Below are positions 1-34,005 of a DNA stretch of 34,005 nucleotides, piece by piece; positions within the stretch are counted from its first letter, which is position 1; each line of letters opens with the position of its first letter. Position numbers and translations under genes: made by a program. The notes under the pieces are model-generated. The model was not told the origin of the DNA. It did not search any database and saw only the letters and a program-made list of their open reading frames with translations. The DNA comes from a virus (taxonomy: Duplodnaviria; Caudoviricetes): positions 1 to 34,005 of the IMG/VR virus record IMGVR_UViG_3300025264_000051; one strand, given 5' to 3'.

Positions 1-8
1 GTCATAAG

Positions 9-209
9 TTATCCCTTTTTGCGAGTTCTCCTAGCGGGGGATTTCTTTTTAACTTTCTTAACTGGGCCTACAGCAATCATTACACCTATGCCGCCTTTAC
101 CTTTAGGCTTACTTTTTTTATCTTCTATGTATGTTCCGCCGTGCATTTTGGCAGCTTTTTTTGCGTCCTTCATACCCTTTTCAGTATAGGGCCATTTTAC
201 TGTAGGCAT
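9..209 (-). CDS. small Lys-rich hypothetical protein (contains MHGG and KGKGG)
   Basis: 66-aa ORF with AGGAG RBS upstream; in operon with the neighbouring basic proteins. Confidence 0.75.
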   Translation of the reverse strand: MPTVKWPYTEKGMKDAKKAAKMHGGTYIEDKKSKPKGKGGIGVMIAVGPVKKVKKKSPARRTRKKG

Positions 210-220
210 TATTATATCTC

Positions 221-868
221 CTATTTAAATAATTTCATTTCTTTTACACTACCACCTGCAGCATACGCATGTTTCTTACCTTTATGTGAACCGCCATGCA
301 TCATTTGTGGACGTTTAATCATACCTCCTTTATTCTTAATATATTTTCTTGTATCTCTATGTTTAAATGTATCACGACCTTGTTCATTTTTTCCCATATA
401 CATGTAGTCATTTGCTGTTTTTTCAGTTAATCGTCCTTCTTTTATTGCTTTATTAAATGCATTTATAGATTCATTACGCATATTTTGTTCTGAACTACTT
501 TTTCTTTTAGGTGGTTTTCTCATAGTTCTTCGTCTTGGTACTTTGAGAACTTCTACATTTGTAGATGTAGGAGTTGGTTCTATTTTTGGTCCAGCTTTTT
601 TTATTACATCTGTAATATCTCCTGATTCTGCTTCAAGTGTTCCTACAGATTCTTCACGAGCCTTTTCAAATATGGGTCTATCCTCAATAGCTTTATTAAT
701 TTTACCAATATCTTTTCCGGTTACGACACTTTCTGGTTTTTTTCTTTCTCTAAGAATCAGTGTACGAAGTTTCTTTAGTTCTGATAAATCAAAGCTAGAA
801 GATAAATCTTCAACAGATAATTTATGAAAGAATTTCAATGCTGCTGTTATTGCTGTAGCTTTTGCCAT
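221..868 (-). CDS. basic protein with C-terminal GG-repeat tail
   Basis: 215 aa; ends KNKGGMIKRPQMMHGGSHKGKKHAYAAGGSVKEMKLFK; start overlaps the stop of the upstream gene at 868. Confidence 0.85.
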   Translation of the reverse strand: MAKATAITAALKFFHKLSVEDLSSSFDLSELKKLRTLILRERKKPESVVTGKDIGKINKAIEDRPIFEKAREESVGTLEAESGDITDVIKKAGPKIEPTPTSTNVEVLKVPRRRTMRKPPKRKSSSEQNMRNESINAFNKAIKEGRLTEKTANDYMYMGKNEQGRDTFKHRDTRKYIKNKGGMIKRPQMMHGGSHKGKKHAYAAGGSVKEMKLFK

Positions 869-1866
869 TATACTTTCCTCTTTTTAAAATTTTTAAGTTC
901 ATTAACTTTGCCCCCGGCAGAGTAATTATGTTTCTTGCCTTTATAGGCACCGCCCTTTTGCATAGACGGTCTTTTTACAGAACCGCCTTTTTTAAATGGT
1001 TCATCCTCATAACCATAAGGCTTTCTAGGTTTAGGTGATTTAGTTGGTTTAACTTTAGTACGTTCAGCCCATGCTATTGCTGCCCTATTTCTAAGATTAT
1101 CAGATACTTGAGGGGGTAGTCTTGTTCCAATACCTTCATATTTATCTTTTGCAAATTTTAATATACTATTAGTATATTCCTCTAATGATTTCATTTTTGA
1201 AATATCAACTGCGCTAGAAAATCTAGGCCATCTCCCTGCCTCTCTCATCTTATCGTCCCCAGATAATTTTGGTTTACCTCTTTGTTTTAAAAGACCAACA
1301 ATATCTTCTCTAGCAATTTTATTAAAAGATTTTAATGCTGCTGTGGTCGCCGCCGCCTTCGCTTCTTCTGTAGGTTTTTTAGTTTCTTTAAAGCGTTTAG
1401 TTGTTGCAGTATACGGAGTTTTACCCGCTGACAATTTTTGCCAGTATTCTTTTCCTCTTTTTATGACCTCTCGTAATTCAGCATCAGAAAAATCTTCATC
1501 TACTGCTTGTCGTTTAAGGTCTGCCACAAAATCCTTTCTTTTGATAGGATTTTTTCTAAATGCTGTTATAGCAGCCGATCCAGTTTTTCCATCAAAAAGA
1601 AAATCACCAGAGCCTATATCTAAAACTGGTCTTGGTACTCTTGGTAGTTCTGTAACTCTGGCAGGTTTTTTAGGTAATGGTTTTCCTGAAGATTTTATTT
1701 TTCTAATATCTTCTAACTTCTTTATATCTGCTGGTGAGGCATCAAGCTTTTTTGCACTATTAATTAAACTATTTAGTTTCTTTACTGTTACACTAATAGC
1801 CGCCTCTGCGATAGGTAAGCTTAATAGCTCTTCAATAGCCGCTGCTATCCATTTTATTTTACTCAT
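868..1866 (-). CDS. basic protein with C-terminal GG-repeat tail; paralog of 1881-2498
   Basis: 332 aa; shares ELLSLPIAEAAI and GKTGSAAIxAFRKNP with 1881-2498; ends FKKGGSVKRPSMQKGGAYKGKKHNYSAGGKV... Confidence 0.85.
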   Translation of the reverse strand: MSKIKWIAAAIEELLSLPIAEAAISVTVKKLNSLINSAKKLDASPADIKKLEDIRKIKSSGKPLPKKPARVTELPRVPRPVLDIGSGDFLFDGKTGSAAITAFRKNPIKRKDFVADLKRQAVDEDFSDAELREVIKRGKEYWQKLSAGKTPYTATTKRFKETKKPTEEAKAAATTAALKSFNKIAREDIVGLLKQRGKPKLSGDDKMREAGRWPRFSSAVDISKMKSLEEYTNSILKFAKDKYEGIGTRLPPQVSDNLRNRAAIAWAERTKVKPTKSPKPRKPYGYEDEPFKKGGSVKRPSMQKGGAYKGKKHNYSAGGKVNELKNFKKRKV

Positions 1867-1880
1867 AATATTTACACCTT

Positions 1881-2498
1881 TTAAAAATTAAGCTTATTGA
1901 CTTTGCCACCTGCAGAATAGGAATGTTTCTTACCTTTATAGGCACCGCCCTTTTGCATAGTAGGCTTCTTGGGTTTAGATGGTTTTTGTTTAAACGCTTT
2001 ACTTGGCACGGTAGAAGGATTTGCAGCTTTGTATAAATTTTTCCAATATTTATCTGCTAATCCTTCAATTTGTTCTATTCCAGATTCCCTTGCTGCATGT
2101 GATAGGTTTTCTAATGCATCTAATTTTTCTATTGCTTGTTCTCTAATTTGATCTAAAAACTTATCCCTACTCATAGGATTTTTTCTAAATGCCTTTATAG
2201 CAGCCGATCCAGTTTTTCCTTTATAACTAAACTCACCATGTCCCAAGCCTCTTGGTATGGGTGTTAATTTTGTAATTTTATCAGTTCCTTTAGGGGTATC
2301 TTTTCCTAAAGCAGGTTGTTGCCTTCTTTTTTTAATTAGTTCTAACTTCTTTACATCTATTTGGCCGAACCTTTTATCTAAAGTTGCCCAAGTAATAAGA
2401 GTATCTAATTTCTTTTCTGACATACGTATAGCAGCTTCTGCAATAGGCAAACTTAATAGCTCTCTAATAAGTGCTTCTATACCGCTTATTTTTCCCAC
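1881..2498 (-). CDS. basic protein with C-terminal GG-repeat tail; paralog of 868-1866
   Basis: 205 aa, GTG start; ends MQKGGAYKGKKHSYSAGGKVNKLNF. Confidence 0.8.
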   Translation of the reverse strand: MGKISGIEALIRELLSLPIAEAAIRMSEKKLDTLITWATLDKRFGQIDVKKLELIKKRRQQPALGKDTPKGTDKITKLTPIPRGLGHGEFSYKGKTGSAAIKAFRKNPMSRDKFLDQIREQAIEKLDALENLSHAARESGIEQIEGLADKYWKNLYKAANPSTVPSKAFKQKPSKPKKPTMQKGGAYKGKKHSYSAGGKVNKLNF

Positions 2499-2513
2499 AG
2501 CATTTACTATCCT

Positions 2514-3053
2514 TTAAAAATTAAGCTTAGTTACTTTACCACCTGCAGAATAGGAATGTTTCTTACCTTTGTATGCTCCACCCTGCATCATTTGTGGACG
2601 TTTAACCATACCTCCCTTTGCTCTAGGTTTTTTTTCTTTTTTCTGGGCAATAGTTTCATATGGTCCTTTTTTCAATGGCTTAGGTTGGTATTTTGCTCCT
2701 GCTAAACGCTGTTGTTTTGTAACGTCTTGTTTATGTTTTTGCGCCCCTTCTTTAAATGCCTGAACAAAACTATCCATTTGTTCCTTGGTCATATCTACAC
2801 TATCACGATCTGGAGAATCATGAATCCAAGATAAGTATGGATTATCGTCATCTCGTATACCATGTCTTTGGGCTACAGAATCCATTTCTTTTCTAATATT
2901 TTTATCTATATCATCTACTTGTTTCATGAGCGCCCTATATTCAGGATCAGCCTTATATTTAGCCGCTGGATCGCCTTTTATTAACTTTGAAATTTTATCT
3001 TTAATTGTATTTGCATTTTTAATTAAAGTTCTTATGAGTGTTATTTTTGCCAT
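2514..3053 (-). CDS. basic protein with C-terminal GG-repeat tail
   Basis: 179 aa; ends RAKGGMVKRPQMMQGGAYKGKKHSYSAGGKVTKLNF. Confidence 0.85.
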   Translation of the reverse strand: MAKITLIRTLIKNANTIKDKISKLIKGDPAAKYKADPEYRALMKQVDDIDKNIRKEMDSVAQRHGIRDDDNPYLSWIHDSPDRDSVDMTKEQMDSFVQAFKEGAQKHKQDVTKQQRLAGAKYQPKPLKKGPYETIAQKKEKKPRAKGGMVKRPQMMQGGAYKGKKHSYSAGGKVTKLNF

Positions 3054-3057
3054 AATA

Positions 3058-3675
3058 TCATTTCTTTCTTTTTCTGGATTTTTTATAGCCGCCCTTATTA
3101 TAAGAAAGGGTTACTAGTTTTGTAAAAAGATCAACAGCATCAGGCCCATACTTTTTTGCTAGCTTTGCTACATCTTTAACTTCTTGATCCATATAGGTAG
3201 CTGCCATAATTTGCCCTCCTATTGTTTTAGTACCTGCTTGCTTTGGAACCTTAACTTCTGTTTTTTTACCTTGGATTTTCATTCTCTTTGTTCCAGGCGC
3301 TTTAGCAGCTTCCATCGTAGTTTTTTGTAATTGTTTATATACTCTATTTAATTTTTTTAGAGCAGTCGGAGCAATCTTTTGTGCTCCTCTTGCTAGAGTT
3401 ACACCTGTTGTACCAAATATAAGAGAAGGCAATAGAGTAGCAGCAGCGACACCAGATATTCCTAATGCAGCAGCAATCATTTCTTTCTTTTCTTTTTTAG
3501 TTATACCCCTTCTTTTAGAAACTGTACGTGCTTGTTCTGTTTCAGCACTGAATCCTTTTTTTGCTTGTTGTGTTGCTCTGTGGGGCCACATCTCTGCTCT
3601 AGTTTTAGATGTTTTAGAAACAGGAGTAGTAGTTGATACTCTTCCCAGTTTCTTTTTTTCTGCTATTTGAGTCAT
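3058..3675 (-). CDS. basic protein with a hydrophobic segment and a short GG tail
   Basis: 205 aa; hydrophobic IAAALGISGVAAATLLPSLIFG; ends SYNKGGYKKSRKRKK. Confidence 0.8.
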   Translation of the reverse strand: MTQIAEKKKLGRVSTTTPVSKTSKTRAEMWPHRATQQAKKGFSAETEQARTVSKRRGITKKEKKEMIAAALGISGVAAATLLPSLIFGTTGVTLARGAQKIAPTALKKLNRVYKQLQKTTMEAAKAPGTKRMKIQGKKTEVKVPKQAGTKTIGGQIMAATYMDQEVKDVAKLAKKYGPDAVDLFTKLVTLSYNKGGYKKSRKRKK

Positions 3676-4565
3676 TACTTTTTCTTTTTTCTAAAATGGG
3701 AGATATCAGATACAGAACCACCTCCTGCATATACATGTTCTTTAGAACCAAGTTTACTGCGACCTTGAAATTTTTTATAGCCGCCCTTATTAAAGCCAGA
3801 AGACTTAACCTGAAAACCAGCAGCTTCAAAAGCTTTTTCCATATCGGCTTTAGATACTCTTTCTCCTGCCTGATCTTGAATAGTATCTTCAAGTTCAGAT
3901 TTTGTTAACTTACCGCCCATCATATCTTGAACTTGCTGCCTAGTCAAATGAACATCTCTTCCTAATGCAGCTTCAATTCGTTCATGTAAGGGCATATCCC
4001 GTTTAGGTATATCTCCTTCAATTTTTGATTTAGGTGCTTGTCTTCCACCAGGATAAGAATATCTCTTTAGGCCCTTTGCTAGTTTTTTCATGGAAGCCTC
4101 TGTATTTTCATCCCACAATTTTTGTCCTTCAGGAGTAAGATCTCTTTGTCTTGCTCCTCCACTACCCCCTAAACTCTGTTGAATATCCCTTTTTAATTGC
4201 TTTTTAGCTTCTCTGTTTTTTCTGGCTTCTGTTTGTTTAGGAGTTAATTTTCTACCACTAGTTTTAGCGGCCATTTCTTTATATTCTTTTATTCGTTTAG
4301 CTTGTGCTGGAGTAGGGGTATAGTCTTTTCCTTTTTCTTTTTTTGGCACACCTTCTGCTTTACTTTTACTTTTTGTTCCGCTTTTTAATTTACCTAACTG
4401 ACTATTAATTTCAGTTAATTTCTTTTTTCTGGGATCAGTTAACTTGCCAGCCTTCTCATATCCTAGAAGTTTGTCAAGTTCTTTAGTAAGCCACTTTACA
4501 TATCTGCCTAAATCTAGGCCAGTTAATTTTAGTGCCTCTTCTATAGTTTTTATTTTTCGTGCCAT
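3675..4565 (-). CDS. basic protein with a variant GG tail
   Basis: 296 aa; ends GFNKGGYKKFQGRSKLGSKEHVYAGGGSVSDISHFRKKKK. Confidence 0.85.
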   Translation of the reverse strand: MARKIKTIEEALKLTGLDLGRYVKWLTKELDKLLGYEKAGKLTDPRKKKLTEINSQLGKLKSGTKSKSKAEGVPKKEKGKDYTPTPAQAKRIKEYKEMAAKTSGRKLTPKQTEARKNREAKKQLKRDIQQSLGGSGGARQRDLTPEGQKLWDENTEASMKKLAKGLKRYSYPGGRQAPKSKIEGDIPKRDMPLHERIEAALGRDVHLTRQQVQDMMGGKLTKSELEDTIQDQAGERVSKADMEKAFEAAGFQVKSSGFNKGGYKKFQGRSKLGSKEHVYAGGGSVSDISHFRKKKK

Positions 4566-4577
4566 TGTACTTGTTCC

Positions 4578-4703
4578 CTATACATCCATAGTTTCTTGTT
4601 CTTCATTACTAGAATGACAGCCACAAGCACATACAACTTCCAAACAATTATTGCCTACACAAAGACAATCTTCGCAGGTACAATTATCACAGTCACAACT
4701 CAT
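4578..4703 (-). CDS. metallothionein-like Cys-rich peptide (41 aa; not in the ORF track)
   Basis: Hand translation MSCDCDNCTCEDCLCVGNNCLEVVCACGCHSSNEEQETMDV; 10 Cys with several CxC motifs; AAGGAG RBS 7 nt upstream of the ATG. Confidence 0.75.
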   Translation of the reverse strand: MSCDCDNCTCEDCLCVGNNCLEVVCACGCHSSNEEQETMDV

Positions 4704-4725
4704 TTTATTTCTCCTTAAAAATAAA

Positions 4726-4782
4726 AAGCAGAAGCTAATAAATCCCTCTACACAGTCTATGGATTTTTGCTGCTTTCTGCTT
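4726..4782. other. imperfect intergenic stem-loop
   Basis: AAGCAGAAG...AAATCC / GGATTT...CTTTCTGCTT nested inverted repeat between two minus-strand genes. Confidence 0.4.
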
Positions 4783-4787
4783 CTACA

Positions 4788-4919
4788 TTAATTGACCTTA
4801 TGATAAAGCCAATATTCTAATTTTTTTAATTGAGCATGTATAAATGCTACGGGGAACAACGACCATTTAACAAGTTTTAATGGTACATAGGATACAACCT
4901 TGACAACTTTTTTCATCAT
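4788..4919 (-). CDS. small hypothetical protein (43 aa, MMKKVVKVVSYVPLKLVKW...)
   Basis: 3' part of ORF 4788-4982; GGAG RBS upstream of the ATG at 4919. Confidence 0.55.
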   Translation of the reverse strand: MMKKVVKVVSYVPLKLVKWSLFPVAFIHAQLKKLEYWLYHKVN

Positions 4920-4984
4920 AGTTTTTTCTCCATAAAATTTATTTTCGTATTCAAGCAACCTGACATACAACATTCCAATCATAA

Positions 4985-5188
4985 CTAATCCTTATCCCAA
5001 CCTTCTGCTTTCAGTGCGTTATATACATGTTCATAAGTATAATTGGTCCCTGTCGCCTGTCTTATGGCGGCACGAACATATACAACTTCATGATGGGGAA
5101 GACGAATGCGTTCTTCATAATTCATTATACTACGATAGAACATTTCCAAAGTTAGATCGTTATACCATTTTAACTGATTTTTCTGCAT
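4985..5188 (-). CDS. hypothetical phage protein
   Basis: ORF in operon orientation (FYRS...PHHEVVYVRAAIRQATG...ALKAEGW); start uncertain. Confidence 0.65.
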   Translation of the reverse strand: MQKNQLKWYNDLTLEMFYRSIMNYEERIRLPHHEVVYVRAAIRQATGTNYTYEHVYNALKAEGWDKD

Positions 5189-5202
5189 TGTCAAGTAAAA
5201 AA

Positions 5203-5586
5203 TTACACTAAATTATTTAATTTAGGAGGTACGTAGTTTTTAGATTTAATTACTTTGCCATCTTTGTTATATACAGGATTTCCTTCATCGTCAAGCTTAG
5301 ACATATTAGATGCATGTACACGATTAAATGCCGTATCAAAATCCCAACCATATGTAGTCGCCATACCTACACATACATAAACTAAATCACACAACTCTTT
5401 AAGAACCTTGTCAGCTTTTTTAGTTGCAATTGCTTCTATCACTTCGTTATATTCTTCTTCGATTAACTTACGCCTGAGAAGAAGATTCTTATCTACAGAA
5501 TTTAATGGTGGGTAATTTATATCTACAGGATGTTCAAAAGTACTATGAAAACTATTTAATTTATTTGATACAGATTCACATCTCAT
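5203..5586 (-). CDS. MazG-like / PRA-PH-like NTP pyrophosphohydrolase
   Basis: LIEEEYNE...KELCDLVYV...FNRVHASNMSK...DGKVIKS motifs typical of this family. Confidence 0.88.
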   Translation of the reverse strand: MRCESVSNKLNSFHSTFEHPVDINYPPLNSVDKNLLLRRKLIEEEYNEVIEAIATKKADKVLKELCDLVYVCVGMATTYGWDFDTAFNRVHASNMSKLDDEGNPVYNKDGKVIKSKNYVPPKLNNLV

Positions 5587-5693
5587 TACTCTTCCTTTCT
5601 ATACATAGGCTTATGTTGTATAGGCTTATGTTCTTTTTAGTATAGCTCTTATATTGTCTATGTTACATATGCCTATGTGTATTACTAATACAC

Positions 5694-5722
5694 ATTATAC
5701 TCGATTTAGTTACCCTTGTCAA
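5694..5722 (-). promoter_or_regulatory. sigma70-type promoter driving the leftward operon
   Basis: Minus strand reads TTGACA-17 nt-TATAAT (perfect consensus). Confidence 0.8.
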
Positions 5723-5830
5723 GTAAAAAATTAAAAAAACTATGAAATAAAATAGGGTGCCTTATGTGTGGTGCCGTGTCAGTTGTAGATGTGGTTAACA
5801 ACTCATTTTCCTGATCTGTTGTAACCCGTG

Positions 5831-5870
5831 TATATAATATCCCTACGTAGGGGGGTGGCCCCCACGCCCC
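5831..5870. other. palindrome plus G/C-run motif in the divergent intergenic region (possible terminus/packaging/origin signal)
   Basis: TATATAATAT-CCCTACGTAGGG-GGGTGGCCCCCACGCCCC in an otherwise AT-rich noncoding region; function inferred. Confidence 0.35.
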
Positions 5871-6113
5871 ATAATAAATCTTTTGACAAAAGTCTTTGCA
5901 GAGGCTTTGTCTTGAGAGAAGCCAGCGAAAAATTTCGTTACCTTAGAATAACTTAGCTCTTATTTATAAGAGCTTAGTTCTTCTTAGAGGATTCTGGCTG
6001 CTGGGATCGGCAAACTGATCCACTGTCAGCACCTCTTGACTAATGCTTTTGTAAAGGCTTTGTCATAGACCAAAGACATTGGTTGGCGACAGAGCACCCC
6101 TCAAAACCGAAAC

Positions 6114-6158
6114 CTATATCCCCTAACCCCTATACTTGTATAGGGTTAGGGGTTATAG
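6114..6158. repeat. family-A hairpin repeat, copy 1
   Basis: CTATATCCCCTAACCCCTATAC-TT-GTATAGGGTTAGGGGTTATAG. Confidence 0.92.
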
Positions 6159-6194
6159 ACTAACCGAAACCAACCAGCCATGAGGAGAATACAA

Positions 6195-6437
6195 ATGGCA
6201 CATACTCAAAAAATCTATGCTTTGATCAAAGATGGTCGGACGAAGTCCGGTTACAAAGTGGAGCAGAGCTTCAAGAATAGGGAAGCTAACTCTGAAAAAG
6301 GTCAAAGAACTTTTGCAGAGCTTTGGTCTTTGAAGAACTCTGTGGCGATGTTTGCCAAGTGGTCAACCGGCAAGACTTACTTTATCAAAGGTGAGATGCC
6401 TGCTGACCTCAAAGAATACTTGGCTTCAAGCAAGTAA
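6195..6437 (+). CDS. hypothetical early protein
   Basis: ORF 6180-6437 with start moved to the ATG at 6195 after the GAGGAG RBS. Confidence 0.75.
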   Translation: MAHTQKIYALIKDGRTKSGYKVEQSFKNREANSEKGQRTFAELWSLKNSVAMFAKWSTGKTYFIKGEMPADLKEYLASSK

Positions 6438-6439
6438 TT

Positions 6440-6524
<85 letters not shown>

Positions 6525-6565
6525 TCTTTTGTTTATTATCGTGCAACCTTAAATCGGAGGAAAAT

Positions 6566-6718
6566 TTGGACGAAATTGTTATCACTTATCCTACAGAGGA
6601 TAATATAAATACTTTTGATTGGGAAACAATCCATAGTATTTCCGATAACTTTAAAAAGCTTGATTTTGTTGAGCTTCTTATTGTTCGTTCCCGTTTAAAT
6701 AAAATCATAGATGGCTAG
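6566..6718 (+). CDS. small hypothetical protein (50 aa, TTG start)
   Basis: Hand translation MDEIVITYPTEDNINTFDWETIHSISDNFKKLDFVELLIVRSRLNKIIDG; GGAGG RBS upstream. Confidence 0.5.
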   Translation: MDEIVITYPTEDNINTFDWETIHSISDNFKKLDFVELLIVRSRLNKIIDG

Positions 6719-6737
6719 GAGGAGCCATTCACCAAAC

Positions 6738-6780
6738 CTATATCCCCTGACCCTGAAGAATGAAGGGTCAGGGGATATAG
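6738..6780. repeat. family-A hairpin repeat, copy 2 (inner stem replaced)
   Basis: CTATATCCCCTGACCCT-GAAGAATGA-AGGGTCAGGGGATATAG, perfect 17-bp stem. Confidence 0.9.
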
Positions 6781-6816
6781 ACTGACCAAAACCAACCAGC
6801 CATGAGGAGAATACAA

Positions 6817-7011
6817 ATGGCACTGGGTATCGAAGAAGTTGTTGTAAATATAAATAATCAAGACAAAAGGTACTATGTCTTGACAGAGGACGGCCTGGAA
6901 GTAACCGATATGGGTTACTTTGAGGACTATGAAGATGTCAAAGATGCGGCAGAAATTCATAGTCTTGGCTTGCTGCAACTAACCGGGGAAAATTTATTCC
7001 CTATAAAGTAA
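6817..7011 (+). CDS. small acidic hypothetical protein
   Basis: ORF 6802-7011 with start moved to the ATG at 6817 after the GAGGAG RBS. Confidence 0.7.
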   Translation: MALGIEEVVVNINNQDKRYYVLTEDGLEVTDMGYFEDYEDVKDAAEIHSLGLLQLTGENLFPIK

Positions 7012-7068
7012 ATTGCTTTGGCCCTTGATTTATATATAAATTGGGGGCCTTAGCTATTTACTTTGTAT
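7002..7068 (+). repeat. family-B long imperfect hairpin, copy 1 (RNase III-site-like)
   Basis: AAAGTAAATTGCTTTGGCCCTTGATTTATA/TATAAATTGGGGGCCTTAGCTATTTACTTT; internal loop and G-U pairs. Confidence 0.7.
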
Positions 7069-7097
7069 AACCCAGCCAACGAAAGGAAGAAAATCTA

Positions 7098-7493
7098 ATG
7101 CCTAATATTATTAGACAAACTGGAATTATAATGGACTTGCCTAATGGCCTGACCATTTCCATTAATTATGGTAACTATAGGTCTGCTGATGGTGTTGCCA
7201 AAAAAGCTGACATAGCTTGCTATATTCAAGATGCCGATGGTTTGGTAGGCCGTTGGATGACACCTGTTGTTTGGTCTAAAGAAAATGTTGTTAGATGTCG
7301 TGACCAATTCAGTGGTGGTGACTCAATTTTTGCTTACTCTGAAAGGAATTGGGTTGATACACCGTCCGAAATTTATGGTGTATATTTATCTGACCTTGGT
7401 TCTTTGATTGATATAGCGGTTCGCTTCGGTGATGGACGCTTTCTAGATGATTATGCTCTTGAAGTATCCAAGGCTTGGAAAAAAAGATGCTAA
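7098..7493 (+). CDS. hypothetical early protein
   Basis: 131-aa ORF with AAGGA RBS. Confidence 0.75.
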   Translation: MPNIIRQTGIIMDLPNGLTISINYGNYRSADGVAKKADIACYIQDADGLVGRWMTPVVWSKENVVRCRDQFSGGDSIFAYSERNWVDTPSEIYGVYLSDLGSLIDIAVRFGDGRFLDDYALEVSKAWKKRC

Positions 7494-7559
7494 AGAGTTA
7501 ATTGCTTTGGCCTCTGATTTATAAATATAAATTAGAGGTCTTAGCTATTTACTTTGTAG
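7490..7559 (+). repeat. family-B long imperfect hairpin, copy 2
   Basis: AATTGCTTTGGCCTCTGATTTATA...TATAAATTAGAGGTCTTAGCTATTTACTTTGTA; homologous to 7002-7068 with compensatory changes. Confidence 0.7.
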
Positions 7560-7597
7560 TGTGAGTACAACTTAACCCCTTAAAGGAGGGAAAATCT

Positions 7598-7774
7598 ATG
7601 AATAAATATGCTATGGGATTACAGTGTGGTAATATCGTAGCTCTTGATACTTGTGGATTAAGAAAACAGGTAGATGCTGCAATTAAAAATCCTAAAGCAG
7701 TTAAAGAACTAGATGCTTATGCTCTTGAAGTATTCAAGGCTTGGAAAAAAAGAAAGGAAATCTTCTATGATTAA
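7598..7774 (+). CDS. small hypothetical protein (58 aa; not in the ORF track)
   Basis: Hand translation MNKYAMGLQCGNIVALDTCGLRKQVDAAIKNPKAVKELDAYALEVFKAWKKRKEIFYD; AAGGAGG RBS. Confidence 0.65.
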   Translation: MNKYAMGLQCGNIVALDTCGLRKQVDAAIKNPKAVKELDAYALEVFKAWKKRKEIFYD

Positions 7775-8000
7775 ATTGTCCTTCATGTATTGGCTCCGTA
7801 TTTACATAGCTTTGATGGCTATAATAGGGACGTTAATATTACAAAGTATAATCATAGATAGTTTAATAGAGTACTATGGTTATTTCTATGTGGCTGTAGC
7901 TGTGATAGTACCAATGTTATTGGTGATATCATTAAAATGTTTTCACTATGCTGTTTCCGACATAAGAAAATCTTCTATAAAATGGTCGAACATAAGTTGA
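7767..8000 (+). CDS. small membrane protein (two hydrophobic segments)
   Basis: 3' part of ORF 7713-8000; AAGGA RBS before the ATG at 7767; IYIALMAIIGTLILQSIII and YFYVAVAVIVPMLLVISL. Confidence 0.6.
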   Translation: MIKLSFMYWLRIYIALMAIIGTLILQSIIIDSLIEYYGYFYVAVAVIVPMLLVISLKCFHYAVSDIRKSSIKWSNIS

Positions 8001-8007
8001 CCGAAAC

Positions 8008-8054
8008 CTATATATCCCTGACCCCTATACGTAGTATAGGGTCAGGGTATATAG
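8008..8054. repeat. family-A hairpin repeat, copy 3
   Basis: CTATATATCCCTGACCCCTATAC-GTA-GTATAGGGTCAGGGTATATAG. Confidence 0.92.
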
Positions 8055-8081
8055 ACTGGCTGAAACCAACTGGAGATTGCA

Positions 8082-8357
8082 ATGAAGATAATATTATATG
8101 GTACCTTTGGTGGCTTCCATCTTAGCGATGAGATGGTCGATCTCTATGAAGAAAAAACGGGTATTGTCTTAGACAATTACTCTTATGACTATGATAGAAC
8201 TGATCCTATCTTGATACAAGTAATAAAGGAGAATGATCCAGAAGATAACTTTAGAGTATGGGATATCCCGAAAGGAACAGAATATATCATAGATCAATAT
8301 GATGGTAGAGAGTCTCTTATAATTAAAGACGAGGTTAAATGGCAGGTTGCCACTTGA
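8082..8357 (+). CDS. conserved-type phage hypothetical protein
   Basis: FGGFHLS...RTDPILIQVI...IPKGTEYIIDQYDGRES pattern recalled from phage hypotheticals; GGAG RBS. Confidence 0.8.
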   Translation: MKIILYGTFGGFHLSDEMVDLYEEKTGIVLDNYSYDYDRTDPILIQVIKENDPEDNFRVWDIPKGTEYIIDQYDGRESLIIKDEVKWQVAT

Positions 8358-8364
8358 CTGAAAC

Positions 8365-8410
8365 CTATATACCCTAACCCCTATACGTAGTATAGGGTTA
8401 GGGGATATAG
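8365..8410. repeat. family-A hairpin repeat, copy 4
   Basis: CTATATACCCTAACCCCTATAC-GTA-GTATAGGGTTAGGGGATATAG. Confidence 0.92.
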
Positions 8411-8445
8411 ACTGACCAACCAACCAACCAAATGGAGATTGTTAT

Positions 8446-8634
8446 ATGAACAGAGACATCATGTTAGCCGCTGGCTTTGGTAAAAGTCTTGACTTAATTG
8501 ACGGGGGCAAATGCCCTACTTGTTCCGCTGAAATAGATCATAATTTTAGAGATGAATTAAGTCTAAAGGAATACAAAATCTCTGGCATGTGTCAAGATTG
8601 CCAAGATAGTTTCTTTAGTGTAGAAGATATATAA
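8446..8634 (+). CDS. small zinc-binding protein
   Basis: CPTC...FRDELSLKEYKISGMCQDC; GGAG RBS. Confidence 0.78.
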   Translation: MNRDIMLAAGFGKSLDLIDGGKCPTCSAEIDHNFRDELSLKEYKISGMCQDCQDSFFSVEDI

Positions 8635-8652
8635 AGGAAGGATAATCGAAAC

Positions 8653-8698
8653 CTATATACCCTAACCCCTATACGTAGTATAGGGTTAGGGGATATAG
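8653..8698. repeat. family-A hairpin repeat, copy 5
   Basis: Identical to copy 4 across the hairpin. Confidence 0.92.
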
Positions 8699-8701
8699 AA
8701 A

Positions 8702-8870
8702 TTTGGAGTATTTAATGGGGGATATGAGCGGTTAGAAATCAAGGTCGCTACTTGAGCCGCAAGGGGAATCCATTCTTTTACTTTATATAGTAAAAGATCA
8801 GCCTGTCTAAGGTAAGGAGGATTCTACGCATGGCCTTTAGCAAGTCATGTCTCCCATTAAATACTTTGAA
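8702..8870 (+). ncRNA. candidate multi-branched structured RNA of unknown family
   Basis: 8702-8727 pairs with 8845-8870 over 26 bp (with G-U pairs), enclosing inner stems; no long ORF inside. Confidence 0.55.
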
Positions 8871-8882
8871 AAGGAGAATGTT

Positions 8883-9050
8883 ATGGAACTACCCGACGAC
8901 ATGGATATTCCTTTGAGTCGAAAGGATATATCTAATATAAATAATGTTGCTTGGCTCCTAAGAAATTTAGGGATTCGCAACCAAGGTCACCCCGAATTTG
9001 AGGAGATAATTAAATTCCTTATCACTCTAATGAGAAAAAGGTCACGGTAA
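8883..9050 (+). CDS. small hypothetical protein
   Basis: 3' part of ORF 8847-9050; AAGGAG RBS before the ATG at 8883. Confidence 0.65.
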   Translation: MELPDDMDIPLSRKDISNINNVAWLLRNLGIRNQGHPEFEEIIKFLITLMRKRSR

Positions 9051-9388
9051 TGAGATACAACTACGAAGAAATGCAGTCTGCAGTAAAAGATTTAGCTATG
9101 GACTTTCCGCCAGAATGTGAATTGTCCTTTGGTTACATAGGTAACCTAGAATTTGGTAGGGATTACCGTAGCTGGTATATCTTTACCCAAGCTAAAGATA
9201 GACGTTGGAGTAGACTAAGCTATCCTATCAGAGTATCTAAAGATAAAGAAGAAAATTATATCTTTAGATTAGATAAAGATAAATTTAAGATGTGGCTAGA
9301 AAAGAATAGTTACCATCCAACTCTAGCTGTACAGTGTATAGCTTGCCAAGGCAAAGGATATACCTTGTTCAATAAGGATAGCGACTAA
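9050..9388 (+). CDS. hypothetical protein with a C-terminal CxxCxGxG half-site
   Basis: 112 aa; start coupled to the upstream stop; CIACQGKG. Confidence 0.7.
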   Translation: MRYNYEEMQSAVKDLAMDFPPECELSFGYIGNLEFGRDYRSWYIFTQAKDRRWSRLSYPIRVSKDKEENYIFRLDKDKFKMWLEKNSYHPTLAVQCIACQGKGYTLFNKDSD

Positions 9389-9395
9389 CCGAAAC

Positions 9396-9442
9396 CTATA
9401 TATCCCTGACCCCTATACGTAGTATAGGGTCAGGGTATATAG
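9396..9442. repeat. family-A hairpin repeat, copy 6
   Basis: Identical to copy 3 across the hairpin. Confidence 0.92.
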
Positions 9443-9467
9443 ACTGGCCGAAACCAACCGGAGGAAT

Positions 9468-9725
9468 GTGATGATAGATTTTATTGCTGCCCATAATGGC
9501 GGTATACAGATGTTTGCTAATGGTTTTAATCTCAAAGGTTGGGCAAAGACCGTTGAAGGTATTGTTTATACTCTCAAAACGGTTGGACTTGCTAACTGTG
9601 TGATGGGTTCCAGCACGATGGACTTTGCCTCTGAAGAAGGGTTTGAGAATGATGGTGACGCCATGAAGTTGTGGGATGCCGCCATTGAGATTTATAATTG
9701 GGAAGTAAATGGAGTTGCTGGATAA
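9468..9725 (+). CDS. hypothetical early protein
   Basis: 85-aa ORF; GGAGG RBS; bounded by hairpin copies 6 and 7. Confidence 0.75.
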   Translation: MMIDFIAAHNGGIQMFANGFNLKGWAKTVEGIVYTLKTVGLANCVMGSSTMDFASEEGFENDGDAMKLWDAAIEIYNWEVNGVAG

Positions 9726-9732
9726 CCGAAAC

Positions 9733-9778
9733 CTATAGACCCTGACCCCTATACGTAGTATAGGGTCAGGGTCTATAG
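9733..9778. repeat. family-A hairpin repeat, copy 7
   Basis: CTATAGACCCTGACCCCTATAC-GTA-GTATAGGGTCAGGGTCTATAG. Confidence 0.92.
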
Positions 9779-9794
9779 AGATATGGAGAAGCCG

Positions 9795-10499
9795 ATGCTA
9801 AACACGATCGAATACAGTGAAGGTGCCAAGTTGGGCCGTGCTCATGGTACTTATAGGGCAGGTAAAGATAATCCTTATGCTACTTGCCCTAATGACTGCC
9901 CTCTGAAGCCAGAGGACTGGCAAGGTACAGATGAATTTGACATAGACTATATGTCTGATTTATCTAAGGCGGTACCTCGCCGGGGCTGGGCTTGGACTTA
10001 CAGTCACTTTGCTGTAAAATTATGGCGGCATCTTAATGGTGCTGGCCGTACCGTTATCAATGCTTCATGTAAATCTATACAAGAAGCCATAGATAATACA
10101 TTAAGTGGTGTCCCTTCGGTGCTGGATGTACCGCCAGACACTCCTAAAGTATTTAAGGAAGGAGGAGTTAGATTTATTACATGCCCTGCTGCCATAAGAA
10201 AAGATATTACTTGTAATAATTGTGGCGGTATCAACGGCCCACTCTGTGCTAGAGTAGAAAGAAACTATGTAATTACTTTCCCTTGGCATGGCACTAAAGG
10301 CACAGTTAATAAAATGCTTGCCGCTCAAAAGGGAATATGCTATGGAGTGGGGTACTTTGTGAACAAACATTGGCGGTGGCTGTCTAATCAAGATCAAGAT
10401 AATATAACTGACGGTCAAAAGCTATTAGCTTGGACAAAGACATTAGCTCCAGGCAGTAGGCTCCGACACCATGTGGTTGGTGATGGTGGAAAGGAGTAA
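9795..10499 (+). CDS. Cys-rich putative metal/Fe-S-binding enzyme of unknown function
   Basis: TCPNDCPL, WTYSH, INAS, TCPA, TCNNCG...PLCAR, WHG and RHHVVGD motifs; GGAG RBS before the ATG at 9795. Confidence 0.7.
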   Translation: MLNTIEYSEGAKLGRAHGTYRAGKDNPYATCPNDCPLKPEDWQGTDEFDIDYMSDLSKAVPRRGWAWTYSHFAVKLWRHLNGAGRTVINASCKSIQEAIDNTLSGVPSVLDVPPDTPKVFKEGGVRFITCPAAIRKDITCNNCGGINGPLCARVERNYVITFPWHGTKGTVNKMLAAQKGICYGVGYFVNKHWRWLSNQDQDNITDGQKLLAWTKTLAPGSRLRHHVVGDGGKE

Positions 10500-10500
10500 C

Positions 10501-10546
10501 CTATGGCCCGTGGCCCCTATACGAAGTATAGGGCCACGGGACATAG
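10501..10546. repeat. family-A hairpin repeat, copy 8 (divergent arms)
   Basis: CTATGGCCCGTGGCCCCTATAC-GAA-GTATAGGGCCACGGGACATAG. Confidence 0.9.
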
Positions 10547-10562
10547 AGATAAGGAGAAAGTG

Positions 10563-10730
10563 ATGCATGAACTTGTCTTATATAAAACAGATATCAAGTC
10601 TAATGACTTGTGGCTGTACATTTTAGAGTCAGTTGGTATTGAATCTCACGGCACATTTGCTGGTAAAGTTCTTGATAAAAATATTGAAAGTATTACTATC
10701 AAGGTGCAGTCGGCAGCAGAGTTGCGGTGA
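10563..10730 (+). CDS. small hypothetical protein
   Basis: 3' part of ORF 10503-10730; AAGGAG RBS after the hairpin; start is GTG 10560 or ATG 10563. Confidence 0.65.
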   Translation: MHELVLYKTDIKSNDLWLYILESVGIESHGTFAGKVLDKNIESITIKVQSAAELR

Positions 10731-10735
10731 GAAAC

Positions 10736-10781
10736 CTATGGCCCGTGGCCCCTATACGAAGTATAGGGCCACGGGACATAG
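10736..10781. repeat. family-A hairpin repeat, copy 9
   Basis: Identical to copy 8. Confidence 0.9.
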
Positions 10782-10797
10782 AGACATGGAGATTGGC

Positions 10798-10947
10798 ATG
10801 AGGAAAAAGAAAATACAGAAAGGCAATCCCGTTGCCAAGTCGTTGCGTAGCCAGCATCTTCGGAAGCAGGTAGTACCTAGTAAGAAAGCGTATAACAGAA
10901 ACAAAGTTAACAAGGAGAATATCTATGACAAAGATCAAGACATTTGA
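10798..10947 (+). CDS. small basic protein (NPVAKxL...VVPSKKAYNR)
   Basis: 3' part of ORF 10633-10947; GGAG RBS; motif recalled from small phage proteins. Confidence 0.7.
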   Translation: MRKKKIQKGNPVAKSLRSQHLRKQVVPSKKAYNRNKVNKENIYDKDQDI

Positions 10948-11134
10948 AGCATATCGCCACGAGTTGAAGGCCCCGAAGTGGGTCACTATCCCAAGGGATA
11001 AGGGCGTTAGCTATGGCAAGCATTTGGAAAAGGGCAACCCGATCCAGGTAGTTTGGACTCAAGAGGATGGAGATCGCAAGGCCCATCTGATTAAGAATAA
11101 AGATAACTTGCCAGCAGAGCTTGCTGCTGGCTAG
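10925..11134 (+). CDS. hypothetical protein
   Basis: 69-aa ORF; AAGGAG RBS. Confidence 0.7.
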   Translation: MTKIKTFEAYRHELKAPKWVTIPRDKGVSYGKHLEKGNPIQVVWTQEDGDRKAHLIKNKDNLPAELAAG

Positions 11135-11143
11135 TTTAACCCC

Positions 11144-11174
11144 GGCCCTGCCTCTTATATTGAGGGGCAGGGCC
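11144..11174 (+). other. intergenic stem-loop
   Basis: GGCCCTGCCTCTTA-TAT-TGAGGGGCAGGGCC (G-U pairs); no clear U-tract. Confidence 0.55.
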
Positions 11175-11198
11175 ACTACTTTACAAGGAGAATATGAT

Positions 11199-11432
11199 AT
11201 GGCTACGTACAAGATTACTATGAGAAAGAATGCAAAGTCTCCGAAGTATGATACTTTGTTCGGCATCAACAGCACCTCCACTGGGTACAGATTAGATGTA
11301 CCTTTCCATAGTTTGACAAAGATGAACCCGAAGGGTAGCCGTAAGATGGTACGGTCTTCGACATCTGGTATTAGATTAATCGTAGAGAATAATAGGCGAG
11401 GCAAGTCAAGTGTCTTTCACTTTACTGTCTGA
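11199..11432 (+). CDS. basic hypothetical protein
   Basis: 3' part of ORF 11121-11432; AAGGAG RBS before the ATG at 11199. Confidence 0.7.
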   Translation: MATYKITMRKNAKSPKYDTLFGINSTSTGYRLDVPFHSLTKMNPKGSRKMVRSSTSGIRLIVENNRRGKSSVFHFTV

Positions 11433-11437
11433 TTAAA

Positions 11438-11493
11438 TATCTATTGCCAATGTAGCTATGCATCTAATGCATAGCTATGTTGGTGGATAGTAT
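11438..11493 (+). other. long intergenic stem-loop
   Basis: ...GCCAATGTAGCTATGCAT-CTA-ATGCATAGCTATGTTGGT... with several G-U pairs. Confidence 0.55.
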
Positions 11494-11523
11494 GCACTAT
11501 AATGCAGATAGAAAGGAATAGCT

Positions 11524-11721
11524 ATGTCTGATAAATTAAAATCTATGGACTATCAACTGATGACAGATAGAGTACAAGAGTTAATGACAAAAGGAAAGGA
11601 AAGTAAACGAGGTGGCTGGGCAATGTCAGAAATAGTAGAGAAAATTGGCACTGAATTTGGACAGGACTATGAGGAATCTTGCCGCCAATATATAAAAGAA
11701 TATATATTGTATAGCAGATAG
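11524..11721 (+). CDS. hypothetical protein
   Basis: 65-aa ORF; AAGGA RBS. Confidence 0.7.
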   Translation: MSDKLKSMDYQLMTDRVQELMTKGKESKRGGWAMSEIVEKIGTEFGQDYEESCRQYIKEYILYSR

Positions 11722-11732
11722 GAAAAATAAAA

Positions 11733-11915
11733 ATGAACTACGATATGATGATGGGTTTTTTGCGTACTTGTCCTTCACATAAATGGGAAGTAGAAGAAGT
11801 TTGCTGGGCTACACCAGCAGAAAAGGGTACAGTATTAGTAAGATTTATAATAGAACAAAATATTTGGGACATGGAAGATGAAGAAGATGATAGGGTACAA
11901 ACTGTTTCGTCATAG
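11733..11915 (+). CDS. hypothetical protein
   Basis: 60-aa ORF in operon. Confidence 0.6.
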   Translation: MNYDMMMGFLRTCPSHKWEVEEVCWATPAEKGTVLVRFIIEQNIWDMEDEEDDRVQTVSS

Positions 11916-12192
11916 AAAAGATGGGACTATAGGGCCTTTGTTTATAAATAAAAGACAAAGGATACAGATAGGAGTAGAATATCCCTATGAAAAACATCTG
12001 ACAAAAGGTTTTAAATACAGACCTGGATGGCACATTTGTAGTCAACCCATAGCACCACATCTATCTAAGAAAGATAGAGTATGGGCAAAGGTAGACTTTA
12101 CTTTTATGTCTATGTTAGATAGACCTAAATCACAGGGAGGTACATGGTATTTGGGTAGCACTATGAAAGTATTAGAATTAGTGGAGGAATAG
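11878..12192 (+). CDS. hypothetical phage protein
   Basis: GYKLFR...GPLFIN...TKGFKYRPGWH...PHL pattern; start may be 11887. Confidence 0.75.
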   Translation: MKKMIGYKLFRHRKDGTIGPLFINKRQRIQIGVEYPYEKHLTKGFKYRPGWHICSQPIAPHLSKKDRVWAKVDFTFMSMLDRPKSQGGTWYLGSTMKVLELVEE

Positions 12193-12193
12193 C

Positions 12194-12382
12194 ATGGAGA
12201 CAGAGAAGGACAATGTAATACCGCCAGAAGTTTTTTGGAAAAGAAAAGTAGATTGGTTTATTTATATGTGGCAGTGCGGCAAAGACAGTACGCCACAATT
12301 CATAATCAATCTAGTTCGTATGGGTTACCCCGAAGAAGATGTAATAAAATATATTGAGGACTACGAAGATGATAAAGAATAG
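12194..12382 (+). CDS. hypothetical protein
   Basis: 62-aa ORF; GGAGG RBS. Confidence 0.65.
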   Translation: METEKDNVIPPEVFWKRKVDWFIYMWQCGKDSTPQFIINLVRMGYPEEDVIKYIEDYEDDKE

Positions 12383-12385
12383 TGC

Positions 12386-12413
12386 TTGACATTTTATACA
12401 GCTTGTGTATACT
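12386..12413 (+). promoter_or_regulatory. sigma70-type promoter
   Basis: TTGACA-16 nt-TATACT, intergenic, just upstream of hairpin copy 10. Confidence 0.6.
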
Positions 12414-12432
12414 GTGTGGAACACACACATAC

Positions 12433-12478
12433 CTATATTCTCTAACCCCTATACGTAGTATAGGGTTAGAGAATATAG
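12433..12478. repeat. family-A hairpin repeat, copy 10
   Basis: CTATATTCTCTAACCCCTATAC-GTA-GTATAGGGTTAGAGAATATAG. Confidence 0.9.
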
Positions 12479-12502
12479 AAATAGGAAGGGACAAATTGTA
12501 GC

Positions 12503-12913
12503 ATGTTAAAGATAGCACTTATATGTCTTGCTTTAAATGTGTACTATGAAGCAAGGAACCAGCCCTTACAAGGGCAGATGGCAGTAGCAGAAGTTGTTAT
12601 GAACAGAGTTGTAAGTAATAAATTTCCTGATACAGTATGTGAAGTTATAGAGGAAGGGCCAACCTATTCATGGAAGCCAGACTTTCCTGTAAGAAATAGA
12701 TGCCAGTTCAGTTGGTACTGTGACGGTAAAAGTGATATGCCTATGGAAAAAGATGCGTGGGAAACAGCTCTGATAGTAGCAAAAGATATACTTGCAAACA
12801 GACCAATGATATTGAAAGGGTCTACACATTATCATGCGGTAAATGTTAATCCTAACTGGTCAAAGACTAAGACGTTTGTAAAAAGAGTAGGGGATCATTT
12901 ATTTTATAAGTAA
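12503..12913 (+). CDS. cell wall hydrolase, SleB/Hydrolase_2 family
   Basis: CLALNVYYEARNQ...GQMAVAEVVMNRV...FPDTVCEV...CQFSWYCDG...THYHA...PNW...GDHLFY. Confidence 0.93.
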   Translation: MLKIALICLALNVYYEARNQPLQGQMAVAEVVMNRVVSNKFPDTVCEVIEEGPTYSWKPDFPVRNRCQFSWYCDGKSDMPMEKDAWETALIVAKDILANRPMILKGSTHYHAVNVNPNWSKTKTFVKRVGDHLFYK

Positions 12914-12926
12914 TATAAGGAAGGAT

Positions 12927-13055
12927 ATGATGGCCGACGAACAGGTATCAAAGAATACACGAGAACAATACCTTAAATATGTACAAAGAAAAAAGGATAA
13001 GAAAAAGACACTGCTGCGAAAGCAACAGCGCAAACAAAAGAAAGAACAAGCCTAA
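12927..13055 (+). CDS. small basic protein (42 aa)
   Basis: Hand translation MMADEQVSKNTREQYLKYVQRKKDKKKTLLRKQQRKQKKEQA; fills the gap, stop overlaps the next ATG. Confidence 0.55.
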   Translation: MMADEQVSKNTREQYLKYVQRKKDKKKTLLRKQQRKQKKEQA

Positions 13056-13273
13056 TGCCTAGCACACATGACGCACTACAAATTATGAGTACAGAAGAGA
13101 TACTAAAGAAGAATGTCTATGATCTTCAAGAACAATTACAAATAGCAAATAAAAGAACACTATCCTTGATGGATAAAGTTAGGGTTTTAAACACAAAGCT
13201 GGCGGAAATTAATTATTCCCTTAGTGGTATGGATATATATCTTGCTGATGTAAAGGAATTATTTAATGACTAG
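13055..13273 (+). CDS. coiled-coil hypothetical protein
   Basis: 72-aa ORF with heptad pattern. Confidence 0.65.
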   Translation: MPSTHDALQIMSTEEILKKNVYDLQEQLQIANKRTLSLMDKVRVLNTKLAEINYSLSGMDIYLADVKELFND

Positions 13274-13430
13274 CGCCGAAGATAACTGGAAGGAAAGTTA
13301 TAAGATTTTACAGAAGATTAAGGATGCTCAAAAGGACTGTATGATTTGTGGTTGTCCTATTACACAAAAAGATTATGATGATTATAAGATGTGTCCTTGG
13401 TGTTACTCTGATGCGGGAAATATATTATAA
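13266..13430 (+). CDS. small zinc-ribbon protein (54 aa)
   Basis: Hand translation includes CMICGC...CPWC; AAGGA RBS; stop coupled to the next ATG. Confidence 0.6.
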   Translation: MTSAEDNWKESYKILQKIKDAQKDCMICGCPITQKDYDDYKMCPWCYSDAGNIL

Positions 13431-13687
13431 TGTATACTGAAAAAAGAATAGAAGAGATATTAGATACGTTTACTAAGGTGTTGTCCAAAGCAGATAATTT
13501 TCCACGGAATAATGATCCAAAAGATTATAAACAATTTTGGATAGCTCTACGTAAAGAAGGTGCAAATTTATTAGGAATATCAAGATATTTATACGGAAGA
13601 ATGGCTAAAGAGAATATCAAAAAAGAGGTAGGTAAAGAGGACTATGCTGAAGATACACTTGACAATGAAGGAGGAGCAATATTTTAA
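13430..13687 (+). CDS. hypothetical protein
   Basis: 85-aa ORF in operon. Confidence 0.65.
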   Translation: MYTEKRIEEILDTFTKVLSKADNFPRNNDPKDYKQFWIALRKEGANLLGISRYLYGRMAKENIKKEVGKEDYAEDTLDNEGGAIF

Positions 13688-13814
13688 AAGTAACAATCAT
13701 ATCTTTTATTTGTATTCTTTTATTGTATTGGATAGCAATTACTTGGCGACCATATACAACAGAACCTCTCTTTAGTTTTGATTGTTGCACATGGATAAAG
13801 AAGGAGGAAATTAA

Positions 13815-13976
13815 ATGACTCTTTTTAAAATGCTTATACATAAATTTAAAGAGTGGTTAAATAATAGTAATGAACCTAAGTACCTGTCCGGTAAAAGTAG
13901 GGCAGTTAAACATGCCCGTAATAAACAAAAGTATTTATCTGGTAAGAATAAGGGACACGCAGATGACACCACATGA
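13815..13976 (+). CDS. small basic protein with a duplicated KYLSGK (53 aa)
   Basis: Hand translation MTLFKMLIHKFKEWLNNSNEPKYLSGKSRAVKHARNKQKYLSGKNKGHADDTT; AAGGAGG RBS. Confidence 0.55.
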   Translation: MTLFKMLIHKFKEWLNNSNEPKYLSGKSRAVKHARNKQKYLSGKNKGHADDTT

Positions 13977-14322
13977 AAAATTAAAATTACTAAGGGAGAA
14001 ACAAGAGAACGATGGTAACCCTATTGACAAACAACATATTATAAATAATCTAAAAAATGTATATGATCCTGAGATGTCGGGTGTTAGTGTATATGATTTA
14101 GGTTTGATATATAATATAGATATAGATGAGAAGGAAGGGATCGTTACGTTAACACATACTCTAACCAGTGCTTGGTGTCCCTTCGCAGATGAAATAATTC
14201 ATGCTATATATAAAGCATGTGAGGTTGACAATGTTAATTCAATTGATATAATAACAACATTCGATCCTCCATTTAGTATGGACATGGTTCCAGAAGAAAC
14301 AAGAATGATGTTGGGTTGGTAA
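13963..14322 (+). CDS. DUF59 / SufT-PaaD-like Fe-S cluster assembly protein
   Basis: LKNVYDPEM...VYDLGLIY...TLTSAWCPFA...TFDPPFS..M...RMMLG; start likely 13963. Confidence 0.9.
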   Translation: MTPHEKLKLLREKQENDGNPIDKQHIINNLKNVYDPEMSGVSVYDLGLIYNIDIDEKEGIVTLTHTLTSAWCPFADEIIHAIYKACEVDNVNSIDIITTFDPPFSMDMVPEETRMMLGW

Positions 14323-14338
14323 ATAAAAGGAGAACTAT

Positions 14339-14581
14339 ATGATAAATATGTGGACACATACCCTGTTAGCAGTTGGTTGTCTAGCCTTGGCATACTACGC
14401 TGGATATTATATACAAATGAAAAATCTTGTTGCCGATGTTAGTGATAAGGTACTGTATGATTTTATAAAAACTTTAGAGAAAGGTGGATTTATAAAAACA
14501 GATATAGATGACGATGGAGACTTGGAACTTATACCTATAAAAGAAATAGTTAAACAGCACAGTAATGCAAAGGAGAAATAA
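14339..14581 (+). CDS. membrane-anchored hypothetical protein
   Basis: N-terminal hydrophobic segment; AAGGAG RBS. Confidence 0.7.
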   Translation: MINMWTHTLLAVGCLALAYYAGYYIQMKNLVADVSDKVLYDFIKTLEKGGFIKTDIDDDGDLELIPIKEIVKQHSNAKEK

Positions 14582-14582
14582 T

Positions 14583-15470
14583 ATGTTACATAATTTTGAA
14601 CTACCGCAAGAGCTACAGTTTAATCCCGTACTACGGCCCATCGAACACGATGGTCTGATTGTACCAAAGTCTTTAGGACAGAAGATAGTTCGGGATGATA
14701 CCAATCAAGTACTTGGTATTGTTAAATCTCGTTACACTCCACAACCATATGCTGCACTATGGGAGCCACTGGTTGAGGGGCTAGTAGAATCTGGTCTTGA
14801 TCTAAAAGATGCAGATATTAAATGGAACACCATGAACAACGGTGCTCGTATGTATGCTGACATTACTCTGAAGTCTTATAACTATGATAAGATTGTCGGA
14901 GAGAAGACCGCATTACAAATGAGAGTTCGTAATAGTGTAGATGGTTCGTTGAAGTACGATGTATCTGCCTTCATCAAGAGGCTATGGTGTGCCAATGGTT
15001 GCTCTCGTATTGCAGAGAATACCTCTGTACAATTTAAACATACTGCTAGTACAGAGCCAGATAAGATTGGGCAGGTAGCAGCAACTTGGCCTATGGTTTT
15101 AGAGGATGATGCACATCTCTTTAATCATATGCGGGGTGTAGCTGTAAATAGAGATACAGTAGTTAAATTTCTAGCTGCTAACCTGTGCCTTACTAAGACT
15201 AAGGTTAAGACTAAAGTAAATGAGAAATGGTTGGGCCGTATGTTGTCTCTATGGGATTCATATAGTGCCTCTATTGGTATAAATGGGTATGCATTTTATA
15301 ATGTACTTACTCATTATGGAACGCACGTTGATCCTGAAAGCCTTCGGGGGGCTGAAGCAGGTAATCGTGCGCTACGACAAGAGCAGGATGTCCAAGCCTT
15401 GGTGCGGGGTGAGGCATTTAAGAATCTCATTAAGTATGATGACTTTCAACAGCAGCTATTAGCTGCATAA
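14583..15470 (+). CDS. DUF932-like protein
   Basis: VRDDTNQVLGIVKSRY...NGARMY...RNSVDGS...RLWCANG...KHT...YNVLTHYGTH; AAGGAG RBS before the ATG at 14583. Confidence 0.82.
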   Translation: MLHNFELPQELQFNPVLRPIEHDGLIVPKSLGQKIVRDDTNQVLGIVKSRYTPQPYAALWEPLVEGLVESGLDLKDADIKWNTMNNGARMYADITLKSYNYDKIVGEKTALQMRVRNSVDGSLKYDVSAFIKRLWCANGCSRIAENTSVQFKHTASTEPDKIGQVAATWPMVLEDDAHLFNHMRGVAVNRDTVVKFLAANLCLTKTKVKTKVNEKWLGRMLSLWDSYSASIGINGYAFYNVLTHYGTHVDPESLRGAEAGNRALRQEQDVQALVRGEAFKNLIKYDDFQQQLLAA

Positions 15471-15486
15471 GCTTTGTCGTAATGTG

Positions 15487-15528
15487 TGGCAGGTGCGTGG
15501 GTTTTTGTTCTCCTCCATGCACCTGCCA
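15487..15528 (+). other. intergenic stem-loop
   Basis: TGGCAGGTGCGTGG...CCATGCACCTGCCA, 14-bp stem with one G-U pair. Confidence 0.55.
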
Positions 15529-15550
15529 TTACTATTTATAGGATATACAA

Positions 15551-16027
15551 ATGGATAAAAAACAGAAGGCTGCAGCAGCAGATAGATTAAAGAAAGCAAG
15601 AGCAGTAAGAGCTAAAAAGATTCCTAACTATGGTAAAGCTAACTTACATGAAAGTTTACATAACCTCCCAAAGGAACATGAGCTTCATCCCGATAAAGTT
15701 AAGCAGTGGATTGACACACAAAAAGATTTAGCTACTGCTGAACGTAAAGCAATAAGAGAAAAGATTAAAGGGGCTACTGCAAGACAGGCAAGTCATGAAG
15801 GATACATAAAGCATATGCAAAGGTATCTTAGAACAGGAGATTGGGTAGATGATTTCTATGGAGAGTACCAACAGAACAAAGTTAAGCATCATTGCCATGC
15901 ACTGGCTTATGATAAGGACGGTATGCCTAAAAGAAGTGTAGGTATATACTATCCAGACTTAGGAATTACATACACAAAAGAAATGATGGAAGAAGAAAAT
16001 GCAACCAGAGATAATCACAATACATGA
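15551..16027 (+). CDS. hypothetical phage protein
   Basis: 158-aa ORF (HEGYI..M..YLRTGDW.D.FYGE...PKRSVG.YYPD). Confidence 0.8.
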   Translation: MDKKQKAAAADRLKKARAVRAKKIPNYGKANLHESLHNLPKEHELHPDKVKQWIDTQKDLATAERKAIREKIKGATARQASHEGYIKHMQRYLRTGDWVDDFYGEYQQNKVKHHCHALAYDKDGMPKRSVGIYYPDLGITYTKEMMEEENATRDNHNT

Positions 16028-16994
16028 CGCTATAGAAAAGTATAAGGATACACCAGAGTTTAAAATAAAACTAAGGTCTGACAAGACCCGTAATCAATAT
16101 GCTTATCAACTACGTAGGCTCTGTGAAGCAGAGCTAGAGGACAATCCTATAGGGAGTATGCCTATAGATATATTGAACGTAGCTAAATGCCAGCGCATAT
16201 ACTGGCAGCTAATAGAAGATGTAGATACAAATGATGTACGGTTTGCAAACTATTCTATGCAGATTGTAACTCGTGTATGGAATGTATTAATTAAGTATGA
16301 TTATCTAGATAAAAATCCTTGGGGATTTGTAGAAAAGAGTAAGGTTTCTCCACGTAATACTATATGGCAACCAGAAGATTTTAAAATCTTTTTACAAACA
16401 GCATTCAGTATACCTAAATGGAGGAACATAGGTCTGCTAGTACGTATCAACGTAGAGATAGGCCAACGCATAGAAGATGTAAGGCTATCTCAATGGGATA
16501 ACTATGATCTTAATGAAAAATTATATATGCGGGAGGTGATTCAGAAAACACATGAACGTATTCCTGGCATACCCTTATCTGATTCCTTAGTACAAATGCT
16601 ACAAGAACAGAAGGATGTCTATGAATTTCAAGAGTGGGTAGTACCTCATCCCTTTTTACTGGAGCCTTACAGTGAGCATAGTATATCCCGTACCTTTAGA
16701 AAGATCATGAATACTGCTGGACTTTCTTCTCGTTTACAGTTAAGAGATATACGCCGCACTGTACTTACAGACTTGGCAAATCATGGGGCTACAGACACAG
16801 AGATAATGGCATATAGTGGACATAAAAGTAGAGAAAGTTTAATGCCTTATGTATGTATAAGTACAGAGCAAGCACGTAATGCTGCCAACAAAAGAAAATT
16901 TACTATGGAAGAAGCACAAGAATGGAAAGAGTTCAAAAGAAGTTTCGCTTCAACAGAAGAACTTTTAAAAGGAGCAAACATAAAGAATGATTAA
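15999..16994 (+). CDS. int: tyrosine recombinase / phage integrase
   Basis: GQRIED (catalytic R), LRDIRRT (R in place of H of HxxR), SGH and the C-terminal Y in LMPY; N-terminal core-binding-like region. Confidence 0.88.
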   Translation: MQPEIITIHDAIEKYKDTPEFKIKLRSDKTRNQYAYQLRRLCEAELEDNPIGSMPIDILNVAKCQRIYWQLIEDVDTNDVRFANYSMQIVTRVWNVLIKYDYLDKNPWGFVEKSKVSPRNTIWQPEDFKIFLQTAFSIPKWRNIGLLVRINVEIGQRIEDVRLSQWDNYDLNEKLYMREVIQKTHERIPGIPLSDSLVQMLQEQKDVYEFQEWVVPHPFLLEPYSEHSISRTFRKIMNTAGLSSRLQLRDIRRTVLTDLANHGATDTEIMAYSGHKSRESLMPYVCISTEQARNAANKRKFTMEEAQEWKEFKRSFASTEELLKGANIKND

Positions 16995-17808
16995 CATTAA
17001 AAAATATATAGATACACTGGACTTACAGATAGAGGAGGGGTACAGGGGAGACTGTCCTTTATGTAATGGTAGAAATACTTTTACTGTCACACGAAAGTTA
17101 GATGGCATTCTATATAATTGTTACAAGGCTGGGTGCAGTATATCAGGAACCTCTCCTACTACTGTGACAGTTAATGATATGTCATATAGAAAAGAGAGAC
17201 AACCTTTAGTTGAATTTAGTTTACCTCCACATGTTGTCCCCGGTAGGGCAGAGGCAACAAGCTGGGCAGAGAGCTATGGCATAGATGCTATTAAAAATAA
17301 TTTACATTATGATGTAAAAGAAAATAGAGTTGTGTTCCCTGTTATACATGACCATGAAATTGTAGATGCAACAGGCAGAGCCTTGGCTATAGGTCAGCTA
17401 CCTAAATGGAAAAGGTATGGTAACAGTAGCTATGCCTATACCTCTGGCATAGGAGAGGTAGCGGTAGTAGTAGAGGATTGTATATCAGCAGCAGTTGTAT
17501 CTACTATGGTATCTAATTGTGTGGGTGTGGCGCTGTTAGGCACAGCCTTATTGCCTAATCATATAGCACAGTTAAAAGATTTTATGGGTGTTATAGTGGC
17601 GCTTGATCCAGACGCCGTAAAGAAAACCATACAGTTCACAGCAGAATTAAAAGGGACATTATATCATAATAATATTTTTGCACTGAAGCTAGAAGATGAT
17701 TTGAAGTATGCCAAGAAGTATGATATGATCAATGTTAGTAAGGCGATATTAAAATTAACACAAGGAGAAATACATGGAACTAGAATTGTTACGCACTCTA
17801 ACGAATAG
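16987..17808 (+). CDS. DNA primase (zinc finger + TOPRIM)
   Basis: CPLC...YNCYKAGC; VVVED; ALLGT; ALDPDA. Confidence 0.9.
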   Translation: MINIKKYIDTLDLQIEEGYRGDCPLCNGRNTFTVTRKLDGILYNCYKAGCSISGTSPTTVTVNDMSYRKERQPLVEFSLPPHVVPGRAEATSWAESYGIDAIKNNLHYDVKENRVVFPVIHDHEIVDATGRALAIGQLPKWKRYGNSSYAYTSGIGEVAVVVEDCISAAVVSTMVSNCVGVALLGTALLPNHIAQLKDFMGVIVALDPDAVKKTIQFTAELKGTLYHNNIFALKLEDDLKYAKKYDMINVSKAILKLTQGEIHGTRIVTHSNE

Positions 17809-19000
17809 AAATTTTTATAATGCAAATAAAAATGTAGCTAAGGAAAGGATATTTAGAAGTAAAGAAACACGTAATATAAAACAGGTAATTGATAGGGCTA
17901 TGCTGGACTATGAGAATGATATTGGTGCATCTGATATCAAGGCATTGTTCTTCTCCATTAACACATCATTAACAACAGCACAGAAAGATATATACCAAAG
18001 CTTGTTTAGAAAAATTGAAACCTGTTCCCCCTTGAATGAAGACGTAGCACAAGATGTACTAAGAGAATTGAACAGAGAGGATGCTGCCAATGAACTAATG
18101 GATGTAGCATTTAAAATGTCTAATGGAGAGATCACATCTCTATATAAAATAGTAGAGTTCATTGATAGAAGGGAGGAGGATTTCATGCCAGCCCTCAAAG
18201 TTTACTTTGAAAATATGGACATCAATGAGTTGCTTAAAAAGAATGAGTTAAATTTTAAATGGAAGATTAATATACCTACAGTAGCACAGTTAGTACCAGG
18301 GGTAAACAGCGGACAGATTATTGTCGGTGCCGCCAGACCTAACACTGGTAAGACTAGCAGCCATGCTTATCTATGCGCTGGGCCTAATGGCTTTGCACAA
18401 CAGGGAGCAAAGGTTATGGTTCTTGCTAATGAAGAAGACACAGGGCGAGTGTCTGCCAGATACTTAACAGCCGCTTGCTCTATGAATATAAAAGAAATCA
18501 TTAAGGATCGTAAGAAAGCAGAAGATTTATTTAATCCTATTAAAGATAATCTAAAAATTACAGATGCTACTGGTTGGGATTTAGATAGAGTAGAACGAGC
18601 AATAAAAGCATATGAACCTGACATAGTGATAGCTGATATGGCAGACAAGTTTCAACCAGAGGGCAGGTACACTGCTCATCATGAACAACTGAAGGCTGCT
18701 TATATTAGATTCAGAATTATAGCCAAGCAATATGGCTGTGTTATATTTGCTATGTCCCAACTCTCTGCTGAAGCAGAGGGAAAAGTATTTGTAAACATGT
18801 CAATGTTAGAGGGTAGTAGGACAGGCAAGGCCAGTGAGGCTGACGTTTTGTTTTGCATTACTAAGACACCTATGGTAGAAGGACAGCAGGAGGAGGAGAG
18901 TCCTGAAAGACACTGGCTTGTATTAAAAAATAAACTTACTGGAAAACATGGAAGGGTTATAACTTTACTTGATCCAGAGACTGCAACATACAGTTCATAA
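17774..19000 (+). CDS. DnaB-like replicative helicase
   Basis: Walker A ARPNTGKT, LANEE, IVIAD, MSQLS, KNKLTG. Confidence 0.92.
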   Translation: MELELLRTLTNRNFYNANKNVAKERIFRSKETRNIKQVIDRAMLDYENDIGASDIKALFFSINTSLTTAQKDIYQSLFRKIETCSPLNEDVAQDVLRELNREDAANELMDVAFKMSNGEITSLYKIVEFIDRREEDFMPALKVYFENMDINELLKKNELNFKWKINIPTVAQLVPGVNSGQIIVGAARPNTGKTSSHAYLCAGPNGFAQQGAKVMVLANEEDTGRVSARYLTAACSMNIKEIIKDRKKAEDLFNPIKDNLKITDATGWDLDRVERAIKAYEPDIVIADMADKFQPEGRYTAHHEQLKAAYIRFRIIAKQYGCVIFAMSQLSAEAEGKVFVNMSMLEGSRTGKASEADVLFCITKTPMVEGQQEEESPERHWLVLKNKLTGKHGRVITLLDPETATYSS

Positions 19001-19011
19001 AGGAATGTAAT

Positions 19012-21057
19012 ATGAAACTAACAATAGATGTAGAAAATACAGCTACAAAACTGCCCTCTGGTAAGACGCTTCTTGATCCCTTTGTACCAGAGAATAAATT
19101 AGTTTTAGTATGTACAAAGAAAGATACAGGGGAGGAATCTTCCTTCTGGTTTGGACATTCTACACATAGTATGGAGAATGCTAAAGAACTTTTACAGAAG
19201 CAACTTGATGAGGCCACTGTTCTTATATGCCATAATGCACAGCATGAGTTAGTATGGTTGTGGGATACAGGATTTAAATATGACAATGCTGTGTTTGATA
19301 CCATGCTGGTAGAGTATTTGTTTCAACGTGCAATGAAACAACCTCTATCTTTACAGGCTGTTGCTGAACACTATGCTTTACAAAATAAAAAGATGGATAC
19401 TCTGTCTGACAATTTAAACAAAGGTATATCTGTAGATAATATAGATGGGGATCAGTTGCTAGAGTATTGTATGGCAGATGTACAAGCTACACAAGAATTA
19501 GCAGATCGCTTACGTAGAAAAATGTTTAGTAAAGACTATGCCCCTCTGCAAAATATAATTAATCTTACCAATGAATTGTGTATACTGTTGGCAAAAATAT
19601 ATTACAGGGGCTTTGCAATTAATAAGCAAACTCTATTACAAGTTAAAGAAGAATTTAAAAAGGAGCAGCAGGATATTAAACAGTCTCTTGATCAACAGAC
19701 CCATGAACTTATGGGAGATACCCCCATTAATCTTGCATCACCAGAGCAATTAAGTATGGTTATATATAGCCGCAAGCCAAAGGGCAAAGCTACATGGTCA
19801 GATAACTTTTCTAAGTACATGAAAAAGAAAGACTTTATATCAATGGTAAATAACAATTCTAATATTGTATATAAAACTACAGCCATTCAGTGTAAGTCTT
19901 GCTTTGGTAGAGGATATAATTTAGCTATCAAGAAAGATGGTACTACAGGAAAAGCTAAACGTATTTGTAAAGCATGTAATCGTTCTGGTATATTGTATAT
20001 TCCTAGTGATAGAATAGCAGGGCTAAAGTTTTCTCCTCCTGCTGCTAGTTGGGTAGCCAATCATGGTTTCAGTACCAGTAAAGTTAATATAGAAATGCTA
20101 GAGGAGGTTGCTAAACGAAGAGGCATGGATAAGGCTGAACAGTTTTTGTATAAAGTACGTAGGCTATCTGCTTTAGATACCTATCTATCTTCCTTTGTAG
20201 AAGGCATAGAAACTTTTATGAAAGATGATAGTAGATTACATGTTAGATTAATACAACACAGAACCACAACTGGTAGGCTGGCTTCTGATTCTCCTAACTT
20301 ACAGAACATGCCAAGAGGACAGACGTTCCCAATAAAGAAAGTATTTCATTCTCGTTGGGACAATGGAAAGATTATAGAAGCAGACTTCTCACAATTAGAA
20401 TTTAGAGTGGCGGCTTTCCTGGGAAATGATGAAGTTGCAAAGCAGGAAATCGCCACTGGAGTTGATGTTCACAGTTACACTGCTAAAGTTATTACAGAAT
20501 CTGGACAGAAAACTTCTAGACAAGAAGCAAAGGCACATACCTTTGCACCACTGTTCGGTGCTACAGGATTTGGTAGGACATCTGCAGAGGCAGCTTATTA
20601 TAAACAGTTTACTGATAAATACTATGGTATTGCTTCTTGGCATAGTAAACTTGCTAATGAAGTTATGTCTACAGGAATGGTAACTACTGTTACTGGTAGG
20701 CAGTTTGCATTTCCTAATGCACAGCGCAGACAAAACGGAGGCATAACCCACTTTACTGCAGTGAAAAATTATCCAGTACAATCTTTGTCTACTGATATAG
20801 TACAAACTTTATTACTATTGGTGGAACAAAAGATGCGTAACGCTTGTCTAAAAAGCTTGATTGTTAACAGCGTTCATGATAGTGTAGTGATAGACTGCTT
20901 TCCATCAGAAGAACAGGAGGTTTTAGCTTGTGTTAAACAAGCAGAGAAATTTTTAGACAGTTGTTTACACTCTAGGTTTGGAATAGAATTTGATATTCCT
21001 CTTGAATTAGAATGTAAGATAGGAAAAAACTGGATGGAGATGCAAGATTATGGTTGA
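19012..21057 (+). CDS. polA: family A DNA polymerase with 3'-5' exonuclease and inserted DnaJ-type zinc finger
   Basis: ExoI DVE; TTTGRLAS..PNLQN; motif A EADFSQLEFR; motif B RQEAKAHTFAPLFG; motif C VHDS; CKSCFGRG...CKACNRSG insert. Confidence 0.96.
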   Translation: MKLTIDVENTATKLPSGKTLLDPFVPENKLVLVCTKKDTGEESSFWFGHSTHSMENAKELLQKQLDEATVLICHNAQHELVWLWDTGFKYDNAVFDTMLVEYLFQRAMKQPLSLQAVAEHYALQNKKMDTLSDNLNKGISVDNIDGDQLLEYCMADVQATQELADRLRRKMFSKDYAPLQNIINLTNELCILLAKIYYRGFAINKQTLLQVKEEFKKEQQDIKQSLDQQTHELMGDTPINLASPEQLSMVIYSRKPKGKATWSDNFSKYMKKKDFISMVNNNSNIVYKTTAIQCKSCFGRGYNLAIKKDGTTGKAKRICKACNRSGILYIPSDRIAGLKFSPPAASWVANHGFSTSKVNIEMLEEVAKRRGMDKAEQFLYKVRRLSALDTYLSSFVEGIETFMKDDSRLHVRLIQHRTTTGRLASDSPNLQNMPRGQTFPIKKVFHSRWDNGKIIEADFSQLEFRVAAFLGNDEVAKQEIATGVDVHSYTAKVITESGQKTSRQEAKAHTFAPLFGATGFGRTSAEAAYYKQFTDKYYGIASWHSKLANEVMSTGMVTTVTGRQFAFPNAQRRQNGGITHFTAVKNYPVQSLSTDIVQTLLLLVEQKMRNACLKSLIVNSVHDSVVIDCFPSEEQEVLACVKQAEKFLDSCLHSRFGIEFDIPLELECKIGKNWMEMQDYG

Positions 21058-21081
21058 CATTTTTAGTAAAATGGATATACT
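21054..21081 (+). promoter_or_regulatory. sigma70-type promoter
   Basis: TTGACA-16 nt-TATACT; same TTGACATTTT...TATACT form as 12386-12413. Confidence 0.6.
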
Positions 21082-21118
21082 GGTGCAACTATTTTTTAAC
21101 TAGAGAAAGGAAAAACTT

Positions 21119-22039
21119 ATGGAAACAAATGTTATTACTATGGATACGGCTAATTATGATGTACTTGCAGAGACTATGGGTATACCCCAAGAAACTGCTG
21201 CTCCATCTTCTCGTTCAGATTCTATTTGTAGAATGAGGATATGGCATCGTGGAATAATGGGTACCGTTGAAAAGAATGGAAAGACCAGACAGATGGAGAT
21301 AGTTCCCGGTGGAACCTATCGTCTTGATGATGGGTCAGGAGAGTTAAAGTACTGTGAAGAGCTTAACTTCCGCCCATTTCTTCAGAGGTATAGGTATAAT
21401 CGTTGGATGCCTTATGCTACCCTTGATTCTTATGGTCGTAAAGGTAAGTACGTTAAGTCTGTTTTTACCCATGATTATAAAACATTTAACTCATCTGATA
21501 TTATAGATGAGAATGGTGGCTTTAATTGTGGTCGTCCTTCTGGTTACATTAAAGAATGGAAGGAAGTGCCAGAGGAAACTCGTAAGTTAATTACTTCTGT
21601 TAAAAGAGTTCGGGCTATCTTTGGGACAGTTCAATTTGATTCTTATCTTAATGATAAGGGAGAGACTGTAGACACAGACGGCATTCCTGTACCAGTTATC
21701 TGGGAGATAGAAAACAATGATGCCTTTAAAATTATGGGAGGTGCGCTAGTTAAGTATCGGGAAGCTGGAAGGCTATTTCCACAGCATGATATATCTTTAT
21801 CTACTGAAGGTGCGCCAATGAGTAATGGCAACATGCTATACCAGCCTGTTCCTACTGTTAATCTAACAAAAGAAATTAAGTTAGAACAACCGAAGGACAG
21901 TGAAACCCTGATGTATTTCCAAAACTGGGTAGATAATTATAACAAATATATAAAAGAATCCTATGACCAGAAAGCAAATCTGTCATCGTTCTCTGCAGAA
22001 GAAGCAAAGGTTATTGATTCTTTTGTTGATGTAGAATAA
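21119..22039 (+). CDS. putative single-stranded DNA-binding protein
   Basis: Lies between polA and the exonuclease; acidic C-terminus; function inferred from synteny. Confidence 0.55.
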   Translation: METNVITMDTANYDVLAETMGIPQETAAPSSRSDSICRMRIWHRGIMGTVEKNGKTRQMEIVPGGTYRLDDGSGELKYCEELNFRPFLQRYRYNRWMPYATLDSYGRKGKYVKSVFTHDYKTFNSSDIIDENGGFNCGRPSGYIKEWKEVPEETRKLITSVKRVRAIFGTVQFDSYLNDKGETVDTDGIPVPVIWEIENNDAFKIMGGALVKYREAGRLFPQHDISLSTEGAPMSNGNMLYQPVPTVNLTKEIKLEQPKDSETLMYFQNWVDNYNKYIKESYDQKANLSSFSAEEAKVIDSFVDVE

Positions 22040-22049
22040 GGATAATACA

Positions 22050-22928
22050 ATGGAAGTAGAACATCCTGTAGAATTTTTAGTACATACTTATCTTGACGAT
22101 GTTCGTGAAGGTAAGGCTACTATGTCTGAAGAAAATATACAAGGTGTTGTAAAGCATGTGGAAGAAGCAGTACGTAGACAGTTTAATAAAAGAGAAACCA
22201 GAGGTTCTTTTCGTCTACGGGCAAGCAATATTGGTAGGGCTACTTGTCAACTTTGGTTTCAAAAGAATAAGCCTGAAGCTGCTACTCCACCTGCCTCTAA
22301 TTTTTTATTACGTATGATGATCGGAGATATTACCGAAGCTGTCTTTAAGGGTGTTCTTAAAGAGGCAGGGGCTACGTTTGAAGAGCCAGAAAAAATAGAG
22401 ACTGAGATTGGTAATGAAAAAATCTCAGGAGAATATGATCTGGTGCTTGATAATAAGGTAGATGATATTAAATCTGCCAGTCCTTGGAGCTATAAAAACA
22501 AATGGTTGGACGGTGATCATATAGAAAAGAATGATAGCTTTGGATATGTAGGACAGTTAGCTACGTATGCACAAGGTAAGGGTGTAGAACCGGGGGGATG
22601 GTGGGTCATAAATCATTCTTCCGGTGAATTTAAATATGTAAAGTATACAAGTGATACACCCACTGTCATTAAAAAATTAGAACACACCGTAAATAAACTA
22701 AAAGAAAATAAATTCCATAGATGTTACAAGCCTATTAAAGAAACTTTTTATGGAAAAGAAACTGGTAGTCATATACTTAACACAGAGTGTAGGTTCTGTA
22801 ATTTTAAGTATGCTTGTTGGGGCGATGCCTTGAAAGCTGAAACATCTAGAGTAAGTAAAGCCAAGGTAAAGCCTACAGTATTTTATATAGATATAGAGAA
22901 AGGAGATAATATCAATGAGCAACAATGA
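22050..22928 (+). CDS. PD-(D/E)xK exonuclease (Cas4/RecB-like)
   Basis: LRASNIGRATCQLW, GEYD, DDIKSAS, GYVGQL..Y, CRFC...C. Confidence 0.85.
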   Translation: MEVEHPVEFLVHTYLDDVREGKATMSEENIQGVVKHVEEAVRRQFNKRETRGSFRLRASNIGRATCQLWFQKNKPEAATPPASNFLLRMMIGDITEAVFKGVLKEAGATFEEPEKIETEIGNEKISGEYDLVLDNKVDDIKSASPWSYKNKWLDGDHIEKNDSFGYVGQLATYAQGKGVEPGGWWVINHSSGEFKYVKYTSDTPTVIKKLEHTVNKLKENKFHRCYKPIKETFYGKETGSHILNTECRFCNFKYACWGDALKAETSRVSKAKVKPTVFYIDIEKGDNINEQQ

Positions 22929-23172
22929 AGAAGCAAATGTATTTGGAGACATGTCAATTGAAGACTTACAGGAAACTGTACAAGAAATGTCTGTTCAATT
23001 ACGTGATGCTAAGGCAGCACTAAAAGAAAAAAGATTATCAGGAGTTCGCATTGCACTAGACGCAAGGCGAGAAGCTGATGTAGAGTTACAAGAGGAACTA
23101 AAAAAGCTGGGGTATACATATCGTACTAATACAATTTCTGATGTAGCCCATCCATTCTTTCGACGGTTCTAA
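22915..23172 (+). CDS. coiled-coil hypothetical protein
   Basis: 85-aa ORF; AAGGAG RBS. Confidence 0.75.
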   Translation: MSNNEEANVFGDMSIEDLQETVQEMSVQLRDAKAALKEKRLSGVRIALDARREADVELQEELKKLGYTYRTNTISDVAHPFFRRF

Positions 23173-23189
23173 TTTTATTTTTACTCAAC

Positions 23190-23221
23190 AGGGGAGGGGC
23201 ATAGTTCCTCCCCTTTTATTT
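23190..23221 (+). terminator. rho-independent terminator
   Basis: AGGGGAGGGGC-ATAG-TTCCTCCCC followed by TTTTATTT. Confidence 0.65.
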
Positions 23222-23235
23222 GGAGGATATTATAC

Positions 23236-23670
23236 ATGACAAAATACAAACCTTTCGATAGAAATTTATATGCTCTTGCAGATGAAAAAGGAAAGGGTGT
23301 AGTATCTTATTTACTAGAAAAGGAAGGACATAATATTACAAGTACAAAAGAAAATTATAAGTGTGATATTGTCACAGAAAAAGATGGTACTGTGTACAAC
23401 TCAGAGGTAGAAATTAAATTTTCTTGGAAGGAAATCTGGCCTGATTCATGGGAGGAGATACGTATCCCATATAGGAAAAAGAAATTACTTGATAAAGAAA
23501 ATCTTACCTTCTATGTACTAAGGGCTGACTGTAAACAAGCATGGAAAATAGACGCAGATGTTCTTAGAAATAAAGCTACGGTTAAAGAAGCAAGCAACAG
23601 GTATGTCAGAAAAGGGGAGAAGTTCTTTCACATTCCCGTGAAACATGCTTTGCTTATAGATATGGTTTGA
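23236..23670 (+). CDS. putative PD-(D/E)xK nuclease-fold protein
   Basis: CD...EVEIK..W...IRIPYRK motif. Confidence 0.6.
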   Translation: MTKYKPFDRNLYALADEKGKGVVSYLLEKEGHNITSTKENYKCDIVTEKDGTVYNSEVEIKFSWKEIWPDSWEEIRIPYRKKKLLDKENLTFYVLRADCKQAWKIDADVLRNKATVKEASNRYVRKGEKFFHIPVKHALLIDMV

Positions 23671-24131
23671 TGTATAATAAAAAAGGATATCGTAAAGCAA
23701 GACTGAAAGGGTTTCGTTCTGGCCTTGAACAGGTTGTAGCTACACAAATTACAAAAGAAAAACATACTCTACGTTATGAGACTACTAAAATACAATGGGT
23801 AGATTTTTCTATTCGATCTTATACTCCTGATTTTATTCTTGATAATGGTATAATATTAGAGGTAAAAGGATTTTGGTCTACAGCAGATAGAAGAAAACAT
23901 ATAGAGATTAAGAAACAACATGATACTTTGGACATAAGATTAGTCTTTGAGAATAGTAAAAGGAAAATAAGAAAGGGATCAAAGACTACTTATGCCGCTT
24001 GGTGTGAGAAGAAAGATATAGTATACTGTGACAGAGTAATTCCTCGCACTTGGCTACAAGAAAATTTAATCTATATGCCACCCAATATTATAACTGTTGA
24101 GAGGACAGAATATAATGATGTACATAAATGA
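23667..24131 (+). CDS. T7 endonuclease I-like Holliday junction resolvase
   Basis: FRSGLE, YTPDFIL.NGIILEVKG, DRRKH, LDIRLVF, TTYAAWCEK. Confidence 0.93.
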   Translation: MMYNKKGYRKARLKGFRSGLEQVVATQITKEKHTLRYETTKIQWVDFSIRSYTPDFILDNGIILEVKGFWSTADRRKHIEIKKQHDTLDIRLVFENSKRKIRKGSKTTYAAWCEKKDIVYCDRVIPRTWLQENLIYMPPNIITVERTEYNDVHK

Positions 24132-24456
24132 ATATGTAAAGGAAGATGATTTTATTATTATCATAAGACCAGTGAAACAAGATATGTCTGAAGAAGACAG
24201 CGAAGAATGGGGAGGAGAAGTACAGGTATCTATAGTAGCCAATGAAAAAGAATCTTCGTTAACCGAAGAAGAGTTTGGTAACATGATTATGCTCTGTAAC
24301 TTTGCGGCAGCAGCTATTCCTGCTACAGAAGAGAACGTACTTATAAGAGAACTAATACAAAGTTATGTTGAAAAACATATGTTGTTGCCTATATCAGGAA
24401 AAATAAGAGAATTAAATATATTAACTTTAGAATCTGACACAGAAGGAAATGCATAA
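24115..24456 (+). CDS. acidic hypothetical protein
   Basis: ORF 24097-24456; GAGG RBS before the ATG at 24115. Confidence 0.7.
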   Translation: MMYINEYVKEDDFIIIIRPVKQDMSEEDSEEWGGEVQVSIVANEKESSLTEEEFGNMIMLCNFAAAAIPATEENVLIRELIQSYVEKHMLLPISGKIRELNILTLESDTEGNA

Positions 24457-24761
24457 TGGAAGACCAAGATATAGTATATGAAGATTTTTCTACACAAATG
24501 AGGAGGCCAAAGCCAGACCCTAAGTATTCTGCAGAATACAATACGGACAATGTTAATAGTCCTATTCACTACAATAAAAATAGTCATGGTATCGAATGTA
24601 TACAGGCCATTCGTGCAGCCCTTACTGATGAAGAGTTTAGGGGGTACTGTAAAGGCAATGTATTAAAATATACCTGGAGAGAAAACTATAAAAATAAAGT
24701 AGAAGACCTGGAGAAAGCCTCTTGGTATTTGAATAAATTAATTGAGAGTATTAAAAAGTGA
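24456..24761 (+). CDS. DUF3310 family protein (T7 gp1.7-like nucleotide kinase domain)
   Basis: DNVNSPIHY...IECIQAI...GYCKGNVLKYTWR..YK...EDLEKASWYL. Confidence 0.88.
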   Translation: MEDQDIVYEDFSTQMRRPKPDPKYSAEYNTDNVNSPIHYNKNSHGIECIQAIRAALTDEEFRGYCKGNVLKYTWRENYKNKVEDLEKASWYLNKLIESIKK

Positions 24762-24940
24762 AATTAAAAGCACGAGTATCTATTGTTTTAGAAGTGGATG
24801 AGGATGAATTTCCTATGCCTGTTGATGGTGATCCTACAGAAGAGCTAGAAGATATGTTATCAGAAGTATTAGAACATCTTGATGGAACACAAGTTTTAAA
24901 TTTAAGGGTAAAATGTACGGGAGGACGTATAGATGACTGA
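24758..24940 (+). CDS. small acidic hypothetical protein
   Basis: 60 aa, GTG start; overlaps both neighbours. Confidence 0.7.
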   Translation: MKLKARVSIVLEVDEDEFPMPVDGDPTEELEDMLSEVLEHLDGTQVLNLRVKCTGGRIDD

Positions 24941-26852
24941 CTTGATGAGTAACTATCAAACAATTATTGCCATGTCTCGTTATGCTAGGTGGATGGAAGG
25001 AGAATCTCGTAGAGAAATATGGGAGGAAACAGTAACAAGATTATTAGATTTCTATAAATCTTTCTTATTTAAAAATCATAAGTATTCTATGAAGAAGGAG
25101 ATGTATACAGACTTATATACTTCTATAGTATCTATGCGGGTTATGCCCTCTATGAGGGCTATGATGACCGCTGGGCCAGCATTAGAGCGCAACCACATAG
25201 CGGCATACAACTGCAGCTACTTGCCTGTGGATAGCCCAAGAGCTTTTGATGAGTGTTTATATATTCTTATGCATGGTACTGGAGTTGGGTTCAGTGTAGA
25301 GAGGCAGTACATCTCCCAGCTTCCAAGAGTTCCAGATGAATTTGAGGACAGTGAAACTACTATTATAGTTCAAGATTCTAAAGAGGGTTGGCATAGAAGC
25401 TATAAAGAATTACTAAACTTATTATATGCTGGCATGGTTCCTAAGTGGGACATGACTAAGGTGCGTCCTGCCGGGGCCAAGTTAAAAACTTTTGGAGGTA
25501 GAGCCAGTGGTGCTGATCCTCTACATAATCTATTTGTATTCACAGTTAATACCTTTAAGAAGTCTGCTGGCCGAAGATTGTCCAGCATAGAGTGCCACGA
25601 TATTATGTGTAAAATTGCTGATGTAGTTATAGTAGGAGGAGTACGTAGGTCTGCTTTAATTAGTCTATCTAATTTATCTGATGATCGTATGCGTCACTCC
25701 AAGTCTGGCTCATGGTGGGAAACAGAGCCACAAAGAGCACTATCAAATAACAGTGTATGCTATACTGAAAAGCCTGACATAGGTACATTCATGCGAGAGT
25801 GGGTTGCTCTATATGAAAGTAAGTCTGGTGAACGTGGTATCTTTAATAGAATATCAGCACAGACACAAGCTGCCAAGTATGAAAGACGGGATGCAGATGT
25901 AGACTACGGTACTAATCCTTGCAGTGAAATCATACTGCGCCCCAAACAATTCTGTAATCTTTCAGAGGTTGTGGTTCGTGAAGATGATACAGTAAAAACA
26001 TTACATAGAAAGGTAGAGCTTGCTACTGTACTTGGAACAATACAATCCTGTTTCACAGATTTTAAAAGTATAAGTAAACAGTGGACTCGTAACACAGAAG
26101 AGGAGAGATTGCTTGGAGTATCATTGACAGGTATCATGGACAATAAACTATTGTCCAATAAAACTAAGGATGATTTACCTGTAGTTTTAAATGAGCTTAG
26201 ATTGACAGCATTAAAAACAAATGAGAAGTGGGCTAAGATATTTAATATCGAACCCTCTGCTGCTATCACTTGTGTCAAGCCAAGCGGTACAGTCAGTCAG
26301 CTTGTCGATGCTGCCAGTGGCATTCATCCACGACACAATCCTTATTACATAAGAACAATAAGGGCAGACAAGAAAGACCCACTAACACAGTTCTTGATTG
26401 ATCAAGGCTTTCCACATGAAGATGCAACAGAAAAACCAGACAGCCTGACTGTCCTATCCTTTCCGTTTCAATCTCCTAGTGGAGCAATAACCAGAAAAGA
26501 AATCTCTGCTATAGAACACTTGACTTTGTGGCAGATATATGCTAAGTATTGGTGTGAACACAAGCCCTCTATTACAGTGAGTGTAAAAGAAAAGGAGTGG
26601 TTGCAGGTAGCTAACTTTGTATACAATAACTTTGAGGATATGTCTGGTGTAAGTTTTCTTCCTATGTCAGAGCACTCGTACAGACAGGCCCCTTATCAGG
26701 ACTGCAGTGAAAAAGAATACAAAGAACTGCTAAGTAAGATGCCAAAGGAAGTTGATTGGAAATTGTTTGATGACTATGAAAAAGAAGATTCAACTACAGG
26801 ATCACAAGAACTTGCTTGCGTAGCAAATGTTTGTGAACTCGTTGACCTATGA
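24933..26852 (+). CDS. nrdJ: class II (adenosylcobalamin-dependent) ribonucleotide reductase
   Basis: MPSMRAM, YNC, GTGVGFS, GGVRRSA, TNPCSEI, FCNLSEV, TCVKPSGT, C-terminal ACVANVC; no beta subunit adjacent. Confidence 0.92.
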   Translation: MTDLMSNYQTIIAMSRYARWMEGESRREIWEETVTRLLDFYKSFLFKNHKYSMKKEMYTDLYTSIVSMRVMPSMRAMMTAGPALERNHIAAYNCSYLPVDSPRAFDECLYILMHGTGVGFSVERQYISQLPRVPDEFEDSETTIIVQDSKEGWHRSYKELLNLLYAGMVPKWDMTKVRPAGAKLKTFGGRASGADPLHNLFVFTVNTFKKSAGRRLSSIECHDIMCKIADVVIVGGVRRSALISLSNLSDDRMRHSKSGSWWETEPQRALSNNSVCYTEKPDIGTFMREWVALYESKSGERGIFNRISAQTQAAKYERRDADVDYGTNPCSEIILRPKQFCNLSEVVVREDDTVKTLHRKVELATVLGTIQSCFTDFKSISKQWTRNTEEERLLGVSLTGIMDNKLLSNKTKDDLPVVLNELRLTALKTNEKWAKIFNIEPSAAITCVKPSGTVSQLVDAASGIHPRHNPYYIRTIRADKKDPLTQFLIDQGFPHEDATEKPDSLTVLSFPFQSPSGAITRKEISAIEHLTLWQIYAKYWCEHKPSITVSVKEKEWLQVANFVYNNFEDMSGVSFLPMSEHSYRQAPYQDCSEKEYKELLSKMPKEVDWKLFDDYEKEDSTTGSQELACVANVCELVDL

Positions 26853-26962
26853 GAAAGACTAGTACATTCACAGTAAAGAAAAGGATAACACGAAGGCATA
26901 AACCTAAGCATCTTAGACACAGAAAAAAGTTAGGACCAAAATCATCATGGAGAAACAAATGA
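26849..26962 (+). CDS. small very basic peptide (37 aa)
   Basis: Hand translation MRKTSTFTVKKRITRRHKPKHLRHRKKLGPKSSWRNK; ATGA overlaps at both ends. Confidence 0.55.
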   Translation: MRKTSTFTVKKRITRRHKPKHLRHRKKLGPKSSWRNK

Positions 26963-27132
26963 AAAAAGATAGACAACCACCGCTTTCTATTCAAGTAGAT
27001 AAAGGATACAAAGCTTTTCACCGGGGCAAGATTACAAACCCTTACAAGCAGGACACTGCATTCTATAAAGAATGGGAGCGGGGATTTAATAAAGCTTACT
27101 TTGAAAACCTGAAGAAACTACATGCGGCTTGA
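26959..27132 (+). CDS. small protein with a ribosome-modulation-factor-like motif
   Basis: GYKAFHRG...NPY...EWERGF resembles the Rmf pattern GY.AG..G...CPY...W..GW; GGAG RBS before the ATG at 26959. Confidence 0.6.
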   Translation: MKKDRQPPLSIQVDKGYKAFHRGKITNPYKQDTAFYKEWERGFNKAYFENLKKLHAA

Positions 27133-27155
27133 ACAAGAAGCAAGGGAATGGATAC

Positions 27156-27184
27156 AAAAAAAGAGGGGCGTCAAGCCCCCCTTT
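27156..27184. terminator. probable bidirectional terminator between convergent modules
   Basis: A7-GAGGGGC-GTCAA-GCCCCCC-TTT; the U-tract is stronger for the minus strand. Confidence 0.65.
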
Positions 27185-27245
27185 CCTATTAAGTATGATG
27201 TTAAATTAATTATTATACTGATACATTTTTATATATTATATTGTC

Positions 27246-30200
27246 TTATTTTGCTTTAGGTTTTTTATATTGTAAAGCCGTGAGATAATCTTCTGTGTCA
27301 TTAATATTTTTTCCAGTAGCTTTTTTATATCTTTCTGCTGCGGCTCTTCTTTTTGTAGCATCCATAGCAGTAAATTCCCATCTAGCAACTTCATGAGCGT
27401 GACTAGGACTTCTTTCCGACACAGCAATTCTAGCATTTTCTTTTGCTCTTTGTTTTAATGGCCCTAGTGCGTCTTTAAATTCTTCTCTTCTAAGGTTTAT
27501 TGATTTATTTCTATACCTAGAAGAGGTTATAAGAGGTTCTAATTCTCTCTTTGCTATAATACCCATTTGCCTTTTGTATTCTCTGTTCATGTCAGCATTT
27601 CCCCACCTACGTATGTAATCTTGTCTTGCTAACCCCAGTGAGAAAAGTTCTTTATCTATAAGGGGAGTACCCTTTCTATCCATGATAAGAGTAGTACCAG
27701 TTGTTTGTCTTCTAAAGGGAAGAAATCTAGTTCTTCCTTCTCTTATAGTAGGAAAGGTTAGTTCAATTTGATCTCCCCTACCAGCCTGTAAAAGATCAGA
27801 GTCCTTGTATTCTCCTGTTATTCCAAAAAATTTCTCTGTGTTTCTCATAGCTTCCGTATTAGGGAAGGTGCGTAGTAGTTGATTAAAAAAGTACCGACCT
27901 AAATCTACTCTATCCGTATCCATAATTTTTCTGCCTTCAGGATCAAAGGAAGCTTGTAAGTCTCTGAACATTCCTACAGGAATGGTAAAAGTATTAAGAT
28001 AGTTTGCAGCAAAACCCGTAGCAATTTTTTCAGCAGCATCACTACCTTTAGTAGTCTCGTCTGATCCTAAATCTGCCGCCCACATAGCCACGTCTTGTAT
28101 CAGTCTATCTGTTATATATAATCCTGTTCCGACACGGCTCTGTATTCCAGAAAAGGCTTTAAAAGCCTCTCTTAAATTTACTTTATTTAAATTGGTTCGT
28201 ACATCTTCTTTAGTTTTAATAAGAGGAATAGAATATTTATTAGTTCCTTCTGACATTCTATATATTAGATCAGCCGCAAACATGAAAGGAGCAAAGGGAC
28301 CAAGCAATGCTGTTATATCGTGAGTTTTTCCTTGATCGTCTACATAATGATTCCAGGCTACCTCTGGTCCTTGAGTAAGTTTAATCTGATAGGCTGTTCC
28401 AAGCATTGACATACCAGTTACCTGTTGAGCAAGTCTTTTCTGTAGCTCTCCTCTTCCTAATTTTTTACCGGGTGTAGCAGCTTTTAATAAAGGAGATATC
28501 ATTCCTATTATAGGCATGTGTCTATATATAAATTCAGTTTGGTTAGCTAAGTATCTTGGAAAAGGAATAACAGAGGTCCATAAAGGAGCTAAGTTAGAGT
28601 GGGCTATAGTGTTTATAAATTTTCCAGCAAAACTATCTGGAGAATAAGATTTTTGATATACTAGATGTAGCGTTTCAGCTATAGCTTCTTCATGTGCTTC
28701 ATGGTTATCTAAAAGAAGTTCTTTTAACTTTCCTTTTCTAATAACCTCATTTAATTCGGCTGTTCCCCCAGCTATTTTTCTTATTTCAGCTAATAGAACA
28801 GTCTTTTTTACTGCATTGTCTACAAAAGTATTAAGAACATTTACTGCTCTTCCTGCTTTGGCTAAAGAACTTTCTGGGTTCACGCTAGTTGCAGTGTCCA
28901 TTGCTGCCCTAAAGAGACGTTGAGCACCTTTTTCTCCTACAGCTTCTGTGTATACTTCTGCAAAAATATCTGCAGAAGCTTTATCAAATAAATCAAAAGG
29001 AATTTTAGCTGCAGAAGCCAGACGTTTTCTAATAGTGCTATTCTCTGTCCCGGTTAAAACATATTCTATCATATGTAAAGGTAATCGTAGCCCAACATTC
29101 TCCATATTTCTTATGGTTGTAGTAAATTGAGAAGTCATTAATCGTAAACGAAATTTATTAGCTTCCTGCATCCATGCATTGGCACGTTTACCCATGCTAC
29201 CAATTCGTGTTAAATACTCTACCTCTTCTACACTGGTAGGACTCATAGAGTGTAAAGTTTTTTGTAAAGAGTCACGCCTGTCTTTAGCAGCTTTTCTAGC
29301 CTCTATTCCACTATAAGTAGCATAATGTTTTACTGTACGCATACTCCGCAAAGTACGGGCTGCTTCAGAAACCTCTGCCATAAACAGGTGAGATAAATCT
29401 TCCATATTTAAATTATATTTAAGAGCAATTTTTCTAAGCTCTATAGTATCAAGTGTTCCATCCGCAATAGCTGATGACACTCGTTCAGTTATTCGTGCTA
29501 AAGGATCACCTGAATTAAAACCAACTCGTTCTGCAATTTCTACTGCTGCTGCTTTTATTCCATCTACAGTTTCCCTTGAAAGACCTGCAACAAGTTCCTC
29601 TCCATCTGGGCCAAGTTCTTTTTTAATAAGTATACCTGCCTCTACTTTGGCAGCATCCAATGCTCTTAGTTGTTTGTCTGCCCAATTTATGGTACGCTTA
29701 TCTTTAGGCTTTGGAGAAGACAGAACTTTTTTTGTTTGCTCTATAGCTTCTTCTCGTGATCTTGCTAGAGCAGTGTCTCCCTCTTCCGCTACCTTGGCAA
29801 ACTTTCTTCCTTTTCTCATTGCTGCAAAAGCAATGGGAAGTCCTTCCAGTGTTCCACCCGCTACTCCTAACGGAACACCTACAGCAGCCCTTTTTATAGC
29901 TTCTCCTTCAGGTGCTCTACCTATTACCTCTTCAAATTTTCCTTCCCATGCTCCATGAAGACCACCAGCAGCCCCTTCTACTACCATAGCAGGGGCAGCA
30001 GCCCTTAGAAGACTTCTGAAGCCAATGCCCATAGCTTGGACTCTAGTTAGCTGTGCAGCAGGTGCATCAACCATTGCTTTAGCTGCAGCTAATCCTCTTT
30101 TCCCTAGGCCCCCTCTTGTTTTTAAAAAAGCAGTATATCCTCCGCTTGCTAAAAGAGATATCCATGTAGAAGGAGACTGTCCCAAGCCTTCTAGATAATC

Positions 30201-30527
30201 TAGTCCCGCTTGCATTCCTCTTTCGGATAGAAATCCTTTTCCTTCAAAACTTTCTATGCGATCAAACACATGAGATAAATTACGTAATCTTGTTTTAGTT
30301 TTGTTATCGGAATCTTGTGCGTACTGTAGGTCACCCATGATTTGTTTTTCATCTACAGAAGATTTGCGCCAGTGCTCAAGGTAAGCATCGAAAGCTTCCT
30401 CATGTGTAGCATGAAACTCATTATTTCTACCAGCATTAAAACTATATAAATCATTTATAAAATCTTGATCACTTAATAAATAACCACGATTCATTTTTTC
30501 ATCTGGAAGAGATGCATAATCAGCCAT
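27246..30527 (-). CDS. large probable internal virion (ejection) protein
   Basis: 1093-aa Ala/Gly-rich helical protein at the end of the late operon; function inferred from size and position. Confidence 0.65.
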   Translation of the reverse strand: MADYASLPDEKMNRGYLLSDQDFINDLYSFNAGRNNEFHATHEEAFDAYLEHWRKSSVDEKQIMGDLQYAQDSDNKTKTRLRNLSHVFDRIESFEGKGFLSERGMQAGLDYLEGLGQSPSTWISLLASGGYTAFLKTRGGLGKRGLAAAKAMVDAPAAQLTRVQAMGIGFRSLLRAAAPAMVVEGAAGGLHGAWEGKFEEVIGRAPEGEAIKRAAVGVPLGVAGGTLEGLPIAFAAMRKGRKFAKVAEEGDTALARSREEAIEQTKKVLSSPKPKDKRTINWADKQLRALDAAKVEAGILIKKELGPDGEELVAGLSRETVDGIKAAAVEIAERVGFNSGDPLARITERVSSAIADGTLDTIELRKIALKYNLNMEDLSHLFMAEVSEAARTLRSMRTVKHYATYSGIEARKAAKDRRDSLQKTLHSMSPTSVEEVEYLTRIGSMGKRANAWMQEANKFRLRLMTSQFTTTIRNMENVGLRLPLHMIEYVLTGTENSTIRKRLASAAKIPFDLFDKASADIFAEVYTEAVGEKGAQRLFRAAMDTATSVNPESSLAKAGRAVNVLNTFVDNAVKKTVLLAEIRKIAGGTAELNEVIRKGKLKELLLDNHEAHEEAIAETLHLVYQKSYSPDSFAGKFINTIAHSNLAPLWTSVIPFPRYLANQTEFIYRHMPIIGMISPLLKAATPGKKLGRGELQKRLAQQVTGMSMLGTAYQIKLTQGPEVAWNHYVDDQGKTHDITALLGPFAPFMFAADLIYRMSEGTNKYSIPLIKTKEDVRTNLNKVNLREAFKAFSGIQSRVGTGLYITDRLIQDVAMWAADLGSDETTKGSDAAEKIATGFAANYLNTFTIPVGMFRDLQASFDPEGRKIMDTDRVDLGRYFFNQLLRTFPNTEAMRNTEKFFGITGEYKDSDLLQAGRGDQIELTFPTIREGRTRFLPFRRQTTGTTLIMDRKGTPLIDKELFSLGLARQDYIRRWGNADMNREYKRQMGIIAKRELEPLITSSRYRNKSINLRREEFKDALGPLKQRAKENARIAVSERSPSHAHEVARWEFTAMDATKRRAAAERYKKATGKNINDTEDYLTALQYKKPKAK

Positions 30528-30883
30528 TATTTTTCACCTTCACCATTATGAGAAACATCTTTTATCTGTTCGTTTAATTCCGCTATTCTTTCTGCTCTGG
30601 TGCGCCGCCATTCAGGTAGGTCTGCCTTGGCTTCAGTTAACAAGGCAGTGTATGCAGTCATCTGATTAATCTCTAGAGTACGTACTCTATCAATCAATCT
30701 AATTATCATAGTCTGTTGAGCACCTAAAGATTTATGAATATCGTCTTGCTTGTCTGCAATATCTTTCTTTAAATCTTTTAATACAAAAGCCATCAGTTTC
30801 CATAAAGCTACTCCCCCAGCTAGGGCAACAGCTAGGGGAATACCTAATGTCTCGACAAGTTTGATAATAGAATTTACTGGCAT
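30527..30883 (-). CDS. holin-like membrane protein
   Basis: N-terminal TM (LGIPLAVALAGGVALWKLMAFV) followed by a coiled coil. Confidence 0.5.
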   Translation of the reverse strand: MPVNSIIKLVETLGIPLAVALAGGVALWKLMAFVLKDLKKDIADKQDDIHKSLGAQQTMIIRLIDRVRTLEINQMTAYTALLTEAKADLPEWRRTRAERIAELNEQIKDVSHNGEGEK

Positions 30884-30892
30884 TATTTTATA

Positions 30893-32566
30893 TCATATTT
30901 TTTTAAAGTATTCTTTTAGTTTATCTAGTTCGCCTGATTGTATGGCTTTATTTATAGAATGAGGAAGACCAAAGAACTCTTTTCCTAGAAAATCACTGTC
31001 CATAATATCAGCAACATTAGGACTTTGCCCTTTAGAAAAAACTTTCTGACCTCCTTTAATTGGCATGTAAGCTATTTTAAGTTTACCAGCAGCTATAATA
31101 TTTGGTAGTGCCGTTTCTATAGCCTTCTTAATTTCCAACTTTTCAGGTACAGTTGGTTTATTTAGTATTTTTACACTGGCTATTTTTTGTATTACTGAAA
31201 ATCCTGGTCTTTTAGAGGGAGTTACTACCTTCGGTGGTGCCGGTATCGGTGTTTGTGAAGTTAATCTATTTAACCTATTTACAGTCACAGTTTTAGTAGC
31301 GTTATATATATCCGTCCCTTTATCTCGTCTAGAATATACGGCAGTGGGAATGCCGCCCGTTCCTGGCAATGTTAAACGATTATAAAATGCTGTTCCTTTT
31401 CCATCTCCTACTTGAGAATCCAATATTGCTGCAGATATATATATCTGATCTACTAATACAGCTTCATCCCAAGTATTTTTTAGAAGGATTCCGTAATCAA
31501 CATCACGAGTTTGTCCATCATGTATAAGACTTGCCATACTTGAAACAGCATGTTGTGCTACCCGTTTAAGAAGTTCAGTTTTTTTTCCTCCTTTCCAATC
31601 AAAAGTAATTCCTCCTGTTTTAGCGTCCTCTATAACCGTTGCTCCCATAGTATCAGCAATAGTTTTAGCTGTTTGAGATAGCATACCTCTAAAATTAGTA
31701 CCAATTTGTCTCTGATTTGCAGTTGCTTTACCCTTTTCTGCTAATGCTCGTGCTTTACTATACAAGCCAGCCTGCATGTCCTTTTCCATACTCACTAATT
31801 TTCCTGCTACATCTAAGCCTACATCTGTAAACTCTTGGCCCAGAGCATTAACATTTAATGTCATGTTTAATGCATTTGCTATTTGTTTTTCTTTCTTTAC
31901 GGCATTTTCAGCTTGCATTCTTGTTATTGGGTCTAGGGGTTTTGACAAAAGACCAGGAGCAAGAGCTTCTTGTATATCTCTAGTTCCCTCAATGTCTGAA
32001 GCCACTGTAGAAATATCGTCACCACTAAATGCAGCAAGTTGTGCATACACACTATCCTTTAACATTTCAGGACTTCTAGCACCTAATGATTTAGCTATAT
32101 TTTTTTGTAGATCAGAAGACTTATCAGATATATAAGGTAATATATTTCCTACAATACGTTGTTTAAAGAAGTCGTCAAAGCTAGTATACGTTTCAGCGGG
32201 GGGTTCATAATCGTCAGGTATCATTTTTAGCTCTTTAAATTTTTTTAAGTTATTTATTCTTTGACCTGTTTTTTGTTCCCACGATGTCATATCATCAACG
32301 AATGCTTTTGCTCTCTCTTCTCCTGCTCCTAATATATTGTATTTTAAATTTTTATTTTCATCTGGAATAAATCTTGACAAGGCAGCATCAAGTTCCCTAA
32401 GTCTGCGCTTTTTTAGTTTTCTTTCTTTTCTTTCACTAATTAATTCTGGCAAAAATATACCAAGCATTTGAGCTTGCCTTTGTTTTTCAGCAAGTCTGTC
32501 TTGAGTATATTCAGTAGTAAGTTGTTTTGTGGCACCACCAAGCGCACCTAGAAAACTAAATCCCAT
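30893..32566 (-). CDS. probable internal virion protein
   Basis: 557 aa, N-terminus MGFSFLGALGGA; position in the late operon. Confidence 0.6.
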   Translation of the reverse strand: MGFSFLGALGGATKQLTTEYTQDRLAEKQRQAQMLGIFLPELISERKERKLKKRRLRELDAALSRFIPDENKNLKYNILGAGEERAKAFVDDMTSWEQKTGQRINNLKKFKELKMIPDDYEPPAETYTSFDDFFKQRIVGNILPYISDKSSDLQKNIAKSLGARSPEMLKDSVYAQLAAFSGDDISTVASDIEGTRDIQEALAPGLLSKPLDPITRMQAENAVKKEKQIANALNMTLNVNALGQEFTDVGLDVAGKLVSMEKDMQAGLYSKARALAEKGKATANQRQIGTNFRGMLSQTAKTIADTMGATVIEDAKTGGITFDWKGGKKTELLKRVAQHAVSSMASLIHDGQTRDVDYGILLKNTWDEAVLVDQIYISAAILDSQVGDGKGTAFYNRLTLPGTGGIPTAVYSRRDKGTDIYNATKTVTVNRLNRLTSQTPIPAPPKVVTPSKRPGFSVIQKIASVKILNKPTVPEKLEIKKAIETALPNIIAAGKLKIAYMPIKGGQKVFSKGQSPNVADIMDSDFLGKEFFGLPHSINKAIQSGELDKLKEYFKKI

Positions 32567-33102
32567 TACTCTTCTCCTTGTTCAGTAATAGATGGTCTTG
32601 CCATTAAGCCTGTTTGAATTTCTTCAAGTCCTTCTTCAGCAATTTCTATAAGTTCATCTGGCTCATCTTCCATTTCTTCTTCTTCTTCTGATTCTTTTAT
32701 GGCAGCATGAACCAATGTCCCATCTTCTCCTGAAGCCTCTTCTAATCCTGTTCTATGTTCAACGCCTACAACATCAGCTAGTCCTGTTATAAAATGAAAT
32801 AGAGCAGGAGCAATTATTATTCCTACATCAAGAGTATGTAGTCCCTCCATTACTCCCGCTACAATAATAGAGTCTACGAGAGCAGTTACAGGGAATCCTC
32901 TTTCTAAAACATCAAACAGCTTATGTACTTTGTTTTTAAAAGAAAGTTCTTTTATATAAAAATTTAATGCATCAGCAGAGTCAGGATACTTTGCTGGTTT
33001 TTCCCAAGGTCTATTTCCAGGCTCTGTCGTAAGAGACATGCCTGGAGTGGGAGCAAGAAATCTGGCAGTATCAAAATTAGGCACTAGCTTGTTCTCCTTC
33101 AT
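32566..33102 (-). CDS. conserved-type podovirus hypothetical protein
   Basis: APTPGMSLTTEPGNRPWEKP...GVMEGLHTLDVG...GLMAR. Confidence 0.8.
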   Translation of the reverse strand: MKENKLVPNFDTARFLAPTPGMSLTTEPGNRPWEKPAKYPDSADALNFYIKELSFKNKVHKLFDVLERGFPVTALVDSIIVAGVMEGLHTLDVGIIIAPALFHFITGLADVVGVEHRTGLEEASGEDGTLVHAAIKESEEEEEMEDEPDELIEIAEEGLEEIQTGLMARPSITEQGEE

Positions 33103-33499
33103 CCATTGGAATATGTGCTTGCCTTCTTAAATCTTGTAACATTTTATTTACCGTTTGTAAGTGTGCTAATTGTGGAGTATCTGGACCTTTGGGTTCTGGC
33201 ATAGGAGACTTAGCTTTGGGACTACCTATACCTCTTTTTACTTCCCGTTCTTCGATGTCTTCTGTTATCTCTTCCCAAAATTCTTTGGTGGTAAGACCTA
33301 CTGCTTGCGCTGTTCGGCTTCGTGTATTTTTTATTGTGCGTTCTAAATGAGCTATAGTAGCTGCATCTAGTCCCGAAGTCATAAGAGCTATTTCATCTAG
33401 GGCTGCAGAACTTGGTGTGGGTTCTTGTACAGCAGCAAGTTCTTCTAAACGAGCTTTAACCATTTCATCAAGCACTTTATTGGTAAGTCCAATTTCCAT
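33077..33499 (-). CDS. hypothetical protein
   Basis: 140-aa ORF in operon; GGAGG upstream. Confidence 0.7.
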   Translation of the reverse strand: MEIGLTNKVLDEMVKARLEELAAVQEPTPSSAALDEIALMTSGLDAATIAHLERTIKNTRSRTAQAVGLTTKEFWEEITEDIEEREVKRGIGSPKAKSPMPEPKGPDTPQLAHLQTVNKMLQDLRRQAHIPMDEGEQASA

Positions 33500-33518
33500 T
33501 ATCTATTTTTATCCTCCT

Positions 33519-34004
33519 TTATGCTGTTCCGAACAAGCCTTTCACAACACCTGTCAATGAATCTTTAAATACGCTACCTATAAAACCACCAATACTTCTA
33601 GAGTCTTCTCTATCTGCTTTGAAGTCTGCTAAATCTCTGGAAGAATTATTATTAAGTGTGGCAATCTGTAAAGTAGAAATCCTATCAAGTTCACTTTCTC
33701 CTGCTGAGAAGGCCAATTCTAAAACATCTCTATACTCTTGCCATAAATTATCATAGGCAACATTACTTATATTAAGTAGGTTCTGAGCATTAAGTTGATT
33801 TTGAAAATTTAAGGCAGCAGTATCTGCAGTCGCAATTTCTCTGCGCCATACAGCATTACTCTGTTCAATAGCAAGTTGGTTACGTGCATTAAACTGTTCT
33901 CTTTGATTTACAATTTCTGAATTAAATCTCTGTAAAGCATTTACTTCTCCAGCATTAAACTGGTTCATGGCATTTGATTGTGCTGTATTATTTTGACCAA
34001 TACT
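33519..34004 (-). CDS. 3' end of an Asn/Gln-rich probable virion protein (truncated by the window edge)
   Basis: Frame stays open from 33968 to the window edge; NQFNA/QRFNS/EQFNA repeats. Confidence 0.75.
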   Translation of the reverse strand, partial: SIGQNNTAQSNAMNQFNAGEVNALQRFNSEIVNQREQFNARNQLAIEQSNAVWRREIATADTAALNFQNQLNAQNLLNISNVAYDNLWQEYRDVLELAFSAGESELDRISTLQIATLNNNSSRDLADFKADREDSRSIGGFIGSVFKDSLTGVVKGLFGTA

Positions 34005-34005
34005 A

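What the first reader, a model, noticed from the sequence alone, without database searches (positions are those of the whole stretch)
221..4565. Tandem array of mostly unrelated basic proteins sharing a C-terminal GG-repeat tag
Seen: six consecutive genes with mostly dissimilar bodies end in related tails built from hydrophobic/basic-x-x-G-G units. Four carry the full form M(Q/M)xGG(A/S)(Y/H)KGKKH(S/N/A)Y(S/A)AGG(K/S)V, one has the variant FNKGGYKK...HVYAGGGSV and one the short form YNKGGYKK. The next 66-aa ORF has MHGG. Established knowledge: Gly-Gly marks cleavage sites for adenain, ASFV pS273R, Ulp/SENP and C39 peptidases, and T4 internal proteins use a short capsid-targeting tag. Inference: a shared addressing or processing tag for a variable cargo set, such as head-packaged proteins injected with the DNA or DNA-condensing peptides released by proteolysis. 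I do not know of a description of this motif.
Basis: partly seen in the sequence, partly recalled or inferred. Interest (0 to 1): 0.82.

Follow-up and report, generated by a model that had tools for sequence, protein, structure and literature searches.

The report
Gly-Gly cut tag on phage cargo
Six neighbouring, strongly basic proteins of a common type of marine phage end in the same short Gly-Gly peptide, which recurs on the predicted head cargo of its relatives and matches the published cut site of phage T5's tail-ruler protein, so it likely marks proteins that are loaded into the particle and then clipped, although neither loading nor clipping has been tested here.

Summary
The window is an HMO-2011-type marine podophage. 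Six basic genes at the start of its late operon carry 14 copies of a unit, bulky-x-x-G-G-hydrophobic, in their last 45 residues (0.7 expected). Two of the six are paralogues. In 78 related loci the unit is about 18-fold enriched in basic operon-start proteins and in the protein encoded two genes after the portal (gp49-like), and depleted in portal, terminase, scaffold and capsid. Units sit at the joints of swapped modules. The same unit begins T5 pb2C at its published cut (R1127|AEGG), begins the resolved portal-bound piece of crAss001 cargo protein C1, and lies near lambda gpH's unmapped cut. No protease was found, and no array protein has been seen in a virion. My paper searches found no description of the motif. 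This scan has noted it before on other DNA (11 notes), and two notes supplied the T5 lead, which I checked.

The parts
3675..4565 (-). Array gene 1, 296 aa, basic; units FNKGGY (res 258, nt 3777-3794) and YAGGGS (res 279, nt 3714-3731)
   Evidence: orthologue in L005/L006 keeps FNKGGY but alters the second unit
3058..3675 (-). Array gene 2, 205 aa, basic; single unit YNKGGY (res 192, nt 3085-3102) and a 13-residue basic tail
   Evidence: bodies that share an N-terminal stretch with it by eye, in P0011-P0015, continue past the unit into an extra module plus the bipartite tag
2514..3053 (-). Array gene 3, 179 aa; units RAKGGM (144), MMQGGA (155), YSAGGK (168); nt 2535-2624
   Evidence: homologues of 121-244 aa vary in the middle and keep the tag
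1881..2498 (-). Array gene 4, 205 aa (GTG start); units MQKGGA (181), YSAGGK (194); nt 1902-1958; paralogue of gene 5
868..1866 (-). Array gene 5, 332 aa; units FKKGGS (291), MQKGGA (302), YSAGGK (315); nt 907-996
221..868 (-). Array gene 6, 215 aa; units KNKGGM (178), MMHGGS (189), YAAGGS (202); nt 248-337; carries a 57-aa insert just before the tag that the L005 orthologue (158 aa) lacks
9..209 (-). 66-aa very basic ORF with MHGG at 22-25; possible seventh member, not shown
   Evidence: one relative in L008:197-397
4985..5194 (-). Conserved 69-aa gene that marks the start of the late operon (HMO-2011 gp71 / CRP-345 gp81 homologue); used as the synteny anchor
   Evidence: E 2e-9 and 1e-14
33519..34004 (-). 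C-terminal part of the HMO-2011 gp25 / CRP-345 gp44 homologue, a presumed ejection protein whose relatives carry units near the N-terminus (that part lies outside the window)
   Evidence: 55% over 144 aa
19012..21057 (+). Family A DNA polymerase with two zinc-finger-like CxxC repeats of a partial DnaJ domain; identifies the phage as HMO-2011-type (context, not part of the tag system)

Best explanation
The six genes encode basic proteins that end in a conserved bulky-x-x-Gly-Gly-hydrophobic unit, and this unit likely works as a dock-and-clip signal on proteins predicted to be carried inside the virion: it would tether them in the prohead and would then be cut just before x-x-Gly-Gly, releasing the bodies and short basic peptides. 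Shown: the unit, its peptide-level conservation, its restriction to presumed internal proteins in HMO-2011-type phages, its position at module joints, and its match to the published T5 pb2 cut. The freed Lys-rich bodies and tails would neutralise packaged DNA or be injected as a swappable early payload; which of the two is open.
For: Distribution (78 loci): 84 units vs 4.8 expected in 160 basic operon-start ORFs (53 carry one; 45 of 54 units in ORFs of 100 aa or more lie in the last 50 aa); 136 vs 7.6 in 48 gp49-like proteins (46 carry one); 6 vs 20.0 in 469 portal, terminase, scaffold, capsid, lysis and tail proteins. Synteny: 20 of 20 loci that reach the operon start carry 1-6 unit-bearing genes there; 3 of the 20 are this phage and two near relatives, the other 17 carry 1-4. 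The isolates HMO-2011 (gp67, gp68) and CRP-345 (gp75, gp77, gp79) do too, and gp67 has the same bipartite tag. Modularity: P0009-P0015 join two different bodies to one shared module and the tag exactly at units; crAss001 C1 orthologue L113 lacks the stretch between two units. Further gp49-like proteins: 872 units vs 41.7 in 253 of 255; 219 of 253 have one after the domain and 136 in the last 30 aa. Experimental anchors: T5 pb2 is cut after R1127 (PMC10038345 section 9) and residues 1128-1133 are AEGGMM, one of only 2 A-x-G-G in 1219 aa and the only unit in 9 T5 tail proteins, 5474 aa (pattern widened to admit Arg after seeing the site). crAss001 C1, a shown cargo, has about nine units while portal, capsid and gp31 have none; its resolved portal-bound piece 425-552 starts at the Ala of A425-F-G-G, the T5 register, and 11 of 11 C1 homologues examined have a unit on both sides of the domain. 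Lambda gpH, which loses a C-terminal piece by an unknown enzyme at an unknown site (PMC12617516), has units at 733 and 778 and none occur in gpM, L, K, I. Re-matching published crAss001 gel-band masses gave 0 of 26 fully tryptic C1 peptides in the bands assigned to the 77-97 kDa proteins, while the portal, of equal size and copy number, gave 8 of 38. Domain: 4557 clusters at E <= 0.001; 33 of 46 listed non-HMO hits among isolates are annotated tape measures, at weak E-values and with many near-duplicates; the widened profile scores gpH 11.3 bits vs at most 3.9 in 500 shuffles.
Against: No array protein has been detected in a virion; the HMO-2011-type papers searched hold no proteomics terms. 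No peptidase above cut-off in 50 late proteins or the 17 window proteins scanned. T5 has Arg before the cut whereas HMO-type units have Phe, Met or Tyr there (0.38, 0.36, 0.08; Arg 0.02), and the domain profile hits neither pb2C nor C1 (hhalign probability 0.2 and 2.3), so the three systems may share a look rather than a mechanism. A cut at lambda F733|A734 gives 12.5 kDa, while cuts in the Gly-rich stretch 710-721 give 13.8-14.5 kDa and fit the reported ~14 kDa better. Bayfield et al. read C1 as one uncut chain bridging 420 A. The gel argument is absence only: gp46, which has no unit, was also unseen, C1 fragments were not found in smaller bands either (2 of 26 in the capsid band, 0.7 expected), and bands 1-2 were not read. 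Two presumed ejection proteins in the window (27246-30527, 30893-32566) carry no clear unit (one widened-pattern match, KTRGGL), so the unit is not needed for all cargo. The gp49-to-tape-measure hhalign (97.3%) is partly circular because the tape-measure set was picked by similarity. The window phage's own gp49 is not in hand; the L006 relative stood in.
Confidence: 0.5

Rival explanations
1. The unit is an uncut docking handle: it binds a portal- or scaffold-associated reader so that tagged proteins are co-assembled into the prohead, and the T5 cut at a similar peptide is a separate case.
For: Same distribution evidence. Multiple units per tail and pure-repeat peptides suit avidity. The A-F-G-G of C1 is ordered at the portal, as a bound handle would be. 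No protease found. C1 is published as continuous.
Against: The mapped T5 cut falls exactly at the unit; units separate folded modules inside long proteins, where a handle is not needed at every joint; full-length C1 was not seen in the expected gel bands (weak).
Confidence: 0.26
2. The six are histone- or protamine-like DNA-binding proteins of the infected cell or head, and the Lys/Gly-Gly tail is itself a flexible nucleic-acid-binding repeat, not a signal for another protein.
For: pI about 10, net charge +10 to +26 in bodies and +6 to +13 in tails; relatives encode short proteins made only of such repeats.
Against: The same unit is 18- to 21-fold enriched in gp49-like proteins, which have only about 10% K+R; bulky residues at -3 and hydrophobic ones at +2/+3 are selected more strongly than basic ones.
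Confidence: 0.1
3. A di-glycine protease (adenain, Ulp/SENP, pS273R or C39 type) cuts after Gly-Gly, leaving bodies that end in Gly-Gly like ubiquitin, for maturation or as decoys for conjugation systems.
For: Invariant Gly-Gly at module joints; precedent recalled, not tested.
Against: The one mapped cut is before x-x-G-G; C1 density includes the Gly-Gly at the start of the piece; residues after Gly-Gly are as selected as those before; no such peptidase in Pfam scans.
Confidence: 0.07
4. Ordinary paralogy and recombination: the tails are recent duplicates of one gene end (the gp67-like gene) that serve as homology for gene shuffling, with no peptide function.
For: Tails share about 78-81% nucleotide identity over 100-200 bases; two members are true paralogues; the bipartite form traces to one family.
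Against: Gly codons vary synonymously while the peptide is kept; the unit recurs without DNA similarity in dozens of unrelated families and is depleted in shell proteins. Duplication explains how this lineage spread the tag, not why it is kept.
Confidence: 0.07

Closest known systems
Maturation cleavage of siphophage tape-measure proteins: T5 pb2 to pb2* + pb2C (PMC10038345, passages and section 9 read) and lambda gpH to gpH* + gpHC (PMC12617516, passages read)
   Same: The T5 cut creates an N-terminus A-E-G-G-M-M that fits the unit; gpH has two units flanking a G-E-F-V core related to the gp49 domain; both are ejected proteins.
   Different: One cut near the end of a tail-lumen protein, not a tag reused on many small basic genes; T5 has Arg before the cut; neither passage set mentions a Gly-Gly motif; the enzyme is stated to be unknown for lambda; pb2C is not hit by the domain profile.
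T4 capsid-targeting sequence (CTS) of internal proteins IPI-III with gp21 processing (PMC9026906, passages read)
   Same: Short portable tag on small basic, sequence-diverse proteins; targeting followed by removal; proposed as a way to load a variable cargo set.
   Different: CTS is a 10-19 residue N-terminal propeptide cut after L/I-x-E by a prohead protease that also cuts scaffold and capsid. Here the tag is C-terminal or internal, multi-copy and Gly-Gly based; scaffold and capsid lack it; no gp21-like protease was found.
crAss001 cargo protein C1 (gp45; Pfam PF25725) (PMC10172136, passages read)
   Same: A shown virion cargo with about nine units, a basic C-terminal unit, and a portal-bound domain bracketed by units.
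   Different: Published as one continuous chain, with no motif described; homology of its domain to gp49's is only a feature-space lead (0.84) and failed profile tests.
Phage polyvalent proteins (Iyer et al. 2017, PMC5512222, passages read)
   Same: Mosaic, probably packaged proteins; gp49-like proteins carry LPD23, LysM and lysozyme modules.
   Different: The paper has no occurrence of 'glycine'; processing there is ascribed to zincin-like peptidase domains; the six array proteins have no Pfam domain above cut-off.
Di-glycine proteases adenain, ASFV pS273R, Ulp/SENP, C39 (recalled, no call)
   Same: Gly-Gly at a processing site.
   Different: They cut after Gly-Gly; the evidence here points to a cut two residues before it, and no such enzyme was found.

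Membership tests
HMO-2011-type phages | [quoted passage not shown] | tested here: met
   53.6% identity over 679 aa to HMO-2011; CKSCFGRG and CKACNRSG at 294 and 319, the second with one deviation; criterion from PMC9038755
HMO-2011-type phages | Group-type terminase, portal and capsid genes | tested here: inconclusive
   Not in the window; L004 (99.9% identical overlap) continues into TerS and part of TerL, and near relative L006 into portal and gp49; this phage's capsid gene was not retrieved
T4-type CTS internal proteins | N-terminal 10-19 residue propeptide shared by cargo | tested here: not met
   The shared part is C-terminal; N-termini differ, though 5 of 6 start with an amphipathic stretch
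T4-type CTS internal proteins | gp21-type prohead protease that also cuts scaffold and capsid | tested here: inconclusive
   No peptidase above cut-off in 50 late proteins of relatives; scaffold 0 of 41 with a unit; a divergent protease is not excluded
T4-type CTS internal proteins | Present in virions and ejected | not testable with these tools
   Needs virion proteomics
Tape-measure maturation site (T5 pb2 / lambda gpH) | Sequence at the mapped cut | tested here: met
   R1127|AEGGMM fits the unit from the Ala onward; residue before the cut differs from the HMO-type preference
Tape-measure maturation site (T5 pb2 / lambda gpH) | Shared adjacent domain | tested here: inconclusive
   gpH hit at 11.3 bits vs 3.9 shuffled; pb2C not hit; the six array proteins lack the domain
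Tape-measure maturation site (T5 pb2 / lambda gpH) | Cleavage during assembly | not testable with these tools
   No data for any HMO-2011-type protein
crAss_CARG1 portal-binding domain (for the gp49 domain) | Sequence or fold homology | tested here: inconclusive
   Atlas lead 0.84; no Pfam hit in 36 members; hhalign probability 0.2 and 2.3; fold searches uninformative
Di-glycine proteolysis (adenain, Ulp/SENP, pS273R, C39) | Cut C-terminal to Gly-Gly | tested here: inconclusive
   Not measured for the array; the only mapped look-alike site is cut before x-x-G-G
Di-glycine proteolysis (adenain, Ulp/SENP, pS273R, C39) | Encoded cysteine peptidase of these families | tested here: inconclusive
   None in Pfam scans of 17 window and 50 related proteins; the genome is incomplete and a host enzyme is possible
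Ordinary paralogous family | Full-length homology among all members | tested here: not met
   Only 868/1881 align over the body

The most novel reading that the evidence does not exclude
One peptide code, bulky|x-x-Gly-Gly, and one small self-processing reader domain (core D-x-P-A-x-L-S-x-G-E-F-V) are shared by short-tailed marine phages, crassviruses and long-tailed phages such as lambda and T5. The domain docks at the portal or tail tip, captures any protein that bears the unit and clips it, which makes the unit a portable load-and-release tag for ejected cargo and supplies the missing site (F733|A734 or Y778|A779) and catalyst of lambda gpH cleavage.
Probability: 0.25. Interest if true: 0.92.

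Novelty: new variant of a known kind. Interest (0 to 1): 0.72.

Why it matters
How short-tailed phages choose which proteins to pack and inject is poorly known outside T4-like systems, and the site and enzyme of lambda gpH cleavage are stated to be unknown in a 2025 paper. The unit gives residue-level predictions that existing crAss001 mass spectra and simple T5 or lambda mutants can test. It would also let one read the injected or DNA-packing payload of one of the most abundant ocean phage groups from sequence alone, and would offer a portable tag for loading chosen proteins into phage particles.

Tried and rejected
No whole genome is held for this window, so the phage's own gp49, scaffold and capsid were not scanned. 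PHROGs and Pfam gave no family above cut-off for any of the six proteins. tblastn of the 45-aa tag against isolates found nothing, although blastp links it to HMO-2011 gp67. Complex prediction of the gp49 domain (A3) with the tag (A4): no verdict, score 0.00 in both runs, controls not folded. The viral library returned its own family plus weak tape-measure rows. PDB sequence search with A1: nothing below E 0.1. The narrow gp49 profile scored gpH 3.0 bits with 2 of 500 shuffles higher. Homology of the domain to crAss001 C1 was not confirmed. The count of units just before the domain (251 of 253) was dropped as circular, because the search profile contains that unit. Left out of the counts: L001-L003, L087, L004 (this phage), L006, L026, L061, L068 (near-duplicates) and exact duplicate proteins; ORFs were called mechanically, so some short ones are spurious. 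Paper searches that found no description of the motif; the library lacks most subscription papers, including the original gpH and pb2 cleavage papers. A DNA-level repeat or RNA element was rejected on synonymous variation.


Full report
Context. The window is an HMO-2011-type marine podophage: its DNA polymerase is 53.6% identical to that of HMO-2011 and has the partial DnaJ insert that defines the group. No whole genome is held. The array lies on the minus strand at the start of the late operon, just after a conserved 69-aa gene (HMO-2011 gp71 homologue). Contig L004, 99.9% identical over 13 kb, shows that lysis genes, TerS and TerL follow; near relatives L005 and L006 continue to the portal and the gp49-like gene.

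Observation. The six ORFs and their tails are as described. They hold 14 units of the form bulky-x-x-G-G-hydrophobic, all in the last 45 residues, against 0.72 expected; the other 38 ORFs hold 5 against 1.73 (pattern post hoc). ORFs 868 and 1881 are paralogues (42% over 159 aa without tails); the other bodies are essentially unrelated. All five invariant Gly codons of the bipartite tag vary synonymously over 7 copies, so selection acts on the peptide. No Pfam or PHROG family explains the bodies.

Relatives. In 78 loci a stricter pattern gives 84 units vs 4.8 expected in 160 basic ORFs upstream of terminase, 13 vs 2.7 in 249 other upstream ORFs, 136 vs 7.6 in 48 gp49-like proteins, 34 vs 4.9 in 115 other downstream ORFs, and 6 vs 20.0 in 469 portal, terminase, scaffold, capsid, lysis and tail proteins. 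All 20 loci that reach the operon start carry 1-6 tagged genes there; this lineage has the most, 5-6. Some tagged genes are short pure repeats of the unit. The bipartite form is the tail of the HMO-2011 gp67 family; this lineage has copied it onto several bodies. Homologues P0009-P0015 show two bodies joined to one shared module and the tag exactly at units. In 253 further gp49-like proteins there are 872 units vs 41.7, with 219 having one after the conserved domain and 136 in the last 30 residues. With no constraint on flanks, Gly-Gly in these proteins prefers M/F/Y at -3, A/N/S/D at -2, K/E at -1, L/M at +2 and V at +3.

A candidate reader. The gp49 family, encoded two genes after the portal, has a conserved ~90-residue domain at variable positions behind LysM, lysozyme, LPD23 or unknown modules. 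It has 4557 clusters at E <= 0.001. Its weak hits among isolates are mostly tape-measure proteins (33 of 46 listed non-HMO rows, E 1e-4 to 7, many redundant). An alignment across gp49, other marine podophage and tape-measure-like versions keeps G26, G32, D40, S47 and E50 invariant and scores lambda gpH at 11.3 bits vs at most 3.9 in 500 shuffles. Models reach pTM 0.41 and 0.55 and match no solved fold. That it binds or cuts the unit is inference.

Experimental anchors. (1) T5 pb2 is cut after R1127 (PMC10038345, section 9 read). Residues 1128-1133 are AEGGMM; pb2 has 2 A-x-G-G in 1219 aa, and this is the only unit in 9 T5 tail proteins. The lead came from two earlier notes of this scan; I fetched T5 and checked it. 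(2) crAss001 C1 is shown virion cargo; residues 425-552 are bound to the portal and 214-245 sit in the tail barrel, 420 A away, and the authors assume an intact linker (PMC10172136, passages). C1 has about nine units and the portal, capsid and gp31 have none. The portal-bound piece starts at the Ala of A425-F-G-G, the T5 register, and ends before F559-A-Y-G-G; 11 of 11 homologues examined have units on both sides; orthologues lose or gain whole inter-unit stretches. Re-matching the MALDI peak lists of PMC6235969 (supplement file 8, parts 71-74) assigns bands to gp47, gp49/gp44, portal (8 of 38), gp26, gp22, gp25, gp23, capsid and gp36, but gives 0 of 26 fully tryptic C1 peptides in bands 3-10, 12 and 13 and 2 of 26 in band 11. 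This is weak: gp46 was also unseen and bands 1-2 were not read. (3) Lambda gpH loses a ~14 kDa C-terminal peptide; site and catalyst are unknown (PMC12617516, passages). It has units at 733 and 778 around a G-E-F-V core. A cut at F733|A734 gives 12.5 kDa; cuts in the Gly-rich stretch upstream give 13.8-14.5 kDa and fit the estimate better.

Mechanism. Most likely (0.5): the unit docks cargo in the prohead and is cut before x-x-G-G. Shown: the unit, its selection, its distribution, its junction position, the T5 match. Rivals: uncut handle (0.26), nucleic-acid-binding repeat (0.10), cut after Gly-Gly (0.07), plain duplication (0.07). The first two readings share the claim that the unit marks virion cargo, about 0.75 together. 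Against the whole picture: nothing places the six proteins in virions (PMC6918029 and PMC9038755, passages, show no proteomics terms); no protease was found; T5 has Arg where HMO types have F/M/Y; profile tests do not join the gp49 domain to C1 or pb2C; two presumed ejection proteins of the window carry no clear unit.

Comparison. It works like the T4 capsid-targeting sequence with gp21 processing (PMC9026906, passages) but is not a member: the tag is C-terminal or internal, scaffold and capsid lack it, and no gp21-like enzyme was seen. It shares its sequence with the tape-measure maturation site. The gp49-like proteins resemble polyvalent proteins (PMC5512222, passages), where no glycine motif is mentioned. 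The di-glycine protease families are recalled and fit the register poorly.

Novelty. Nine paper searches found no description of the motif; most subscription papers are outside the library. This scan has noted the motif in 11 earlier findings on other genomes; those are unchecked notes and not independent support, and none matched this sequence or genome. I class it as a new variant of a known kind (tag-and-clip loading of virion cargo) with an undescribed sequence, register and reader. Interest 0.72, because it gives residue-level tests of an open question; 0.92 if the cross-family self-processing reading (probability 0.25) holds.

Noticed in passing
window 329-502 (-), residues 123-180 of ORF 221-868: A 57-aa module inserted just before the tag, absent from the L005 orthologue; it has the make-up of a small folded domain and no match among the other loci proteins.
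   Followed up: partly
window 221-4565, N-termini: Five of six array proteins begin with a strongly amphipathic stretch (90th-97th percentile within each protein), as do several tagged proteins of relatives by eye; could be a second signal, for membrane contact or export order.
   Followed up: partly
L013:2735-2956, L031:154-306, L033:3861-4199, L081:5492-5740, L002:35972-36094: Short genes made almost wholly of 10-13 residue Met/Lys-rich Gly-Gly repeats; if cut they would yield protamine-like peptides.
   Followed up: no
window 8000-12500 (seen in L004 self-matches): Several 50-96 base direct repeats between early genes (for example 8000-8075/9388-9463, 8360-8411/8648-8699/12431-12482, 10494-10557/10729-10792, 6106-6201/6731-6823); likely promoter or recombination cassettes.
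   Followed up: no
window 4578-4703 (-): 41-aa acidic, Cys-rich ORF (9 Cys) right before the array, conserved in L004-L006; metallothionein-like by composition.
   Followed up: no
window 5203-5586 (-): The MazG-like pyrophosphatase sits at the head of the late strand here, whereas HMO-2011 and CRP-345 have it after the ribonucleotide reductase on the early strand.
   Followed up: no
window 6482-6585 (frame of the 41-aa ORF 6460-6585): A run that translates to poly-Lys on the minus strand suggests a low-complexity T-rich stretch or an assembly artefact near 6480-6530; not read at base level.
   Followed up: no
L006:10989-11273, L007:4389-4673: In the relatives closest to the window the gp49 domain is divergent (41% to the common type) and has lost the unit that normally precedes it, while the basic tagged array is at its largest.
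   Followed up: partly
L004:13049-14038: Directly downstream of the window's left end lies a 329-aa protein of oxygenase-like composition, inserted between the array and the lysis genes and absent from L005/L006.
   Followed up: no
L001:8505-10625 and L002:24841-28581, C-termini: HMO-2011 gp25 and gp49 and CRP-345 gp62 end in accessory domains that differ between phages; the CRP-345 one follows a long poly-Gly linker and starts with Cys-Cys-Phe, reminiscent of an intein/Hint start (recalled, not tested).
   Followed up: no

Follow-up and report, generated by a model that had tools for sequence, protein, structure and literature searches.

Repeated GNA-loop hairpins that likely fold as DNA mark sites of early-gene exchange in an HMO-2011-type marine podophage

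The window analyzed here is the whole 34,005-nucleotide stretch of the virus record IMGVR_UViG_3300025264_000051. Judged by its sequence, the genome is that of an HMO-2011-type phage: its DNA polymerase is HMO-2011-like over the full length (53.6% identity), and the order integrase-primase-helicase-polymerase matches that of HMO-2011 and the CRP phages. The phage encodes a DnaG-like primase and a DnaB helicase; a prim-pol is not among its replication genes. In this marine podophage, the gaps between small early genes contain ten copies of an imperfect hairpin of ~46 bp, designated family A (Table 1); a hairpin scan and a covariance model run with its filters off found none further in the window. 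The copies span 6.4 kb, with 0 in the remaining 27 kb, and the covariance model found none in a 24-kb overlapping contig. An earlier reading from the sequence alone had placed the family at 8008..12478, which takes in 8 of the 10 copies; two more lie further left. Each copy is located between a stop codon and a ribosome-binding site and is flanked by A/C-rich, unstructured sequence. In 9 of the 10, AAC follows the ORF at the hairpin foot, and a short direct repeat with GAAAC is present on both flanks of several copies.

Table 1. Hairpins, exchanged ORFs and other features of the window
Feature	Position	Strand	Remarks
Family-A hairpin 1	6114..6158	+	C-TT-G loop, bulged C, T·T at position 6; precedes first early ORF
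Family-A hairpin 2	6738..6780	+	bulge absent; tandem G·A pairs, A-GAA-T triloop
Family-A hairpin 3	8008..8054	+	C-GTA-G, bulged C, bulged T
91-aa ORF cassette, PHROG 16527	8082..8357	+	function unassigned; three different upstream neighbours in relatives
Family-A hairpin 4	8365..8410	+	C-GTA-G, bulged C, A·G mismatch
62-aa Cys-rich ORF cassette, PHROG 19722	8446..8634	+	four different upstream neighbours in relatives
Family-A hairpin 5	8653..8698	+	same sequence as hairpin 4
Family-A hairpin 6	9396..9442	+	same sequence as hairpin 3
85-aa ORF cassette	9468..9725	+	missing in L079, L234; relocated in L149, L257; joins at hairpins
Family-A hairpin 7	9733..9778	+	C-GTA-G; sole irregularity is the bulged C
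238-aa ORF cassette, DUF7227	9783..10499	+	six different upstream neighbours in relatives
Family-A hairpin 8	10501..10546	+	C-GAA-G, bulged C, G·A mismatch
Small ORF cassette	10563..10730	+	between identical hairpins 8 and 9; missing in L079, L200, L213, L231, L241, L249
Family-A hairpin 9	10736..10781	+	same sequence as hairpin 8
Sigma-70-like promoter match	12386..12413	+	11/12; only such match directly upstream of any copy (hairpin 10)
Family-A hairpin 10	12433..12478	+	C-GTA-G, bulged C; precedes cell-wall hydrolase gene 12503-12913
Tyrosine integrase	15999..16994	+	fold nearest to those of lambda Int and Tn1549 Int
T7-type endonuclease I (branched-DNA resolvase)	23667..24131	+	putative cutter of extruded hairpins

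The family-A stem is 21 bp long. Its loop is C-GTA-G in 6 of the 10 window copies, C-GAA-G in 2 and C-TT-G in 1; the copy at 6738 can fold either with a 9-nt loop or with an A-GAA-T triloop atop two tandem G·A pairs, and a GNA loop is possible on the + strand in 9 of the 10. The hairpin scan thus bears out the loop counts read from the sequence alone, and the CCCC opposite GGG that leaves one C unpaired is indeed present in 9 of the 10 copies, with a bulge that can be placed on any of the four C. The GTA loop could originate by a 3-nt duplication in TAC-GTA; GAA, GGA and GCA loops could not. The + strand contains 8 GNA stems with 8 or more bp, whereas the - strand contains none and neither do 200 dinucleotide shuffles; 9 long hairpins are observed versus 0 in 20 shuffles. 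As had also been claimed, the family-A stems lack G·T pairs (none among the 217 stem positions of the ten copies), whereas four other long hairpins between 5500 and 13000 contain 11 in 116 positions and 0 A·C (Fisher p = 7e-6 for G·T, the copies not being independent). The mismatches in the window (A·G four times, T·T once), together with 2 additional bulged T, all lie at stem positions 6-8; they went unmentioned in the sequence-only reading.

A metagenome search, whose pattern preset the stem feet and CCC/GGG, yields 31 distinct homologous hairpins that share ancestry; one further candidate, L174 (34.5 bits on the covariance model), was excluded as unconfirmed. The triloop is GNA in 27 of the 31, with T (14 of the 27), A or G in the middle, so that the middle base is the variable one, as proposed. 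The proposed compensatory changes also hold: among 22 aligned copies, 7 of the 21 pairs are altered on both sides (33 cells), a value reached by 0 of 500 shuffles, and the arms covary by Watson-Crick changes. Among the 643 paired positions of the 31 variants there are 3 G·T and 4 A·C, and thus no excess of G·T. However, the extrahelical base is not invariant. The bulged C, 14-17 nt from the hairpin foot, is present in 19 of the 31 variants and in one inverted copy (bulge 20/31), but is missing in 11, and G·A mismatches replace it in ten. Stem positions 17-19 are irregular in 30 of the 31.

The loops and mismatches suggest that family A likely folds as DNA rather than as RNA. According to the available part of PMC13037366, GNA alone among the 64 triloops forms a DNA mini-hairpin, and the tetraloop mini-hairpin is far less stable when made of RNA. 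ViennaRNA, which prefers the + strand in 18 of the 31 variants as DNA and in 16 as RNA, is unable to test the loop because it assigns the same DNA energy to all 64 triloops. A second line of evidence comes from a 19-bp core of the hairpin, which is identical in unrelated phages, where it lies beside AAA_25 primase-helicase genes. At 12 of 13 such loci the GNA of the core is on the non-coding strand; since this is not the mRNA strand, folding as DNA is favored. Of 21 unrelated viral contexts of the core, 17 have GNA, whereas a control stem has it in 0 of 5; a count of short GNA stems across 17 related early regions (19 on the + strand, 10 on the - strand, 10 in shuffles) gives a signal too weak for use. 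The earlier proposal of action at the DNA level thus gains support from the loop, the lack of a G·T excess and the strand of the core, whereas an invariant extrahelical base is not supported. Its argument from the absence of G·T, although correct in its counts, is weaker than claimed because attC DNA hairpins contain G:T pairs (PMC5027507, in the part available). The strand of family A that folds is also the mRNA strand, which counts against a DNA-only reading.

A different explanation is that the hairpins process or stabilize early mRNA, as RNase III-type sites or exonuclease blocks comparable to those of T7, and that gene exchange is a by-product of their repetition. Every copy is intergenic on the transcribed strand between unstructured flanks, the 21-bp stems have predicted RNA energies of about -20 to -34 kcal/mol, and the sigma-70 match lies just upstream of copy 10. 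An RNase III substrate is about two turns of duplex in length, which the transcript would supply, and tandem G·A pairs are stable in RNA as well. However, G·U is not in excess in family A, as it is in the neighboring hairpins, the GNA triloop is a DNA motif (PMC13037366, in part), and the core lies on the non-mRNA strand elsewhere. In addition, no U-tract follows the hairpins (the 10 nt behind each copy hold 1-3 T), and none of the 11 Rfam matches at E up to 5 comes near the gathering score. A primary role in mRNA is thus considered unlikely.

The core raises another alternative, namely that the copies are signals for single-strand initiation (priming or origin) of the ssiA/G4 kind, in which GNA hairpins that resist SSB would lie on the lagging-strand template close to the genome end. 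In 13 viral and 3 bacterial loci the core is located where prim-pol/AAA_25 genes have their 3' end, and it is also found close to TrwC/DUF6088 genes and within a smacovirus intergenic region; a GNA-type mini-hairpin lies on one strand of family A, and such mini-hairpins are present in ssiA and the G4 origin (PMC13037366, in the part available). Against this, the phage has a DnaG-like primase and DnaB helicase with no prim-pol, the copies are confined to 6.4 kb, and 10 of the 31 family-A variants have another sequence in place of the core; such a role is distinctly unlikely.

Family A is a boundary repeat where early genes are lost, gained and rearranged among related strains. In 34 contigs there are 40 types of upstream-downstream junction. 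Hairpin 5 and about 240 bp are skipped in several populations, and in L079 two ORFs are gone, with joins inside a hairpin. In run X15 the joint 10497-10733, which bypasses the small ORF cassette between hairpins 8 and 9, has a depth of 2.95, with 44.8 and 25.1 in the flanking bins; a joint 8376-10751 in run X18 was left uncounted owing to its resemblance to a variant hairpin from a different lineage. Hybrid copies are present (L226:663, L213:288), and one contig contains an inverted copy (L240:635); there are no strand-change joints among those listed in 8 runs. Alignments end within 30 nt of a copy in 16 of 34 cases, although such zones make up 15.8% of bases; the other 18 ends lie away from family A. 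By inspection, breaks occur at 9 of 10 family-A junctions versus ~9 of 12 other gene junctions. As these other junctions also swap, exchange may be a side effect of repeats of any kind. Joins are found at the foot, core, right arm and right flank of the hairpin, with no single crossover point, although arm-to-arm copying may blur the mapping. Arm type tracks neither flank (8/21; 17 and 19 of 44), as expected without a fixed crossover. The recombination role proposed earlier is therefore supported in the form of gene exchange at the copies.

Family A is dispensable within the group, as it is absent from the isolates HMO-2011, CRP-345, CRP-1 and CRP-603, from related integrase loci (integrases 64-73% identical) and from related hydrolase loci. 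Its hairpins have no DNA match in cultured phages, and among 27 stretches a loose viral pattern finds only this genome and one relative. This restriction to a lineage would suit a hitch-hiking REP- or boxC-like palindrome, spread by recombination, kept paired via arm-to-arm copying and lacking a dedicated role. GAAAC-containing direct repeats flank several copies, one copy is gone in several populations, and bacterial C-rich palindromic repeats score 18-23 bits on the family-A covariance model, a weak match. Yet the loop G and A (27/31) and the irregularity at stem positions 17-19 (30/31) are kept even though arm copying would erase mismatches, and there is no HUH transposase among 58 ORFs scanned. 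This explanation is quite improbable.

The presence of an integrase gene in the phage, together with a series of ORFs that lack promoters and mostly have AAC and a bulged hairpin behind them, might suggest an integron-like system, in which a tyrosine recombinase acts on a folded single strand at the AAC of the hairpin foot. By inspection, three exchanges (L234, L257:583, L149:13) do map to the left foot. However, the remaining ones lie in the core, right arm or right flank, and neither the GTT partner nor RYYYAAC is present in any of the 10 copies. The integrase fold is closer to lambda Int (Z 18.3, rmsd 6.0, 268 aligned) than to IntI (2a3v; Z 14.7, rmsd 7.2, 258 aligned), which also ranks below Tn1549 Int, and integron-integrase models match none of 27 integrase homologues. 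The idea of an attC-type site is thus not sustained, and an integron-like mechanism is very improbable. As a candidate recombinase of the cassettes, the integrase is not supported, given its lambda-like fold, the lack of an IntI match and its presence in hairpin-less relatives.

The C-GNA-G loops are also like those of the hairpin promoters used by the virion RNA polymerase of N4, a likeness that the sequence-only reading had raised. However, N4 has its GNA on the template strand, with a 5-7 bp stem and a central purine (PMC4496689, PMC13037366, in the parts available), whereas family A has its GNA on the coding strand, a 21-bp stem and a middle T in 14 of 27 loops. No RNA polymerase family matches any of 58 ORFs of this partly seen genome, and the large virion proteins of the window lack a DxDGD motif; in the RNA polymerase family search the control itself was silent. 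The single-sequence model of a 1093-aa protein (pLDDT 37) is unusable, and its nearest named Atlas clusters are LPD38/LPD3. A promoter of the N4 type is thus an extremely remote prospect.

The reading preferred here, with a probability approaching an even chance, is that family A is a promoterless, DNA-folding analogue of the PeSL (promoter-early stem-loop) boundary repeats of T4-type phages, at which genes are exchanged by homology. The coding strand would fold once opened by transcription or replication, so that a hairpin or cruciform likely forms in DNA, and bulges and G·A mismatches would hold the palindrome short of perfection. Cutting or fork stalling would then likely start the exchange, in that the phage endonuclease I or a stalled fork may yield ends that anneal to another copy; concerted changes could be explained by arm-to-arm copying. 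The connection of endonuclease I with the hairpins is conjectural. A bolder and rather doubtful version is that multiplication of an origin-type DNA hairpin has given rise to a separate cassette system, with a single-strand signal bounding each early gene. A protein might cut or prime at these signals in a strand-specific way, and genes might excise as hairpin-bearing circles to be copied and re-enter at any copy. If true, such a system would parallel integrons but do without an integrase.

HMO-2011-type phages rank among the most abundant marine phages, according to the part of PMC9038755 available. Early ORFans are their strain-variable part, and a defined 46-bp repeat at the exchange sites provides a concrete handle on the origin of this variation. 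In addition, a core common to origin-associated hairpins of unrelated phages puts the question of a reader of GNA hairpins between phage early genes within reach of tests on short oligonucleotides and plasmids. A literature search found no report on HMO-2011 with hairpins or on GNA hairpins repeated between the early genes of phages.

Several known systems resemble family A in part. The RNase III sites of T7 are likewise long stems between the early genes of a T7-like podophage, but with G-U pairs and RNA-type loops; this picture fits the neighboring hairpins at 7002, 7490 and 11437 better than family A. RSF1010 ssiA, the G4 origin, the N4 vRNAP promoters and Streptomyces telomeres share with family A a C-GNA-G triloop, closed by a sheared G·A pair, on one strand (PMC13037366, PMC4496689, PMC5449611, each in part). 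As described there, however, these signals occur once or a few times, at an origin, promoter or end, and have a known reader, whereas family A consists of ten gene-separating copies on the coding strand. With attC sites, family A shares the cassette array, an imperfect hairpin (with an extrahelical base in 20 of the 31 variants), AAC at the foot, a GAA-type loop and a purine skew in the unpaired parts (PMC5027507, in the part available). However, it lacks R'/R'' pairing (RYYYAAC/GTTRRRY R box, 0/10), a fixed crossover and IntI, and while the GAA loop and bulged G of attC are both described on the bottom strand, family A has its GNA on the top and its bulged G on the bottom.

The PeSL cassettes of RB49/phi1, PST/T4 and nt-1/KVP40 are likewise built on a repeated intergenic stem-loop, which follows a stop codon and precedes a ribosome-binding site in a region of variable ORFans; as the units recombine, ORFs are deleted, inserted and shuffled, and chimeric units with varying crossover positions are left behind (PMC2839356, PMC4122927, in the parts available). 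Unlike PeSL, family A has no terminator tail in the form of a U-tract and contains no conserved sigma-70 promoter on either strand; 9 of the 10 copies are without one, judged by the E. coli consensus, from which host promoters may depart. PeSL stems, as far as these sources describe them, are variable and include G-T pairs, whereas family A has one long conserved 21-bp stem with its GNA loop, bulge and G·A pairs. Finally, PeSL is described in T4-type myophages, and family A belongs to a podophage of the HMO-2011 group.

The ten family-A hairpins (43-47 bp) lie between ORFs, most of them a few bases past a stop codon, and an ATG follows 5-29 bases downstream of the stem. A covariance model found no further copies in the window, and comparable stems never arose in shuffled sequence (0/200 and 0/20 shuffles). 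The sequence-only reading had described a GNA triloop, a bulged C and stems free of G·T pairs, and recounting bears this out: the loop is C-GTA-G in six copies and C-GAA-G in two, the C is bulged in 9/10, and G·T pairs occupy 0/217 positions versus 11/116 in four other long hairpins. It had overlooked two features: a further irregularity in the stem at positions 6-8 (4 A·G, 1 T·T and 2 bulged T), and an A-GAA-T triloop over tandem G·A pairs, which copy 6738 can adopt. Three other long intergenic hairpins, with G·T pairs and no A·C on the coding strand, are better candidates than family A for RNA processing stems. In the open-access literature nothing was found on family-A hairpins.

Coordinates of hairpins, cores and neighboring features
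Feature	Sequence	Positions	Remarks
Family-A hairpins (starts)	window	6114, 6738, 8008, 8365, 8653, 9396, 9733, 10501, 10736, 12433	hairpin scan
Other long intergenic hairpins	window	7002-7067, 7490-7559, 11437-11493	T·T mismatches common; G·T on coding strand, no A·C
Other long intergenic hairpin	window	5942-5987	T·T mismatches common
Lys-rich ORFs	window	221-4565	- strand
Shared short stretch	window	5779-5830	
Intrinsic terminator	window	6445-6530	~40-T run
R-D-I-R-R	window	16740-16757	integrase residues 248-253
GCGAAGC-type hairpins	L203	about 207-272, 949-994, 2485-2541	early-gene strand
18-bp palindrome	L084	225-245, 458-478, 1923-1943, 2521-2541	also L092, L111
Core, GTA/GAA loop, near prim-pol/AAA_25 3' ends	L004, L011, L015, L032, L039, L044, L048, L051, L057, L063, L066, L068, L069, L294, L304, L338		
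GNA core adjoining rtcB	L293, L329, L334, L343, L344		Bacteroidota
Core adjoining capsid gene	L062	1839-1857	smacovirus, intergenic

The window comes from a marine podophage of the HMO-2011 type. The DNA polymerase shares 53.6% identity with its HMO-2011 homologue along the full length, and the gene order (integrase, primase, helicase, polymerase, endonuclease I, class II ribonucleotide reductase) is that of the group. Small + strand ORFs, almost none with an assigned function, follow one another across ~6180-13000, and gene orientation switches divergently at ~5700-6100, a region that may lie near a genome end and be the first DNA to enter. The first four runs compared show depth peaks and loose ends at the shared short stretch, which recurs in many other contigs and is a candidate terminal repeat or packaging signal. 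The strong intrinsic terminator lies directly 3' of the first early ORF, and the following ORF is preceded by no clear promoter; read-through control is possible. The six adjacent Lys-rich ORFs match no family, and most share a C-terminal GG...K(K)H.Y.AGG.V motif, forming a paralogue array.

A metagenome search with only the stem feet and CCC/GGG fixed returned 117 stretches, 43 of them with complementary arms. After L169 (AT-rich, judged a chance match) and overlapping loci within a contig were removed, and the window and contig L079 added, the set held 34 contigs, 75 copies and 31 distinct hairpins, counts that are not independent events because copies share ancestry; contigs L189, L193 and L215 match the window at 99-100% identity. 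The loop is conserved among the distinct hairpins (GTA 14, GAA 12, GGA 1, C-TA-G 2, C-TT-G 1), one being inverted (L240:635, the entire hairpin turned around between normal flanks). The sequence-only reading had proposed counting G·T versus Watson-Crick substitutions in homologues, and G·T pairs proved rare there too: 643 paired positions comprise 594 Watson-Crick, 33 A·G, 4 A·C, 4 C·T, 3 T·T, 3 G·T and 2 A·A. The bulged C occurs in 19/31 and in the inverted copy; of the 11 hairpins lacking it, 10 show a single or double G·A mismatch at equal height. The arms covary: in 22 aligned copies both sides change in 7/21 pairs (33 cells), which 0/500 shuffles equaled and slid controls (<=4 cells) did not approach.

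No family-A copy turned up in four isolates, nor in relatives whose integrases are 64-73% identical. Relatives without it (L084, L092, L111) repeat an 18-bp palindrome at like positions between early genes, a possible operator or further boundary repeat. More distant relatives (L203, L216, L160) have a second family of intergenic hairpins, in which tandem G·A pairs carry the textbook GCGAAGC mini-hairpin as a cap, and they also have others bearing a GNAA tetraloop, on the opposite strand. Unrelated contigs (L164, L175, L185, L205, L210, L253, L259) hold C-rich palindromic repeats that contain the left-arm sequence of family A and score 18-23 bits on the family-A model in five cases, a likeness partly forced by the search pattern; we take them to resemble boxC-type bacterial repeats.

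Genes are exchanged at family A. In L079 the ORFs at 9468-9725 and 10563-10730 are missing and the sequence is joined within the hairpins; a contig of run X15 joins 10497 to 10733, where depth drops to 2.95; and contigs L149 and L257 have changed gene order. Flank clustering gave 40 upstream-downstream junction types, with more than one downstream partner for 10 upstream clusters and more than one upstream partner for 7 downstream clusters, counts possibly inflated by diverged alleles. Alignments end <=30 nt from a family-A copy in 16/34 cases, that zone being 15.8% of covered bases. The remaining 18 ends are mostly at other gene junctions, and skips without two copies exist (e.g. 7592-7767, 8645-8882); thus, family A is not demonstrably hotter than other junctions. 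That family A is a hitch-hiking repeat is judged quite improbable. Crossovers at family A are not fixed, mapping by inspection to the left foot (3), core (1, L226), right arm (1, L213) and right flank (1). Arm type tracks neither flank (8/21; 17 and 19 of 44), and arm-to-arm copying after crossover could have blurred the map.

The reading tentatively favored, at somewhat less than an even chance, is that family A is a DNA-folding boundary repeat. The coding strand would fold when opened, the folded branch would be cut by endonuclease I or stall a fork, and the resulting ends would anneal to another family-A copy; what the data show is the exchange, the covarying arms and the conserved loop, and we infer both the folding in vivo and the identity of the cutter. 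According to PMC13037366, only GNA among 64 triloops makes the DNA mini-hairpin, and a related tetraloop hairpin is far less stable as RNA; the folding-energy model used here has no GNA term. G·T:A·C is 3:4 in family A (no preference) versus 11:0 in neighboring hairpins (p = 0.011), but G·T counts alone cannot separate DNA from RNA because attC DNA hairpins average 1.24 G:T pairs (PMC5027507).

The strongest outside evidence on DNA versus RNA is the 19-bp core, found elsewhere. In viral contigs (69 loci minus 8 of this genome and its relative), three-base loops are GTA or GAA on one strand in 27/31 cases, or 17/21 with similar contexts collapsed; a control stem gave 0/18 matches and 0/5 contexts. 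Of the 24 neighboring proteins scanned, AAA_25 helicases make up 13, and most of these also have a Prim-Pol or PriCT-2 domain. The core sits at or past the 3' end of these genes with GNA on the non-coding strand (12/13 loci, 8/9 contexts), where selection through mRNA cannot act. Against the DNA reading, the strand that would fold in this phage is also the one found in mRNA, and the GTA loop could have come from a 3-nt duplication at the end of the stem. That family-A hairpins are mRNA stems is judged unlikely. The prim-pol/AAA_25-linked cores, often flanked by inverted repeats and nearly always on the non-coding strand, are likely a recurring phage origin signal. That family-A hairpins are priming sites is quite unlikely, and it is slightly less likely still that a hairpin of the origin type has been amplified into a cassette system that needs no integrase. 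Loop enrichment at the core is weak in prokaryote genomes (15/71 versus about 9 expected, p = 0.03), where neighbors include AAA_25, TrwC/DUF6088, integrase and RtcB genes.

The window integrase matches no IntI model, and by predicted structure (pLDDT 77.5) it is closer to lambda Int (Z 18.3) and Tn1549 Int (18.2) than to IntI (14.7). It and all 27 aligned homologues have R-D-I-R-R where tyrosine recombinases usually read H-x-x-R. CRP-3, a relative, integrates into the host genome (PMC9038755). attC requires RYYYAAC paired with GTTRRRY (PMC5027507), a pair present in 0/10 family-A copies; attC identity is not supported, and an integron-like system is very improbable. N4 promoters have a short-stemmed GNA hairpin on the template strand (PMC4496689), whereas in family A the GNA is found on the coding strand, which would make N4-type transcription antisense; no RNA polymerase was found in the seen part of the genome, and N4-type promoters are the least probable reading. 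Family A resembles the promoter-early stem-loop (PeSL) of T4-type phages in where it sits and in being shuffled by recombination (PMC2839356, PMC4122927), but PeSL units carry a sigma-70 promoter, which in family A is seen at 1/10 copies. Family A acts like PeSL in exchange, yet is no PeSL.
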